DNA from: Spirochaetia bacterium UBA5763
GTDB taxonomy: Bacteria > Spirochaetota > UBA4802 > UBA5550
Reading direction: 5' to 3'
Assembly (NCBI GenBank): GCA_002418835.1
Contig: DIEX01000034.1
Span: 225,926-289,925, forward strand
Length of the DNA stretch: 64,000 nt
How positions within the stretch are numbered: position 1 is the stretch's first letter; the number at the start of each line of letters is the position of its first letter. The position numbers were made by a program, and so were the translations under genes. The notes under the pieces were generated by a model. It had not been told where the DNA came from and ran no database searches. It saw nothing but the letters and a program-made list of their open reading frames with translations. Below, one piece after another: positions 1-64,000 of the stretch.

Positions 1-2
1 AT

Positions 3-1298
3 GTGAGGCAGGAGCTTTTATCTGAATCTAAGGATTACTTCCAGAAGCATTATAAAACATTTCAGGGGACTGCTGACCTTTATGTCTGTTTTATGGAGAA
101 GGGTTATAACCTTTTAAGAGAGGGCGGGCTTTTTAGCTATATTGTTGCAAACAAGTGGATGCGGGCAAACTACGCGAAGAGTTTAAGGGATTGGCTGTCG
201 AAGAAAGATATTGTTGAGATAATTGATTTCGGTGATCTCCCGGTGTTTCAGCAGGCAACGACATATCCATGTATTTTCTGTATAAGGAAGGGTGAGCCAT
301 CTGGTAAGTTATCAGCGGTGAATGTTGATGATCTGAATTTCAGTTCGCTTGGGGAATATGTAAAAGATAAAAAATTTGATATAGAGCAGGGGAGGCTGTC
401 AGTAGACGGGTGGCACCTGACAAATACAGCGGAGCTTGATCTCCTTGAGAAGATTAAAAGCAAAGGTGTGCCTCTTGAGCAGTATGTTGAAGGGAAGATT
501 TTTTACGGTATAAAGACCGGTTTCAATGAAGCCTTTGTAATAGATGAAGAGACAAAGAACAGGCTTATTGCCGAAGACCCGAAAAGTGCAGAGATTATAA
601 AACCTTTTCTTGCAGGGAGAGATATTAAGAGGTATGCGCCGCTTGAAACAGGAAAAAATTTAATTTTAATTCCGCGTGGATGGACAAAAGCAAATGGCGG
701 TAATGATAAAAACGCATGGAGCATTTTATCGGGAAAGTATCCGGCAGTTGCAAATTACCTGAACCAGTATGAAGAGCCGTGTTTAAAGAGATATGATAAA
801 GGTGATTACTGGTGGGAGTTGCGAGCCTGTGATTATTATGATGAGTTTGAGAAAGAGAAGATAATATATCCTAATATTTTAAAGAAGCCTGAATTTACTT
901 TTGATGAAGAAGCATTATACACAAATCAAAAGTGTTTTATAATGCCTACAAATAATAAATATTTACTTGGTATATTAAATTCGAGTATTACTTTTTTTCT
1001 TTTTAGACAGCTACTACCTAAGCTACGTGGTGATTTCTATGAGCCAAGCTATATCTATTTCAAAACTTTTCCGATTAAACAGATCTCTGATGATAAAAGA
1101 GATATTGAATTAAAAGATAAAATAATCAACTCTGTTGATTCAATGCTTGAATCCCAGAAACAACTACAATCCGCAAAAACAGACTCCGATAGAAAAATTT
1201 TTCACCAGAAGATCGATGCCATTGATAAGCAGATAGATCTCCTTGTGTATGAACTGTACGGGCTTTCTGAGGATGAGATTAAGATTGTGGAGGGGTAA
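3..1298 (+). CDS. C-terminal fragment of a type IIG / Eco57I-family N6-adenine DNA methyltransferase-restriction enzyme with a TaqI-like target-recognition region. The N-terminus lies outside the window.
   Basis: The ORF runs in from the window edge. The sequence resembles C-terminal regions of Eco57I/MmeI-like and BREX PglX-like methyltransferases. No catalytic NPPY motif is visible in this fragment, so it is the specificity part. Confidence 0.45.
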   Translation: MRQELLSESKDYFQKHYKTFQGTADLYVCFMEKGYNLLREGGLFSYIVANKWMRANYAKSLRDWLSKKDIVEIIDFGDLPVFQQATTYPCIFCIRKGEPSGKLSAVNVDDLNFSSLGEYVKDKKFDIEQGRLSVDGWHLTNTAELDLLEKIKSKGVPLEQYVEGKIFYGIKTGFNEAFVIDEETKNRLIAEDPKSAEIIKPFLAGRDIKRYAPLETGKNLILIPRGWTKANGGNDKNAWSILSGKYPAVANYLNQYEEPCLKRYDKGDYWWELRACDYYDEFEKEKIIYPNILKKPEFTFDEEALYTNQKCFIMPTNNKYLLGILNSSITFFLFRQLLPKLRGDFYEPSYIYFKTFPIKQISDDKRDIELKDKIINSVDSMLESQKQLQSAKTDSDRKIFHQKIDAIDKQIDLLVYELYGLSEDEIKIVEG

Positions 1299-1305
1299 CC
1301 TCACA

Positions 1306-1469
1306 GACCTCACCCCCAGCCCCTCTCCTCGAGGAGAGGAGTGACTGTGGCAGAATTTTTTTGCTGGTATAAAAATTTTTTAAAATAAAAAGATTTTGAT
1401 CGTATCCATAAGTATAGGATTCTAATTCCCTCTTCTCATTGAGGAGAAGGGGGTTAGGGGGATGAGGTC
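1306..1469. repeat. Copy 1 of a ~165 bp palindromic repeat element. It has 13 bp terminal inverted repeats (GACCTCAtCCCCC / GGGGGATGAGGTC) and internal sub-terminal hairpins (CCCTTCTCC...GGAGAAGGG). It is MITE-like or attC-like.
   Basis: Direct comparison with the second copy at 1852-2017 shows roughly 90% identity in the same orientation. Each copy is itself an imperfect palindrome. Confidence 0.7.
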
Positions 1470-1472
1470 AAA

Positions 1473-1844
1473 ATGGCAGAAAAAAGTATAACACGTAATC
1501 AACGGGTTTCATCAGTTAAAGTTGAACTTTCCCGTGAATTGCGTAAGGGAATGACCGAAGCTGAGAATGTTTTCTGGGATATGGTCAGGGACAGGAGAAT
1601 GTTCGGTCTGAAATTCAGGAGGCAGCAGATTATTGATGGCTTCATTGTTGATTTTTACTGCGACAGCCTGGGACTGTGTATTGAGATTGATGGTGGTGTT
1701 CATGATACTGATAAACAACAGGAGTATGACAGGTTAAGATCCGAGGCTCTTGAGTTGAGGAAACTGAAGATTATGCGGTTTAGGAATGAAGAGGTACTGA
1801 ATGATATTGATTCGGTCAAAGCAATGATTTTTGAATTGATGTAA
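1473..1844 (+). CDS. DUF559 (Vsr/restriction-endonuclease-like fold) domain protein
   Basis: The 123 aa product carries characteristic DUF559 motifs (GLKFRRQQ...DGFIVDFYC...LCIEIDGGVHD...D...R...L...G..V.RF). It sits exactly between the two repeat copies. Confidence 0.7.
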   Translation: MAEKSITRNQRVSSVKVELSRELRKGMTEAENVFWDMVRDRRMFGLKFRRQQIIDGFIVDFYCDSLGLCIEIDGGVHDTDKQQEYDRLRSEALELRKLKIMRFRNEEVLNDIDSVKAMIFELM

Positions 1845-1851
1845 TCTTTTA

Positions 1852-2017
1852 GACCTCATCCCCCGGCCCCTTCTCCACATGGAGAAGGGGAGGTTGTGGC
1901 AGAATTTTTTTGCTGATATAAAAATTTTTTAAAATAAAAAGATTTGATCGTATCCATAAATACAGGATTATAATTCCCTCTTCTCATTGAGGAGAAGGGG
2001 GTTAGGGGGATGAGGTC
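1852..2017. repeat. Copy 2 of the ~165 bp palindromic repeat element
   Basis: Near-identical to 1306-1469, including the TIRs and the internal AT-rich core (TGGCAGAATTTTTTTGCTG.TATAAAAATTTTTTAAAATAAAAAGATTT). Confidence 0.7.
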
Positions 2018-2022
2018 ACTAT

Positions 2023-2365
2023 ATGAATGATATCAGAAGAGCAATAAGTATCCGTCAGCCATTTGTTGAAGCTATCCTTGATGGTAAAAAGAAAATTGAA
2101 TACAGATCACGAAAAACCAATATCAGGGAACGTGTTTATATATACGCGAGTCTTGGTATGCGTGAAGAAGAAGATTTTAAAAGAGTTCGGGTATTATTCG
2201 GATAAATGTCCGCGCGGTGTAATTGTAGGCACAGTGGAGATTGTTGATTGTACCGGTGTTGAAGGTGATTATGAAATTCATCTTGCTAATCCTGAAAGAC
2301 TGGAAACATTCCTGAAGCCGGTCAATCAGCCGCAGCCGATGTTCTGGATTCCGCAGTTTGAATAA
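2023..2365 (+). pseudogene. ASCH-domain (PUA-like) protein, apparently frameshifted near 2200
   Basis: Two overlapping ORFs (2023-2205 and 2063-2365) in different frames together give an ASCH-like sequence (IRQPFVEAILDGKKKIEYRSR...GVIVGTVEIVDC). This is either a disrupted gene or a sequencing error. Confidence 0.4.
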
Positions 2366-2466
2366 ATTTGTATGGCCTTAGTGAAGGAGGTCAGGTCCGT
2401 AATTAAACAGTTAAAATTTTTTTACTTGCCATAATCTTACAGAAAAATTAATGTCCAAATCTCTTC

Positions 2467-2516
2467 GGGGATGGAGTTCCCCATTATAACCGCTTCAGAA
2501 AGCTGATGACTCCTGC
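2467..2516 (+). promoter_or_regulatory. Fluoride riboswitch (crcB RNA motif) in the 5' leader of the cation/proton antiporter gene
   Basis: The sequence GGGGAUGGAGUUCCCCAUUAUAACCGCUUCAGAAAGCUGAUGACUCCUGC matches the fluoride aptamer consensus (GGnGAUGGnGUUCnCC...AACCGC...GCUGAUGAnUCCUnC). A plausible sigma70 promoter (TTGCCA-N17-TAATGT) lies just upstream. A following hairpin (CCUGCAUUGC/GCAAGGCAGG) could sequester the aptamer 3' end and act as the expression platform. Confidence 0.85.
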
Positions 2517-2570
2517 ATTGCAATACTTTCGCAAGGCAGGATCTACTTAAATCACTGCCCGGATAAAGTA

Positions 2571-3794
2571 TTGCCAGATATTTATGATGAGGTGACTACT
2601 TTGCTTGAAATGTTTTCTATGGCAGCCGTTTGGCTGGCACTGGCCGTTGTGTCTACAGTACTGGCAAACCGTCTTAAGATTTCCATGGCTCTTATGGAAA
2701 TATGTATTGGTGCAGTGGCAGGATATGCCGCAACCACTTTTATAAGCCCCGATTTTTTCAAAGCCGATTCGGGATGGATTAAGTTCATTGCAGGAACCGG
2801 CGCCGTTCTTCTGACGTTCCTTGCCGGAGCTGAACTTGATTCAGCTTCAATGAAAAGAAAAATCAGTGAAGTCTCAGTTGTGGGGCTCATAGGTTTTCTT
2901 GCGCCATTTATAGGGTGCTCTCTGCTTGCTTATTATATCCTTTCCTGGAATCTGCAGGCCAGCCTTCTTACAGGTATAGCATTGTCCACAACTTCAATGG
3001 CAGTGGTTTATGCAGTAATGCTTGAATATGGATTCAATAAAACTGAATATGGCAAGGGGATACTTGGAGCATGTTTTGTGAATGACCTTGGTACTGTTAT
3101 AGCACTGGGTCTGATCTTTTCACCGTTCACCTATAAAACAGTGGTGTTTATTGTGGTATGCTTAGTTGTATTTTTTGCACTGCCGAAAATGACGGCAAGG
3201 CTTACGAGGATATATGAGAATAACACCGCTGCAATCAGGACTAAATGGATAGTTTTTATTCTCTGCGCCCTGGGAGCCCTCGCGCTCTGGTCCGGGAGTG
3301 AGGCTGTTCTCCCTGCGTATATTGCCGGTATGGTGCTTGCTGACAGTGTAGGTAAAGATGAATCTTTTCTTCACAGGATGCGTACGCTGACAATAGGGTT
3401 TCTTACTCCATTTTATTTTCTACGGGCAGGTTTGCTGGTTTCAATTCCTGCAATTATGGCAGCGCCGATGGTATTTTTTATACTTCTTGCAGGGAAAGTG
3501 GTTTCTAAAATATTCGGGCTTTACCCTGTAATTGGAGTGTTCCGTGAAACAAAAAAAGAGCGCTGGTATTATACCCTTATGATGTCCACAGGGCTTACCT
3601 TTGGATCGATCTCCGCGCTGTTTGGATTAACTCATGGCATAGTTGACAGGGGGCAGTATTCGTTCCTTATTGCCGCTGTTATCGGGAGCGCGGTAGTGCC
3701 TACTATTATCGCGAACCTTGCGTTTCTCCCGTCGCATCTTCTTCACGCGCCTCTTGCTGATGAAGAGCTGCCGCAGCTTGATTTAATTGACTGA
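2571..3794 (+). CDS. Cation:proton antiporter (CPA / Na+/H+ exchanger family) membrane protein
   Basis: The product is polytopic and hydrophobic throughout, with typical Na+/H+ exchanger family sequence features. The true start may be slightly downstream (GAGGTGA-N5-TTG at about 2600). Na+/H+ antiporters are a known gene class under fluoride riboswitch control. Confidence 0.75.
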   Translation: MPDIYDEVTTLLEMFSMAAVWLALAVVSTVLANRLKISMALMEICIGAVAGYAATTFISPDFFKADSGWIKFIAGTGAVLLTFLAGAELDSASMKRKISEVSVVGLIGFLAPFIGCSLLAYYILSWNLQASLLTGIALSTTSMAVVYAVMLEYGFNKTEYGKGILGACFVNDLGTVIALGLIFSPFTYKTVVFIVVCLVVFFALPKMTARLTRIYENNTAAIRTKWIVFILCALGALALWSGSEAVLPAYIAGMVLADSVGKDESFLHRMRTLTIGFLTPFYFLRAGLLVSIPAIMAAPMVFFILLAGKVVSKIFGLYPVIGVFRETKKERWYYTLMMSTGLTFGSISALFGLTHGIVDRGQYSFLIAAVIGSAVVPTIIANLAFLPSHLLHAPLADEELPQLDLID

Positions 3795-3903
3795 TTCATA
3801 CTCCTTCATACCGGTTTTCTGTAGAGAATACCGGTATGACGCAACATCTGCTTTGAAATAATTCTTGCCAAAAATTATCCGTATAATAATATAAACCATC
3901 TTC

Positions 3904-3953
3904 GGGGATGGAGTTCCCCCTTGTAACCGCTTTTAGAAGCTGATGACTCCTGC
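3904..3953 (+). promoter_or_regulatory. Fluoride riboswitch (crcB RNA motif) in the 5' leader of the dynamin-like GTPase gene
   Basis: The sequence GGGGAUGGAGUUCCCCCUUGUAACCGCUUUUAGAAGCUGAUGACUCCUGC is near-identical to the 2467-2516 copy. The loop hairpin shows covariation (GCUUCAGAAAGC versus GCUUUUAGAAGC), and a U-A pair in the downstream stem becomes U-G. A TTGCCA-N16-TAATAT promoter lies upstream. Confidence 0.85.
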
Positions 3954-4042
3954 ATTGCAATATCAACGCGAGGCAGGTTTATCCTGAAAATAAAAAACCG
4001 CGCCGGTATTGCTGAATAAACTTTAAATGCAGGTGAATTATA

Positions 4043-5791
4043 ATGCTCCCGGCAGAATATATTGAAAGAGCAATGGATCTTGTTAAAGATTCCGGAGATA
4101 AATATTGCAGTATACACGATTCCCTTTCAGGCCTTAATGAACGTCTGAATGAGGGGAGGTTCCACCTTGCGGTTCTTGGACAGTTCAAGAGAGGTAAGAG
4201 CACTCTGCTTAATGCGCTACTTGGAGAGGAGCTGCTCCCGGGGGCTATACTCCCTGTAACTGCAATCCCCACATTTATATACTCCGGCGCTGAACATAGG
4301 GTGCACGTCACATTTAACGATAATACTGAAACAGATTTCTCTTCCGGTGATGTATCTGAAATCAACAGATATCTTGATGAGCATGTCTCAGAGGAGAAGA
4401 ACCCTGAGAACACCAGGGGGATTAAGAATGTTGAACTCTATACGCCTGCCCCGGTTCTGCGTAACGGCCTTGTACTCATAGATACACCGGGCATAGGTTC
4501 AACACACAGGCACAACACAGAAGTGACAATGAATTTCCTTGAAGAGTGTGATGCCGCCCTTTTTGTGTTTTCACCTGACCCCCCTGTGACTGAAGCTGAA
4601 CTTGATTTTCTGAAGCAGGTCAGGACCCGCGTTAAGAAGATAATATTTGTGCTGAATAAAGCTGACCTTCTCTCCGAAGAGGAGATTGTTAAAATAAGCG
4701 GTTTTATTAAAAGCGTACTTTATGAAAAGAGCGGTGTAGATCTCTCTGAGGATATCTTCACTCTCTCCGCAAAAAGCGGTCTCAATGCCGCAAAAACCGG
4801 TGATAATGATAAATGGAATCTGTCAGGCATGGACAGGCTCCGCACCTATCTCTCAGGCTTTCTTGTAAAGGAGAAGGGGGAGGTTTTGCTTAAAGCTGTA
4901 TCCTTAAAAGCTGTTAATATTCTCTCGGAGTTTTCCATGCGTCTGCATCTTGAGGCCCGGGCACTGGAGCTCCCTGTTGATGATCTTAAAAGAAGAGCTG
5001 AACTTTTCAGAAAAAAAATTGAAGAGGCAATGACGCGGAGAGAGGAGACCGGGGATATACTTAAAGGGGACAGGAAGAGGCTCCTTGATATACTTGATGT
5101 ACAGTCTAAAAAGCTTCATGAAAGGACTACACTTTATCTGAATGAAATCCTTGATAAGAATATAAAAAGCGGCAGTAAGCTCTCTGAAAACCGTATACGC
5201 GAGGAGTTTGCGCTCTCCATACCGCCATTTTTTGAACATGAATTAAAAGAGGTTTCAAAATACTTCAGTGACGCTGTATCCGAGAGGATGACAGTTCATG
5301 AGAAGAGGGCTGCAGATCTCATTGATGAGGTTAAGTCTGCTGCTGCTGATATTTTTGAGATACCTTATGAACGGTCTGATGAAAAAATAGTACTCATTGA
5401 AAACCGTAAACCCTACTGGGTAAAACATAACTGGAGCGCCTCCTTTATACCTGTGCCTGATGATCTTGTTGACGCGCTTCTCCCCCGGAAGATGCTTATT
5501 AAAAAGATCACCAGGAATATGCAGCGCCTTGCTAAAGACCTCGCAACAGGTAATGTTGAAAACCTCAGCTGGGTTACACTTCAGAACCTTGATGATACTT
5601 TCAGGAAGTTTACAGGTGAATTTGATAACAAGCTGAAAGCGGCTATTGAAGCTACAGAGGGAGCCCTCCTTGAGGCAATGAAGAGGAGCAATGAGCAGGA
5701 AACCGGATCTGCTGCTGAACTGGATGATCTAAAAAAGAGAATTGAATCTGTGACAGAACTGACTTCCGGACTCAAGAGGCATTCACTTTAA
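4043..5791 (+). CDS. Dynamin-family large GTPase (bacterial dynamin-like protein)
   Basis: The N-terminal GTPase carries G1 GQFKRGKST, G3 DTPGIG and G4 NKAD motifs. The C-terminal ~350 aa are helical. An AGGTGA RBS sits 6 nt before the ATG. Confidence 0.75.
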   Translation: MLPAEYIERAMDLVKDSGDKYCSIHDSLSGLNERLNEGRFHLAVLGQFKRGKSTLLNALLGEELLPGAILPVTAIPTFIYSGAEHRVHVTFNDNTETDFSSGDVSEINRYLDEHVSEEKNPENTRGIKNVELYTPAPVLRNGLVLIDTPGIGSTHRHNTEVTMNFLEECDAALFVFSPDPPVTEAELDFLKQVRTRVKKIIFVLNKADLLSEEEIVKISGFIKSVLYEKSGVDLSEDIFTLSAKSGLNAAKTGDNDKWNLSGMDRLRTYLSGFLVKEKGEVLLKAVSLKAVNILSEFSMRLHLEARALELPVDDLKRRAELFRKKIEEAMTRREETGDILKGDRKRLLDILDVQSKKLHERTTLYLNEILDKNIKSGSKLSENRIREEFALSIPPFFEHELKEVSKYFSDAVSERMTVHEKRAADLIDEVKSAAADIFEIPYERSDEKIVLIENRKPYWVKHNWSASFIPVPDDLVDALLPRKMLIKKITRNMQRLAKDLATGNVENLSWVTLQNLDDTFRKFTGEFDNKLKAAIEATEGALLEAMKRSNEQETGSAAELDDLKKRIESVTELTSGLKRHSL

Positions 5792-5812
5792 ATCTGAACC
5801 AGGGAAATCATT

Positions 5813-6226
5813 ATGATGGAACCTACAGTAGAAGAGATACGTGCAGCGGCATTTAAAAACCTTCACCTTATTTATGTGAAGAGGTTTGACCGTACAAGCT
5901 ACCGTATAGTTAAAACTGAAGCTGAAGGTACACCTGTGCTTGTTGAGTATATCTCTTTCCATTATAAAACCACAAAGATCCGGGTTAAGGATATAGGGAG
6001 CAATATTATCTACCTTGTCAATGCCGTGCAGTACAGGAAGACATGGCTCAGGGATCTGATTAAAAAAGATAAAACTCTTGAGGCTAAAATAAAAGAGTGG
6101 TATCCATTTTTATGGGGCGATATCAGTGATGAAGATAGAATCAGGTATAAGGATATATTAAGGACTTTAAAACAGTACGCAGATCTGGAAAAGCCCCTTG
6201 AGAAGAATGTTGTATATAAAGACTGA
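5813..6226 (+). CDS. Hypothetical protein co-transcribed with the dynamin-like GTPase
   Basis: The 137 aa ORF starts 21 nt after the GTPase stop and has no recognisable motifs. Confidence 0.45.
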   Translation: MMEPTVEEIRAAAFKNLHLIYVKRFDRTSYRIVKTEAEGTPVLVEYISFHYKTTKIRVKDIGSNIIYLVNAVQYRKTWLRDLIKKDKTLEAKIKEWYPFLWGDISDEDRIRYKDILRTLKQYADLEKPLEKNVVYKD

Positions 6227-6236
6227 TGATTTTCCG

Positions 6237-7733
6237 TTACTCTTTGAATATCTCCCTGTAAAGGTCTTCACCGAAAGCAGTGGGGAGGGGTTCACCTTCA
6301 ATGATCCTGTAACTACGCCTGCCGTCCTCCTCTCTCTCTGCCCTGAGGAAAAGTGTTCCGGATAATCCGCTCTGCCTGATTGAACAGGCGAAATCATAAA
6401 GATGTGTGACAAAGAAAACACGGATATTTTTTTCAGCAAGGGCCCTGGTTATCTGCCTTGCTATTTCAGAACCCTCCCTTTCGTTAGTTGATGAAAAAGA
6501 TTCGTTGAAAAGGATCATTGAATCTTTTTTTATATTCAGGATAATTTCATCCATTCTTAAAAGCTCCTCATCAAGCCTGCCGCTCTTCATGGCGGGGTCT
6601 TCCTCCCGTCTGAAATGGGTAAAGAGCGCATTACAGAGCCCCGCGTTATATGCGTCTGCAGGGACAAACATTCCGCACTGCATCATAAGCTGTGCTATCC
6701 CTATGCTCCTGAGGAAAGTTGATTTACCCCCCTGATTCGCCCCGGTAATTATCACAGGGTTTCTGCTGTCACCAGTCATATCATTCCCTGTTACACTCCG
6801 TTTCATAGTTAGTGAAAGAGAAATATCATATAGAGACTTGAATGAAAAAATTTTCTCTTCTGACAAGTGAGGGGAGGGGAATGTAAAGCTGCAATTCAAA
6901 CCGGAGAGATGTTCCGCCAGGTTCAGTGAACATATATAGAAAGAGAGTTCTATCCTTAAATTTTTAAAAAAAGAATCTATGTGATCCGCTGATACCGCAA
7001 GGGCATTGGCTGTCTCATTAAGTGCTGCATCTTTAATTGATGTCAAAGCCCTGAAGCCGCTCTCATCGCGGGGCGGAATAGAAAATGAATATGCTTCATC
7101 TTCTCTGAATATGATTCTTTTAAGGTCATATTTTTTTTTCCTGAAAGGCTTCCTGAGCATATAGCTCCCCCCTTCATTCCCTTTCCCCGGAGCTGCGCTT
7201 ATATGCATCCCTTTGTAAAATTTGAGCCTTTTAAGATGTGTTTCAATCCCGTTTAAATAGTTGTGATCCAGTTCACTCCGCACCATATTAAAGAATCTGG
7301 TCATACCTTCAGATTGGAATTTATGGCGATGCAGCTCTTCAACGATTTTAAGCTCTCTGAGAAGAGTTACAAACATACTCAGTTTATCTACTGCTGTATT
7401 AAGGATACTTCCGGGTGAGTTGTTGAATATGCTGCTCCAGAGCCTCTTCTTTCTATCCTCTGATTCAACTGTTGTCTGATAGAGCTCCCTTATTACCGTT
7501 GGGTTGGCAAGTGCGTCCCGCAGAATATCCTGGCGATACCTGATTGTTTCAATGCTGTTTTCAAAACATGATAGCAGGGTATGTTTTGCTGTATTTAGCA
7601 GAAAAGGATCTCCAGTTGACATGGCATTAAAAAGTACATTAAGTTCAAGGTCCTGTATTAAAAATTCAGAGTTAAGAGGGGGGGCGGCCTGAATATCAAA
7701 ATCATGGTCTTTGAACATGAGTAATGGTTTCAT
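6237..7733 (-). CDS. MutS domain V (ABC-type ATPase) family protein, MutS2-like and without an Smr domain
   Basis: It carries a Walker A motif (GANQGGKSTFLRSIG) and a downstream D-loop/Walker B-like stretch (ILFNESFSSTN) typical of MutS domain V. It overlaps the upstream gene by 4 nt. Confidence 0.7.
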   Translation of the reverse strand: MKPLLMFKDHDFDIQAAPPLNSEFLIQDLELNVLFNAMSTGDPFLLNTAKHTLLSCFENSIETIRYRQDILRDALANPTVIRELYQTTVESEDRKKRLWSSIFNNSPGSILNTAVDKLSMFVTLLRELKIVEELHRHKFQSEGMTRFFNMVRSELDHNYLNGIETHLKRLKFYKGMHISAAPGKGNEGGSYMLRKPFRKKKYDLKRIIFREDEAYSFSIPPRDESGFRALTSIKDAALNETANALAVSADHIDSFFKNLRIELSFYICSLNLAEHLSGLNCSFTFPSPHLSEEKIFSFKSLYDISLSLTMKRSVTGNDMTGDSRNPVIITGANQGGKSTFLRSIGIAQLMMQCGMFVPADAYNAGLCNALFTHFRREEDPAMKSGRLDEELLRMDEIILNIKKDSMILFNESFSSTNEREGSEIARQITRALAEKNIRVFFVTHLYDFACSIRQSGLSGTLFLRAEREEDGRRSYRIIEGEPLPTAFGEDLYREIFKE

Positions 7734-9277
7734 GTTTTAATCCGTTCAATAAGAGAATTATATGTGAGGCCGTATTTCTCCGAAATTGACATGGCATAGG
7801 CAAGGCCGTCTGCGGGTCTTCTTGATATTTTAAATGTACGGATTTCCGGCGCATCAGGATCTACGCTGCTCACCATGCTCACCGTTGATTCACTGTATTC
7901 TGAAAGTTCATCAACAAATGTTATCCATACACAGATGAGATCCAGTGAGTTTATCCTCTCCATGATCTTTCCGCTTAAGAATACCGCATCATGAAGTGTT
8001 GTGGATGTGAATATTTCATTCATAATAATTATGCTGCGGGTAGTCGCCCGGCTGAGAAAATCTTCGATCCTTATAAGGTCATCCTGAAGTTTTCCACGCA
8101 GATCACTTATATTCTCCCCCTTCTCAAAATGAGTGAATATATCGTCAAAGAGATAAAGGCGCGCTTCTCTCCCCGGTACAGTGAGGCCCAGTGATCCGAT
8201 ATAATGTATCTGCCCGAAGTCACGGGCAAATGTTGTCTTTCCACCCTGGTTGGGCCCTGATACCACTATTATGCGCTCTTTACCTGTAAGATAGAAATCA
8301 TTGCATACAACAGGCATATTCTCTTTACTCAGCTTATGGGCAAGAGCGAGATCAAACCCGGCATGACAGTGAATGTTTTTTGAGGAAGCGGAAAACTCCG
8401 GATAGCAGAAAGCGAAGCCTGTATTCTTCATCTTCGCAATATAATCGAGCCAGGAGATATAAAACTGGATCTCCCTGGCGAAACTGATTATCCCGCTGTC
8501 CATGAAATCATTGTTATTGATTGAAAATTCATGCAGGTTGTAGAATACTCCAGGCCGGAGCTTTGCCACGCAATCCATTATCCTGGCTTCAATATGGTTC
8601 ATCCCTAAGGGAATAGTAACTTTTGACAGGTATTTACGGCTTTCGCCACGGGTAAACCTGGAGAAGAGTTCCTTTATCTCGGTACTATAGTCCTTTTCAC
8701 CTTTATACTTGCGGACAGTTACCTTTTCATTTTTTATCTCAATTAAATACTGTATTGAAGATATATCGCTTTTTAATTTAAGAGCTTCGGAATGAATCGA
8801 TGTAAAGTCAGGAGATTGAACATAGTGTGTCAGATACTCCCTGAATTTCAGCAGGCCATTTGATTTTAAATCAGCACGCAGCAGATCCTTTTCAAGTGAT
8901 ATTACTGCGTCACAATAAACTATAACTGCTTCAAGAAACCACCCCTCTCTGTGGAGCATAAAATTAAGTTTTTCAATCATACGGATATAGCGGCGAACAG
9001 TGGATATACTGTGGGCAAAGGATTTTAAATCCTCAAAGAGAGTACCATGCTCTATATCCTTTGCAGCCTCCTGCCTATATAGAATTGTTTCAATGTCGGG
9101 AGCAGGGGTATAAAAAAAAGGTTTAAGATTGTACTCCTCTTTCCCTGAAATTACAGAGTTTACAATCCGGTCAAGGTTAAGATCAGTGAAGCATGGAGGT
9201 TCTTTGCTGATCTTATTATTATCTTCAAAATTATCTTTGTATAAAATACTGCTGTAAAACATTACTGCTGTACTCAT
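7730..9277 (-). CDS. MutS domain V family ATPase, paralogue of the 6237-7733 gene
   Basis: Walker A motif GPNQGGKTTFARDFG. The architecture matches its downstream neighbour, and the two genes are translationally coupled. Confidence 0.7.
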   Translation of the reverse strand: MSTAVMFYSSILYKDNFEDNNKISKEPPCFTDLNLDRIVNSVISGKEEYNLKPFFYTPAPDIETILYRQEAAKDIEHGTLFEDLKSFAHSISTVRRYIRMIEKLNFMLHREGWFLEAVIVYCDAVISLEKDLLRADLKSNGLLKFREYLTHYVQSPDFTSIHSEALKLKSDISSIQYLIEIKNEKVTVRKYKGEKDYSTEIKELFSRFTRGESRKYLSKVTIPLGMNHIEARIMDCVAKLRPGVFYNLHEFSINNNDFMDSGIISFAREIQFYISWLDYIAKMKNTGFAFCYPEFSASSKNIHCHAGFDLALAHKLSKENMPVVCNDFYLTGKERIIVVSGPNQGGKTTFARDFGQIHYIGSLGLTVPGREARLYLFDDIFTHFEKGENISDLRGKLQDDLIRIEDFLSRATTRSIIIMNEIFTSTTLHDAVFLSGKIMERINSLDLICVWITFVDELSEYSESTVSMVSSVDPDAPEIRTFKISRRPADGLAYAMSISEKYGLTYNSLIERIKT

Positions 9278-9282
9278 TTTTT

Positions 9283-9507
9283 CTATCTTCTATTGAATAA
9301 GAAATAAACAATGAGCCCCGCGAAAACAGCCATTAAAAATCCGCCTGCTGCAATCTCCAGCGACATCCTTATTCTTTTCTTCCTTGTAATTTCCGGAAAA
9401 TGACTATAACCTTCATAAGCATTTACATAGGCAATGACCCCTCCAAGTATTCCGAAGAAGAGACCTATAACCACCAGCATCTTTATAAGGCTATAATCAT
9501 TTTCCAT
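9283..9507 (-). CDS. Small two-TM membrane protein (hypothetical)
   Basis: The 74 aa product has two hydrophobic helices. It lies between the enolase and MutS-like genes in the same orientation. Confidence 0.4.
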   Translation of the reverse strand: MENDYSLIKMLVVIGLFFGILGGVIAYVNAYEGYSHFPEITRKKRIRMSLEIAAGGFLMAVFAGLIVYFLFNRR

Positions 9508-9513
9508 CTGATT

Positions 9514-10791
9514 TTATCCGGCGAAGGGATTTACAAATCTTGCGGCGCTGCCCAGTTCGCTCTCAATTTCAATGAGACGGTTATATTTGGCAATACGCTC
9601 GCTCCTGCATGCTGAACCTGTTTTGATCTGGCCGCCACCCATTGCTACGGCAAAATCAGCCATGAAAGTATCTTCCGTTTCACCAGATCTGTGTGATATA
9701 ACGTAGGTCCAACCTGCCTGACGACAGAGTTTTATAGCTTCGATTGATTCGGTAACTGTACCTATCTGGTTAAGCTTTATAAGAACTGAATTTGTTGATT
9801 TCTCGTTAATACCGCGCTTAATGAATTTTGTATTAGTTACAAATATATCATCGCCCACTATCTGGGTTTTATCTCCAAGAATTGCAGTGTGTTCTTTGAA
9901 GCCTGCCCAGTCATTCTCATCAAGTCCGTCCTCAAGGGATACTATATGATACTTATCAATCCAGTCTTTATAAATGGCTGTCATCTCAGCGCTGCTCTTT
10001 TTCCCCTGACCGGATTTTGCAAGATTGTACGCCCCGTTTTCATAAAATGAACTTGCTGCCGGATCAAGGGCAAGAGCTATATCCTTTCCCGGTTTGTAAC
10101 CTGCTGCAATGATTGCCTCTATAATTACTTCGCAGGCTTCATCATTACTTTTAAGATTTGGAGCAAATCCCCCTTCGTCGCCGACTCCGGTGGAGTATCC
10201 CTTCCTGCCGAGGATCTTTTTAAGAGCATGAAATGTTTCAGCTCCATATCTCAAAGCTTCGGCGAAAGTCGGGGCACCTATGGGCATTACCATGAATTCC
10301 TGAAAATCCACGCTGTTGTCTGCATGTTTCCCGCCGTTTAATATATTCATCATTGGAACAGGTATTCTGTAATTTCCGGTCTCTCCGAGATAGGCATAAA
10401 GGGGGAGCCCTGCTGCCGCTGAAGCAGCCCTTGCAGCTGCCATTGATACGCCGAGTATGGCATTCGCTCCTAATTTACCTTTATTCTCTGTACCATCCAG
10501 ATCTATTAGCATCTGATCTATCTCGCCCTGTGCTGAAGGGTCCATCCCGATGATCTTTGAAGCAATAATATTATTTACGTTTGAAACAGCTTTCAATACA
10601 CCCTTGCCGTCATAACGCTTTTTGTCACCGTCGCGGAGTTCAACTGCTTCATTCTCACCTGTAGATGCACCAGATGGAACTGATGATGACACTGTAATTC
10701 CATTATCAAGTGACATTATTACTCTTACCGTTGGATTGCCGCGTGAATCGAGTATTTCAAGCGCTTTTACTGATTTTATTTTCTCTTTCAT
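9514..10791 (-). CDS. eno: Enolase (phosphopyruvate hydratase)
   Basis: The N-terminus is unmistakably enolase ([16 protein letters not shown]...[17 protein letters not shown]), the length is 425 aa, and a strong RBS (GGAGGAG) is present. Confidence 0.95.
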
Positions 10792-10906
10792 ATCTCCTCC
10801 TGAAAAATCTGATTTATTATTAAATTTAAAAATTTCTTACCCTGAAGCAAATGAAATTACCTGATCATTTATACCTGCGATTAATCAAAGTTTCTCTCAT
10901 ATTCTG

Positions 10907-11011
10907 TCAAAATCGGGAGATGCGATAATCAGCTATCAGATAGTATAATGGTCCGGATTGTATTAATAGAATTGTATCGAATAGAATGGAAAAACAGCTG
11001 GATTTATCCAT
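10907..11011 (-). CDS. Candidate 34 aa small ORF (MDKSSCFSILFDTILLIQSGPLYYLIADYRISRF) immediately downstream of the minus-strand fluoride riboswitch
   Basis: A GGAGG RBS sits 5 nt before the ATG. That RBS can pair with the 3' side of the aptamer (AUGACUCCUGCAUAU / AUAUGGAGGCGUCAU), which suggests a translational expression platform. The ORF is below the 60 aa cut-off of the ORF track. Confidence 0.25.
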   Translation of the reverse strand: MDKSSCFSILFDTILLIQSGPLYYLIADYRISRF

Positions 11012-11040
11012 GACGCCTCCATATCAGTTGATATTAATAT

Positions 11041-11085
11041 GCAGGAGTCATTAGCACAGGGCAGTTTATGGTGAACTCCATCACC
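11041..11085 (-). promoter_or_regulatory. Fluoride riboswitch (crcB RNA motif) on the minus strand, ahead of the enolase / MutS-like operon
   Basis: The reverse complement reads GGUGAUGGAGUUCACCAUAAACUGCCCUGUGCUAAUGACUCCUGC. This matches the Thermotoga and Bacillus fluoride aptamers (AAACUGCCCUG and GCUAAUGACUCCU). Confidence 0.85.
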
Positions 11086-11256
11086 TGATTTCAGGGTAGA
11101 AGTCTGATCAATATATGTCAATAAAAAATTGATGATATCCCTGTCTTGCCGGAAGTTGGGAATTAGTAGCTGATAAATACAAAATAGTGCATTTCGCAGC
11201 AGCCGGAAAATAAAAATCAGTAGTTACAAAAACATAATAAAAGTATCTTATAACCT

Positions 11257-12570
11257 ATGAGAAAAAAAATGGAAGAAACAGGGCTGTTAAGGCTCAATTA
11301 TCCGTCACAGATATACCTTGAGACTACCACAAGATGTAACCTTACCTGTGAAATGTGTGTTAAACAGAGCAGCAGTTGCGGAATTGCTGAAGGGGACTTT
11401 GATTCTGCAATGTTTTCTTCAATCGATTCAGTACTCCCTCATATTAATACTCTTATACTTAGCGGAATAGGGGAACCTCTATTGCACCCGCAACTTGAAG
11501 AACTAATCAGTTATGCTTCGGAGCGAATGAAAACAGGTGCAGATATCGGTTTTCAGACAAACGGAATGCTTCTGACCCGTGAAAAAGCTGAGTCCCTAAT
11601 TAATGCGGGACTGAATCTTATCTGTGTTTCAATGGATGCATCCACTTCCGATACCTTCAGGGATTTGAGAGCAGGAGGGGAACTCTCAGATGCTGAAAAC
11701 GCAATTTCAATTTTAAAAGAAGCAGGTATTTTATTAAAACGTAAAGTCAGGATAGGGATTGAATTTGTAATTACTAAAAGCAATCTCAGACATCTTGTAC
11801 CGGCACTTAAAATTGCTGCTCAGAAAGGAGTGGATTTTGCTATAGTCTCACACCTTATCCCCTATGATGAAAGATTAGTCGGGGGAGCTGTGTATGACCG
11901 GAATATTGATAAAGCTGTTGAATTCTTTGAAAGGGAACTTTATGAAGCTGATAGAGAAGGAATTGATATAGCAAAGTACTTTGATATCCGCTGGAAATTT
12001 ATTCACACACCGGAAGAGGAGAGAATAATTAAAGCAGTCGAAAAAATGACAGCAATGGCACAATCTGAGGGTTTTCATTTAAACCTGCGGAGTCTTATGG
12101 ATAGAGATATAAAATTAATACATGATGTTGGAACAGTTTTTAAAGAGGCTGAAGCTTTTGCCGCAGCTGCGGGGATTGAGTTGAGCCTCCCTGCTTCAAC
12201 GCCGAGAGGGGATAAAAGATGCGATTTTATTGAATCAGGGAGCCTTTTCATTTCATGGAATGGCGATGTTCATCCCTGCCACTTTCTCTGGCATAAATTT
12301 CAGTGTTATATATCGGGGTGGAAGAAGTTTGTTACACCTGTCTCTTTCGGGAATCTTAAAGAACAGAGTGTCTCAGATATATGGAACAGTGATGATTATA
12401 AAAAATTCAGGGAGTCGGTTGCAAAGTATGATTACCCTGTATGCTCAAACTGCTCCCTTGCCCCCTGTGATTATATCTACTCAGAAACATTTGAACAGGA
12501 CTGCTATACAAACACAATCCCATGTTGCGACTGCCAGTGGTGTTTAGGGCTTTTTCAGTGTCTTAAATAA
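11257..12570 (+). CDS. Radical SAM protein with a C-terminal Cys-rich SPASM/twitch-like domain
   Basis: The N-terminus carries a CxxxCxxC motif (TRCNLTCEMC). The C-terminus is cysteine-rich (CSNCSLAPCDY...CCDCQWCLGLFQC). It is located at the head of the arsenic/thiol island. Confidence 0.7.
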   Translation: MRKKMEETGLLRLNYPSQIYLETTTRCNLTCEMCVKQSSSCGIAEGDFDSAMFSSIDSVLPHINTLILSGIGEPLLHPQLEELISYASERMKTGADIGFQTNGMLLTREKAESLINAGLNLICVSMDASTSDTFRDLRAGGELSDAENAISILKEAGILLKRKVRIGIEFVITKSNLRHLVPALKIAAQKGVDFAIVSHLIPYDERLVGGAVYDRNIDKAVEFFERELYEADREGIDIAKYFDIRWKFIHTPEEERIIKAVEKMTAMAQSEGFHLNLRSLMDRDIKLIHDVGTVFKEAEAFAAAAGIELSLPASTPRGDKRCDFIESGSLFISWNGDVHPCHFLWHKFQCYISGWKKFVTPVSFGNLKEQSVSDIWNSDDYKKFRESVAKYDYPVCSNCSLAPCDYIYSETFEQDCYTNTIPCCDCQWCLGLFQCLK

Positions 12571-12592
12571 AAACTTGACTTTTATTATATCC

Positions 12593-12608
12593 TTGGCAAT
12601 ATTGCCAA
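12593..12608. promoter_or_regulatory. Perfect 16 bp palindrome TTGGCAATATTGCCAA. It is a candidate ArsR operator overlapping the arsR promoter.
   Basis: Perfect dyad symmetry 18 nt upstream of the arsR start. A related dyad is present at 13064-13079. Confidence 0.5.
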
Positions 12609-12625
12609 ATAAGAAAGGATAATTT

Positions 12626-12970
12626 ATGAATCAGAATGAAGTAAAACTTTATGAAGCAAGGGCGAATATAATAAAGGCTTTAGCTCATCCAAGCAGGCTC
12701 TATATTGTCGATATGCTCAATAAACAGCCCAGGGCTGTGGGTGAACTTACTGAAATGATAGGTGCGGATACATCAACTGTTTCTAAACATCTCAGTGTAC
12801 TGAAAAATGCAGGTATTGTTGTAGATGAGAAACGGGGGACTGCGGTTATCTATACTTTGAAATGTCCCTGTATACTTGATTTTATCGGATGTATTGAAGA
12901 GGTTATTGAAAGCAATACAAAAACCCAGGTTGAAATTCTGAGCTGCTGTAAAACCAGAGCAGCCAGATAA
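12626..12970 (+). CDS. arsR: ArsR/SmtB-family metalloregulator
   Basis: Winged-HTH sequence (LAHPSRLYIVDMLNKQPRAVGELTEMIGADTSTVSKHLSVLKNAGIV) with a Cys-rich C-terminus (CPC, CIE, SCC). Confidence 0.85.
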   Translation: MNQNEVKLYEARANIIKALAHPSRLYIVDMLNKQPRAVGELTEMIGADTSTVSKHLSVLKNAGIVVDEKRGTAVIYTLKCPCILDFIGCIEEVIESNTKTQVEILSCCKTRAAR

Positions 12971-13063
12971 AAAAGGAATTAATCAATGGTTAGAAAACGC
13001 AATATATGCAGATGCTGGTGGAATGGCTGGTGAAATATTTTCTCACTCTTTTTTAGGATTTAC

Positions 13064-13079
13064 TTGGCATCTTTGCCAA
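13064..13079. promoter_or_regulatory. Palindrome TTGGCATCTTTGCCAA. It is a second candidate ArsR operator, located ahead of the permease gene.
   Basis: It has the same half-sites (TTGGCA / TGCCAA) as 12593-12608 and lies 25 nt upstream of the 13105 start. Confidence 0.45.
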
Positions 13080-13104
13080 TAAGCAAAATTTGGAGGAGTA
13101 GTAA

Positions 13105-14403
13105 ATGTTCTGGAAAGATGAATGGAAACCTCTTGCTATAATCGGCGGATTTTTTATCGCCCTGTATTATATGCCTGTTGGAACAGAGAGGTTCGATAAC
13201 GCGATTTTTGAGGCCTTATATTTAACGAAGTGGTACGCGCAGGAGCATGTTCTTCTCTGCCTTATACCTGCTTTTTTTATTGCGGGAGCCATAGGCGTGT
13301 TCGTGCGCCAGGAGGCAGTTATGAAGTACCTGGGGCCTGCTGCCAATAAGCTCGTTGCTTATGGAGTAGGTTCTGTTTCAGGTTCAATACTTGCAGTATG
13401 TTCATGCACGGTGCTGCCGCTTTTTTCAGGGATCTACCGTATGGGTGCAGGACTGGGGCCTGCCATTGCTTTTCTTTATTCAGGACCTGCGATCAATGTA
13501 CTTGCAATCATACTTACTGCAAGAGTCATTGGTATGGATATAGGTATTGCCCGTGCAGTTGGCGCTATTCTGTTCAGCGTTGTTATAGGTGCCATTATGC
13601 ACTTTATATTCAGACATGAGGAGATTGCCAAAGTAAAGGCTGCCATGTATATGCCTGAGCCTGAGGTTGCAAGGCCGCTATGGAAAGATATTATATACTT
13701 CGGTTCAATGGTGGCGATTCTTGTTTTAGCCAACTGGGGTAAATCATCAGATACATCCGGGTTCTGGTATATAATGTATGCATTCAAGTGGTGGTTTACA
13801 TCAGCAGCAGCAATAGTTTTTGCTACAGTGATTGTATTATGGTATGGGGTCAAACCGTGGAAGATGGCTCTTGTTATTATCCCGGCTGCCGCGCTTGCTT
13901 TTGTATTCCCTCATGAGCCTGTAATCCCCTTTGCCGCAGGTACAATCGGGCTTTCGGTGATTACAAGTACAGATAAAGGTGAGCCTGGCGAGTGGTTCGG
14001 ATCAACATGGGGATTCGCAAAACAGATCACTCCGCTTCTTCTCGGAGGTGTACTTGTGTCTGGCTTTCTTCTGGGGAGGCCGGGACACGAGGGGATAATT
14101 CCCGCTGCATGGGTAAGCAGTCTGGTTGGAGGTAACTCCTTCGGGGCAAACTTCTTCTCTTCAATAGTCGGGGCCTTTATGTACTTTGCAACATTAACAG
14201 AGGTGCCCATTGTTCAGGGTCTCCTTGGCAGCGGTATGGGGAAGGGGCCTGCGTTGGCATTGCTGCTTGCAGGGCCAGCGCTCTCTCTGCCGAACATGCT
14301 TGTCATTAACAGCTACATCGGGCCGAAGAAAACTTTTGTCTACTGTACCCTGGTAGTTATTATGGCTACACTGAGCGGTATGATCTTCGGGATGTTTTTT
14401 TAA
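13105..14403 (+). CDS. UPF0718/DUF318-family permease, of the type found in two-Cys permease/thioredoxin clusters
   Basis: The 432 aa product is polytopic and contains a CSC motif (SILAVCSCTVLPLF). It sits in the ArsR-permease-thioredoxin gene order that is common in anaerobes. Confidence 0.65.
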   Translation: MFWKDEWKPLAIIGGFFIALYYMPVGTERFDNAIFEALYLTKWYAQEHVLLCLIPAFFIAGAIGVFVRQEAVMKYLGPAANKLVAYGVGSVSGSILAVCSCTVLPLFSGIYRMGAGLGPAIAFLYSGPAINVLAIILTARVIGMDIGIARAVGAILFSVVIGAIMHFIFRHEEIAKVKAAMYMPEPEVARPLWKDIIYFGSMVAILVLANWGKSSDTSGFWYIMYAFKWWFTSAAAIVFATVIVLWYGVKPWKMALVIIPAAALAFVFPHEPVIPFAAGTIGLSVITSTDKGEPGEWFGSTWGFAKQITPLLLGGVLVSGFLLGRPGHEGIIPAAWVSSLVGGNSFGANFFSSIVGAFMYFATLTEVPIVQGLLGSGMGKGPALALLLAGPALSLPNMLVINSYIGPKKTFVYCTLVVIMATLSGMIFGMFF

Positions 14404-14445
14404 TAATGTTTAAGAATGAAAATTAATTTAATAAGGAGGCTTTAG

Positions 14446-14874
14446 ATGAATTACAAAAAAAACAGAATAGTGGTTTTTTTGTTAATGTCTGTTCTTATGT
14501 CAGCGGTGTCTCTTCAGGCTCAACAGGGTAAAATGAGACAAAACTCCATGAACAGAAATTACAATCCTGCGACTGTTGTAACGATCAGCGGTACAATAAC
14601 AGATATTTTATCTGTTAATACCTGGGGTATGCACATAAAGATGAAGACATCCGACGGTGTTACGGGCGTTCACCTTGGGCCTGAGTGGTTTTTAAAAAAC
14701 AAGATAACACTGGCAGCCGGTGATATTGTCACGGCTGTGGGATCAAAAGTCAATATGAATGGCGAGAATGTCATTATAGCAAAAACTATTACCAAAGGGA
14801 CATCAACTGTTCAGCTTAGAAATGACAACGGGGTGGCTTTATGGGCAGGCTCCGGAAAAGGTAAAAACAGGTAA
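14446..14874 (+). CDS. Secreted hypothetical protein
   Basis: N-terminal signal peptide (MNYKKNRIVVFLLMSVLMSAVSLQAQ) and no recognisable catalytic motif. Confidence 0.45.
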   Translation: MNYKKNRIVVFLLMSVLMSAVSLQAQQGKMRQNSMNRNYNPATVVTISGTITDILSVNTWGMHIKMKTSDGVTGVHLGPEWFLKNKITLAAGDIVTAVGSKVNMNGENVIIAKTITKGTSTVQLRNDNGVALWAGSGKGKNR

Positions 14875-14901
14875 TAATTGATTGAATAATGGAGGCAAAA
14901 A

Positions 14902-15141
14902 ATGTATAAAATTGAAGTATTAGGAACAGGGTGCGCGAAGTGCAACAAACTTGAAGAGACAGCAAGGAAAGCTGCTGACGAGCTTGGAATTGAGTATGAA
15001 GTGGTTAAAGTGAAGGATATCAATGACATCATGAATTACGGGGTCATGGTTACACCTGCACTTGTTGTTAATGGTGTTGTGAAGGTTGCGGGCAAAGTCC
15101 CAGCGATTGAAGAAGTAAAAAAGATGATCGGAGGAAAATAA
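14902..15141 (+). CDS. Redox-active disulfide protein 2-like small thioredoxin-fold protein
   Basis: The 79 aa product carries a CxxC motif (GCAKC). Sequence and length match the small thioredoxin-like proteins that accompany UPF0718 permeases. Confidence 0.75.
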   Translation: MYKIEVLGTGCAKCNKLEETARKAADELGIEYEVVKVKDINDIMNYGVMVTPALVVNGVVKVAGKVPAIEEVKKMIGGK

Positions 15142-15142
15142 A

Positions 15143-15562
15143 ATGGGTGATTGTGCGTGCAATTCAGGTACAAAAATTATTTATTCATGTTCAGGTGCAG
15201 CAGACGTTGGTGAAATTGCTGACAGGGCAGTGCGGGCGCTTAAAAGAGAGGGATTTGCCCAGGGGTCATGTATTGCCGCAGTTGGTGCCGGTTTGTCCGG
15301 ATATGTTCAGTCCGCTAAAGGTGCAGATGTTAATATAGTTGTCGATGGATGCCCTGTGGGCTGTGCGAGAAAAATAATGGAGAACATAGGTGTAACCCCT
15401 GTTTCTTATGTTGTTACAGAGATGGGTTTTGTGAAGGGGAGTTCACCTGCCAACCCGGAAACAATTGAAACTGTTTACAGGAATATCAAAGAAGGTAAAA
15501 CCGGAGAGCAGAAGTGTACTCCAGCGGCAGGTTGCGGTTGCGGATGCGGCGGAAGCTGCTGA
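15143..15562 (+). CDS. DGC-domain putative metal-binding protein
   Basis: A conserved VVDGCPVGC motif and a Cys-rich tail (CGCGCGGSC). Confidence 0.6.
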   Translation: MGDCACNSGTKIIYSCSGAADVGEIADRAVRALKREGFAQGSCIAAVGAGLSGYVQSAKGADVNIVVDGCPVGCARKIMENIGVTPVSYVVTEMGFVKGSSPANPETIETVYRNIKEGKTGEQKCTPAAGCGCGCGGSC

Positions 15563-15658
15563 TAAATTTTAAAGAGAAATGGAACCATTCCTCCATATCC
15601 GTGGTCTAATTACAGACTGCGGATTGTTTTTGCAAAAAATAGAATTCAAGGGTGAGAA

Positions 15659-16177
15659 TTGATGAAGAGTATGAGAAAAAAAATTATGCTGCTGCTTATT
15701 GCTGTATTTTTTATCGCGGGTGTGCCGTATCTAAAAACACCGTCTAACTGCGGGGCAGTGATACCGCTTGCCTTTACAGGCGCGATCTTCGGATGCGGCG
15801 GGGATAAAGAAGCTGCGAAGCAGAACGAGGAGGCTGACAGGTCTTCTGCTGTTGCTGCTGAGACTGAAAGTTCAACAACTGAAAAGAAAGGTGAGCTTAA
15901 AGTTACTTTTGTTGAACTCGGTTCAGTGAACTGTATACCGTGCAGAATGATGCAGCCTGTAATGCAGGATGTTGAAAAAAAATATCCCGGACAGGTTAAA
16001 ATTGTATTCCACGATGTCTGGACTGATCAGGGGAGAGCTGAAGGTGCGAAATATCGTATCAGGGTAATACCGACACAGGTTTTTCTTGATAAAAACGGAA
16101 AGGAGTATTTCAGGCATGAGGGGTTTTTCCCATTTGAAGAGGTTGACAGGGTTCTGAAGCAGAAGGGTGTAAAATAA
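15659..16177 (+). CDS. Secreted thioredoxin-family thiol:disulfide oxidoreductase
   Basis: Signal peptide or TM anchor, then a CIPC active-site motif in a thioredoxin fold. Confidence 0.7.
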   Translation: MMKSMRKKIMLLLIAVFFIAGVPYLKTPSNCGAVIPLAFTGAIFGCGGDKEAAKQNEEADRSSAVAAETESSTTEKKGELKVTFVELGSVNCIPCRMMQPVMQDVEKKYPGQVKIVFHDVWTDQGRAEGAKYRIRVIPTQVFLDKNGKEYFRHEGFFPFEEVDRVLKQKGVK

Positions 16178-16884
16178 TGTTCATGGATTTTTTTGTTGCA
16201 CTGTCATCCATGCTTTCATCCTCACCGGGGATTGCCATAACTGGTTCTTTCCTCTGGGGGATAGCAAGCATTCTGCTATCACCCTGCCATCTTGCAAGCA
16301 TTCCTCTTATTGTGGGCTATATAGACTCACAGGGAGAGATAAAGACAGGACGTGCTGCGCTGATCTCCACTCTTTTCTCTGCGGGTATTCTCATTACAAT
16401 TGCTGTAATAGGGATTCTCACAGGGCTTGCGGGGCGTATGATGGGGGACATCGGGCAATACGGAAATATCATTGTTGCGGTGCTCATGGTTGTTATCGGG
16501 CTTTACCTTCTCGGCATAATTCCGCTCCCTTTCCTTGACAGCGGGATTAACCAGCCGGGGATGAAAAAGAAAGGCCTGCTTGCCGCTTTTTTACTTGGCC
16601 TATTCTTCGGCCTTGCCCTTGGGCCATGTACATTCGCGTATATGGCGCCCATGCTTGGTGTTGCCTTTACCGTTGCTGCATCAAACATTATGTACGCTGT
16701 TGCGCTTGTGGCTGCCTATGCAGTGGGGCACTGTCTGGTTATTATTATTGCGGGGACTTCTACTGAGCTTGTGAACCACCTGCTTAAATGGAATGAAAAT
16801 TCCAGAGGGGCCATGCTCATTAAAAAAGGGTGCGGTGTGCTGGTTGTTGTTGCAGGTGTATATATGCTGGTGAGCGCACTGTAG
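16177..16884 (+). CDS. ccdA: CcdA/DsbD-family thiol-disulfide transporter (cytochrome c biogenesis protein-like)
   Basis: Polytopic product with the two conserved Cys of the CcdA family (LSPCHLASIPL and GPCTFAYMAPML). It overlaps the preceding thioredoxin gene (ATGA). Confidence 0.75.
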   Translation: MFMDFFVALSSMLSSSPGIAITGSFLWGIASILLSPCHLASIPLIVGYIDSQGEIKTGRAALISTLFSAGILITIAVIGILTGLAGRMMGDIGQYGNIIVAVLMVVIGLYLLGIIPLPFLDSGINQPGMKKKGLLAAFLLGLFFGLALGPCTFAYMAPMLGVAFTVAASNIMYAVALVAAYAVGHCLVIIIAGTSTELVNHLLKWNENSRGAMLIKKGCGVLVVVAGVYMLVSAL

Positions 16885-17015
16885 TGAAAAAGTGATATCA
16901 TCTATAATTTGCTGTTTGTTTGTAACTGACGGTTTCTTTTTTCTACAAAAACATATAGGTTGTTAAGAATTTTATGTAAGAATAAATTAACATTTTTTAT
17001 ATGGAGATAATAAAT

Positions 17016-17450
17016 ATGCATGCAAGTATGAATCTTGATAATGAAATACAGGAAGGGTTTATCCTCAGCATTGACGGCGATATTGCACATGTAAGGGTGG
17101 CACCTAATGCTGACTGTGACAACTGCGGCCAGTGTGATGTTGTTCATGTGGAACTATATGCGCATAATACGGTGAATGCGCAAATCGGACAGAAGGTTAA
17201 ATTTATCATGGTGCAGGATAATATGATTAAGATTGCTTTTATGATCTTCATGGTTCCGCTTTTATCGATCTTCGCCGGTTTGTATATTGGTTCTGTTTTT
17301 GCTTCATATCTTGATATTAATGGAACTGCTGCCTCTTTTATTGGTGTTCTGGTTTTTCTGACAGCGGCGATTTATTTAGTATATAGTTATGACAGAAAAT
17401 TCAGGTTTAACAAAAAGAATTATCCCAGGATAATTGAAGTTATCAGATGA
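17016..17450 (+). CDS. RseC/MucC-family protein (SoxR-reducing system component-like)
   Basis: N-terminal CDNCGQC motif followed by two C-terminal TM helices, the typical RseC architecture. The likely start is the ATG at 17016 (GGAG-N8-ATG). Confidence 0.55.
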   Translation: MHASMNLDNEIQEGFILSIDGDIAHVRVAPNADCDNCGQCDVVHVELYAHNTVNAQIGQKVKFIMVQDNMIKIAFMIFMVPLLSIFAGLYIGSVFASYLDINGTAASFIGVLVFLTAAIYLVYSYDRKFRFNKKNYPRIIEVIR

Positions 17451-17494
17451 TTAAAACTTTATCATATTCTGATAAAACCGGGAGAATTTAAAAT

Positions 17495-18571
17495 ATGGAC
17501 AATTTAACTAAAAAATTATCATTCATAGACAGATACCTTACTCTATGGATATTTGCTGCAATGGGTATAGGTGTAATCACAGGCTATATTTTTCAGGGGC
17601 CTGTTGAGAGCTTCAATAAAGCATTAACAGTAGGAAAGCATACCAATCTTTTAATAGCCTTTGGTCTGATTCTCATGATGTACCCGCCACTTGCTAAAGT
17701 AAAGTATGAGCTTCTCCCAAAGGTTTTCGCTGACGGGAAGATTCTGGGACTGTCACTTTTCCAGAACTGGATTGCGGGCCCTGTAATAATGTTTTTTTTA
17801 GCCGTCACATTTTTCGGATTTATTGCACCTGCAATATTCGGCCCGGATCCCAGGTGGGGTTATTTCATGACGGGACTTATTCTTGTGGGGATTGCGCGCT
17901 GCATCGCCATGGTGCTTGTCTGGAACCAGCTTGCAGGTGGGAATAGTGAGTATGGTGCCGGGCTTGTCGCGCTGAACAGTATTTTCCAGGTTCTCACATT
18001 CAGCATCTACGCATGGATTTTTGTTACAGTTTTACCTCCATTGCTTGGGCTTCAGGGTATGACAGTTGATGTTTCAATAAGTGATATTTTTATAAGTGTA
18101 ATTATTTATCTTGGAATCCCTTTTGCCGCAGGAATATTGAGCAGGGTTATTCTTCTGCCGATTAAGGGACATGAGTGGTATGACAGCGTGTTTGTTCCAA
18201 AAATATCACCTATAACCCTTATTGCCCTTCTTTTTACAATTGTTGTTATGTTCAGTATGCAGGGGAAACAGATTATAACAAGGCCTCTTGATGTTCTATG
18301 GATAGCAATTCCTCTGAGCTGCTATTTTATTATAATGTTCATGTTCAGTTTTTTTATGGCCCGGAAGTTAGGAGCTGATTACAGTAAAAGTGCAACACTT
18401 GCCTTTACAGGTGCCGGGAATAATTTTGAGCTTGCTATAGCTGTTGCCATTGCGGTGTTCGGAATTGCATCACCCATTGCATTTGCAACAGTGGTGGGGC
18501 CACTTGTGGAGGTTCCGGTACTCATCACGCTGGTCAATGTATCGCTTTATTTTAAAAAGAGATTTTTTTAA
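17495..18571 (+). CDS. acr3: ACR3-family arsenite efflux transporter
   Basis: The N-terminus ([24 protein letters not shown]) and the overall 358 aa polytopic profile match ACR3/ArsB-type arsenical-resistance proteins. Confidence 0.8.
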
Positions 18572-18585
18572 ATGTATAATGTGAG

Positions 18586-27337: not shown

Positions 27338-28252
27338 ATGATAAAGGAATATGGAATTATTAATGGGAAGCTTATTCCCGCGTCTGCGGGCGAGGGTGCT
27401 GTAATTATATATATTGATCCTGATGAGAAGACAAGAAAAGAACTTGTTGAGAAATATGCAATAGATGAACATACACTCAGTTCCGCACTTGACCCTGACG
27501 AACTTGCAAGGATTGAGTTTGAACCTGAACATTATGCGATAATATTTAAAAGGCCTAAAAATTATTCAGGCGCCGAGCAGTTTCTATTTCTTGTATCATC
27601 CTTCGGTATGTTCTGGTACAGGGATAAACTATTGATTGTGATATCCGAGGATATAAATTTTTTTGAGGGTAAGATATTCAACAGAGTAACCTCGATCGAA
27701 GATGTGGTGCTGAAAATTATGTATGCCACTATTTATCACTATCTCGGGCACCTGAAAGTAATTAATATGATATCTGATTCACTTGAACAGAAAATTAATA
27801 CATCGATGCAGAATGAGTTTCTGATAAACCTCTTCAGTCTTGAGAAAAGCCTTGTCTACTACCTCAATGCCATAAATTCAAACGGAGCGCTTATAAGCAG
27901 GATGAAGCAGAATGACAGAAAAATAAGCTTCTCCCCTGAGAGCCTTGAGATTATTGATGATATCAGGATTGAAAATGAGCAGTGTTATAAGCAGGCGGAG
28001 ATTTACTCAAACATTCTTGCGGGCCTCATGGACGCCCGTGTTTCAATTGTAAGCAACAATCTGAACATATTGATGAAGAAGCTGAATATATTCACAATTG
28101 CGATTATGGTGCCTACCTTTGTTGTAAGCGCGTTCTCAATGAACGTAAGGATACCGCTCAGCGATCACACCGAGGCTTTTTATATTATACTGGGGCTTGC
28201 TCTGCTTTCAGTCGGCGGGTTCTATTTTTTCTGGAGATACAAAAAGTGGTAG
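27338..28252 (+). CDS. CorA-family divalent cation transporter-like protein
   Basis: A cytoplasmic N-terminal domain, then two C-terminal TM helices with an SMN motif (variant of GMN) in the loop (SAFSMNVRIP). The start was chosen at GGAG-N7-ATG. Confidence 0.55.
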   Translation: MIKEYGIINGKLIPASAGEGAVIIYIDPDEKTRKELVEKYAIDEHTLSSALDPDELARIEFEPEHYAIIFKRPKNYSGAEQFLFLVSSFGMFWYRDKLLIVISEDINFFEGKIFNRVTSIEDVVLKIMYATIYHYLGHLKVINMISDSLEQKINTSMQNEFLINLFSLEKSLVYYLNAINSNGALISRMKQNDRKISFSPESLEIIDDIRIENEQCYKQAEIYSNILAGLMDARVSIVSNNLNILMKKLNIFTIAIMVPTFVVSAFSMNVRIPLSDHTEAFYIILGLALLSVGGFYFFWRYKKW

Positions 28253-28295
28253 ATGTCCGCTGAATCCCGTGGGACAAGCGGACATTGAAAATGTA

Positions 28296-28766
28296 TCAGC
28301 CCCCTGCTGTCTGAGGGAACGCTGTGTTGCTGTAGAGATATTCGACCTTCTCTTTATGCTTCATCTCTTCATTGGCCATCTTCATGAGTACATCCTTTAC
28401 TTCTCCCGCAGGCTGCGCGTCAGAAAGGCTTTTGTAGAAATTATAGGAATTTAATTCCTTATGTGCTGCTACAAGGTAAACATCCTTTGTATCAACATCT
28501 TTTTTGATGTCAGGAATGTCGAGATGCTCCGCTATCTTGTAATCAACAACTGTACTCATGCCGAGAGCCGCGCTTCCGAATTTTCCGCTTTTGTACGCAA
28601 CAAGGAATTCCTTGTGTTTTACTTCTTCATTCGCAAGAAATTTCAGAGTGTCTTTAATCTGCGCGTCTGTCATTTTGTTATAAAGATCCATGTAGAAGTT
28701 GTAAGCTTCCTCTTCTTTGCTGATTGCTACATCAAGCAGCAGTTCAAGAGTTTTATCACCGGCCAT
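28296..28766 (-). CDS. Ferritin-like / rubrerythrin-family diiron protein
   Basis: Two E-x(2)-H-containing helices (ANEEVKHKEF and ANEEMKHKEK). A strong RBS (AGGAGGAATATA-ATG) supports the start at 28766. Confidence 0.6.
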   Translation of the reverse strand: MAGDKTLELLLDVAISKEEEAYNFYMDLYNKMTDAQIKDTLKFLANEEVKHKEFLVAYKSGKFGSAALGMSTVVDYKIAEHLDIPDIKKDVDTKDVYLVAAHKELNSYNFYKSLSDAQPAGEVKDVLMKMANEEMKHKEKVEYLYSNTAFPQTAGG

Positions 28767-29000
28767 TATATTCCTCCTGTTAAATAAATACCCGCCCTGT
28801 AGGTACGGGGAAAACACTTGAATGTATAGTATTTAAGAATATGTTAAAAGTCAAGGTTTTTGTTCAGGAAAGGTTAAAGATAATTATTCAATGTCTGTAC
28901 TGTATTAACTTCATGTTAAATAAAGCATGATTCAGGTAATTTCTATTTGCCTCTAACTGCCGGACAAAGTTATTTTAAATATTCTTTCACCGGGAGGTTT

Positions 29001-29711
29001 ATGATGAAAAGAATTCAGGTTATTCAGCATGTCCCTTTTGAAACTCCGGGCTGCATAATTCACTGGGCAGAGGACATGGGTTACACTGTTGCAGCAGCAC
29101 ATCTTTACCGGGGAGATAAACTTCCTGAAATATCTGACTTTGATCTTCTTGTGGTAATGGGCGGGCCCATGTCTGTTCATGATACAGCCATACATCCCTG
29201 GCTGAAGGACGAGAAAAAATTTATTCATGCATCTGTTTCGTCAGGAAAAAATGTTGTGGGTATATGCTTAGGGGCGCAGCTTATTGCTGAGGTTCTGGGG
29301 AGCCGGGTGAGGAGTAACGGTGAAAGGGAGATAGGGTGGCACAGGATATTCAGATCAGACGAAAGTTCGGGAGCAGGGATCTTTGATGTGATACCTGACG
29401 GCTCGGAGGTGTTTCACTGGCACGGTGAGACTTTTGATATACCTCATGGTGCTGTGCACGGATTCTCCTCCGACTGCTGCCGTAACCAGGCTTTTCTTTT
29501 TGACAAAAGGGTTCTTGGACTGCAGTTTCACCTTGAGGTTACACCTCATCTGCTTCATGAAATGATAGATAACTGTCGTGGTGAACTTCTCCCCTCTGAA
29601 TATGTTCAGGAGGAGGAGCTCATAATCTCCGGAATGAAACATATAAGGGAGAATAACAGTGTGATGTATGCTTTGCTGGATAAACTGGATTCTGCAGACA
29701 TACATTCATAG
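29001..29711 (+). CDS. Class I glutamine amidotransferase-like protein
   Basis: GATase1 catalytic Cys in a G-x-C-x-G context (VGICLGAQL) plus the downstream His. A GGGAGG RBS is present. Confidence 0.7.
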   Translation: MMKRIQVIQHVPFETPGCIIHWAEDMGYTVAAAHLYRGDKLPEISDFDLLVVMGGPMSVHDTAIHPWLKDEKKFIHASVSSGKNVVGICLGAQLIAEVLGSRVRSNGEREIGWHRIFRSDESSGAGIFDVIPDGSEVFHWHGETFDIPHGAVHGFSSDCCRNQAFLFDKRVLGLQFHLEVTPHLLHEMIDNCRGELLPSEYVQEEELIISGMKHIRENNSVMYALLDKLDSADIHS

Positions 29712-29754
29712 CCGCAGTCCCTGAACTGACGGCCGGGACTGCATGTGCACAGGA

Positions 29755-30495
29755 TTATTCAGGTGTTGTCTCAATTATCAGTGTTTTAATATCCTCAATT
29801 GATGCTTTCATAATAAACTCACCGCGTATCTCTGCAACAGGGAAATATATTGTGTTTCCGTAACCGCTGTCCGCAAGCCGTGAGCTGAGATCAAAGAAAG
29901 CGGCGTTCCCCATAAGGTTAAGCTCCTTCAGTGTGAATGGGATTTTCTCTGATTTAATCTTCGCGATAAGTTTTCTGCTTTCCGGGGAACCCTCAGTATA
30001 TAAAATTACGTCCGCTGCATTCAGGGAAGGCTTAACTGAGTCAAATTTTACGGTGAGAGATTTTTTCCTCTCCGGCCTCCATAACGGGCTTTTTATTTTC
30101 CGCTCTTCACTTTTTGTCACTTTCTCTCCGCGCAGGGCTTTTTGAATATCTTCCATAGACGGCCTTATCAGCATCTGCCCTTTAATGTCAAGCACCGGGA
30201 ATCTTGCTGTTCCCGCGCCGGAGAGTTTCCTGTACATCTCCTCCTGGTATGTGCCGTAAAGTTCAACATCACGATATGTATATGGAATACTGGCGGATTC
30301 AAGCCATCCCCGGGTTTCACGGCAGTATCCGCATTTTTCATTTCCATAAAGAATAATGTCCGTAGGTTTATCCTGCGCCTGAAGAGATACATTCATGACG
30401 CTATAATCACCACAAAGCAGAATCAAGCAGATAAAAATAAAGGCTGTGGTTTTAATCAGGTTTATTCCGTATTTCATTTGTCTCCCCGGATTCAA
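29755..30495 (-). CDS. Secreted protein with two glutaredoxin-like domains
   Basis: Signal peptide, then a CGYC motif in the first thioredoxin-fold half and a second glutaredoxin-like half. Confidence 0.55.
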   Translation of the reverse strand: MNPGRQMKYGINLIKTTAFIFICLILLCGDYSVMNVSLQAQDKPTDIILYGNEKCGYCRETRGWLESASIPYTYRDVELYGTYQEEMYRKLSGAGTARFPVLDIKGQMLIRPSMEDIQKALRGEKVTKSEERKIKSPLWRPERKKSLTVKFDSVKPSLNAADVILYTEGSPESRKLIAKIKSEKIPFTLKELNLMGNAAFFDLSSRLADSGYGNTIYFPVAEIRGEFIMKASIEDIKTLIIETTPE

Positions 30496-30662
30496 TAATA
30501 ACTATATTATAAGATATATAGGTTTTCCTGTCAAATAAAAGCTTCTGCATATTACATGAGCTCTTGATTAAAATTTTATTTTTTGTAAATTGTAATTAAC
30601 ATGATTTTTAAGCTGACAGGTACATTGAATAAAGCCTGCTGATATTAGCGGAGCGTATTGAA

Positions 30663-31739
30663 ATGATTAATAAACAATCAATTATCATAATCCTTACAGC
30701 AGTTATATTGCTTTCCCCCGGATGCTCCTGCGGAAAAAAGACAAAGATTGCATTAATGACAAAGCTTGAATCCGGTTCTGTTGTGGGCGTCAGTGAAGTG
30801 AATTCTGCGAAGATGTTTCTTGAGGAGAAGGGTGTTGAGAATATAGAAATAGTTCCCTTTGATGATGCATGGGAGCCTGAAAAAACAGTCAAGGCTTACG
30901 AAGAGATAAAGAAGAGCGGCATAAACATAATTATAACCAGTCACACCTCATCATGCGCTGTTGCAATCAGTGAAGCTGTAAACAGGGACAGGGTGCTGAT
31001 GCTTGTAACAGGGGCTACCACGGATATTCTTTCTGATAAAGATGACTTTATATTACGTAATGTTCATGATGTGAGGCAGGAACAGAAACTGATTGCGCAG
31101 TACATGAAGTCCCGTGGTTTCTCTTCACTTCTTATTGTCAGGGATATTGAAAATGCCGCATATACAGAACCTGCTCTCCATTATTTCAGCCGGTATTACA
31201 ACGGTAAAAAAATAAAGACTATAGATATAAATATTTCGCAGTTTAATGCTGAAGCGCTGGAGAAGAGGGTGAGAGGGGTAAGTTTTGACGGACTCTATAT
31301 TCTGATAGGAGGCCATAAAGCTGCGGCCGGATCAGTTGCACAGTTAATAAGAACCATCAGGCCCTTTGTTCCTGTTATATACACTCCCTGGATGAAAACT
31401 CCTGCCATTGTTGAAACTGCGGGTGCTTCTATTTGCGACAGTATTTTTCCGTCAATCTATCCGGAGAGAGCTCTGCACAGCAATGTTGATTCATACCTAA
31501 GGAGATACAGGGAGAGATATAAAGAACCTCCCACATTTATCAGTCTTAATGTTTATTCAGCCATGCAGATCCTTAAAGAGGCCATTGACGCAGGGCATAA
31601 TGATCCCGGTTCAATAAAAAGTTTTATTCTGAGGGAGGGAACTATTCAGACAGACTTCGGCCCGGTTATGTTCAACAGATACGGTGATACTGAATCGCCT
31701 CTCTATTTTATCACAGATATCAGGCAGGAATTCAGATAA
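30663..31739 (+). CDS. Periplasmic binding protein (type 1 PBP fold) lipoprotein, partner of the following sensor kinase
   Basis: Lipobox (LLSPGCSC) followed by a LivK-like PBP1 domain. Its stop overlaps the start of the histidine kinase gene. Confidence 0.65.
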   Translation: MINKQSIIIILTAVILLSPGCSCGKKTKIALMTKLESGSVVGVSEVNSAKMFLEEKGVENIEIVPFDDAWEPEKTVKAYEEIKKSGINIIITSHTSSCAVAISEAVNRDRVLMLVTGATTDILSDKDDFILRNVHDVRQEQKLIAQYMKSRGFSSLLIVRDIENAAYTEPALHYFSRYYNGKKIKTIDINISQFNAEALEKRVRGVSFDGLYILIGGHKAAAGSVAQLIRTIRPFVPVIYTPWMKTPAIVETAGASICDSIFPSIYPERALHSNVDSYLRRYRERYKEPPTFISLNVYSAMQILKEAIDAGHNDPGSIKSFILREGTIQTDFGPVMFNRYGDTESPLYFITDIRQEFR

Positions 31740-34282
31740 TGAAATCAGCAAGGACTATTCTGCTTTTATCCGAAACGTTAACATTTATGCTGATGATGTT
31801 TTTGATTCTGTTTATTCTCTACTTTATGCAGATGCATATAAAATCCGGCTATATTAATATGCAGAAGCAGGATATCAGTAAAGTCGATATTATCATAAAA
31901 TCCTTTATAGATAAAAAACACTCCACCTTTAATAAAATTATTAAACCGGATGGGGCCAGGAGAGCTGCCGGATTCATGGAGGGATTTTCTGACCTTTACT
32001 ATCTTGACGGGAACCTGGAAGTTACTTCAGTTTTAAAGAAGAGTGCAGGGAGCACAATCTTCAGGGGATATGATTTCAGTACAAGTAAACCTGCCATTTT
32101 TTTTAGAACAGTAAAATCAGCGGAGCCTGTTAATTCAGGTATTATCATATCATCTGAATCCGAGTCCCCCGGGCTTTATCTGGCAGCAAAAGCCGGAAGC
32201 GGTCTTATCGTGGCCCGCGTTGATATTGAACAGCTTAAAGACACGCTTAAATGGTTTGGAGAATTCAGCAGCAATATTCTTCTGCTGGCAACCAGTGACG
32301 GTTATGTGCTTTCAAAAACTTCTGATATGATAAATCTTCAGATTCTTCCTGAGGGTGATTTTGCGGAGATAGATCTTGATGAGAAATACATGATGAGCAA
32401 GGGGCGCAGCGAAGCTGTTGAATGTGATATTGCTGTATTTACACCGCTTTCATCTGTGTATAGTCTTGTTGACTCCACGATGATTTATTACCCGCTTTTT
32501 ATTCTGATAATTTTTACAGTACTTTTCCTGAGAACATTTTTTGTGATGAAATTTTTTATTAAACCGGTTGAGAGTTTTATCTCTATCCTCACCGGATGGA
32601 TTCCGGGGAGCTGTATTATGCCGGTAAAAGGATTTCTCTACAGGATTAAGGAGATATCAATTCTTTTTGACACATTCAAAGACAAGAGTGAACAGATTGC
32701 TTCCGGAATCAATGAGCTTAAAGTGAAGGAAAAAGAGATGCAGGGGATGAAAAATTATCTGAAGAGCATCATTGATTCAATGCCTTCGATCATTATATCT
32801 ACAGATCACGATTGTCTGATTACTGAGTGGAATTCCGCTGCCGAACGTTTTACGGGTGTCTCTGCTGAAAAAGCTGAGGGTAAAAATCTTTTCAACGTGT
32901 TCCCGGAACTTGAAATAGTTGAGTGGAGTTTTAATGAAACAAGGCGAACCGGTCGCGCCTGCGAGGTGAAAAAAAGTTTTAACATAAACGGAATTGTAAC
33001 AGACATGAATATATATATCTTTCCCCATTCAGCATCCGGAGATGAGGGAATTGTCGTGAGGCTTGATGATATAACACTTTTTGAAAAAGCTGAAAGCAGC
33101 CTAAGACAGGCGCAGAAAATGGAGGTGATCGGTACACTGGCCGGCGGGCTGGCGCATGATTTCAATAATATTCTTGCCGGTATACAGGGTTCTGTTTCGA
33201 TACTTAAACTGAAAACTGACGGAAACGATGACCTCAATAAGCTCAGGCCAGTATATGAAAAGTATTTCGGTTACCTTGAACAGTCCGCAGAGAGATCGGC
33301 TGATATTATAGCCCGGCTCCTTACTCTATCAAGAAAACATGAAAGCGTTCACTTGAAAGTTGATCTTAATGAGGTACTTAATATTGTGGAGGGAATATGC
33401 CGCAGCAGTTTCGATAAATCTGTAGAAATCCTGGTAAAACCCTTTGGTATGGAAGCTCTTGTCAGGGGTGACAGCACTCAGCTTGAACAGGCTTTACTTA
33501 ATCTCTGCGTAAATGGTGCGCATTCAATGACGATAATGCGCGAAGATAATGAACATAAAGGGGGGACACTCTCTATAACGATGGGGAGAACATACCCTGA
33601 TCAGTATTTCCTGAAGACTCACCCTGAATCTTCGGCTGAGTATGAATACTGGAGTATATCTGTCAGGGACACAGGTGTGGGTATGACACGGGAGGTTCTT
33701 GCCGGGATGTATGATCCCTTTTTTACCACCAAGGGGAGAAAGGGGGGCTCGGGACTTGGCCTTACAATGGTCTATAATATTATACAGCAGCATGGCGGCT
33801 TTATAGATGTATATACTGAAAAAGGTGAGGGTTCGGAGTTTATAGTATATATCCCGGTGTTGCAGGGTGATTCAGAATCAGCGGTGAGTGAAACAGCGGG
33901 CGCAATCCGGAAAGGCACAGGTGTAATACTTGTTATTGATGATGAAGAGGTTATCAGGAAGGTGTCACAGGAACTTCTTTCAATATGCGGATTTAATGTC
34001 ATTACAGCAGAGGATGGTTATTCCGGAGTGAATCTCTTCCGGGAAAGAGCGGAAGAGATAAAGCTTGTTATGCTTGATGTTATAATGCCCGGGATGTCCG
34101 GGCTGGAAACATACAGCGAACTCAGGGCTATAAAGAGCGATGTTAAAGTTCTTCTTACTTCAGGTTTCAGAAATGAAGAGAAGATTCAGGAGGGCCTGGA
34201 ACAGGGGATAAACGGTTTTATCCAGAAACCTTTTACCATGACAAGGCTTTCTGACGCTGTATTTAAGATAATCGGTAATTGA
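31739..34282 (+). CDS. Hybrid sensor histidine kinase with TM sensor, PAS, HisKA, HATPase_c and a C-terminal receiver domain
   Basis: H-box (LAHDFNNIL), G-boxes (DTGVGM and GGSGLGL) and a receiver domain (VILVIDDEEVI...LDVIMPGMSG). Confidence 0.85.
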   Translation: MKSARTILLLSETLTFMLMMFLILFILYFMQMHIKSGYINMQKQDISKVDIIIKSFIDKKHSTFNKIIKPDGARRAAGFMEGFSDLYYLDGNLEVTSVLKKSAGSTIFRGYDFSTSKPAIFFRTVKSAEPVNSGIIISSESESPGLYLAAKAGSGLIVARVDIEQLKDTLKWFGEFSSNILLLATSDGYVLSKTSDMINLQILPEGDFAEIDLDEKYMMSKGRSEAVECDIAVFTPLSSVYSLVDSTMIYYPLFILIIFTVLFLRTFFVMKFFIKPVESFISILTGWIPGSCIMPVKGFLYRIKEISILFDTFKDKSEQIASGINELKVKEKEMQGMKNYLKSIIDSMPSIIISTDHDCLITEWNSAAERFTGVSAEKAEGKNLFNVFPELEIVEWSFNETRRTGRACEVKKSFNINGIVTDMNIYIFPHSASGDEGIVVRLDDITLFEKAESSLRQAQKMEVIGTLAGGLAHDFNNILAGIQGSVSILKLKTDGNDDLNKLRPVYEKYFGYLEQSAERSADIIARLLTLSRKHESVHLKVDLNEVLNIVEGICRSSFDKSVEILVKPFGMEALVRGDSTQLEQALLNLCVNGAHSMTIMREDNEHKGGTLSITMGRTYPDQYFLKTHPESSAEYEYWSISVRDTGVGMTREVLAGMYDPFFTTKGRKGGSGLGLTMVYNIIQQHGGFIDVYTEKGEGSEFIVYIPVLQGDSESAVSETAGAIRKGTGVILVIDDEEVIRKVSQELLSICGFNVITAEDGYSGVNLFRERAEEIKLVMLDVIMPGMSGLETYSELRAIKSDVKVLLTSGFRNEEKIQEGLEQGINGFIQKPFTMTRLSDAVFKIIGN

Positions 34283-34348
34283 CGGGGTTATTTTAACTGG
34301 TGATGAAGAAGAACAGAACAGCATAACTGATTTAAATAGATAAAAAAA

Positions 34349-34372
34349 GCCCGAACGTTAATTCGGGCTCTT
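34349..34372. terminator. Bidirectional intrinsic terminator hairpin (AGCCCGAA-CGTTA-TTCGGGCT) between the convergent sensor kinase and cspA genes
   Basis: A GC-rich 8 bp stem. On the minus strand it is followed by UUUUUUUA, and on the plus strand by CUUUAUCU. Confidence 0.7.
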
Positions 34373-34394
34373 TATCTAACGAATATAGATAAGT

Positions 34395-34595
34395 TTATAT
34401 CAAAGTGACCTCTACGGCTCTTGGTCCTCTGTCTGTCTTTTCAATATTAAACTCAACCTGTGCGCCTTCTTTGAGAGTCCTGAAACCCTCACCTATTATG
34501 CTTGAGTGGTGAACGAAGTAATCTTTTCCGTCTGTAGCGGAAATAAAACCGTAACCTTTCTGGTCGTTAAACCATTTAACTGTACCCTGAGACAT
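34395..34595 (-). CDS. cspA: Cold-shock protein (CspA family)
   Basis: The 66 aa product has the RNP1 motif KGYGFI and the RNP2 motif (VHHSSI). Its N-terminus (GTVKWFNDQKGYGFI) is almost identical to that of CspA. Confidence 0.95.
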   Translation of the reverse strand: MSQGTVKWFNDQKGYGFISATDGKDYFVHHSSIIGEGFRTLKEGAQVEFNIEKTDRGPRAVEVTLI

Positions 34596-34797
34596 GATTA
34601 AGCTCCTGAGATTTTGTTAAGGGTTACCCCTTAGGACATGGTGCAAAAAAAACTGTTCCGCTGATTACCTGGAAGTGACGAGGTAAGAAACAAGAAGAAT
34701 TTAATGAACCTGAACATCCATACGCCCTTTATACAATTTCAAAAAAAAAAGTCAATCTTTAAATGGGATTTTAATCTGAATTAAATTTTTTTACTGT

Positions 34798-36282
34798 TCA
34801 TCTCTCCACTCTGTTTCTTCCTTTTGACTTCGCCTTATAGAGAGCTGTGTCAGCTTTTGACAACACTGAGTCCATGGTGTCATCTTTTGTAAATTCCGCA
34901 ACACCGCAGCTTATGGTTGCCTTAATTTTTTTCTTACCGTTTCCGGAATAACCTGCCAGAGATTCAGCAAATATTGTACGGAGCCTCTCCGCCACAGCCA
35001 TGGCGTTTTCAGCATTACCGCAGGTGAGAATAATAAATTCATCCCCTCCCCACCGGAAGAGCGTGTCACTGAGCCTCAGGCTTTTTGCCGCAGCATCAGC
35101 CATCTGTTTAAGTATCTCATCACCCATGAGATGGCCCATGGTGTCATTGATCATTTTAAATCTGTCCATATCAATAATGATCAGTGAAAAGGGAGTTCCA
35201 TTGCGCTGGAAATTATATACTGCTTTTTTAAACTGGTGGTCAAACTCCTTCCTGTTATAAACTCCTGTGAGTTCATCTGTCACAGCCATGATGCTGAGCC
35301 TCCCCTGAAAATAGTTGGCTGTAGCTATGGCTATGGAGATAATTATACACGAAATAAGGAGACCTAAAAGGAGATTCATTTTTATCCCTGAGAGAATTCC
35401 GCTCATCCTTATCCCTTCATCAATCTCCACAAAAAGGAACCAGTCAAATTCAGGTATAAACCTGGTGGTGAGCAGTATGTGCTTCCCGTCTCTCTCGAAT
35501 TCATACATACCTGAAGTCTCTTTCCCGGAAAGAATTTTCTCCGCTGTCCCTGCGTATTCAGGCTGATTTTTGATGTTTATCTTCTCTATAATTGATTCAT
35601 CAGAGTGGACCTGGATTGTCCCTTCCCTGTCAACCAGGTATATTTCACTTTTATAGATGTCGTTATGCGATTTAAGCATCTGCGTGATGGCATCCAGGTT
35701 AAGTCCAACCCCCGTTACCCCTAAAAGCTCTCCGTGATAGCCCGTGAGCCTGTGATTGATAAAAACAGTGAGCTTACCACTTGATGCTTCATCAGTGTCA
35801 ACGTCGAGAACGTATTCTTTGTTAAGCTTTATAAAATTATAATACCAGACATCATGCGGATCAGCAGTTGAAATGGTTTTAAGAAGGCCTTTGAAATGGT
35901 AGTATTTACCGGTTTTCTCAGAGACAAAAAAGGCGGAGAAAAAACCGTATTTGTCCTGGATCGCTTTAAGGTACTTCTGAACCGTAGATATATTCTTTTC
36001 GCCGGAAATAGCCCAGTCTTTGAGAAATGTATCATTAGCCATGAGTGATGAGATAAATATAGGCCTGATGAGGTGAGTCTGAATCTCGGAATAGAGGTTG
36101 TCCCTGGTCAGGGGGAGTACGCTGTTCACAAGGTTCTCCCGCACAGACCTGTGGGCAGAACGGTAATTGATATAATTTGTTGTAATAAATGAAACAGCAA
36201 GGATAAATGTAAGTGATATTATCATCCTGCTCTTAATCGAAAGCCTTTTAAAGCTGCTTATTATGTTTTTCACTTTAATCAT
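34798..36282 (-). CDS. Sensor diguanylate cyclase (periplasmic Cache-like domain, TM, GGDEF)
   Basis: The C-terminal GGDEF domain has an intact RWGGDEF motif. The N-terminus has a TM, a sensor domain and a second TM. Confidence 0.85.
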   Translation of the reverse strand: MIKVKNIISSFKRLSIKSRMIISLTFILAVSFITTNYINYRSAHRSVRENLVNSVLPLTRDNLYSEIQTHLIRPIFISSLMANDTFLKDWAISGEKNISTVQKYLKAIQDKYGFFSAFFVSEKTGKYYHFKGLLKTISTADPHDVWYYNFIKLNKEYVLDVDTDEASSGKLTVFINHRLTGYHGELLGVTGVGLNLDAITQMLKSHNDIYKSEIYLVDREGTIQVHSDESIIEKINIKNQPEYAGTAEKILSGKETSGMYEFERDGKHILLTTRFIPEFDWFLFVEIDEGIRMSGILSGIKMNLLLGLLISCIIISIAIATANYFQGRLSIMAVTDELTGVYNRKEFDHQFKKAVYNFQRNGTPFSLIIIDMDRFKMINDTMGHLMGDEILKQMADAAAKSLRLSDTLFRWGGDEFIILTCGNAENAMAVAERLRTIFAESLAGYSGNGKKKIKATISCGVAEFTKDDTMDSVLSKADTALYKAKSKGRNRVER

Positions 36283-36434
36283 ATTTTTTTCAGATGTTTA
36301 TTTGTTATTAATTACATCAAATATAATACAACATACGGTATGCAATAAAAAAATACCTGATTTGAAATTGACAGAAGTATATATTATAATTTTATCTGAT
36401 TTAGTATTCCGGGTTAATGTTATTGGAGCAGTCT

Positions 36435-37274
36435 ATGAAAAAGTATCTTCTGATTTTATTTCTCTTCATCCCTTTTATGGCACAGAGCGGGGAAAACATC
36501 GTTTATCATTTCAGTTTTGTTGAGGGGAGCAGCACGTACATATTCGGAGAAAATGTCAGAGTGCGGAGAACTCCTGAAGTAAAAGAGGATAACATATCTG
36601 AAACGCTCGCCGCTGGACACTCTGTGAAGATTATTCAGAGAACCGATAAGCATATGGCGCAGAACGGGTTCAGGGAGTACTGGTGTAAAATCGGTTTCAC
36701 CAAAAACGGCAAAGAGATGCAGGGATATGTCTGGGGCGGGCTTATTGCAGCGGGTCATGTAAATATCGGAAAGGATCTTTTTCTCCTGGGTTTTAAAAAG
36801 TATGAGGATGAGCATGGCTTCAGCGGCGAATGCAGACTTATCCGTGAGGGTAAGATTATATCTGCTATTCCGGTGATGCTCCATTTTATACCATCAGGGG
36901 AGGGAAATCCTTTTTACGGCTACTCAATCTCTCTGAAGCTTAATGACAGCCTGGGGCTTGTAGGACTTGAAAATGTTGTGGCAATTAATAATGATTACGG
37001 CGCATGCGGATATCCCCACGGGAATGTATGGGTAGGTGCTGCGAAAGGTAAGCTTTATTATCTGGGAATTGATTCATCAGTATCTGAAGCCGGGGTGTTT
37101 CATTACGAGGAGCAGATGATATTTCCGTCGCAGGATAAAACACTGAAAGGGGAGGTGAGACTTGTAATTGAGAACTTTGAGTTTGATGAGAAGATCAATG
37201 ATTACAGACTCTCTGACAGGAAGGAGAAGCGGTACATCTGGAAAAATTATAAACTTGAGGAGAGGAAACAGTAA
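36435..37274 (+). CDS. Secreted hypothetical protein
   Basis: Signal peptide (MKKYLLILFLFIPFMAQS) with a GGAG RBS. No recognisable domain. Confidence 0.45.
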   Translation: MKKYLLILFLFIPFMAQSGENIVYHFSFVEGSSTYIFGENVRVRRTPEVKEDNISETLAAGHSVKIIQRTDKHMAQNGFREYWCKIGFTKNGKEMQGYVWGGLIAAGHVNIGKDLFLLGFKKYEDEHGFSGECRLIREGKIISAIPVMLHFIPSGEGNPFYGYSISLKLNDSLGLVGLENVVAINNDYGACGYPHGNVWVGAAKGKLYYLGIDSSVSEAGVFHYEEQMIFPSQDKTLKGEVRLVIENFEFDEKINDYRLSDRKEKRYIWKNYKLEERKQ

Positions 37275-39098
37275 TTATTTAAGCCTGTTCAGCCTTAATA
37301 TAGCTGAATTCAGCTCCTCCATGTCAACAGGCTTGGGGAGGTATTCATCAAATCCCTCTGAAAGAAATTTTTCCCTGTCACCTGCCATTGCGAAAGCTGT
37401 AAGTGCTATGGTGCAGATCGTGCTTTTTCTGCCGAAGCGTTCTGTTTTACGTATTTCTTTAATCGCCTCGATTCCGTTCATCTCCGGCATCTGAATATCC
37501 ATAAGCACCAGGTCAAATTCCCCTTTGTCAAGGCACTGCAGCGCCTCTATGCCGTTTGCCGCCTCTGTAACGGTATGGCTCATCTTTTCAAGGAGCCTTT
37601 TTACCATGAGGCTGTTAATCCTGTCGTCCTCAACAAGCAGTATTCTTAAAGACTGAATAGCTGCCTCCTCATTCAACGGCTGTTCTGATACATCGCTCAG
37701 GTTATCTTCACACAGTTCTACTTTCATTGTGCATTTTACCTCTGTTCCTCTTTCCGGTGTACTTTCTATTTTTATCTCTCCATTCATAAGGCCAACAAGT
37801 CTTTTAACTATAGCAAGACCGAGACCTGCGCCCTGGAATTTCCGTGTATATGTATTCTCAACCTGCCTGAACGGCTCGATAATTTCAGCAAGTTTATCAC
37901 TGTCTATGCCAATCCCTGTATCTTTAACTTTAAGAACAAGGAGACCGTCCTTTGTGCCTGAATAAATAAAATCCGCATCAATGGTAACTGAGCCTTCAGA
38001 TGTAAACTTCACTGAATTTTCAGTAAGGTTCTGAATAATCTGCCTGATCCTCAATTCGTCGCCCTGGAAAACATCAGGCATCTGCTCTGAAACGGTATAG
38101 GATAACCGGATGTTTTTTCTTCCGCAGTCAGCTGAGAGAGTGCCGCTGATTGAATCGAGGAGATCTCTGATGCGGACCTCCTCTGTAATCAGGGTGAAAT
38201 GCTCTGATTCGATTTTTGTCAGATCAAGTATGTCGCTTAGAAGCCTTGTGAGCCTCTTCCCTGAGCTGATGGCCATGTCAACATATTCACGGTGTTTCTG
38301 CTCTGTCAGTGAGCTCTCTAAAATCTGGAGCAGCCCCAGTATGCCATTGAGCGGCGTCCTTACTTCGTGGCTCATGTTCGCCAGAAATATGCTCTTTGTG
38401 CGGTTCGCCTTCTCAGCAGCTTCACGCGCCTGTACCAGTTTCTCCTCGTTTAATTTCCATAGTGTGAAATCCTCAATTATTCCAATCCCGCCTGTTATAC
38501 TGCCGTCAGGTGCAGACAGCGGTGCCATCACAGCCCTGATTGGGCCTGATTTTCCGGAAATTTCAGTATTATATACATCTTCAAAATAACCGGTGTTTCC
38601 GCTCAAAACACGCTTAATCATCTGGCTCATCCTGATGTCGCGGACACTTTTCAGATCAAGCCCCAGGAGCTTCTCCCTTGACGATCCGGCGATCTTTTCA
38701 AAAGAGGTATTACATGCAGTGATGACCCCCTCATCATCAAAATGAAGTATACCCATAGGTGAGTGTTCGAATATAAGGCGGAATTTTTCCTCGCTCATCT
38801 TAAGCGCGGAGTTTTTTCTTGATAGCTGCTTTATAAGAGAGAAAAATGATATGGCTATGAATATTAAAATCAGCAGCATGGGGAGATAGAAGTGTAAACT
38901 GCTGAAATCGGCATAATTTATCATTGCTGAAGGAATTCCTGTTCCCGCATCCGCTTCCGTTGAAGAATGGACTATCTTACCCCTTATGAGAGATATAATA
39001 AAAAAAACGATTAAAAGGGGGGCATAAGCACAACAATTAACTCTTCTGACTCTTCCGGAGCCCGTAGGTCTCTGTTCATTATTACTGTATGGTTTCAT
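37275..39098 (-). CDS. Hybrid sensor histidine kinase (TM, PAS, HisKA, HATPase_c, receiver)
   Basis: H-box (SHEVRTPLNGILG), G-boxes (DTGIGI and GAGLGL) and a C-terminal receiver (ILLVEDDRINS...LMDIQMPEMNG). Confidence 0.85.
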   Translation of the reverse strand: MKPYSNNEQRPTGSGRVRRVNCCAYAPLLIVFFIISLIRGKIVHSSTEADAGTGIPSAMINYADFSSLHFYLPMLLILIFIAISFFSLIKQLSRKNSALKMSEEKFRLIFEHSPMGILHFDDEGVITACNTSFEKIAGSSREKLLGLDLKSVRDIRMSQMIKRVLSGNTGYFEDVYNTEISGKSGPIRAVMAPLSAPDGSITGGIGIIEDFTLWKLNEEKLVQAREAAEKANRTKSIFLANMSHEVRTPLNGILGLLQILESSLTEQKHREYVDMAISSGKRLTRLLSDILDLTKIESEHFTLITEEVRIRDLLDSISGTLSADCGRKNIRLSYTVSEQMPDVFQGDELRIRQIIQNLTENSVKFTSEGSVTIDADFIYSGTKDGLLVLKVKDTGIGIDSDKLAEIIEPFRQVENTYTRKFQGAGLGLAIVKRLVGLMNGEIKIESTPERGTEVKCTMKVELCEDNLSDVSEQPLNEEAAIQSLRILLVEDDRINSLMVKRLLEKMSHTVTEAANGIEALQCLDKGEFDLVLMDIQMPEMNGIEAIKEIRKTERFGRKSTICTIALTAFAMAGDREKFLSEGFDEYLPKPVDMEELNSAILRLNRLK

Positions 39099-39210
39099 TT
39101 TTTAATTTGCATGATGAATAAATTCAGATTATTTATACATCTTCAATATCGGTAATAATGACTGAAAAATGAAGAATGGATATTATAGCAAGGTTATTAT
39201 TAAGGCAGAT

Positions 39211-39645
39211 TTACAGATTGTAGTGCCCGGCAGCTTCAGGCTGATAAATTATTGATTCAATTACGTAATATTGCTCTGAACCGGAATTCTCTTTTATTAC
39301 AGTGCCTATTGTGCTCCCCAGAACCTGCAAGCCTATTCCTGAGAAAACTGAGATCTTTTTCTTCTTCGCATCTGATTCTTCAGGAAACACGAGGTGATAC
39401 TCCTCTTTTTTCCCGTTGCCGATATTTTTCAGTATAAATTTTGAATTCATGGTAACAACATTTGCTTTAATTTTCTGAGGCGGGACCTGTTTAGAACGGT
39501 GCAGCTGATTTTTAAGCAGTTCGATAAGCTTCTTTTCAGATTCGTTTGTATTATTATATTGCGCGAATGTCCGCTCAATACGTTCACAATCAAATTTTGA
39601 AAATATTTTATCGCTGCGCATATTTTTAACCTCCGGCTGAAACAA
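39211..39645 (-). CDS. GreA/GreB C-terminal-domain family protein (Rnk-like)
   Basis: The C-terminal FKBP-like Gre domain (ISVFSGIGLQVLGSTIGTVIK) has no full N-terminal coiled-coil. Confidence 0.55.
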   Translation of the reverse strand: MFQPEVKNMRSDKIFSKFDCERIERTFAQYNNTNESEKKLIELLKNQLHRSKQVPPQKIKANVVTMNSKFILKNIGNGKKEEYHLVFPEESDAKKKKISVFSGIGLQVLGSTIGTVIKENSGSEQYYVIESIIYQPEAAGHYNL

Positions 39646-39754
39646 AGAAGTAGTTTTTCTTTTTCAGAGGATAAATCTTTTGTCAAATGATAAATATAAA
39701 AATATACATAAATTCAGGTGTGTCGTTTTTTTAGTGCAGTATAAGGGGGCTCTT

Positions 39755-41419
39755 TCACCCTCCATCCAGATATTTTTTAATCTTAACGTTAATGGTATCA
39801 GGAATTTTTACCCCTAAGGTCTTAAGCCGGGTAAGGTATTTATCAAAAGATGTTGAGTGGCTTGTTGTTGTCATAAAAATTTTAAAGAATGAACGAACTG
39901 TGCCTTCAAGCTCCTTTCTGAACTCCATGTTTTTATTAAGGAGGTCCTCAATAGGGGCAATTACCCTGTAATTTACAGGTCTGCACATAGCCCTGTGAGC
40001 AACAAAACGCTGGGTAACCTCACATTCATAGTTCTCCTCTTTTATGCTTTTTTCAACAGTGTTGAGATTGATGCAGTCAATAATCTGGAAGGAGTATTTC
40101 CCCTTAAGGTATTGTTCCAGAAGTTCCATCACCCTGTTGAAGTGTATACAGTTTACACACTCCCCGCTGCACTCCTCATTAAGCCTGAGGTAGACAACCA
40201 TATCCACATCTGAACTTTCATACGAAAGCCCCATGTTAAGTGAACCCACAACATCAAAGGCGACATCAACATGATCCCTTGTGATGTTTTCCAGTATTAC
40301 CTCAAGCTCTGCCATGCGCAGTTCAGACTCTTTTGTCTGAAAACGCCTGAAAAAGTTACGAATATCAAGGAACAGCTCAATTTCAGGTATGTGGGAATAT
40401 TTTTCAGTGTGCGTGTCGTAGTTTTCCATTATTAAAAGTGCGTCAAATCTCTCCCTGTCTATAATCTCTTCAGTGTAAACGCCATCTTTGCAGATATATT
40501 CAGCAACAGGGAATATACTGTTTGATACGAACTTCTTCATCTGAACACGGCTTACATCTTTCCCGTTCATGATAATCTCATGGAAAAATCCACCTTCAGA
40601 AACATCACCCTTTGCAGTTGTAACCTCTCCGAAATTTGAGGGATTAAGATAAACCGTATTTTCAGTGAAATTGAATCCCCAGTCTTCATGTATATGCCCT
40701 GTGAGGCATAGTTTAACTTTGCTGCTGTCGCAATATGTCCGCAGAGCTGGTGAGCCTGAAGGCCCTTTCCATGAAAGCCTGTCATGTATACCGTGGGCCG
40801 GCTGGTGAGTGATTATTATATCAGGGCGTACAGCTTTGAAGAAGGTGTACATTTCATTATTCTTATCCGGTATATTTATCCCTGCCTTGTAGCGCACAAT
40901 GTAACGCTCAGGTATACCGGCTGACCATGTTTCAGCTCCTCCGTATCCTGCGAATCTGACGCCGTCAATTTCATGCCACTGCAGGTGGAGGTCCCTTTCG
41001 TGAAGAGCGGTGTACCGCAGGTTCATGTCGTAGTTCCCCGGGAGCACGAATATCTCTGAGTTGCTTTTGATGGAGAGGATATTTTCCAGTACTTTGTATT
41101 TCTGCTGCATTACTCTCCGCGCCCTTATTGTGGCCTGCTGGTACTCGTAGCCTTTTTCCATGATTTCAGAGGGAGTTGTAGGGTCGTCAAGGAGTGAATC
41201 CACAAAGTCTTCAAGTATTTCATCAGTCTTATCCATCTTCCGCCTGAATCCATTGAAGAATGTCTGAAGCTCGTGGTAATTGATAGCTGTATCAAGGCTG
41301 TAGAATGGGATGTCGATGAGGTCGCCTGCTATTATGTAAACGTCGGCAACGGTTTCAAGAAAGAGTTCATAAATTCTCGTGAAAGCTCCATGCACATCAG
41401 TAAGATAGATAATTTTCAT
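39755..41419 (-). CDS. Fusion protein: N-terminal calcineurin-like metallophosphoesterase plus C-terminal Pol-beta-superfamily nucleotidyltransferase domain
   Basis: Metallophosphoesterase motifs (DVHG, GDLID, GNYD, GHIHED) are followed by the nucleotidyltransferase signature GS-x10-DVD (VVGSLNMGLSYESSDVDMVVYL) and a ~150 aa helical tail. The start was chosen at MKIIYLTDVHG (ATGA overlap with the upstream gene). Confidence 0.6.
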   Translation of the reverse strand: MKIIYLTDVHGAFTRIYELFLETVADVYIIAGDLIDIPFYSLDTAINYHELQTFFNGFRRKMDKTDEILEDFVDSLLDDPTTPSEIMEKGYEYQQATIRARRVMQQKYKVLENILSIKSNSEIFVLPGNYDMNLRYTALHERDLHLQWHEIDGVRFAGYGGAETWSAGIPERYIVRYKAGINIPDKNNEMYTFFKAVRPDIIITHQPAHGIHDRLSWKGPSGSPALRTYCDSSKVKLCLTGHIHEDWGFNFTENTVYLNPSNFGEVTTAKGDVSEGGFFHEIIMNGKDVSRVQMKKFVSNSIFPVAEYICKDGVYTEEIIDRERFDALLIMENYDTHTEKYSHIPEIELFLDIRNFFRRFQTKESELRMAELEVILENITRDHVDVAFDVVGSLNMGLSYESSDVDMVVYLRLNEECSGECVNCIHFNRVMELLEQYLKGKYSFQIIDCINLNTVEKSIKEENYECEVTQRFVAHRAMCRPVNYRVIAPIEDLLNKNMEFRKELEGTVRSFFKIFMTTTSHSTSFDKYLTRLKTLGVKIPDTINVKIKKYLDGG

Positions 41420-41844
41420 GGAGCAAGGTAACCGGTAATTATAAAGATGTATACCCCCGCAAGCATACCCTGCAGTGTACCCCATGCAATATCCAGTACA
41501 GTAATGAACCTGGGCCAGTACCTGATAAATGACTGAGCGGTAAGGTTATGTGAAGAGGCAAGTGCGAAACCTGCAATCCCCCCTGCGGATACAGACCACG
41601 CTATTCTCCCCCCTTCGAGTACTGACAGGTATATAGCGGCAGTAATAGCAAATGAAATAATAACCCGGGAGAAGATTATAGGGCCTTTTTTATAAACGAT
41701 TCCACCGTTTTTTGTATCATTCATCAGGGCCAGATGATGGAAATACAGCTTCTTTGCGATAAATCTGAACCATATATGGTCAAGTGAAAGGTAAATAACG
41801 GCGGTTATAGCAGCAGTTTTAAAATAAAGAATAAGAAGTTCCAT
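41416..41844 (-). CDS. Small polytopic membrane protein (hypothetical), coupled to the phosphoesterase-nucleotidyltransferase gene
   Basis: The 142 aa product has four predicted hydrophobic helices and a 4 nt overlap with the downstream gene. Confidence 0.45.
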   Translation of the reverse strand: MELLILYFKTAAITAVIYLSLDHIWFRFIAKKLYFHHLALMNDTKNGGIVYKKGPIIFSRVIISFAITAAIYLSVLEGGRIAWSVSAGGIAGFALASSHNLTAQSFIRYWPRFITVLDIAWGTLQGMLAGVYIFIITGYLAP

Positions 41845-42303
41845 TTTTCACCACCCGGATTTGATATCATGATTATACCGTTACCGGTTAAAATTGCAAA
41901 TAAAATAAATGGCGTTTCAGGATCAAATTATCCTGACCTGTAGTTTTACTGCTGCCGGCGGCACATATATCAGTATGGAGTTTTTTGCAAAAAAATATAG
42001 TAAAAACAGCATTTTTTCGTTCATCTCATACTTTAGTACGATTTACAACTGCTCCATAATCATGTAATGTTTATACAGAAAGAAAATCATGAAACTGATA
42101 CAAAAATGAATGGTTGCTCTTCAGAACTTGATTTTAACCGTTTTTAACTGAATCTCACCCGATGGGGAGATATCTGAAGAGTAATTTATCCGGGACAGAT
42201 GCCGGGGTGTATTTGCCGGGATAGAGAGGAAGCATGGCTGCAAAGAGCATATTGCGGAGAGAATATAAATAAAACAATCTCTGCCGCATGATTTTTTTTG
42301 AGG

Positions 42304-42336
42304 AAGCTGATATAGATTATATCAGCTTTTTTTTTT
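42304..42336 (+). terminator. Strong plus-strand intrinsic terminator (AAGCTGATATA-GAT-TATATCAGCTT followed by T9) with no annotated upstream gene
   Basis: An 11 bp perfect stem followed by nine T residues on the plus strand. On the minus strand the stem is followed by A residues only. The nearest upstream plus-strand ORF of 60 aa or more is absent, which suggests an unannotated sRNA or small ORF in 41.9-42.3 kb. Confidence 0.55.
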
Positions 42337-42347
42337 GTGCGGATGAT

Positions 42348-43694
42348 TTATATCCCCAGTATTTTTCTACCCTGGGTTTTCAGTATGTAGAAAGTGATTA
42401 TTATTGAAAAGAAATCTGCAACAGGTATTGCGGCCCACACTCCTGCAAGCCCGAAAATAGGGGGGAGTATAATGAGCGCGGGAATGAGAAATATCACCTG
42501 TCTTGACAGTGTAAGTATTACAGAGATCTTCGCTCTCCCTATTGACTGGAAGAAATTTGATGTAACCATCTGGAATCCAACCAGCGGGAAGAATATCATC
42601 ACAATCCTCATTCCTGTAACAGAGAGGTCAACCAGTTCGCTGTTGTTTGTGAAGGCAAGTGAAATCTGACGCGGAAGGAACTCGCCCATTATAAAGCCTG
42701 CTGTTGAAATATAAGTAGCAGTAATAACTGTGTACCTGAAAACTGTCCTCACCCTGTCATACTGTACTGCGCCGAAGTTATACCCCGCGATGGGCTGCAT
42801 CCCCTGGGTTAAACCGAGTATCACCATGAGGACAAACATCAGCACTGAATTGATGATACCATAGGCGCCCACTGCATAGTCACCGCCGTGTTTAACAAGC
42901 TGAAGGTTCATTATGATTATAATGAGGCACGCGCATACATTAATCACAAAGGGTGACATCCCTATGGAAAAAATGCTGCGGATAATATCTATACGGAGTT
43001 TGAAATGCCCTTTCATAAAGTGCAGAAAGCTGTTTTTACTCATGAAGTGCATGACGGTAATTATAAATCCTGCGAACTGAGCTATCACTGTTGCAAAAGC
43101 TGCTCCTCTTATACCCCATTTAAATACAAATATAAATATCGGGGCAAGAATAAGGTTGATACCCACTGTCGTAAGAGTTGTAATCATAGCCCTGTGAGGA
43201 TAGCCTGATGACCGCATAATATTGTTAAGTCCCATGTATAAATGGAGAAACAGATTTCCCAGCAGTATTATCTGCATGAACTCTTTCGCGTAGGGCATGG
43301 TCAGTTCACTTGCGCCGAACAGGTAGAGTATATCTTCAAGAAATACAAGTGTAATCACAGTATAAGCCGAACTGAGGATCAGGTTGAGCATAACAGTATT
43401 GCCCAGTATGTAGGATGCCTCTTCAGCGCGTTTCTCACCTAAGCGAATCGACACAAGAGTCGCGGCTCCAGCTCCAATAAGCGCTCCTATTGCCACACCT
43501 AAGTTCATGAAGGGGAGAGTAAGAGCAAGCCCAGATATGGCAAGTGCGCCCACACCCTGACCGATGAATATCCTGTCTATTATATTATAAAGAGATGAAG
43601 CTGTCATTGCCACAATGGCTGGGAGTGAATATTCAAGGAGAAGCTTCCCTATATTTTCGTGGCCCAGAGTGTGCGGAGATTTTTTTTGATTCAT
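42348..43694 (-). CDS. MATE-family multidrug/oligosaccharidyl-lipid efflux transporter
   Basis: A twelve-TM profile and an N-terminus (LLEYSLPAIVAMTASSLYNIIDRIFIGQGVG) typical of NorM/DinF MATE proteins. Confidence 0.8.
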   Translation of the reverse strand: MNQKKSPHTLGHENIGKLLLEYSLPAIVAMTASSLYNIIDRIFIGQGVGALAISGLALTLPFMNLGVAIGALIGAGAATLVSIRLGEKRAEEASYILGNTVMLNLILSSAYTVITLVFLEDILYLFGASELTMPYAKEFMQIILLGNLFLHLYMGLNNIMRSSGYPHRAMITTLTTVGINLILAPIFIFVFKWGIRGAAFATVIAQFAGFIITVMHFMSKNSFLHFMKGHFKLRIDIIRSIFSIGMSPFVINVCACLIIIIMNLQLVKHGGDYAVGAYGIINSVLMFVLMVILGLTQGMQPIAGYNFGAVQYDRVRTVFRYTVITATYISTAGFIMGEFLPRQISLAFTNNSELVDLSVTGMRIVMIFFPLVGFQMVTSNFFQSIGRAKISVILTLSRQVIFLIPALIILPPIFGLAGVWAAIPVADFFSIIITFYILKTQGRKILGI

Positions 43695-43872
43695 TAAATT
43701 ACCTTTTCGTGACAAGAATTGTAGAGGGATTGCTTTGAGCAAACATTTTTTGATTTAACAGGTAAAATAATCGTAAAATGATTTACATGAAAATTGATAG
43801 AGAGTGTTTTTTATTCTAATTTGAAATTGACTTGTAATAGTTCACTTTCGTTTTGACTGGAAGGAGTAAGAG

Positions 43873-44637
43873 CTATTGTAAAATCCTGCTCATTATTCTT
43901 TCCACCCTCTCTTTCAGTTTGTCATAGTGGCTTCCGCTCCAGTAGATTCTTCCACATGAAGGGCAGAGGTTATATTCAGTACACCATTCCAGAACTCCGG
44001 CGGGAATTCTGTATTTTAAAGATTCAAATTCCGCTGAACCGGCAGGAAGAGCCTTTAAAAGTCCGTTGCACTGGATACACCGTGTAAACGGGGAAATTAG
44101 TGACTTTAGCTGGAGCCTCTCTATTACTTCAATGATCTGCAAATCAGGATTGCGGCTTCGGATGATTATTCCGCGTGAAACTATTTTTCTCATAAGGAGC
44201 TGCCTGTCGCATGTGAGCAGTATCCTGTTGTCTTTTTCTGATATATCAGCGAGGAGCTCATCATCACGACTGTCTTCATAGTCAACATCAAAGCCCAAAA
44301 GCCGCATATTCCGGGCGAGTTTGCGAAGATGAACATCGAGGACAAACTTTGTATTGCGGAGAGGCGAGGGGCGGAGCCCGGAGACTCCTGATATATCCAT
44401 TGACTCAAATACAGGATAGACACTGATCCTGTCTCTGTCAGCAACAATATAATTAAAGTCGACAGAGAGCCCGTTTACGAGAATCATGTCAACCTCGACG
44501 TGGGGAACGCCCATGCTCTCAATGAGATCTTTTATTGATCGCTGTCCCCGGAAGGAAAAAGATATGTCTTTTTTCCTCTTGTCAGGAGAGAGAAAATCGT
44601 TCAGTTCTTCATAATAGCGTATTGTTATACTATACAT
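43873..44637 (-). CDS. Mut7-C RNase domain protein with an N-terminal ubiquitin-like (MoaD/ThiS-like) domain and a C-terminal zinc ribbon
   Basis: A DUF82/Mut7-C-type core (LLTCDRQLL...) and a terminal CxxCN...CxxC zinc ribbon (CIQCNG...CPSCGRIYW). Confidence 0.55.
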   Translation of the reverse strand: MYSITIRYYEELNDFLSPDKRKKDISFSFRGQRSIKDLIESMGVPHVEVDMILVNGLSVDFNYIVADRDRISVYPVFESMDISGVSGLRPSPLRNTKFVLDVHLRKLARNMRLLGFDVDYEDSRDDELLADISEKDNRILLTCDRQLLMRKIVSRGIIIRSRNPDLQIIEVIERLQLKSLISPFTRCIQCNGLLKALPAGSAEFESLKYRIPAGVLEWCTEYNLCPSCGRIYWSGSHYDKLKERVERIMSRILQ

Positions 44638-44819
44638 GTTTCAGCAACACCGTCTTCAATTATTATAACAACATGTATTATTCCGGGCAAACTAATTATC
44701 AGTTCCATTATTTTATTGAATCCGGTATTTTATTGCAACTTTTCAGGTAATAAAATGTTAAATGAATTGAGCATGTGGATTATCAGAATCCGTTAAAATA
44801 AAATTCGATCGAGGCTGTT

Positions 44820-45734
44820 ATGCTGAGTTTTCTCCCCGGTAAAATGCGAGGATATCTTTTATTACTTCTATTCACAATCAGTACTATCTTCTGGGTAACA
44901 TTGCTTCTTTCTGTTTCGATGTTACGGATAATTATACCGCTGAAATTCTGGTACAGGTTTACATCACGGGTATCCATAATGATTGCCAACAGCTGGATTA
45001 CATGTAATAATATCGGATTAAGGTTAATGCATAAAATTGAATGGGATGTCCGCTGCAACGGTGAGCTGAAGATGGATGAATGGTATCTTGTAGTGTCAAA
45101 CCATCAGTCCTGGGTTGACATTGTTGTGCTCCAGAAAGTGCTTCTGAAAAAAATTCCGTTTCTCAAATTCTTTCTGAAGAAAGAGCTTATATGGGTTCCT
45201 GTGCTTGGCCCGGCATGGTGGAGTCTTGAATTCCCCTTTATGAAGAGATACCCTAAGGATCTGCTTGAGAAAAAACCTCACCTTAAAGGTAAAGATATTG
45301 AGGCTACACGTAAAGCATGTGAAAAGTATAAAACTATGCCTGTTTCTATAATGAATTTCATGGAGGGAACAAGGTTTACACCGGAAAAGCACAAAGCCCA
45401 GAATTCTCCATATAAAAATCTTTTAAAGCCTAAAGCGGGTGGGATTTCTTTAGTGATGAACAGTATGGGGGAACTGCTGAATAAAATTGCTGATGTAACG
45501 ATCTACTATCCGGAAGGGCCCGGAACGTTCTGGGATTTATTATGCGGCAATGTAAAAAAGATCGTTGTTAACATCGATATAATTCCGGTAACAGATGAGA
45601 TACGCGGGGATTATGTAAATGATGAGCTTTTTATAAGGAGATTCCATGAGTGGCTCAACGATTTCTGGAAAAAGAAGGATGATTTTATTGAGAATGAATT
45701 TAAAGGGAATAGAGTGAAGTCTCATATAGCATGA
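44820..45734 (+). CDS. Lysophospholipid acyltransferase (PlsC/LPLAT family)
   Basis: HxxxxD acyltransferase motif (VSNHQSWVDIVVL) and a downstream FMEGTR motif. Confidence 0.75.
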   Translation: MLSFLPGKMRGYLLLLLFTISTIFWVTLLLSVSMLRIIIPLKFWYRFTSRVSIMIANSWITCNNIGLRLMHKIEWDVRCNGELKMDEWYLVVSNHQSWVDIVVLQKVLLKKIPFLKFFLKKELIWVPVLGPAWWSLEFPFMKRYPKDLLEKKPHLKGKDIEATRKACEKYKTMPVSIMNFMEGTRFTPEKHKAQNSPYKNLLKPKAGGISLVMNSMGELLNKIADVTIYYPEGPGTFWDLLCGNVKKIVVNIDIIPVTDEIRGDYVNDELFIRRFHEWLNDFWKKKDDFIENEFKGNRVKSHIA

Positions 45735-45868
45735 AGCTGCCTGTAAAAGCGGCAGTCATTATATTTTTAAAAAAATGAATTTACATCTGGAAAAGTGATC
45801 AGAATTTATATATTTTTAATATAAAATAAATTTAATATAATATTATGAGTAACCAGAGGTAAATTATT

Positions 45869-46348
45869 ATGCGCAATAATAGCGGCGTCAGTATAAATAA
45901 TGTTATAGCAGTTTTTGCTGTTTCATTCCTTCTCATTTTTTCTGTTTACGGCTGCAAGACAACTGAAGTTAAAAAAGGGGGACTTCAGATATGTGATACT
46001 GACATCAAATCGAAATGTTCCGGTGAGTGTATTGACGGATTTGAACCACGGTATTATTTCGATTCAAGAAATATTCAGTCAGTAAAAGATGAGGCTGACA
46101 GGAGGATTGCTTTTCTGAAAAAACAGGGACTTGGGGATCTTGATGATTACCCGGAAATACTTAACAGTGAAAAGAAAAATGCTTCTTTCGCGACCTATTT
46201 CCCTCCTGAGTGTACAGGGTGCAAGTCTAAGTTTATGCTTAAAGGGAGCGAAGTGAAATGTGAGGATTTTTATCACTATATTGAAACTCTTAATGAGCGC
46301 TGCGGCGGCTGCGTTGAGATTGTACCCGATAAGTTTAAGAAAAACTGA
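45869..46348 (+). CDS. Cys-rich lipoprotein (hypothetical)
   Basis: Lipobox (VYGCKT) and ten Cys in 159 aa. Confidence 0.4.
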   Translation: MRNNSGVSINNVIAVFAVSFLLIFSVYGCKTTEVKKGGLQICDTDIKSKCSGECIDGFEPRYYFDSRNIQSVKDEADRRIAFLKKQGLGDLDDYPEILNSEKKNASFATYFPPECTGCKSKFMLKGSEVKCEDFYHYIETLNERCGGCVEIVPDKFKKN

Positions 46349-46746
46349 TATCCGACCCTTTTTCGTCCCCGGGCGGCAGAGGAAATTGTCCCTGCCGCCA
46401 CATAGCCCTTCATATATCATCAGTATACTTCAGGATTCTTTCAAATTGCGGTAGAGTAAAGCAGTCATACTGCCGTATCTGTTCCCGCTCCAATAATTTA
46501 AATCGCAGCAGAGATGAAAAGTTTAAGCTGAATTATAGCATTTCACGAAATAATCAGGGCCTCGTCATTCCGGCCGTAGTGACAACGAAGTATTACTACG
46601 GGATTCCCGCCTGCGCGGGAATGACAGAAAGAGAACTAATTCAATTGTTAACCGCTATAATTAATTTTTTCGGCATAAGATTTCATGGATTCCGGAAAGA
46701 AAATAAATTAACTTATTGGTAGGCTAAACAGGAGAAGATAGTTTAA

Positions 46747-48276
46747 ATGAAAATTAAATCTTTCAGAAAATCAATAAGCTTCAAAATTACTGTTCTCTAT
46801 ATCCTCCTTGCAATTATAAACATGTCCTTCTTCTCCATAATCATTTACGAAAACCAGATAGACCTCATCACTGAAAATACAAAGCACAGAATAACTGAGT
46901 TAACTGATTCACTGATAAATACCCTGAACAGGTATAGCGCAGGATTCTCCTCGTCCGGGAGGAATAAATTAATCAGGAGTGAAGTTGCGGGGGAGGTTGC
47001 TGATATCATTAAGGAGATCACAAATGAGTTTTGTATTTTCTCCGAGGATGGTGAGGTAATAATCCGTTCCTCCGATTTGGTATCAATTTCGCAGCCTGAC
47101 ATACTTAACGGGCTCCGTGCAGTTACAAACAGGGATTTTACAGGTAAGCGTTTCTATTCCAGGGTTGATGAGGAGAAGTTTGAGATATCATTTTATATAC
47201 CATTTTCGATGCAGACTCTGGATAAATCAATTCTGTTTCTGAAGTTCAGGCTCAATGAAATTAATGACAGGCTAACGCAGCTTTACAGGATAATTGTACT
47301 TATTATTACAGCCATTGGCCTGTTTCATATATTTTTTGCCATCCTCCTTTTTAGAATTTTTGTACGCCCTATTAAGCTGCTTCATGAGAAAAGTGTTGAT
47401 ATAGAAAAAGGTGATCTCTCTGCACGGGCTGATCTGAAGAGGGATGATGAAATCGGTGAGCTTGCGGATGCCTTTAACAGGATGGCTGATTCGGTTCAGG
47501 ATAAAATTGTAACACTTGAATATCAAAGGGAGCTCATGGATCAGGAGCTTGAAATGGCCTCAAAGGTACAGGAGGCAATATTCCCCCATATTACAAACAA
47601 CAACAGATTCAATTTTTCGATATTCAGCCGGGCTGCTGAAATGGTCAGCGGTGATTATTATGACATCTTCGATCTGGGGGATGATTCATACGGCTTTCTC
47701 CTTGTCGATGTTCAGGGACACGGTGTTCCAGCCGCGATGATTACTATGATCATCAAGGAGAAGTTCAGGCGCAATACAATGAAATACAGAGATCCCGCTG
47801 AGCTCTTCAGATTTGTAAACAGTGAGATCATCTCTCTTCTCTCGGAAGTGGAAAGGGACTCGGCCCTCTATTTCACAGCATTCTACATGGTTATTGACAG
47901 TAGTAATAAGCTCTATTCAGTTGATGCGGGACACCTCAGACCGTTTCTTTTAAGGAGCTCAAAGAATGAGATTTCTCTTCTTAAAAGCGGAGGGATTCCG
48001 CTGGGCATCTCAAGCGATATGGATGAACTTTATGTGACCCATGAATGCAGCATTAGTTCCGGAGACAAGATTGTTCTTTTTACTGACGGGATCATTGAAG
48101 CAAGAAGTCCCGATGAGAAAGAGTTCGGTATGGACAGGCTTATCGGCTGTATCAGGGCCGGGTATAAATTAAACGGTGATGAACTTATGAGAACGATTGT
48201 GCGGGGTCTTGCGGGATTTGCGAATCTCGATTCACTGCGTGATGATGCCACTGTGTTTATCGTGGAGCTGAAGTAG
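46747..48276 (+). CDS. Membrane-anchored HAMP-domain PP2C-type (SpoIIE/RsbU-like) serine phosphatase
   Basis: TM helix, sensor region, second TM helix, a HAMP domain (DEIGELADAFNRMADSV) and PP2C motifs (SGDYYDIF...LVDVQGHGVPAAM...FTDGIIE). Confidence 0.75.
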   Translation: MKIKSFRKSISFKITVLYILLAIINMSFFSIIIYENQIDLITENTKHRITELTDSLINTLNRYSAGFSSSGRNKLIRSEVAGEVADIIKEITNEFCIFSEDGEVIIRSSDLVSISQPDILNGLRAVTNRDFTGKRFYSRVDEEKFEISFYIPFSMQTLDKSILFLKFRLNEINDRLTQLYRIIVLIITAIGLFHIFFAILLFRIFVRPIKLLHEKSVDIEKGDLSARADLKRDDEIGELADAFNRMADSVQDKIVTLEYQRELMDQELEMASKVQEAIFPHITNNNRFNFSIFSRAAEMVSGDYYDIFDLGDDSYGFLLVDVQGHGVPAAMITMIIKEKFRRNTMKYRDPAELFRFVNSEIISLLSEVERDSALYFTAFYMVIDSSNKLYSVDAGHLRPFLLRSSKNEISLLKSGGIPLGISSDMDELYVTHECSISSGDKIVLFTDGIIEARSPDEKEFGMDRLIGCIRAGYKLNGDELMRTIVRGLAGFANLDSLRDDATVFIVELK

Positions 48277-48279
48277 GGT

Positions 48280-49653
48280 ATGTGCCTTTCAGGTGGAAGA
48301 TACGGACTTATTCTGACATCAGTCACAGCTCTCCTGGTGGGTTGTATTATTTTTTTCAATGATGTGAATATACAGATAAGGATGAGGGAGGTGAAACTTT
48401 TTCTACAGAGGAGCAACAGGTCTGACAACAGTATTGATCACATCGGCCTTGTCATGAAATACAGGCTGCATAAGGATATGTATGAAAACCGGATTTCTAA
48501 CGACGAGCTGAATATAGCAGAGGTCAGGGTAAACTCTATACTTGGCGGGCTTGAACGGGAGAATAGTATATCTACTGTTAAATACAGGTATGCATCTGTC
48601 CCGGTTGCATATATGATTAACTTTATACGCTGTCTGATCGGTATGCCGCCCCTCAGGGAACCGGATGAAGTTCCAGAAACAGCGGGAATTGACACGGCAT
48701 ATTATTTCGAAAGGAACAGGCTTTACCACCGGGCAATTGAGGAGTATCAAAAAATTCTGAAAGAGGGTGTTGCAGATCGTACTCTTAAGGCCGGGGTGCT
48801 TCTTCATCAGGGTTACTGCTATTCGATACTTGGCGATTATGAAGATGCTAAAAGATTGTATATCAGAGTGATTAAAGATTTTGGAGACATCAATGTTGCA
48901 GTCACAGCTGCGCTCCTCCTCCGCTATATAGAGGGATTCCGTTCAGAGATTGAGCGTGTTGTTAAAAATGAAAAAGATTCAATCGAGAAGGGTGAAAAGC
49001 TCTACAAACTCATAGCATACAGAGAATCAATTGATGTGCTGAACCGGGTGGAAAAGACCGTCCCCCGTAGTGAAAAGGCGCATATTGAATATATCAGGGG
49101 ACGGACTTTTGAGGAACTTGGCGACACAGGCAGAGCTGTTGATATATACCAGGATATAGTAATGGATGATACATCTTCCCGATACGCGCGTGAAGCAAAT
49201 ATGAGAATCTTTATTGTCGGAGGGCTGTCGGCTGAAAACATGAAGGTCCGTGAGCTCGCGATGAAAAACAGTGTGATGTTGAACGATGCCGCGTTTGGTA
49301 AACTTGTAGAGGAGAGTGAACGCTTTGCTTCAGGAGATAAAGATGGAGCGCTGTTTACACCGGAGAGTGTTAAGCTGCCCCATGACGAAGGGGAAAATGC
49401 GCAAATACTTGCAAGAGAAAAGAAGATCAGCATGATGATCAGCAAAGTGGAGGAGAAAATCACCGGCGGGGATACTCCGGTAAAATCAACAGTTCAGCCT
49501 CCGGCAAAGAGGGGGGTGAAGATATATACCATAGATGGAAACATATTCACAGGAACTCTGGTGAGCGAGTCAGGCAGTTCCGTTACAGTACGGACTCCTT
49601 TCGGCGATATAACAATTGAAAAATCAAGAATATCGCGAAGGATTCGTCTATGA
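48280..49653 (+). CDS. TM-anchored TPR-repeat protein, module A, paralogue of the 61960-63285 gene
   Basis: Clear paralogy with the minus-strand gene (IDHIGLVMKY/IDHIALVATY, AYYFERN, LLHQGYCY/LLRQGYCY, LLLRYIEGF/ILIRYLEGF). The C-terminus has a small beta-domain (KIYTIDGNIFTGTLVSESGSSVTVRTPFGDITI). Confidence 0.6.
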   Translation: MCLSGGRYGLILTSVTALLVGCIIFFNDVNIQIRMREVKLFLQRSNRSDNSIDHIGLVMKYRLHKDMYENRISNDELNIAEVRVNSILGGLERENSISTVKYRYASVPVAYMINFIRCLIGMPPLREPDEVPETAGIDTAYYFERNRLYHRAIEEYQKILKEGVADRTLKAGVLLHQGYCYSILGDYEDAKRLYIRVIKDFGDINVAVTAALLLRYIEGFRSEIERVVKNEKDSIEKGEKLYKLIAYRESIDVLNRVEKTVPRSEKAHIEYIRGRTFEELGDTGRAVDIYQDIVMDDTSSRYAREANMRIFIVGGLSAENMKVRELAMKNSVMLNDAAFGKLVEESERFASGDKDGALFTPESVKLPHDEGENAQILAREKKISMMISKVEEKITGGDTPVKSTVQPPAKRGVKIYTIDGNIFTGTLVSESGSSVTVRTPFGDITIEKSRISRRIRL

Positions 49654-50504
49654 AGCGTGGAACTTTGTTTATGCTTTTTTCCGCAGCAGTTTTCGCTGCT
49701 CTTTTACTTGTACCTTTCAGAGGTGAGAGTGATACACTGATATTAAAAAACGGGACTCTGCTTGTGGGAAAAGTAAAGAGCAGCAGTGATAAAAGCATAG
49801 TCTTCAAGAATTACTATGGTGCATTTATTGTTAACCGTGAAGATATTGAAAAGCTATATGTAACAAAGACATACAAAGAGGACATCTCACTTAGAAAAAA
49901 AATGGGTATGGATTTCAGCGTTGATGATATAAAAAAGAACTATGAGGCCGGTGAGAAAAAACTGACAGAGCAGGAAGTTTCGAAGCTTAAAACTTCATTG
50001 CAGAAGTCTGCTGAAAGCCCTCTCCGCTGCGGAGGGAGCTTTTCTATAGAGGGTGGCTGGCTCTATTCAATTGGAGATGTTAATGAAGTTATCCCCTATG
50101 GCTATGGCGGATTTGCGGCATATGAGCAGGGACTCGATTTTATAACAGGCGAAAAGTATCGTCTGATGCCGGGGCTCCGGATTGAGGGAGGTTATCTTTA
50201 TTACAACAGCGGCAATGCTTTTATGAAAGGCCCCACTGTTTCTCTCGGGCCGGTATGGCTCTTCCCTGTACCTGGCGGAAATATCAGGTTTTCATTGCAG
50301 CCTGGATCTTCCGCCCTTAATGTGGAGAATGGAGATCTTTCTGCTTCAACATTCACTTTTACCTTTAATTCAATCCTCGGCTATGAGTACACATTCAGCA
50401 GCACCTCAATTTTTATAAATGCACGATATTTATATGTTTATGATAAAGATGTATTCTTCAGCAGTGCAGGGATAACTGCCGGTTTTTCATATAAATTATG
50501 GTAG
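49650..50504 (+). CDS. Outer-membrane beta-barrel protein with an N-terminal small periplasmic domain, module A
   Basis: Signal peptide, alternating amphipathic beta-strands, and a C-terminal aromatic residue (…FSYKLW). It is paralogous to the 61116-61958 gene, and its N-terminal domain resembles the C-terminal domain of the preceding TPR protein. Confidence 0.55.
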   Translation: MKRGTLFMLFSAAVFAALLLVPFRGESDTLILKNGTLLVGKVKSSSDKSIVFKNYYGAFIVNREDIEKLYVTKTYKEDISLRKKMGMDFSVDDIKKNYEAGEKKLTEQEVSKLKTSLQKSAESPLRCGGSFSIEGGWLYSIGDVNEVIPYGYGGFAAYEQGLDFITGEKYRLMPGLRIEGGYLYYNSGNAFMKGPTVSLGPVWLFPVPGGNIRFSLQPGSSALNVENGDLSASTFTFTFNSILGYEYTFSSTSIFINARYLYVYDKDVFFSSAGITAGFSYKLW

Positions 50505-50548
50505 TGCTTCATCTCTTAATAAAATAATAAAACCCCCTTTTAAATTCT

Positions 50549-51784
50549 GTGATTTTTATATATCTTATTATTATGGACTGGAATGTGCTTAAAAAGGTTC
50601 GGCATGGAATGGGATATATTTACAGAAGAAGGATAATGCTCTTTTTACTCATCGCGGTTTCTCTAATTTCTGCGAGGCTGCTGACCGGGTGCGGAGAGGG
50701 ACTAAGCATACTCACTGAAGATAGAGATTCCGGCATCGACTGGTCTGAATGGAGTTACAGGCGGAGTGTAACAATATCAAATACCGGTTCAACTCAGACA
50801 GATTACCAGGTAAATGTAACTCTTGACAGCGGTTTTAACTATTCTAATGCAGCATCAGACGGCAGTGATATCAGGTTCAATTATGATGGAGTTTCAATCC
50901 CGTATTGGATCGAAAGCTGGAATCAGTCAGGTGATTCATCAATATGGGTGGAGGTCCCGTCAATCCCTGCTGGCGGGAAAGTTTTTTATATGTATTACGG
51001 AAAAACAGGTGAAACAGCAGCATCTGACTTTGATAATACATTCACAAAAAATTCAGGTTTCAGCGGTCTTGTAGCGCAGTGGCATATGGATGAGGGGAGC
51101 GGTTCAACCTCAATCAATGATTCTTCATCAAGTTCAAATAACGGAACAATCACAGGTGCTACATGGGCGGGGGCTGACGGGGGGCGGTGGTATACCAGCA
51201 CTACGGCAGGTTTTTCTGCCGGAGATTCATTAAACTTTGATGGTACTGATGATTATGTAGCGGTTGTGGATAGTACAAGTCTGGATGTTTCTAAAATAAC
51301 AATTGCCATGTGGTTTAAACCTGGCGCTGTTGCATCAGGATATCTTGTTTCAAAATGGAATACTGATGCAAACAATCGAAGTTATTCTGTTTTTTTAAAT
51401 GGAGGTAAAGTAGCATTTGATACCAGCATAGATGGTAGTAGCTTTGTGCCATTGTTGAGTACCAGTTCAGTTTCAGTAGGAAGTTGGTATCATGTAGCAG
51501 CTGTTTTTGATGGAGCTGCAAATAGTAAAATTATATATATAAATGGTTCTCCGGATAAAACAGATGGAACTGTAAGTGGAAATTTATTTAATAGCGACTC
51601 GGATTTAACAATGGGGATATTAGATGTTGGAGGTGCAAATTATTATTCAGGTATGCTTGATGAAGTATTAATCTATAACAGAGCTCTCACTGCTGACGAA
51701 GTAAAAGCTCTTTCACAGCGAAGAAAGTATTCATCAACTATCGGAGGCACACCAACTGTCGGCATCGAGGAAACTGTTCCGTGA
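50549..51784 (+). CDS. Secreted lipoprotein with DUF2341-like and LamG (concanavalin-like) domains, module A
   Basis: Lipobox (LLTGCGEG) and a LamG-like segment (LNFDGTDDYVAVVDS...ITIAMWFKP...SWYHVAAVFDG). Confidence 0.6.
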   Translation: MIFIYLIIMDWNVLKKVRHGMGYIYRRRIMLFLLIAVSLISARLLTGCGEGLSILTEDRDSGIDWSEWSYRRSVTISNTGSTQTDYQVNVTLDSGFNYSNAASDGSDIRFNYDGVSIPYWIESWNQSGDSSIWVEVPSIPAGGKVFYMYYGKTGETAASDFDNTFTKNSGFSGLVAQWHMDEGSGSTSINDSSSSSNNGTITGATWAGADGGRWYTSTTAGFSAGDSLNFDGTDDYVAVVDSTSLDVSKITIAMWFKPGAVASGYLVSKWNTDANNRSYSVFLNGGKVAFDTSIDGSSFVPLLSTSSVSVGSWYHVAAVFDGAANSKIIYINGSPDKTDGTVSGNLFNSDSDLTMGILDVGGANYYSGMLDEVLIYNRALTADEVKALSQRRKYSSTIGGTPTVGIEETVP

Positions 51785-52497
51785 AAAAAAATTTACCAGT
51801 AACCCCCGTCCCCTTTTTTCATAAATCGAGGAAGGGCGAGCTGATGTATGCTGTGGTTATAATCTGTCTTTTCTTGCTCTCCTGTAAATCTTCAGCAGAA
51901 AATAAAATTGATCATAATACAATAATTTCTGAACAGCAATTTTCAGTGTATATCATGAGCAGCGGAATTCATACCGGTCTTATAATTCCTGTGAATACTT
52001 TTTCTGAAGAGAAAATTACAGCTTTGAAATTTTTTAAAAAATATAAGTATATAGATTTCGGATGGGGTGATGAGGATTACTACCAGAAACCTGGTGGAGG
52101 AAAGTTCTGCCTTGGAGTTAAGGCGGTTGCTCTTCCTACATCAAGTGTTATGCGTGTGCAGGGTTTCAATAGTAGACCTGAAGATGTGGCACGCTGGAGC
52201 GATTATACAGTGCAGTTCAATATGGACAGCGGAAATTTTATAAGACTCTGCGGGTATATTGATAAGAGTTTCAGGAGAGATGAAAGGGGAGACCTGATTG
52301 AAACTTCAAGGAAACGGGATGGTGAAATAATTTTTTTTAAATCGTTGTATTATTATCACGCATTTAATACATGCAACACATGGGCAGCCAGGGGGCTTAA
52401 GTCTGCCGGGCTTCATGTTTCAGCATCCTCCGTAGTTACTTCGGAGGGGCTGTTTAATGAGATCCGGGATAAAGGGATAATTTTAAAAGGGGAATAG
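51781..52497 (+). CDS. DUF2459-like lipoprotein (hypothetical)
   Basis: Lipobox (LLSCKS) and a conserved C-terminal motif YHAFNTCNTWAARGL. Confidence 0.4.
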   Translation: MKKNLPVTPVPFFHKSRKGELMYAVVIICLFLLSCKSSAENKIDHNTIISEQQFSVYIMSSGIHTGLIIPVNTFSEEKITALKFFKKYKYIDFGWGDEDYYQKPGGGKFCLGVKAVALPTSSVMRVQGFNSRPEDVARWSDYTVQFNMDSGNFIRLCGYIDKSFRRDERGDLIETSRKRDGEIIFFKSLYYYHAFNTCNTWAARGLKSAGLHVSASSVVTSEGLFNEIRDKGIILKGE

Positions 52498-52582
52498 ATT
52501 ATTTTTATCAATTCTATTGAAACATGCGGCTTTATTCGGTTTTATTATAAGAGTACGTTAAACTTATCACAAGAGGGCATGT

Positions 52583-52915
52583 ATGGAAATTAATATTGAA
52601 AAGCTCCGGAATATAACCTGTGTAAATATCAATGGCGCGTTATACATCGCTACAATGCCTTATTTTGAATCGATGTGGGCAGAAATAATGAAAGATGAGC
52701 CTGATGTCGTAGCAATTAATTGTGCTGCTGTTGAATTAGTTGATTCAACAGCTCTCGGAGTTCTGGCGCATTATCTGAAAACTCTTGATAGTCAGAACAG
52801 AAAGCTTATCTTTTACGATTTAAGTGACGCTGTTATTAATATTTTCAGATTAACAAAACTTGATAAATTTTTCAATGTAATGACAAAAGATGAGTTTGAA
52901 ATGATGTATAAGTAA
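52583..52915 (+). CDS. STAS-domain anti-sigma-factor antagonist (SpoIIAA/RsbV-like)
   Basis: The 110 aa product has a STAS fold and a phosphorylatable Ser in the DSTALGVL context. Confidence 0.7.
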   Translation: MEINIEKLRNITCVNINGALYIATMPYFESMWAEIMKDEPDVVAINCAAVELVDSTALGVLAHYLKTLDSQNRKLIFYDLSDAVINIFRLTKLDKFFNVMTKDEFEMMYK

Positions 52916-52919
52916 TAGT

Positions 52920-54833
52920 TCAAGGCCTCCTGATTCTGTTTTCTTCAATCAGTTTCTGGTTGAGGTAGATGGCGTTTATTGATTCACGAAGTTTTGATGC
53001 TTCATTCATACCGGGGGCTGTTTCCATAAGATTAACCAGTTCTTTCGGGTCAGCTTCAAGATCAAAGAGATACTCCTTTCCGGTCTTTATATGAGTAATA
53101 AATTTCAGCGGATATTTCACCACCTGCAGAAACTTTCCGTTATACGGCTGCACCAGGTAAACCGGATGGTTACTCCTTCTGTCAAAAACTGATATCCCTG
53201 TCATGTTATGCTTCCCTTCTGATATACCGGTAAGGTCTGCAATTGATGGGCCAATATCGATTTGCGAATATGCTCTGTCTTTTATCCTTTCCTGAGGAAT
53301 CACCGCATCCCATATAACAAGAAAAGGTATGCGGAATGCTTCATCATAAAAACATATTTCGTTGTTGTAAAGGCCATGTTCTTTCATGGGGAATGAGTGA
53401 TCAGCGGTAATGATTACTATTGTGTTATCAAGGTACTTTCTCTGCTTTAAAAGCTCAAAAAAGCGCGGGAGCTGGCTATCGCTGAGGCGAAGAGCGTTGG
53501 AGTACTTCTCTTTTATGTTCTTCGGATCTTTATAGATTGTTCTGCTCTCAACTGGCATGCCGTCGCATGGTATGTGTGTGCCGACAGTCATGAGTGAGGC
53601 AAACAACGGTTTGGCAGGATTTTTCGCATGTTCAGCGTCAAGGAGTTCAAATGCTCTCTCATAAAATATTTTATCCTCAACCCCCCATCCCCAAATATAC
53701 GGTCTGTCCTCCTTTCTCCGGAACTCAGCGTATGATTTCACTACTGAAAATCCCGCTTTAAGCATGTTATGTGTGGTATTGTCGAATTTTAAATTATGGA
53801 AAGCCTGAAAGAAAACAGTATGGTATCCCGAGTCTCTCAGAAGTGAAGGAAATCCTGTTATATTAAGATCCGGGTAATCGGTAAAAATTTTTCCATTAAA
53901 GCTCGGAAGTATTGAATAGAAAACTGCGGCCTGTCCTTTGCAGGTCTGTATTGAGTTCCCATAGAAGCGGTCTATGTAGAGTCCTTTACTTATCATTGAA
54001 TTGAAGTTTGGAGTATAATCTATCCCGTCCGGAGCCTTCGCCTCAACGAAGTTCGCGTTGAATGATTCAACCAGTATAAGTATAATATTCGGCTGCCCCT
54101 GTCTGCCGGACCCGGCAAATGTGAGATTAATTTTATTCCTCTCGTAAGGGTATCCCCCGGTATCAGAGACTGCTGCGGCAGCCTCATTAGAGGTAAAGGC
54201 ACTCTTCATGAACAGGGTAAACTCGTCCCCTCTATGAACCGGCAGCAGAATGATAATAACTGTGAGGACAAATGCTGTTGCACCGGATTTTAATCCCGGT
54301 TTTACTGAGCCGGAAAAGAGTGAATATCTGAACTCCAGGATAACAGACAGAATAAGCAGAGCTGCAATAAACAGAAAATCAGACCCGCTGAATGGCGCAG
54401 TCATCATCTGCAGTGCTTCACTGGAGAAGCTTATCCCTATATTATCCTTCACAAGTGCGAAGTCGAGACTGGAGCCAGTGGATAGATGGTACGAGTATAA
54501 TCCGCATGCTGTGAAGATAATTAATGGTAACAGGATCCGTGCTATTAATTTTACAGGCATCATAGATTCACAAACCACTCCGAAAAGATAGAGAGTAAAA
54601 AAGCTGAAAAGCATCGACATTATATCAGGCGCGGAAACAGAAAATCCGGGTAACTGTTTTATCGTGTAAATTATATAATAGCATAACTGAATAAATAAAA
54701 GTGCGTATGTAAGGAAACCGGGGACGGGGATATATAGTCTTATTTTATTTTTCATCTCTAAGGGATACCGTATTGATTTTTTAATTTCTGACAAATTATA
54801 GATTATAAGCATTATGGGGATTTTATCTGGCAA
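52920..54833 (-). CDS. LTA-synthase/sulfatase-family (alkaline-phosphatase superfamily) membrane phosphotransferase
   Basis: An N-terminal five-TM domain and a C-terminal sulfatase-like domain. Confidence 0.7.
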   Translation of the reverse strand: MPDKIPIMLIIYNLSEIKKSIRYPLEMKNKIRLYIPVPGFLTYALLFIQLCYYIIYTIKQLPGFSVSAPDIMSMLFSFFTLYLFGVVCESMMPVKLIARILLPLIIFTACGLYSYHLSTGSSLDFALVKDNIGISFSSEALQMMTAPFSGSDFLFIAALLILSVILEFRYSLFSGSVKPGLKSGATAFVLTVIIILLPVHRGDEFTLFMKSAFTSNEAAAAVSDTGGYPYERNKINLTFAGSGRQGQPNIILILVESFNANFVEAKAPDGIDYTPNFNSMISKGLYIDRFYGNSIQTCKGQAAVFYSILPSFNGKIFTDYPDLNITGFPSLLRDSGYHTVFFQAFHNLKFDNTTHNMLKAGFSVVKSYAEFRRKEDRPYIWGWGVEDKIFYERAFELLDAEHAKNPAKPLFASLMTVGTHIPCDGMPVESRTIYKDPKNIKEKYSNALRLSDSQLPRFFELLKQRKYLDNTIVIITADHSFPMKEHGLYNNEICFYDEAFRIPFLVIWDAVIPQERIKDRAYSQIDIGPSIADLTGISEGKHNMTGISVFDRRSNHPVYLVQPYNGKFLQVVKYPLKFITHIKTGKEYLFDLEADPKELVNLMETAPGMNEASKLRESINAIYLNQKLIEENRIRRP

Positions 54834-54957
54834 GTTTTTTTCTACCTTAAAAATAGTTATAAAAGGAGCTTAAAAAAAGGAGAGGGCAACATCTGTTTAA
54901 AGAGGGGGGCACAAAGCGTTATTTAATCCTTTCCGCACATTGTATTTTAAAGTAATT

Positions 54958-54997
54958 GTTACATTTTTGTAACGTAAAAAGTAACAATTTTTGTAGC
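54958..54997. promoter_or_regulatory. Tandem GTTACA/TGTAAC-containing sites (GTTACATTTTTGTAAC and GTAACAATTTTTGTAGC) in the divergent LtaS/glutamine-synthetase promoter region
   Basis: One site has 6 bp inverted repeats with a 4 bp spacer, and a related copy lies 7 bp downstream. They sit about 120 nt upstream of the glutamine synthetase start. Confidence 0.35.
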
Positions 54998-55111
54998 ATT
55001 TTCAATTTTGTATTTTTTTATTTGACTAATCAATATTATCGCTTCATTTATTCCAAAAATGTATTAAATCTGCATAATTTTATAATTAGTTAAACATATC
55101 TGGAGAAATTT

Positions 55112-56626
55112 ATGGCACCAAAGAAAGGAGCTGATATCGCGTTAAGCCCTAATCCCCTTGTGCAGTATCTGCAAAAACCTGCAAAAGATTTTACAAAAGC
55201 AGACCTCATTAAGTATATCGCTGATAATGGAATTAAGATGCTTAATTTCCGTTATGTTGGTGGTGACGGAAAACTTAAAACTCTTAATATCGTAATTACA
55301 AGCCTTCAGCAGCTTGACAGTCTTCTTTCATGCGGGGAGAGGGTGGATGGTTCAAGTCTTTTCTCTTACATAGATGCCAAATCAAGCGATCTCTATGTTG
55401 TTCCAAGGCATAAAACAGCTTTTCTTAATCCGTTTACCGAAATTCCCACACTTGATATACTCTGCGCATATTATGATAAGGACGGGAATCCTCTGGCAAG
55501 TTCCCCGGAAAATATCATGATGAAGGCACACAAAAGCCTTGAAGAGAAGACAGGTTACAGCCTTGATGTTATGGGTGAACTTGAGTACTACGTAATTGCT
55601 GAGAAGCATGATTTTTATCCGGCAACTGATCAGAAAGGTTATCATGAGTCACTCCCTTATGCCAAATTTGAGATGATACGAAAAGAGTGTATGCAGGCTA
55701 TTTCACAGGCCGGCGGCCTCATCAAGTATGCCCACTCTGAAGTCGGTAACTTCACGCAGGGTGATTGCTATTATGAGCAGAACGAAATTGAATTCAATCC
55801 AACATACATAGAAGACGCGGCGGATCAGCTTGTAATTGCTAAATGGATGATCCGGATGATCGGATATAAACATGGCGTACATATCAGCTTTGCTCCGAAG
55901 ATCACAGTGGGTAAAGCGGGAAGCGGTATGCATATTCACATGAAACTTCATAAAAAAGGGAAAACAGCAACTGTTGATAAGGGTAAACTGAGTGATACTG
56001 CAAAGAAGGCCATTGCGGGAATCCTTGATATAACTCCTGCTCTTACAGCGTTCGGCAACACAAATCCCACGTCATACTTAAGACTTGTCCCTCATCAGGA
56101 GGCGCCGACAAATATTTGCTGGGGCGACAGGAACCGTTCTGTTCTTATCCGTGTGCCCCTTGGATGGGTTGGTGTCAAGGATATGATCAAAAAGGTCAAT
56201 CCGAACTACGATGATGAACTGAAAGATTTTTCTGACAGGCAGACTTTCGAATTCAGGTGCCCGGATGGTTCAGCAAATATACACCTCCTCCTTGCGGGCC
56301 TTTGTGTAGGAGCCAGGCATGGACTTGAAATGAAGAATGCCCTTGAAGTGGCTGAGAAACTGTATGTTGATGTGAACATCTTCCATGAGGAGAATAAGGC
56401 GAGGCTGGCCCAGCTTAAAGGCCTACCGCTTTCATGTTATGAATCAGCCGAATGCCTCCTTCAGCTCAGGAGCCACTTTGAGAAGGATGATATATTCTCT
56501 CCGAGGGTAATTGACGGCGTTGCAGCAATGCTTATGGCTTATAAGGATAAAGGCTTAAGCGAAAAGCTTTACGGCAAGAACGATAAGATCGGGGAGCTTG
56601 TAGAGCAGTATATTCATCACATGTAG
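55112..56626 (+). CDS. glnA: Glutamine synthetase-family protein (GS catalytic domain; type III-like or truncated)
   Basis: Conserved GS signature KAGSGMHIHMKL and the overall catalytic-domain sequence. Confidence 0.7.
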   Translation: MAPKKGADIALSPNPLVQYLQKPAKDFTKADLIKYIADNGIKMLNFRYVGGDGKLKTLNIVITSLQQLDSLLSCGERVDGSSLFSYIDAKSSDLYVVPRHKTAFLNPFTEIPTLDILCAYYDKDGNPLASSPENIMMKAHKSLEEKTGYSLDVMGELEYYVIAEKHDFYPATDQKGYHESLPYAKFEMIRKECMQAISQAGGLIKYAHSEVGNFTQGDCYYEQNEIEFNPTYIEDAADQLVIAKWMIRMIGYKHGVHISFAPKITVGKAGSGMHIHMKLHKKGKTATVDKGKLSDTAKKAIAGILDITPALTAFGNTNPTSYLRLVPHQEAPTNICWGDRNRSVLIRVPLGWVGVKDMIKKVNPNYDDELKDFSDRQTFEFRCPDGSANIHLLLAGLCVGARHGLEMKNALEVAEKLYVDVNIFHEENKARLAQLKGLPLSCYESAECLLQLRSHFEKDDIFSPRVIDGVAAMLMAYKDKGLSEKLYGKNDKIGELVEQYIHHM

Positions 56627-56733
56627 TATCTTTCATTATAAATTAAAAAGCTCCGGCAACATGACCTGTTCCCGGAGCTTTTTAATTTATAATTAATCCT
56701 GTGATAGCTGATAATGAAGAATTAATTATGTTT

Positions 56734-64000: not shown

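Follow-up and report, generated by a model that had tools for sequence, protein, structure and literature searches.

The window analysed here is a 64,000-nt stretch of DNA from Spirochaetia bacterium UBA5763. Near its start, a small gene of the DUF559 family lies between two copies of a 165-bp palindromic element, E1 and E2, with a restriction-modification (RM) gene upstream and an ASCH-domain gene downstream. The features of the locus, in window coordinates, are:

1..1298, + strand: 3' part of the RM gene, 431 aa, with Pfam Eco57I, TaqI_C and MmeI_TRD
1298..1305, + strand: partial duplicate of a module tail, ACCTCACA, directly after the RM stop codon (TAA, 1296-1298)
1306..1469, + strand: element copy 1 (E1), comprising left module, AT-rich core and right module
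1306..1342, - strand: E1 left module, CTCCTCTCC-TCGA-GGAGAGGGG-CTG-GGGGTGAGG, a BoxC/PIT/TM-type triplex motif
1395..1422, + strand: conserved core block in E1, TTTGATCGTATCCATAAGTATAGGATTC
1429..1469, + strand: E1 right module, CCCTCTTCTC-ATTGAG-GAGAAGGGGG-TTA-GGGGGATGAG(GTC), a triplex motif
1473..1844, + strand: DUF559 gene, 123 aa, PF04480 (E = 1.4e-31), Vsr-like PD-(D/E)XK endonuclease fold
1852..2017, + strand: element copy 2 (E2), with left module 1852-1890, core block 1943-1970 and right module 1977-2017
2023..2365, + strand: ASCH-domain gene, apparently frameshifted, seen as ORFs 2023-2205 and 2063-2365; PF04266 matches the 60-aa ORF at E = 1.9e-5

The elements proved to be built much as an earlier note on this DNA had described them. 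They are direct copies, 90.5% identical over 169 aligned positions, and this identity is mosaic, the left ~45 nt agreeing at ~76% and the core and right end at ~96%. Each copy forms a long imperfect palindrome, with a DNA minimum free energy of -32.7 kcal/mol for E1 and -38.7 kcal/mol for E2 (z = -5.1 and -7.1, respectively; none of 200 shuffles folded equally well). Copy 2 has a perfect 13-bp terminal inverted repeat, and copy 1 the same repeat with two mismatches in its left arm (GACCTCACCCCCA); both also show the sub-terminal hairpins and an AT-rich core, and the DUF559 ORF fits between the elements with gaps of just 3 nt (1470-1472) and 7 nt (1845-1851). The core block is subfamily-specific, being kept in both window elements (W_E1 and W_E2) and at loci L005, L013 and L019 and absent from L008 and L144, and is a candidate promoter or protein-binding site. 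No element copies beyond E1 and E2 were found in the 64-kb window, and no further full-length copies within 74 kb of the same genome; these 74 kb hold five modules, all at one locus rather than dispersed.

The junctions between elements and genes are equally tight. The right tail of E1 holds a Shine-Dalgarno-like GAGG (1464-1467) ahead of the DUF559 ATG at 1473, and the GAGGTC-N3-8-ATG spacing is repeated in L005, L008, L013, L144 and L145. The ATG of the ASCH gene lies 5 nt past the tail of E2, making the same GAGG its putative ribosome-binding site. Full-length homologues of E1 stand directly 5' of DUF559 in L005, L013, L022 and L023, and ACCTCAY direct repeats bracket the E-DUF559 unit both in the window and in L005. 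At the upstream boundary, the tail duplicate at 1298..1305 is possibly a remnant of an older junction between the RM stop codon and a module tail; the RM gene of both L008 and L144 stops at a TGA that overlaps the beginning of the element (TGACCTCA).

The RM gene itself, contrary to what the earlier note had supposed, is not truncated: the window edge alone cuts a complete 1075-aa gene of the MmeI/Eco57I type (type IIG), which is present in full at L001 6599-9826 (parent contig JGI 3300002219 SCADCLC_10014265, 421,789 bp). The data agree with the frameshift proposed for the ASCH gene: the 60-aa ORF at 2023-2205 covers profile positions 1-37, and the remainder lies in another frame; two gene callers each call a different half. 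Within 10 kb on either side are a Kdp operon, enolase and MutS2-type genes.

The DUF559 protein matches its Pfam family at 109 bits, against a gathering cut-off of 20.6, and also matches PDB 3HRL (E = 6.7e-15) and the homing endonuclease I-Bth0305I (3R3P, E = 0.005). D60, E71 and H77 do not vary among 20 homologues, at least 90% of which keep D73; 321 homologues were found at E <= 1e-10, and a search of viral contigs returned no relatives of the window DUF559 clade. I-Bth0305I, Vsr and 3HRL share their catalytic fold and clan with the window protein, and all four are small, single-domain and plausibly selfish. Unlike these relatives, the window gene has no intron or intein context, and neither I-Bth0305I nor Vsr is known for structured repeats at its flanks.

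Judging from its sequence, each 165-bp element very probably represents an inverted pair of BoxC/PIT/TM intrastrand-triplex units set around the AT-rich core. Every unit opens with a pyrimidine arm and a loop, continues with the complementary purine arm and a ~3-nt spacer, and closes with a G-rich tail in which the purine arm is mirrored; in both units the third strand of the triplex is very probably what the earlier note took for a terminal inverted repeat. These repeats are described in an established literature (Bachellier et al., 1990s; Hoyne, Maher et al. 2000; Holder et al. 2015, PMC4666352), in which a TM is defined by a pyrimidine arm, a Watson-Crick purine arm and a mirror G-rich block, with a stem of 6-15 nt and loops of 1-6 nt (Holder et al. 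2015, PMC4666352). The four window modules fit this definition, with arms of 9-11 nt, 8-10 Watson-Crick pairs, 9-10 allowed triads and spacers of 1-3 nt, and a strict sequence-agnostic triplex finder run over the 64 kb returned these four and nothing else. Across 110 foreign modules, triads occupy 92% of positions, as against 68% with a shuffled tail, and the type of the tail co-varies with that of the arm (132 concordant and 4 discordant cases; Fisher p = 7e-12). Moreover, a covariance model (R1) seeded with 16 modules of fixed geometry, all from foreign genomes, matches exactly the four element ends in the window: the E1 left module at 34.3 bits (E = 1.1e-7; 8/9 Watson-Crick pairs, 9/9 triads), the E1 right module at 33.7 bits (E = 1.6e-7; 9/10 pairs, 10/10 triads), and the E2 modules at 52.7 bits (left) and 33.7 bits (right).

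In E. coli, the module has its relative in TM_ECO/BoxC. The E. coli TM reads CCCTCTCCC...GGGAGAGGG-TTA-GGGTGAGGG and the window module CCCTCTTCTC...GAGAAGGGGG-TTA-GGGGGATGAGG; the window modules thus resemble the TM consensus CCCTCTCCC-N-GGGAGAGGG-TTA/CCG-GGGTGAGGG (Table 1, PMC4666352), and sequence intermediates between the two occur in the flanks of E. coli ycjD and at no fewer than 120 genome loci. Both have the same blocks with a TTA- or CCG-type spacer, stand alone or in 'tandem inverted' pairs, and combine a wide distribution with strong conservation. In contrast to the E. coli TM, the pair described here encloses a conserved AT-rich core of ~85 nt, the whole unit is doubled around a gene, and copies also lie in frame inside genes, whereas E. 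coli TMs were reported as always intergenic (PMC4666352). Physical formation of the triplex, as followed by CD, NMR or DMS footprinting, has been shown for the E. coli sequence only (PMC4666352). The consensus of whalefall-1 (RF01762), CUCUCC-loop-GGAGAG ... AGGGUGAGGAC, also resembles the module; this family was introduced as a candidate sRNA seen in metagenomes only (Weinberg et al. 2010, PMC2864571). Its best match, at 1306-1342(-), scores 23.5 bits, below the gathering score of 37 bits, and 18 module-rich loci gave no match at gathering level. Identity with an Rfam family was rejected: none reached its gathering score, and the microRNA matches merely reflect palindromy.

Beyond the window, at least 120 genome stretches from many phyla contain the ~40-nt module, where ~6 would be expected by chance on our own estimate (drawn from database size and the information content of the pattern). 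Its contexts are diverse: it stands solo, in inverted pairs of 55-172 nt (at ~30 of 100 loci), in tandem arrays, and in frame inside genes, and nested insertions were seen in L004, L016 and L162. A metagenome scan with the 29-nt right end yielded 11 loci, the parent contig not among them. Copies of the 165-bp unit, 77-80% identical, accompany DUF559 in neighbourhoods unrelated to this one; the repeat-gene-repeat arrangement also recurs, and in L144 it extends to (element-DUF559)x2-element, a tandem E-D-E-D-E. The RM gene of the window carries one of the in-frame copies, a solo module that lies 55-94 nt ahead of the window start, immediately preceding NPPY (L001 8434-8473), and that is an insertion relative to ~105 of 120 homologues; other RM homologues have independent module-like insertions in the same loop, and further in-frame modules lie in PNKP and 2Fe-2S proteins. 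In this they recall the Rickettsia palindromic elements (RPE), which Ogata and colleagues are said to have described in 2000 as inserted in frame without destroying genes. Both are palindromic and sit in frame inside genes; RPEs differ in that their sequence is unrelated and their host range different, and they are not known to have an associated nuclease gene or a triplex block.

As for the manner of insertion, inspection of 42 unit boundaries gave no consistent target-site duplication; the adjoining bases are often a T before and an A after the unit, or extend the palindrome. The genome represented by L162, which is related, has the orthologous RM gene and lacks E-D-E, with an unrelated downstream flank; a clean empty site for the unit was not found. 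At sapF-ycjD-fabI of E. coli, a candidate empty site for ycjD was rejected: the partial-match genomes (38%) carry a TetR/RND island there, with its junction 41 nt from TM #9.

We next consider the company that the motif keeps. Modules adjoin DUF559 at every locus that we sampled through the protein (L005, L008 and L144-L149 among them), and distant homologues of 33-48% identity are flanked as well, in Synechocystis, Deinococcus, Azospirillum, Pseudanabaena, Sphingomonas and E. coli (ycjD), by motifs whose sequence is lineage-specific; in E. coli, ycjD and TM #9 of Holder et al. are separated by 168 nt. The strict finder placed a motif within 200 nt of DUF559 in 11 of 18 loci, the motifs at the seven it missed being judged by eye or from weak model matches, and gave a motif density of 1.25 per kb near DUF559 versus 0.10 per kb elsewhere; the sample of DUF559 loci is small, and its closer homologues are not mutually independent. 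Approached from the opposite side, 4 of 120 motif-selected loci carry DUF559, all at 16-116 nt from a motif. Such a proportion is expected if one gene serves many repeats, and fits independence of the motif from DUF559 equally well. Among 150 ORFs flanking motifs, no family occurred more than twice, DUF559 was the only small recurrent one, and neither transposases nor integrases were enriched.

Two layouts recur. In one, the gene lies inside a single inverted pair (L-DUF559-R: L033, L053, L141, L146, L149, L151, L152 and L158), and in the other, that of the window, it lies between two complete units ([L-core-R]-DUF559-[L-core-R]). By its organisation, L-DUF559-R is like a tiny IS, and the gene-less pairs look like non-autonomous derivatives of it; the ends that the two have in common make for a classic autonomous/non-autonomous pattern. 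Taken together, these observations incline us, with some reserve, to the view that DUF559 genes across bacteria are flanked by triplex motifs and form one recurrent unit with them. The repeat family is already known, and the link to DUF559 is apparently the new point: we found no description of it in open-access papers and preprints, and Holder et al. (PMC4666352), who report no mobility genes, do not mention DUF559 either, in contrast to its consistent presence here.

The overall explanation that we favour, with a confidence that we would call evenly balanced, is that triplex-repeat pairs and DUF559 operate as one unit resembling RAYT/REP. REP/REPIN sequences are short, GC-rich hairpins that carry an unpaired tail of conserved sequence and are dispersed both singly and in inverted pairs, and each family has one small nuclease gene, a RAYT, which itself lies between inverted repeat copies. 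The two systems are alike in that the nuclease gene is flanked by inverted hairpin repeats, which also occur as inverted doublets, and these features argue for a REP/RAYT-like way of working rather than for membership of that family. They differ in the enzyme (a Vsr-like PD-(D/E)XK fold for DUF559, an HUH/Y1, IS200-like transposase for RAYT), in the third, triplex-forming block of the present repeat, and in its conservation across phyla, whereas REPs are species-specific.

A tentative mechanism can be outlined on this basis. DUF559, as a nuclease of the Vsr/I-Bth0305I kind, might recognise the structured motif and nick or cut at or near it; recombination repair or template switching between motif copies could then spread both the motifs and the cassette, and the same repair route might be the source of the reported local instability of the motif. 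Recombination between flanking direct copies could generate the E-D-E and (E-D)n-E arrays. The right tail may act as a ribosome-binding site, which the left tail would pair with and mask in read-through transcripts. A system of this kind would therefore work like RAYT/REP with another enzyme fold, and would not be an integron. Since a PD-(D/E)XK nuclease is by itself incapable of strand transfer, dispersal to new sites would need host functions.

Several other readings have to be weighed against this one. We give real weight to, while considering unlikely, a passive association in which fragile, recombination-prone motifs spread by a host process independent of DUF559 (for instance slippage during replication, or template switching where triplexes block the polymerase), with DUF559 as a free-standing selfish gene of the homing-endonuclease kind that targets the motifs, or is retained at them, and mobilises nothing. 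TMs stall polymerase in vitro, mark unstable loci and have no mobility genes nearby in E. coli (Holder et al., PMC4666352), DUF559 is absent within 8 kb of 116 of the 120 motif loci, and it is related to a homing endonuclease, I-Bth0305I; the gene sits exactly at the element boundaries (GAGGTC-N3-ATG ... stop-N7-GACCTC), and other small repeats are inserted at the same RM loop. However, the flanking motif varies with the lineage of DUF559 (Deinococcus, cyanobacterial, enterobacterial and GACCTCA types), a tracking that suggests co-evolution rather than opportunistic landing; moreover, L-DUF559-R units and gene-less pairs have common ends, and no other selfish gene family was found at motif sites. 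We see only a slim chance that the palindromes are cis-regulatory, serving as a 5' leader that carries a ribosome-binding site with fold-back masking, as an mRNA stabiliser or as a terminator or insulator, with E1 and E2 arising from local tandem duplication and no mobility. The constant spacing of GAGG from the ATG, 3-8 nt for DUF559 at several loci and 5 nt for ASCH, would suit such a role, as would the predicted fold, in which the left tail pairs with the right and masks the Shine-Dalgarno sequence, and the conserved core block, which could be an operator or promoter. It is harder to reconcile with modules that also stand alone in many contexts, form tandem arrays or lie in frame within genes unrelated to each other, or with tails that face away from the gene in the L-DUF559-R layout; neither sigma-70-type promoters on the + strand of the element, its core included, nor terminator patterns rose above background, and Maher et al., as cited in the introduction of Holder et al. 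(PMC4666352), found PIT elements to have no promoter or terminator activity.

It seems slightly more improbable still that DUF559 is a defence-island accessory, for example a Vsr-like repair or effector nuclease, that partners N6-adenine methyltransferases, type IIG restriction or BREX/DISARM-like systems, the repeats being incidental. DUF559 does lie directly 3' of MmeI-type RM genes in the window, L008 and L144, with the element starting 0-8 nt from the RM stop, and other copies adjoin PglX (L151) and DUF1156 methylase genes (L152 and L153). Yet at roughly two in three of the DUF559 loci sampled the neighbours are neither RM nor defence genes (they include argS, the pntA/pntB operon, hpa genes and sapF/fabI), the orthologous RM gene in L162 stands without DUF559, and the motifs are left unexplained. 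A single inherited RM-DUF559 locus was rejected as the source of the RM association, the three RM genes being merely 25-40% identical to one another. The MITE-like reading of the earlier note holds in part: the units form a dispersed palindromic family of less than 200 bp with inverted ends, no coding capacity and long-hairpin folding, and pairs of 55-172 nt look MITE-like as well. What separates them from MITEs is the lack of a target-site duplication at any of the 42 boundaries in consistent form and ends that are set by triplex geometry. We therefore hold it very improbable that they are classical MITEs, that is, non-autonomous derivatives of an IS with a DDE transposase, with DUF559 captured between two insertions: no parent IS with the same ends and a transposase was found, DUF559 being the only gene between matching ends; no transposase is enriched near the motifs, nor was any reported by Holder et al. 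(PMC4666352); and DUF559 recurs between or inside units in distant phyla. As for the integron-like array that the earlier note offered as its other reading, with attC sites flanking promoterless cassettes, its chances are next to nil. An imperfect palindrome at cassette boundaries, the single-orientation ORF-repeat-ORF-repeat order and the doubled arrangement of L144 do recall attC arrays; integrons, however, have intI, attI, R''/R' cores and an array of diverse cassettes. Here, no integrase family is represented among the genes called within 10 kb on either side, nor is there an attI in that range, and the 64 kb hold two elements, with four modules in all, among housekeeping genes. The element ends, GACCTCAYCCCC and GGGGRTGAGGTC (GACCTCA...TGAGGTC), do not have the form RYYYAAC...GTTRRRY, with no RYYYAAC at the left end, and the GTTAGGG that had been likened to an attC R' core has G at the Y position, is internal, and is accounted for by the TTA spacer and the G-run of the triplex motif. 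Furthermore, the repeat belongs to another, documented family, and the 'cassette' is always of the same gene family.

Returning to the triplex-repeat and DUF559 unit, the practical message for the window is that it contains no integron and no resistance-cassette structure. BoxC/PIT/TM repeats have been known since the 1990s, rank among the most conserved bacterial non-coding repeats and mark unstable loci; the association makes DUF559 a candidate enzyme partner for them. By analogy with RAYT/REP, it is conceivable, if doubtful at present, that DUF559 proteins, including E. coli YcjD, are dedicated nucleases of these repeats and constitute with them a pan-bacterial selfish or domesticated system. 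In that case, a Vsr-fold enzyme recognising an intrastrand triplex or hairpin would drive the spread of the repeat, its in-frame insertion and genome instability, and the element-DUF559-element block of the window would be an 'autonomous' copy of such a system. A real link would account for the small in-frame 'PSP...GEG' inserts of many proteins, as well as for the N- and C-terminal extensions of mis-called DUF559 ORFs. DUF559 is a very large family, and a consistent association would hand both it and the repeat a testable function, for which E. coli, with ycjD and 23 TM copies, offers a direct test ground. If the link is real, it would represent a second nuclease-repeat partnership of the RAYT/REP type, built on a different enzyme fold and a non-B DNA structure.

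The DUF559 gene at 1473-1844 (PF04480, E = 1.4e-31) lies between two copies of a ~165-bp element, E1 (1306-1469) and E2 (1852-2017), from which it is separated by 3 and 7 nt, just as the earlier note had described. BLAST and global alignment place the copies in direct orientation at 90.5% identity, again in line with that note (~90%); the identity is uneven, at ~76% over the left ~45 nt and ~96% over the core and right end. Each copy is indeed a long imperfect palindrome that folds far better than its shuffled versions (z = -5.1 and -7.1), the left and right tails pairing in the predicted fold. The 13-nt terminal inverted repeat proposed for both holds exactly in E2 and carries two mismatches in the left arm of E1. 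No further element copy was found in the 64 kb window. The right tail places GAGG 5 nt ahead of the DUF559 ATG, and likewise ahead of that of the downstream ASCH gene (3-8 nt from tail end to ATG), which does look frameshifted, as claimed. The upstream restriction-modification (RM) gene had been taken for truncated; in the parent contig (421,789 bp, hydrocarbon-degrading culture metagenome) it is a complete 1075-aa gene of MmeI/Eco57I type, and only the window edge cuts it. Short direct repeats of tail sequence occur around the element-DUF559 unit, both in the window (ACCTCAC/ACCTCAT at 1298-1304, 1307-1313 and 1853-1859) and in a close-homologue locus, L005 (the 9-mer ACCTCATCC at 2792-2800 and 3381-3389); they may represent a duplicated target, a recombination core or what is left of older modules. 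Neighbours within ±10 kb include the Kdp operon, enolase and MutS2-type genes, and two fluoride riboswitches, which account for a 79-nt direct repeat (2462-2540 / 3899-3977):

2458-2522, + strand: fluoride riboswitch (RF01734, 56 or 55.5 bits) upstream of a Na+/H+-exchanger-family gene (2571-3794)
3895-3959, + strand: fluoride riboswitch (RF01734, 56 or 55.5 bits) upstream of a dynamin-family GTPase gene (4043-5791), an unusual gene for riboswitch control

The ends of E1 and E2 are very probably motifs of a known repeat, named BoxC in the 1990s, PIT element from 2000 and triplex motif (TM) from 2015 (Holder et al. 2015, PMC4666352). In a TM, the purine arm of a hairpin leads, across a ~3-nt spacer, into a G-rich block mirroring that arm; as a single strand the motif forms an intrastrand triplex in vitro. 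TMs, single or in 'tandem inverted' pairs, are known from >260 genomes and mark unusually rearranged loci; Holder et al. found neither a function nor a mobility gene for them (PMC4666352). Each of the four window modules shows 9-10 allowed triads over 9-11 positions, and triads occur at 92% of positions in 110 foreign modules, compared with 68% when the tail is shuffled. Because this geometry holds in the window modules, the 'terminal inverted repeat' is the triplex third strand, and GTTAGGG is spacer plus tail start. In the window variant the pyrimidine arm carries one additional T, and the tail is altered to match; across genomes, arm and tail states were concordant in 132 cases and discordant in 4 (p = 7e-12), a figure to which common descent of subfamilies contributes. 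In modules outside the DNA-pattern selection, pairing in the hairpin reaches 96.6%, conservation of the hairpin being mostly at the sequence level, with compensatory change in three pairs only.

Scanning species-representative genomes for the end pattern GACCTCAYCCCC-N1-6-CCCYTCTCC returned at least 120 genome stretches, where by our own estimate ~6 were expected by chance. Among the matches listed were Chloroflexota, Bacteroidota, Cyanobacteria, Myxococcota, Planctomycetota, Acidobacteriota, Gemmatimonadota, Patescibacteria, Spirochaetota, Bacillota and others, and the second hairpin arm, which lies outside the search pattern, was present in 121 of the 143 listed. Conservation of the module ends abruptly at GACCTC. 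With a covariance model seeded with 16 foreign modules, the 64 kb window gave four hits, one at each end of E1 and of E2 (E <= 1.6e-7), and no others. Inverted module pairs (units of 55-172 nt) were seen at ~30 of 100 loci, alongside solo modules and tandem arrays:

L078 4915-5552 and L135 349-1000: tandem module arrays, with a 120-nt period (at least 6 units, Deltaproteobacteria MAG) or a 202-nt period (4 units)

The earlier note had read the arrangement as either a MITE-flanked cassette or part of an integron-like array, citing GTTAGGG as reminiscent of an attC R' core, which the triplex geometry reassigns. There is no integrase within ±10 kb and no array, and the ends are without attC core sequences; the evidence also speaks against a classical MITE, as 42 unit boundaries showed no consistent target-site duplication and the 150 ORFs flanking the motif no transposase enrichment. 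The window element arranges a known repeat in a new way and is neither a new kind of element nor an integron.

DUF559 homologues 72-80% identical to that of the window sit in very different gene neighbourhoods. At L004-L007, L013/L020 and L022/L023 the full element (77-80% identity) stops 3 nt ahead of the DUF559 ATG. The downstream side varies, from a full second element in the window to GACCTCATCC only at L005 and the right-end hairpin only at L008, while the order at L144 is element-DUF559-element-DUF559-element, where the next element shares its first base with the stop codon. Two layouts recur: the gene inside an inverted module pair, and the gene between a full element and a second one or part thereof.

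Modules adjoin the gene in every DUF559 locus that was sampled via the protein rather than the motif. These include close homologues (L005, L008, L144-L149) and distant ones (33-48% identity) from named isolates: Synechocystis plasmids, Deinococcus proteolyticus, Azospirillum, Pseudanabaena, Picosynechococcus, Sinorhizobium, Sphingomonas, Neisseria and E. coli. In distant lineages the motif sequence is other and the anatomy constant (C-rich tail, GC hairpin, mirror block); in D. proteolyticus, near-perfect ~50-nt inverted ends enclose the gene. A strict sequence-agnostic triplex finder placed a motif within 200 nt of DUF559 in 11 of 18 loci (1.25 per kb near DUF559, 0.10 per kb elsewhere), the seven it missed having degenerate motifs, judged by eye or by weak model hits. 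Approached from the motif, only four DUF559 genes occur among the 120 motif-selected loci listed, all 16-116 nt from the motif; the 150 flanking ORFs represent 133 Pfam families, none seen more than two times, and DUF559 is the sole recurring small family.

TM #9 of Holder et al. (PMC4666352) lies 168 nt from ycjD, the E. coli DUF559 gene; the last codons of ycjD (LSPSPQPSP*) run into another degenerate module, and modules very close to the window type follow the gene. Such reading into a module explains the 'PSP..GEG..GVRS' extensions of mis-called DUF559 ORFs. Both in Holder et al. (PMC4666352) and in the related G-quadruplex paper, ycjD, DUF559 and endonucleases of any kind go unmentioned, and no DUF559-motif link was found in later open-access papers and preprints. 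At L157, ~20 nt upstream of the ycjD start, there is also a perfect 19-bp-stem palindrome (1135-1181, TCACCTCATTCTGACAAGA-N7-TCTTGTCAGAATGAGGTGA), the outer bases of which (CACCTCAT/ATGAGGTG) resemble the window element tails (GACCTCAT/ATGAGGTC). In ~38% of complete E. coli genomes, the fabI-ycjD region (L160/L161) loses its homology to K-12 at 41 nt before TM #9, fabI being followed there by a TetR/RND-efflux island, in keeping with the instability that has been reported around TM sites.

Adjacency of DUF559 to N6-adenine methyltransferase and defence genes is recurrent. The gene follows three MmeI-type RM genes (window 1-1298, L008 1-2824, L144 1-353) that are mutually 25-40% identical, each ending ...I(V/I)EG, with the element beginning 0-8 nt from the stop; in plasmid copies (L151-L153) it adjoins PglX (BREX) or DUF1156 genes. 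On a Sphingomonas parapaucimobilis plasmid (L159), DUF559 (1189-1584) has GC hairpins on both sides and looks like an insertion into an NAD(P) transhydrogenase operon, between the alpha and the next subunit gene.

That modules move is indicated by insertions within genes. The window's RM gene carries a solo module in frame in its Eco57I methylase domain (L001, the window locus with upstream DNA, 8434-8473; 55-94 nt before window position 1), reading …FKTSPPGPLSSKEMGGKA… immediately before NPPY. Of 120 homologues, ~105 are without this insertion; at the same loop, several others have independent module-like inserts, and some hold a different small repeat, translating as SLRGTKQS. In the orthologous RM gene of L162 (77% nucleotide identity) the module occupies this site too (8056-8160), interrupted by a nested 65-nt palindrome (GTCGAGCGC...GCGCTCGAC) that disrupts the gene; homology of L162 to the window locus ends at the RM stop, after which there is neither element nor DUF559. 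Whereas E. coli TM copies were reported as always intergenic (PMC4666352), inverted module pairs lie in frame inside real genes at four loci, and short sequences are nested in modules at others:

L085 1077-1218: in-frame pair, PNKP metallophosphatase domain
L118 1412-1497: in-frame pair between two 2Fe-2S domains (Fer2, Fer2_2) of a dehydrogenase subunit
L073 3088-3208: in-frame pair, linker of an NTPase-FGE-sulfatase protein
L084 842-1006: in-frame pair, membrane glycosyltransferase-like ORF
L016 1484-1574: nested short sequence, in the tail-hairpin gap or just past the hairpin
L004 2775-2870 (versus L005 2833-2869): nested short sequence, in the tail-hairpin gap or just past the hairpin

Motif identity, unit architecture, DUF559 association and insertion polymorphisms are observed, and on balance we lean towards DUF559 and the motifs forming a functional unit. 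DUF559 has the conserved residues D60/E71/D73/H77 and is related by sequence to the DUF559 structure 3HRL and the homing endonuclease I-Bth0305I. It may recognise the structured motif and cut it, after which motifs and cassette would spread through repair of the break or through template switching from one motif copy to another; recombination between flanking copies would yield element-DUF559-element units and longer arrays of the same alternation. Host recombination would be required, because a PD-(D/E)XK nuclease alone cannot join DNA. As a whole, we offer this mechanism tentatively, as possible and somewhat less likely than not. The main rival holds that the motifs spread by themselves, DUF559 being a homing-type parasite of motif sites or merely tolerated there; against it, the match between gene and flanking motif is lineage-specific, which in a small sample argues for a cognate pair.

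The interest of the element lies in the candidate protein partner that it suggests for the BoxC/PIT/TM repeats and in the candidate function that it suggests for DUF559, both of which are testable in E. coli.

Follow-up and report, generated by a model that had tools for sequence, protein, structure and literature searches.

A predicted fluoride-response island of three riboswitch-led units, one of them carrying a dynamin-like GTPase of a cross-domain family

For most dynamin-like proteins (DLPs) of bacteria and archaea, little is known of what they do in the cell or of which signals induce them. Enolase and MutS are textbook fluoride-riboswitch cargo. Among described DLPs, the closest to the one discussed here are IniA of Mycobacterium (6j72/6j73), a stress-induced member of the iniBAC operon that is paired with IniC and responds, through protein regulators, to cell-wall drugs, and BDLP1 of Nostoc punctiforme (2j68/2j69), from the mitofusin/BDLP branch. 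For the fluoride riboswitch class (RF01734, the crcB RNA motif; Weinberg 2010, Baker 2012), mutS has been reported as cargo (Weinberg 2010, PMC2864571), as have antiporter and enolase genes (2024 review, PMC11139923), in line with an initial annotation of the present DNA that counted all three among known cargo classes.

Here we analyse a 64-kb stretch of DNA (the window, to which all coordinates refer), in which positions 2400-11100 probably constitute a fluoride-response island made of three riboswitch-led units, with a dedicated DLP that is likely a membrane-remodelling or membrane-repair GTPase. Taken singly, the riboswitches and the genes for antiporter, enolase and MutS-like ATPases are ordinary, already known components. 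What appears to be new is a cross-domain DLP family that, as judged from its upstream sequences, is nearly always fluoride-riboswitch-led; no dynamin-fluoride riboswitch link was found in the searchable literature (Baker et al. 2012 lies outside that scope), which agrees with the initial view that DLPs are not established cargo.

Two of the three units are co-directional and one is convergent (Table 1), so that the opposed strands initially described were correct, but not the count of two operons. The first encodes a CPA2-type cation/H+ antiporter, the second the 582-aa DLP followed by a 137-aa ORF, and the third enolase, a 74-aa protein with two transmembrane (TM) segments and two MutS-domain-V ATPases. 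Pfam and NCBIfam support these gene identities (Na_H_Exchanger (CPA2), Dynamin_N, enolase and two MutS_V-only proteins). The antiporter matches PF00999 (Na_H_Exchanger) at 119.8 bits (cutoff 26.2), which clearly places it by sequence in the CPA2 monovalent cation:proton antiporter superfamily, and reaches 109 bits with TIGR00932, under the cutoff of 238. As initially noted, and differently from the riboswitch class, no exporter gene (crcB/Fluc or CLC-F) was found in the 64-kb window, either with six diverse CrcB sequences as tblastn queries or as a Voltage_CLC domain among its multi-TM ORFs.

Table 1. Features of the predicted island, in window coordinates
Feature	Positions	Strand	Details
Leader 1 promoter-like element	2426-2454	+	TTGCCA, 17-nt spacer, TAATGT; consensus match only; aligns with the promoters of leader 2 and of locus L001
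Aptamer 1, fluoride riboswitch RF01734	2458-2522	+	56.0 bits, E 7.5e-13, full-length model; heads antiporter unit
Competing hairpin 1, candidate OFF-state element	2512-2540	+	CCUGCAUUGC/GCAAGGCAGG; 5' arm overlaps aptamer-1 3' tail
CPA2-type cation/proton antiporter	2601-3794	+	397 aa from TTG 2601 (gene call); ORF lister start 2571
Leader 2 promoter-like element	3865-3892	+	TTGCCA, 16-nt spacer, TAATAT; promoter scan and leader-1 alignment
Aptamer 2, fluoride riboswitch RF01734	3895-3959	+	55.5 bits, E 1.1e-12; leader-1 paralog; heads DLP unit
Competing hairpin 2	3949-3977	+	CCUGCAUUGC/GCGAGGCAGG, then UUUAU; fold z -2.5
BDLP/IniA-type dynamin-like GTPase (DLP)	4043-5791	+	582 aa; PF00350 Dynamin_N 106.2 bits (cutoff 27)
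137-aa ORF	5813-6226	+	function not assigned by match; lineage-specific
MutS-domain-V ATPase B	6237-7733	-	498 aa, second gene of the pair; only MutS_V, 77.5 bits
MutS-domain-V ATPase A	7730-9262	-	510 aa (gene call), ORF lister extends to 9277; MutS_V 58.7 bits
74-aa predicted two-TM protein	9283-9507	-	gene call; between enolase and ATPase A
Enolase	9514-10791	-	425 aa; TIGR01060 651.6 bits (cutoff 300); Enolase_N PF03952 and Enolase_C PF00113
Competing hairpin 3, candidate OFF-state element	11010-11051	-	AUGAC.UCC.GCAUAUU/...AUAUG.GGA.GUCAU
Aptamer 3, fluoride riboswitch RF01734	11035-11094	-	53.2 bits, E 6.5e-12; heads enolase unit

Fluoride aptamers and their leaders

The three fluoride aptamers initially proposed were all recovered by cmscan with Rfam 15 at the gathering threshold (53-56 bits, against an RF01734 gathering score of 34 bits), each covering model positions 1-64 of 64, and aptamer 1 scored 63.7 bits with a covariance model, R1, built for the present analysis. 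The elements GAUGGAGUUC and AUGACUCCU, described as invariant from the start, are present in all three RF01734 alignments, and both strands of the pseudoknot, the GAUGGNGU loop and the ACUCC tail, are kept in every copy, with GGAGC/GCUCC covariants occurring at related loci. Aptamer 3, which precedes the ATG of enolase by 243 nt, has a shorter P2 than aptamers 1 and 2, and its P1 is GGUG/CACC where theirs is GGGG/CCCC, a compensatory change inside the window. The compensatory change that the initial annotation saw in the loop hairpin did not hold between copies 1 and 2, because GCUUcagaAAGC and GCUUuuagAAGC have identical GCUU/AAGC stems and differ in the P2 loop only. In a set of 47 aptamers, made up of those of the window and others from related loci, pairing holds in 97% of P1/P2 cells, compared with 86% in shuffles and at most 64% in slid controls; double-sided changes occur in five of the seven P1/P2 pairs, and the covariation score of 0.332 (0.125 in shuffles) was reached by none of 500 shuffles. 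By model and covariation the three elements are genuine fluoride riboswitches, and their response to F- is predicted. They resemble the class in being full-length and well over the gathering score, in the conserved GAUGGAGU and ACUCCU pseudoknot strands with P1/P2 covariation, and in their 5'-leader position before known cargo (cation/H+ antiporter, enolase and mutS-like genes); the aptamer itself shows no difference.

The leaders do differ from the class, two of the three being a duplicated leader and none having a canonical U-tract terminator. The similar TTGCCA -35-like hexamers reported for both plus-strand copies are at 2426-2431 and 3865-3870, and from there leaders 1 and 2 align through the aptamer and the downstream hairpin to the Shine-Dalgarno sequence. 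Because of this homology they are paralogous duplicates and not independent matches, as had been thought, and the alignment indicates that leader 2 is derived from leader 1 by duplication. In L001, the closest relative found among the 80 best-scoring of at least 548 relatives, one aptamer heads an antiporter-DLP operon.

Folding the leaders, as suggested initially for defining their expression platforms, predicted a hairpin overlapping the aptamer tail in all three. Hairpin 1 (sub-fragment fold z -1.9) lacks a clear U-tract and is kept in leader 2 and L001 according to the leader alignment; in the full-leader MFE fold of leader 2, CCUGCAUU pairs instead with AAUGCAGG at the Shine-Dalgarno sequence (4027-4034). 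Hairpin 3 takes up the whole 3' pseudoknot strand of aptamer 3 in the predicted fold, which has -21.6 kcal/mol and z -3.67, with 0 of 200 shuffles equally stable. Since a strict terminator script found no canonical intrinsic (U-tract) terminator in the three window leaders, and one in only 9 of 41 DLP leaders, the expression platform is uncertain. If these switches work as others of the class are known to, Mg2+-bound F- would lock the pseudoknot formed by the GAUGGAGU loop and the 3' ACUCCU tail, and we propose that expression turns on because the locked tail would be kept out of the competing downstream hairpin (Table 1). The OFF state may involve either transcription termination or masking of the ribosome-binding site.

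A dynamin-like family linked to fluoride aptamers

The GTPase site of the window DLP includes G46..K52 S53 (G1), D147 T148 P149 G150 (G3) and N205 K206 D208 (G4) as invariant residues, and the G1-G4 motifs, including G1 GQFKRGKS, G3 DTPG and G4 NKxD, are invariant among 22 family members. The AF2 model (pLDDT 83.4) presents a GTPase domain, long stalk helices (263-551) and a non-helical tip (439-474), which probably faces the membrane. The best PDB matches in Foldseek are IniA, BDLP, Cj-DLP, SynDLP and mitofusins, headed by IniA (6j72, E 1.5e-20; TM 0.55-0.57 for IniA) and BDLP 2j69. The protein resembles IniA in size (~560-600 aa), in having a GTPase domain and a helical stalk with a tip loop, and in induction by chemical stress, which for the DLP is predicted from its riboswitch; in contrast to IniA, to which it is only 15-16% identical, it is a singleton under predicted RNA-level fluoride control and occurs in anaerobes and archaea. 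It matches BDLP1 (E 1e-19) in a P-loop of the G(x)xKRGKST type, in the DTPG and NKxD motifs and in having a helical neck/trunk bundle, and its non-helical tip is comparable to the paddle, whereas it is 18-19% identical, about 100 aa shorter, and bears a tip motif, PYWVxHxWxSSFxPxP, that is specific to the DLP family; no NCBIfam equivalog applies. Membership of DynA (78.6 against 1600 bits), LeoA/HP0731 (29.3 against 325) and CrfC (26.3 against 1146) was rejected, and these NCBIfam scores under the curated cutoffs place the DLP outside those families, in a separate subfamily.

In order to survey riboswitch-led DLPs, as had been proposed, we retrieved 80 species-representative genome loci from many bacterial phyla and the Methanomicrobiales, the best-scoring 80 of at least 548 relatives, so that distant relatives (30-41% identity) were sampled only by the metagenome scan described below. 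Using our own covariance model, derived from a regex seed, a same-strand aptamer was found to precede the DLP gene by at most 600 nt in 63 of these 80 best-scoring loci and by 775-3300 nt in a further 7, while 10 had no detectable aptamer, some of them at contig edges; thus ~88% of the sampled members are riboswitch-led. Of 18 loci outside the regex seed, six of them archaeal, all 18 had an aptamer ahead of the DLP according to the curated Rfam model. The family is single-copy, with proteins of about 590 aa, and ranges from Bacillota and Thermodesulfobacteriota to Leptospira and methanogens.

Among the same 80 best-scoring loci, 26 have an enolase no more than 6 kb from the DLP (its identity being 75-82% in several further bacterial phyla), antiporter homologs adjoin the DLP in 17 and the MutS pair in 5. 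Directly next to the DLP on the same strand there is an enolase in 12 loci, downstream in 7 and upstream in 5, and an antiporter in 10. Rather than a notable single find, as the cluster first appeared, this combination recurs across phyla, and by its family-wide aptamer linkage and its frequent clusters and operons with the same enolase, antiporter and MutS pair the DLP is no accidental passenger. The converse was examined with 112 metagenomic aptamers selected solely on their sequence pattern, whatever their cargo: the first gene was CrcB in 44, antiporter in 23, an FHL subunit in 9, DLP in 8, enolase in 3 and MutS in 2, the CrcB and FHL classes being approximate, as they were assigned by short motifs. 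DLP was therefore a commoner first gene than enolase or MutS. Taken together, the aptamer linkage, the recurrent neighbours and the metagenomic first genes indicate that the DLP belongs to the fluoride regulon as a dedicated component.

The 137-aa ORF, initially grouped with the DLP, is not a conserved partner: it has no match in Pfam, NCBIfam or PDB, and tblastn found a homolog in only one of the 80 best-scoring DLP loci (L001, 41%), on the opposite strand.

The enolase unit and its MutS-related ATPases

The enolase of the third unit has both the N-terminal and the TIM-barrel domains. Its 74-aa neighbour has no Pfam or NCBIfam match, and homologs with 48-66% identity adjoin DLP aptamers in Spirochaetota loci. 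The two ATPases are 26% identical over the ATPase domain, with GANQGGKST as the Walker A of ATPase B, and the pair is kept at ~50% identity in five of the 80 best-scoring DLP loci (L012, L037, L048, L050 and L072). Identity as MutS1 or MutS2 was rejected (mutS1 63 against 642 bits, mutS2 50-65 against 400). No Pfam domain besides MutS_V was found in either protein, and neither mismatch-binding domain I nor a C-terminal Smr nuclease was detected; PDB matches of ATPase A cover residues ~290-507 only, which align with the ATPase domains of MutS, Msh3 and MutS2. From the lone MutS_V domain, the sub-cutoff scores and the restricted PDB matches, it follows that they are MutS-related ATPases and not MutS1 or MutS2. 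Like the MutS-related crcB-motif cargo (Weinberg 2010), they are ABC-type ATPases of MutS domain V located 3' of a fluoride aptamer; they differ from it in being tandem paralogs (~500 aa) devoid of mismatch-binding, connector and Smr domains and in sharing an operon with enolase and the 74-aa membrane protein. The pair also bears a weak resemblance, below cutoff, to the KamC reactivase ATPase.

Possible roles of the riboswitch-led GTPase

By analogy with the stress-induced IniA and DynA, the DLP would most likely be a fluoride-induced GTPase for membrane remodelling or repair, acting beside the antiporter (pH homeostasis) and enolase (resupply of a fluoride-inhibited enzyme). The repair reading is drawn only from the fold, in which the DLP resembles IniA and BDLP while sharing 15-19% sequence identity with them, and no feature tying a membrane role to fluoride chemistry was found in the DLP sequence. 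Fluoride is reported to raise the expression of membrane-integrity genes and to cause lysis and septation defects (PMC11139923).

A different reading, in our view unlikely, takes up the idea of the initial annotation: the DLP and the MutS-like pair would be decoys for, or spare copies of, P-loop NTPases that are sensitive to fluoride. Their over-production would offset or titrate inhibition by metal-fluoride or Mg sequestration, as for enolase and pyrophosphatase. Over-producing fluoride-inhibited enzymes is an accepted response (PMC11139923), and the principle extends to fluoride-sensitive Mg-NTPases with the support of ClpX, whose Mg-ATP-dependent assembly and activity are disturbed by fluoride, ClpX/ClpC over-expression rescuing the cells (PMC12700350). 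The fully canonical GTPase site of the DLP is presumably fluoride-sensitive too. However, the predominance of riboswitch-led members in the sampled family makes it look dedicated to fluoride only, and not a housekeeping second copy; a second DLP-like gene is nearby in just one of the 80 best-scoring loci, and the DLP sequence has no feature suggesting resistance or a decoy role.

It is improbable that the cross-domain, single-copy DLPs, besides being dedicated fluoride-defence effectors, also have a GTPase cycle that is itself fluoride-gated, with a GDP-Mg/Al-fluoride transition-state lock driving DLP assembly. If true, fluoride would have two actions, induction of the gene via RNA and conversion of the protein itself into a scaffold that protects the membrane. 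Still less probable is that, in place of general membrane repair, the DLP acts as a physical partner of the co-clustered proteins, for instance as a scaffold for enolase or the antiporter or by bringing either to its place at the membrane: the same-strand adjacency and the proximity of enolase described above would fit it, but over half of the 80 best-scoring loci have neither enolase nor antiporter within 6 kb, and shared regulation and co-transfer explain the co-location equally well. That the DLP riboswitch is a by-product of local leader duplication, before an ordinary membrane GTPase unrelated to fluoride, is strongly disfavoured and scarcely credible: leader 2 does nearly copy leader 1 in promoter, aptamer and hairpin, but the DLP is already inside the aptamer-led antiporter operon of L001, and independently diverged aptamers precede it in 63 of the 80 best-scoring loci, from many phyla and from archaea.

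For the DLP family, the preferred reading as a dedicated, fluoride-induced membrane GTPase provides a defined and simple chemical inducer, predicted from a well-understood RNA switch, and this, together with the broad conservation, makes DLP function directly testable. Membrane dynamics may thus belong to the core fluoride-stress response, beside export, pH homeostasis and enzyme resupply.

Riboswitch linkage of a dynamin-like GTPase family

The dynamin-like GTPase encoded behind the second aptamer of the window (DLP) is no oddity of this stretch: it belongs to a large family, present in both bacteria and archaea, whose genes are near-obligate cargo of the fluoride riboswitch. A survey of other genomes for riboswitch-led dynamin-like GTPases, as proposed in the initial annotation, covered 80 DLP-family loci from GTDB species-representative genomes (the best 80 of at least 548 confirmed relatives), belonging to Bacillota, Thermodesulfobacteriota, Spirochaetota, Planctomycetota, Acidobacteriota, Nitrospirota, Chloroflexota, Omnitrophota, Latescibacterota, other phyla and the archaeal Methanomicrobiales. 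In 35 of the 80 loci a strict regular expression already located an aptamer 5' of the DLP, and our own covariance model, built from the aptamers so found, detected one on the same strand no more than 600 nt upstream of the DLP match in 63/80. In a further 7/80 the aptamer lies 775-3300 nt upstream, behind an antiporter, an enolase, a pair of MutS-like ATPases or a small ORF, and at 10/80 this model detected none, some of these being contig edges. The curated Rfam model, at its gathering threshold, independently found the DLP preceded by an aptamer at 18/18 loci outside the regular-expression seed, six of them archaeal.

The reverse test was an exact-pattern aptamer scan of metagenome contigs, blind to cargo, which yielded 120 stretches and 112 aptamers with sufficient downstream sequence. 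By tblastn, the first gene is an antiporter of the window's CPA2 family in 23/112, a DLP (30-41% identity) in 8/112, an enolase in 3/112 and a MutS-like gene in 2/112; CrcB-like proteins (44/112) and an FHL membrane subunit (9/112) were assigned by short motifs, so these two counts are approximate.

As the initial annotation had stated, antiporters, enolase and MutS-related genes are established cargo of this riboswitch class (PMC2864571; PMC11139923). It had also regarded the DLP as non-established cargo, which agrees with the common-cargo list of a 2024 review, where the DLP does not appear (PMC11139923), and with the searchable full text of 8 million papers and preprints: combinations of dynamin or GTPase with the fluoride riboswitch or crcB gave nothing relevant, the gene table of Baker et al. 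2012 lying outside this scope, and dynamin is unmentioned in the first 200 of the 438 supplementary files of Weinberg 2010. The window holds a typical, compact fluoride-response island of mostly known biology, in which the dynamin-like GTPase is the noteworthy element.

Relatives of the DLP number in the thousands, with about 590 residues, and the best 120, each scoring more than 475 bits, belong to anaerobic bacteria and Methanomicrobia. In an alignment of 22 sequences the G1 (GQFKRGKS), G3 (DTPG) and G4 (NKxD) motifs are invariant, and an aromatic tip motif, PYWVxHxWxSSFxPxP, is conserved. The AlphaFold model (pLDDT 83) combines a GTPase domain with a long stalk of helices and a tip that is not helical (residues 439-474). 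In a Foldseek search of the PDB the top matches are IniA (6j72, E 1.5e-20) and BDLP (2j69), with Cj-DLP, SynDLP and mitofusins next; identity is 15-19%. None of the NCBIfam subfamily cutoffs for DynA, LeoA and CrfC is reached. The protein is a genuine dynamin-like protein of the BDLP/IniA type, forming its own subfamily. DynA, IniA/IniC and Cj-DLP1/2 are paired or tandem, whereas the window-type DLP is a singleton; a paired arrangement was considered and rejected, a second DLP-like gene being nearby in only 1/80 loci. The Spirochaetota MAG Uz-U4-13 carries two DLP paralogs on different contigs (loci L005 and L034), each with its own aptamer about 100 nt upstream.

Aptamers and expression platforms

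Scanning the whole 64-kb window with Rfam at the gathering threshold (34 bits for RF01734) returned exactly three riboswitch matches, all to the fluoride (crcB motif) family and all full-model (Table), preceding the antiporter (aptamer 1), the DLP (aptamer 2) and the enolase unit (aptamer 3). With scores of 53.2-56.0 bits, and with GAUGGAGUUC and AUGACUCCU present in every copy, the three loci and the motifs that the initial annotation had read by eye are correct, and the covariance-model check it had called for is significant at each. Its compensatory change in P2 (GCUUcagaAAGC versus GCUUuuagAAGC) does not hold, since the GCUU/AAGC stem is identical and the loop alone differs. A compensatory difference within the window is found in P1, where copy 3 has GGUG/CACC and copies 1 and 2 have GGGG/CCCC. 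At the family level covariation is real: in a set of 47 aptamers, those of the window plus those of related loci, 97% of cells are paired compared with 86% after shuffling, with double-sided changes in 5/7 pairs and slid controls falling to 64% paired or less. Pseudoknot-compensatory variants, loop GGAGC with tail GGCUCC versus GGAGU with GACUCC, occur at three DLP-family loci (L004:3966-4026(-), L029:7766-7825 and L012:2619-2694). A distinct GUCC (versus GUUC) subtype of DLP-linked aptamers, hinted at by the regular-expression subset, disappeared when all covariance-model matches were taken (27/33 vs 11/14, Fisher p = 1.0).

Aptamers 1 and 2 had been considered independent, but the entire leader is duplicated. 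Their alignment is unbroken: it runs from the TTGCCA hexamer over the aptamer and a downstream hairpin (CCUGCAUUGC...GC[A/G]AGGCAGG), then over another conserved stretch, GUAUUGC, and reaches the AGGUGA ribosome-binding site of the two leaders. Each can also be matched to the one leader, that of the antiporter, at L001, the locus of the closest relative found, where one aptamer precedes an antiporter-DLP operon. Judged by these alignments, leader 2 is a local duplicate of leader 1 and no independent occurrence.

Folding predicts in each leader a hairpin that takes in the 3' tail of the aptamer (Table), and the tail of leader 2 can, in the predicted fold, pair instead with the Shine-Dalgarno region. 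Such hairpins are the architecture expected of an ON switch, in which bound F- keeps the tail within the pseudoknot; following the established mechanism of the class, F- would stabilise the pseudoknot and thereby lead to activation. No canonical U-tract or intrinsic terminator was found in the three window leaders, and a strict script found one in only 9/41 DLP leaders elsewhere; the platform may be transcriptional or translational. The 243-nt enolase leader contains a perfect TTGACA hexamer (10905-10910, minus strand) 3' of aptamer 3 and 5' of the enolase start, which might be a riboswitch-independent basal promoter, although the -10 region is weak.

Features of the fluoride-response island and of related loci (L numbers, loci from other genomes encoding DLP relatives)
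Feature	Location	Strand	Remarks
Aptamer 1, RF01734	2458-2522	+	56.0 bits, E 7.5e-13
Leader 1 predicted competing hairpin	2512-2540	+	
CPA2-type Na_H_Exchanger protein	2601-3794	+	
Aptamer 2, RF01734	3895-3959	+	55.5 bits, E 1.1e-12
Leader 2 predicted competing hairpin	3949-3977	+	followed by UUUAU
Dynamin_N protein (DLP)	4043-5791	+	582 aa
137-aa ORF	5813-6226	+	no match in any library searched
MutS-domain-V proteins, two	6237-7733 and 7730-9262	-	MutS domain V the sole recognisable domain
Predicted two-TM protein	9283-9507	-	74 aa, from gene call; overlooked in the initial annotation
Canonical enolase	9514-10791	-	TIGR01060, 652 bits
Leader 3 predicted competing hairpin	11010-11051	-	strong, 15 pairs, sequesters AUGACUCCUGCAUAU, z -3.67
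Aptamer 3, RF01734	11035-11094	-	53.2 bits, E 6.5e-12
Prenyltransferase-like alpha-alpha toroid protein, first gene behind aptamer	L049:379-440, L036:4507-4566		Methanomicrobiales
Cys-rich ORF between aptamer and DLP	L003:2296-2358, L017:378-443		145-154 aa
DUF6062-like coiled-coil protein behind aptamer, ahead of enolase-DLP	L040:3408-3475, L057:3502-3568		335 aa
Zinc-ribbon and HEAT-repeat protein, first gene behind aptamer	L010:9049-9111, L144		
Small HAD-like protein, first gene behind aptamer	L060:5165-5226		

Genes of the island and their recurrence

The genes, identified by Pfam, NCBIfam and an external gene call, make up three units, each headed by a riboswitch; two run in the same direction and the third is convergent. 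The two MutS-like ATPases, each with a Walker A motif, are 26% identical over the ATPase domain; their PDB matches are limited to the ATPase region, and the NCBIfam model for KamC, the lysine 5,6-aminomutase reactivase ATPase, scores 81 and 53 bits, under its cutoff. As a lead from these scores, the truncated proteins may act on proteins instead of DNA, for example in enzyme reactivation. Pfam and NCBIfam gave no match for the predicted 74-aa two-TM protein, whose gene separates the enolase from the first MutS-like gene; homologs with 48-66% identity are found directly upstream of the DLP aptamer in four Spirochaetota/Leptospira loci (L005, L022, L034 and L054), and it may be a further unrecognised member of fluoride islands. 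The 137-aa ORF, with no Pfam, NCBIfam or PDB match, was rejected as a conserved DLP partner, being found in 1/80 DLP loci, on the opposite strand.

The absence of a crcB or CLC-F exporter from the window, pointed out in the initial annotation, was confirmed by tblastn with six diverse CrcB queries and by the lack of a CLC domain among the multi-TM ORFs. CrcB is also uncommon near the DLP (6/80 loci). By tblastn, an enolase lies no more than 6 kb from the DLP in 26/80 loci, an antiporter in 17/80 and the tandem MutS pair, at about 50% identity, in 5/80; the immediate same-strand neighbour is often an enolase or antiporter. The window enolase and antiporter are unusually similar, at 75-82% and 74-84% identity, to copies beside DLPs in other phyla (L002, L027, L030, L033, L001 and L024; Leptospira, Terriglobia and Omnitrophota), which suggests horizontally spread clades specific to fluoride islands. 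Other genes found behind aptamers at DLP-family loci are included in the Table.

No GC shift marks a compositional island (0.38-0.45 all along 1-24 kb). The upstream flank (1-2365) has an MmeI/Eco57I-type restriction-modification gene, a DUF559 endonuclease and an ASCH-like ORF, and the downstream flank (11257-16200) a radical-SAM/SPASM protein, an ArsR-type regulator, an ArsP permease, thioredoxins and a DGC-domain protein; the surroundings are a neighbourhood of defence and toxic-ion/thiol-stress genes.

Proposed role of the dynamin-like protein under fluoride

The initial observation is confirmed and its interpretation is partly supported. One element of that interpretation is that the DLP and the MutS-like ATPases could be decoys for, or spare copies of, NTPases sensitive to fluoride. 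Such a view finds general support in the disruption by fluoride of Mg-ATP-dependent ClpX assembly, where over-expression rescues cells (PMC12700350). It fits less well with a DLP family that is almost exclusively under riboswitch control. Aptamer identity, gene order, fold class and the statistical linkage to the riboswitch are direct observations, to which we add the proposal of a membrane role. IniA and DynA are stress-induced dynamin-like proteins that act on membranes, and by analogy the DLP would act on the membrane under fluoride, in repair, fission/fusion or septal stabilisation. This membrane role fits the reported effects of fluoride, which raises the expression of membrane-integrity genes and leads to autolysis and faulty septation (PMC11139923).
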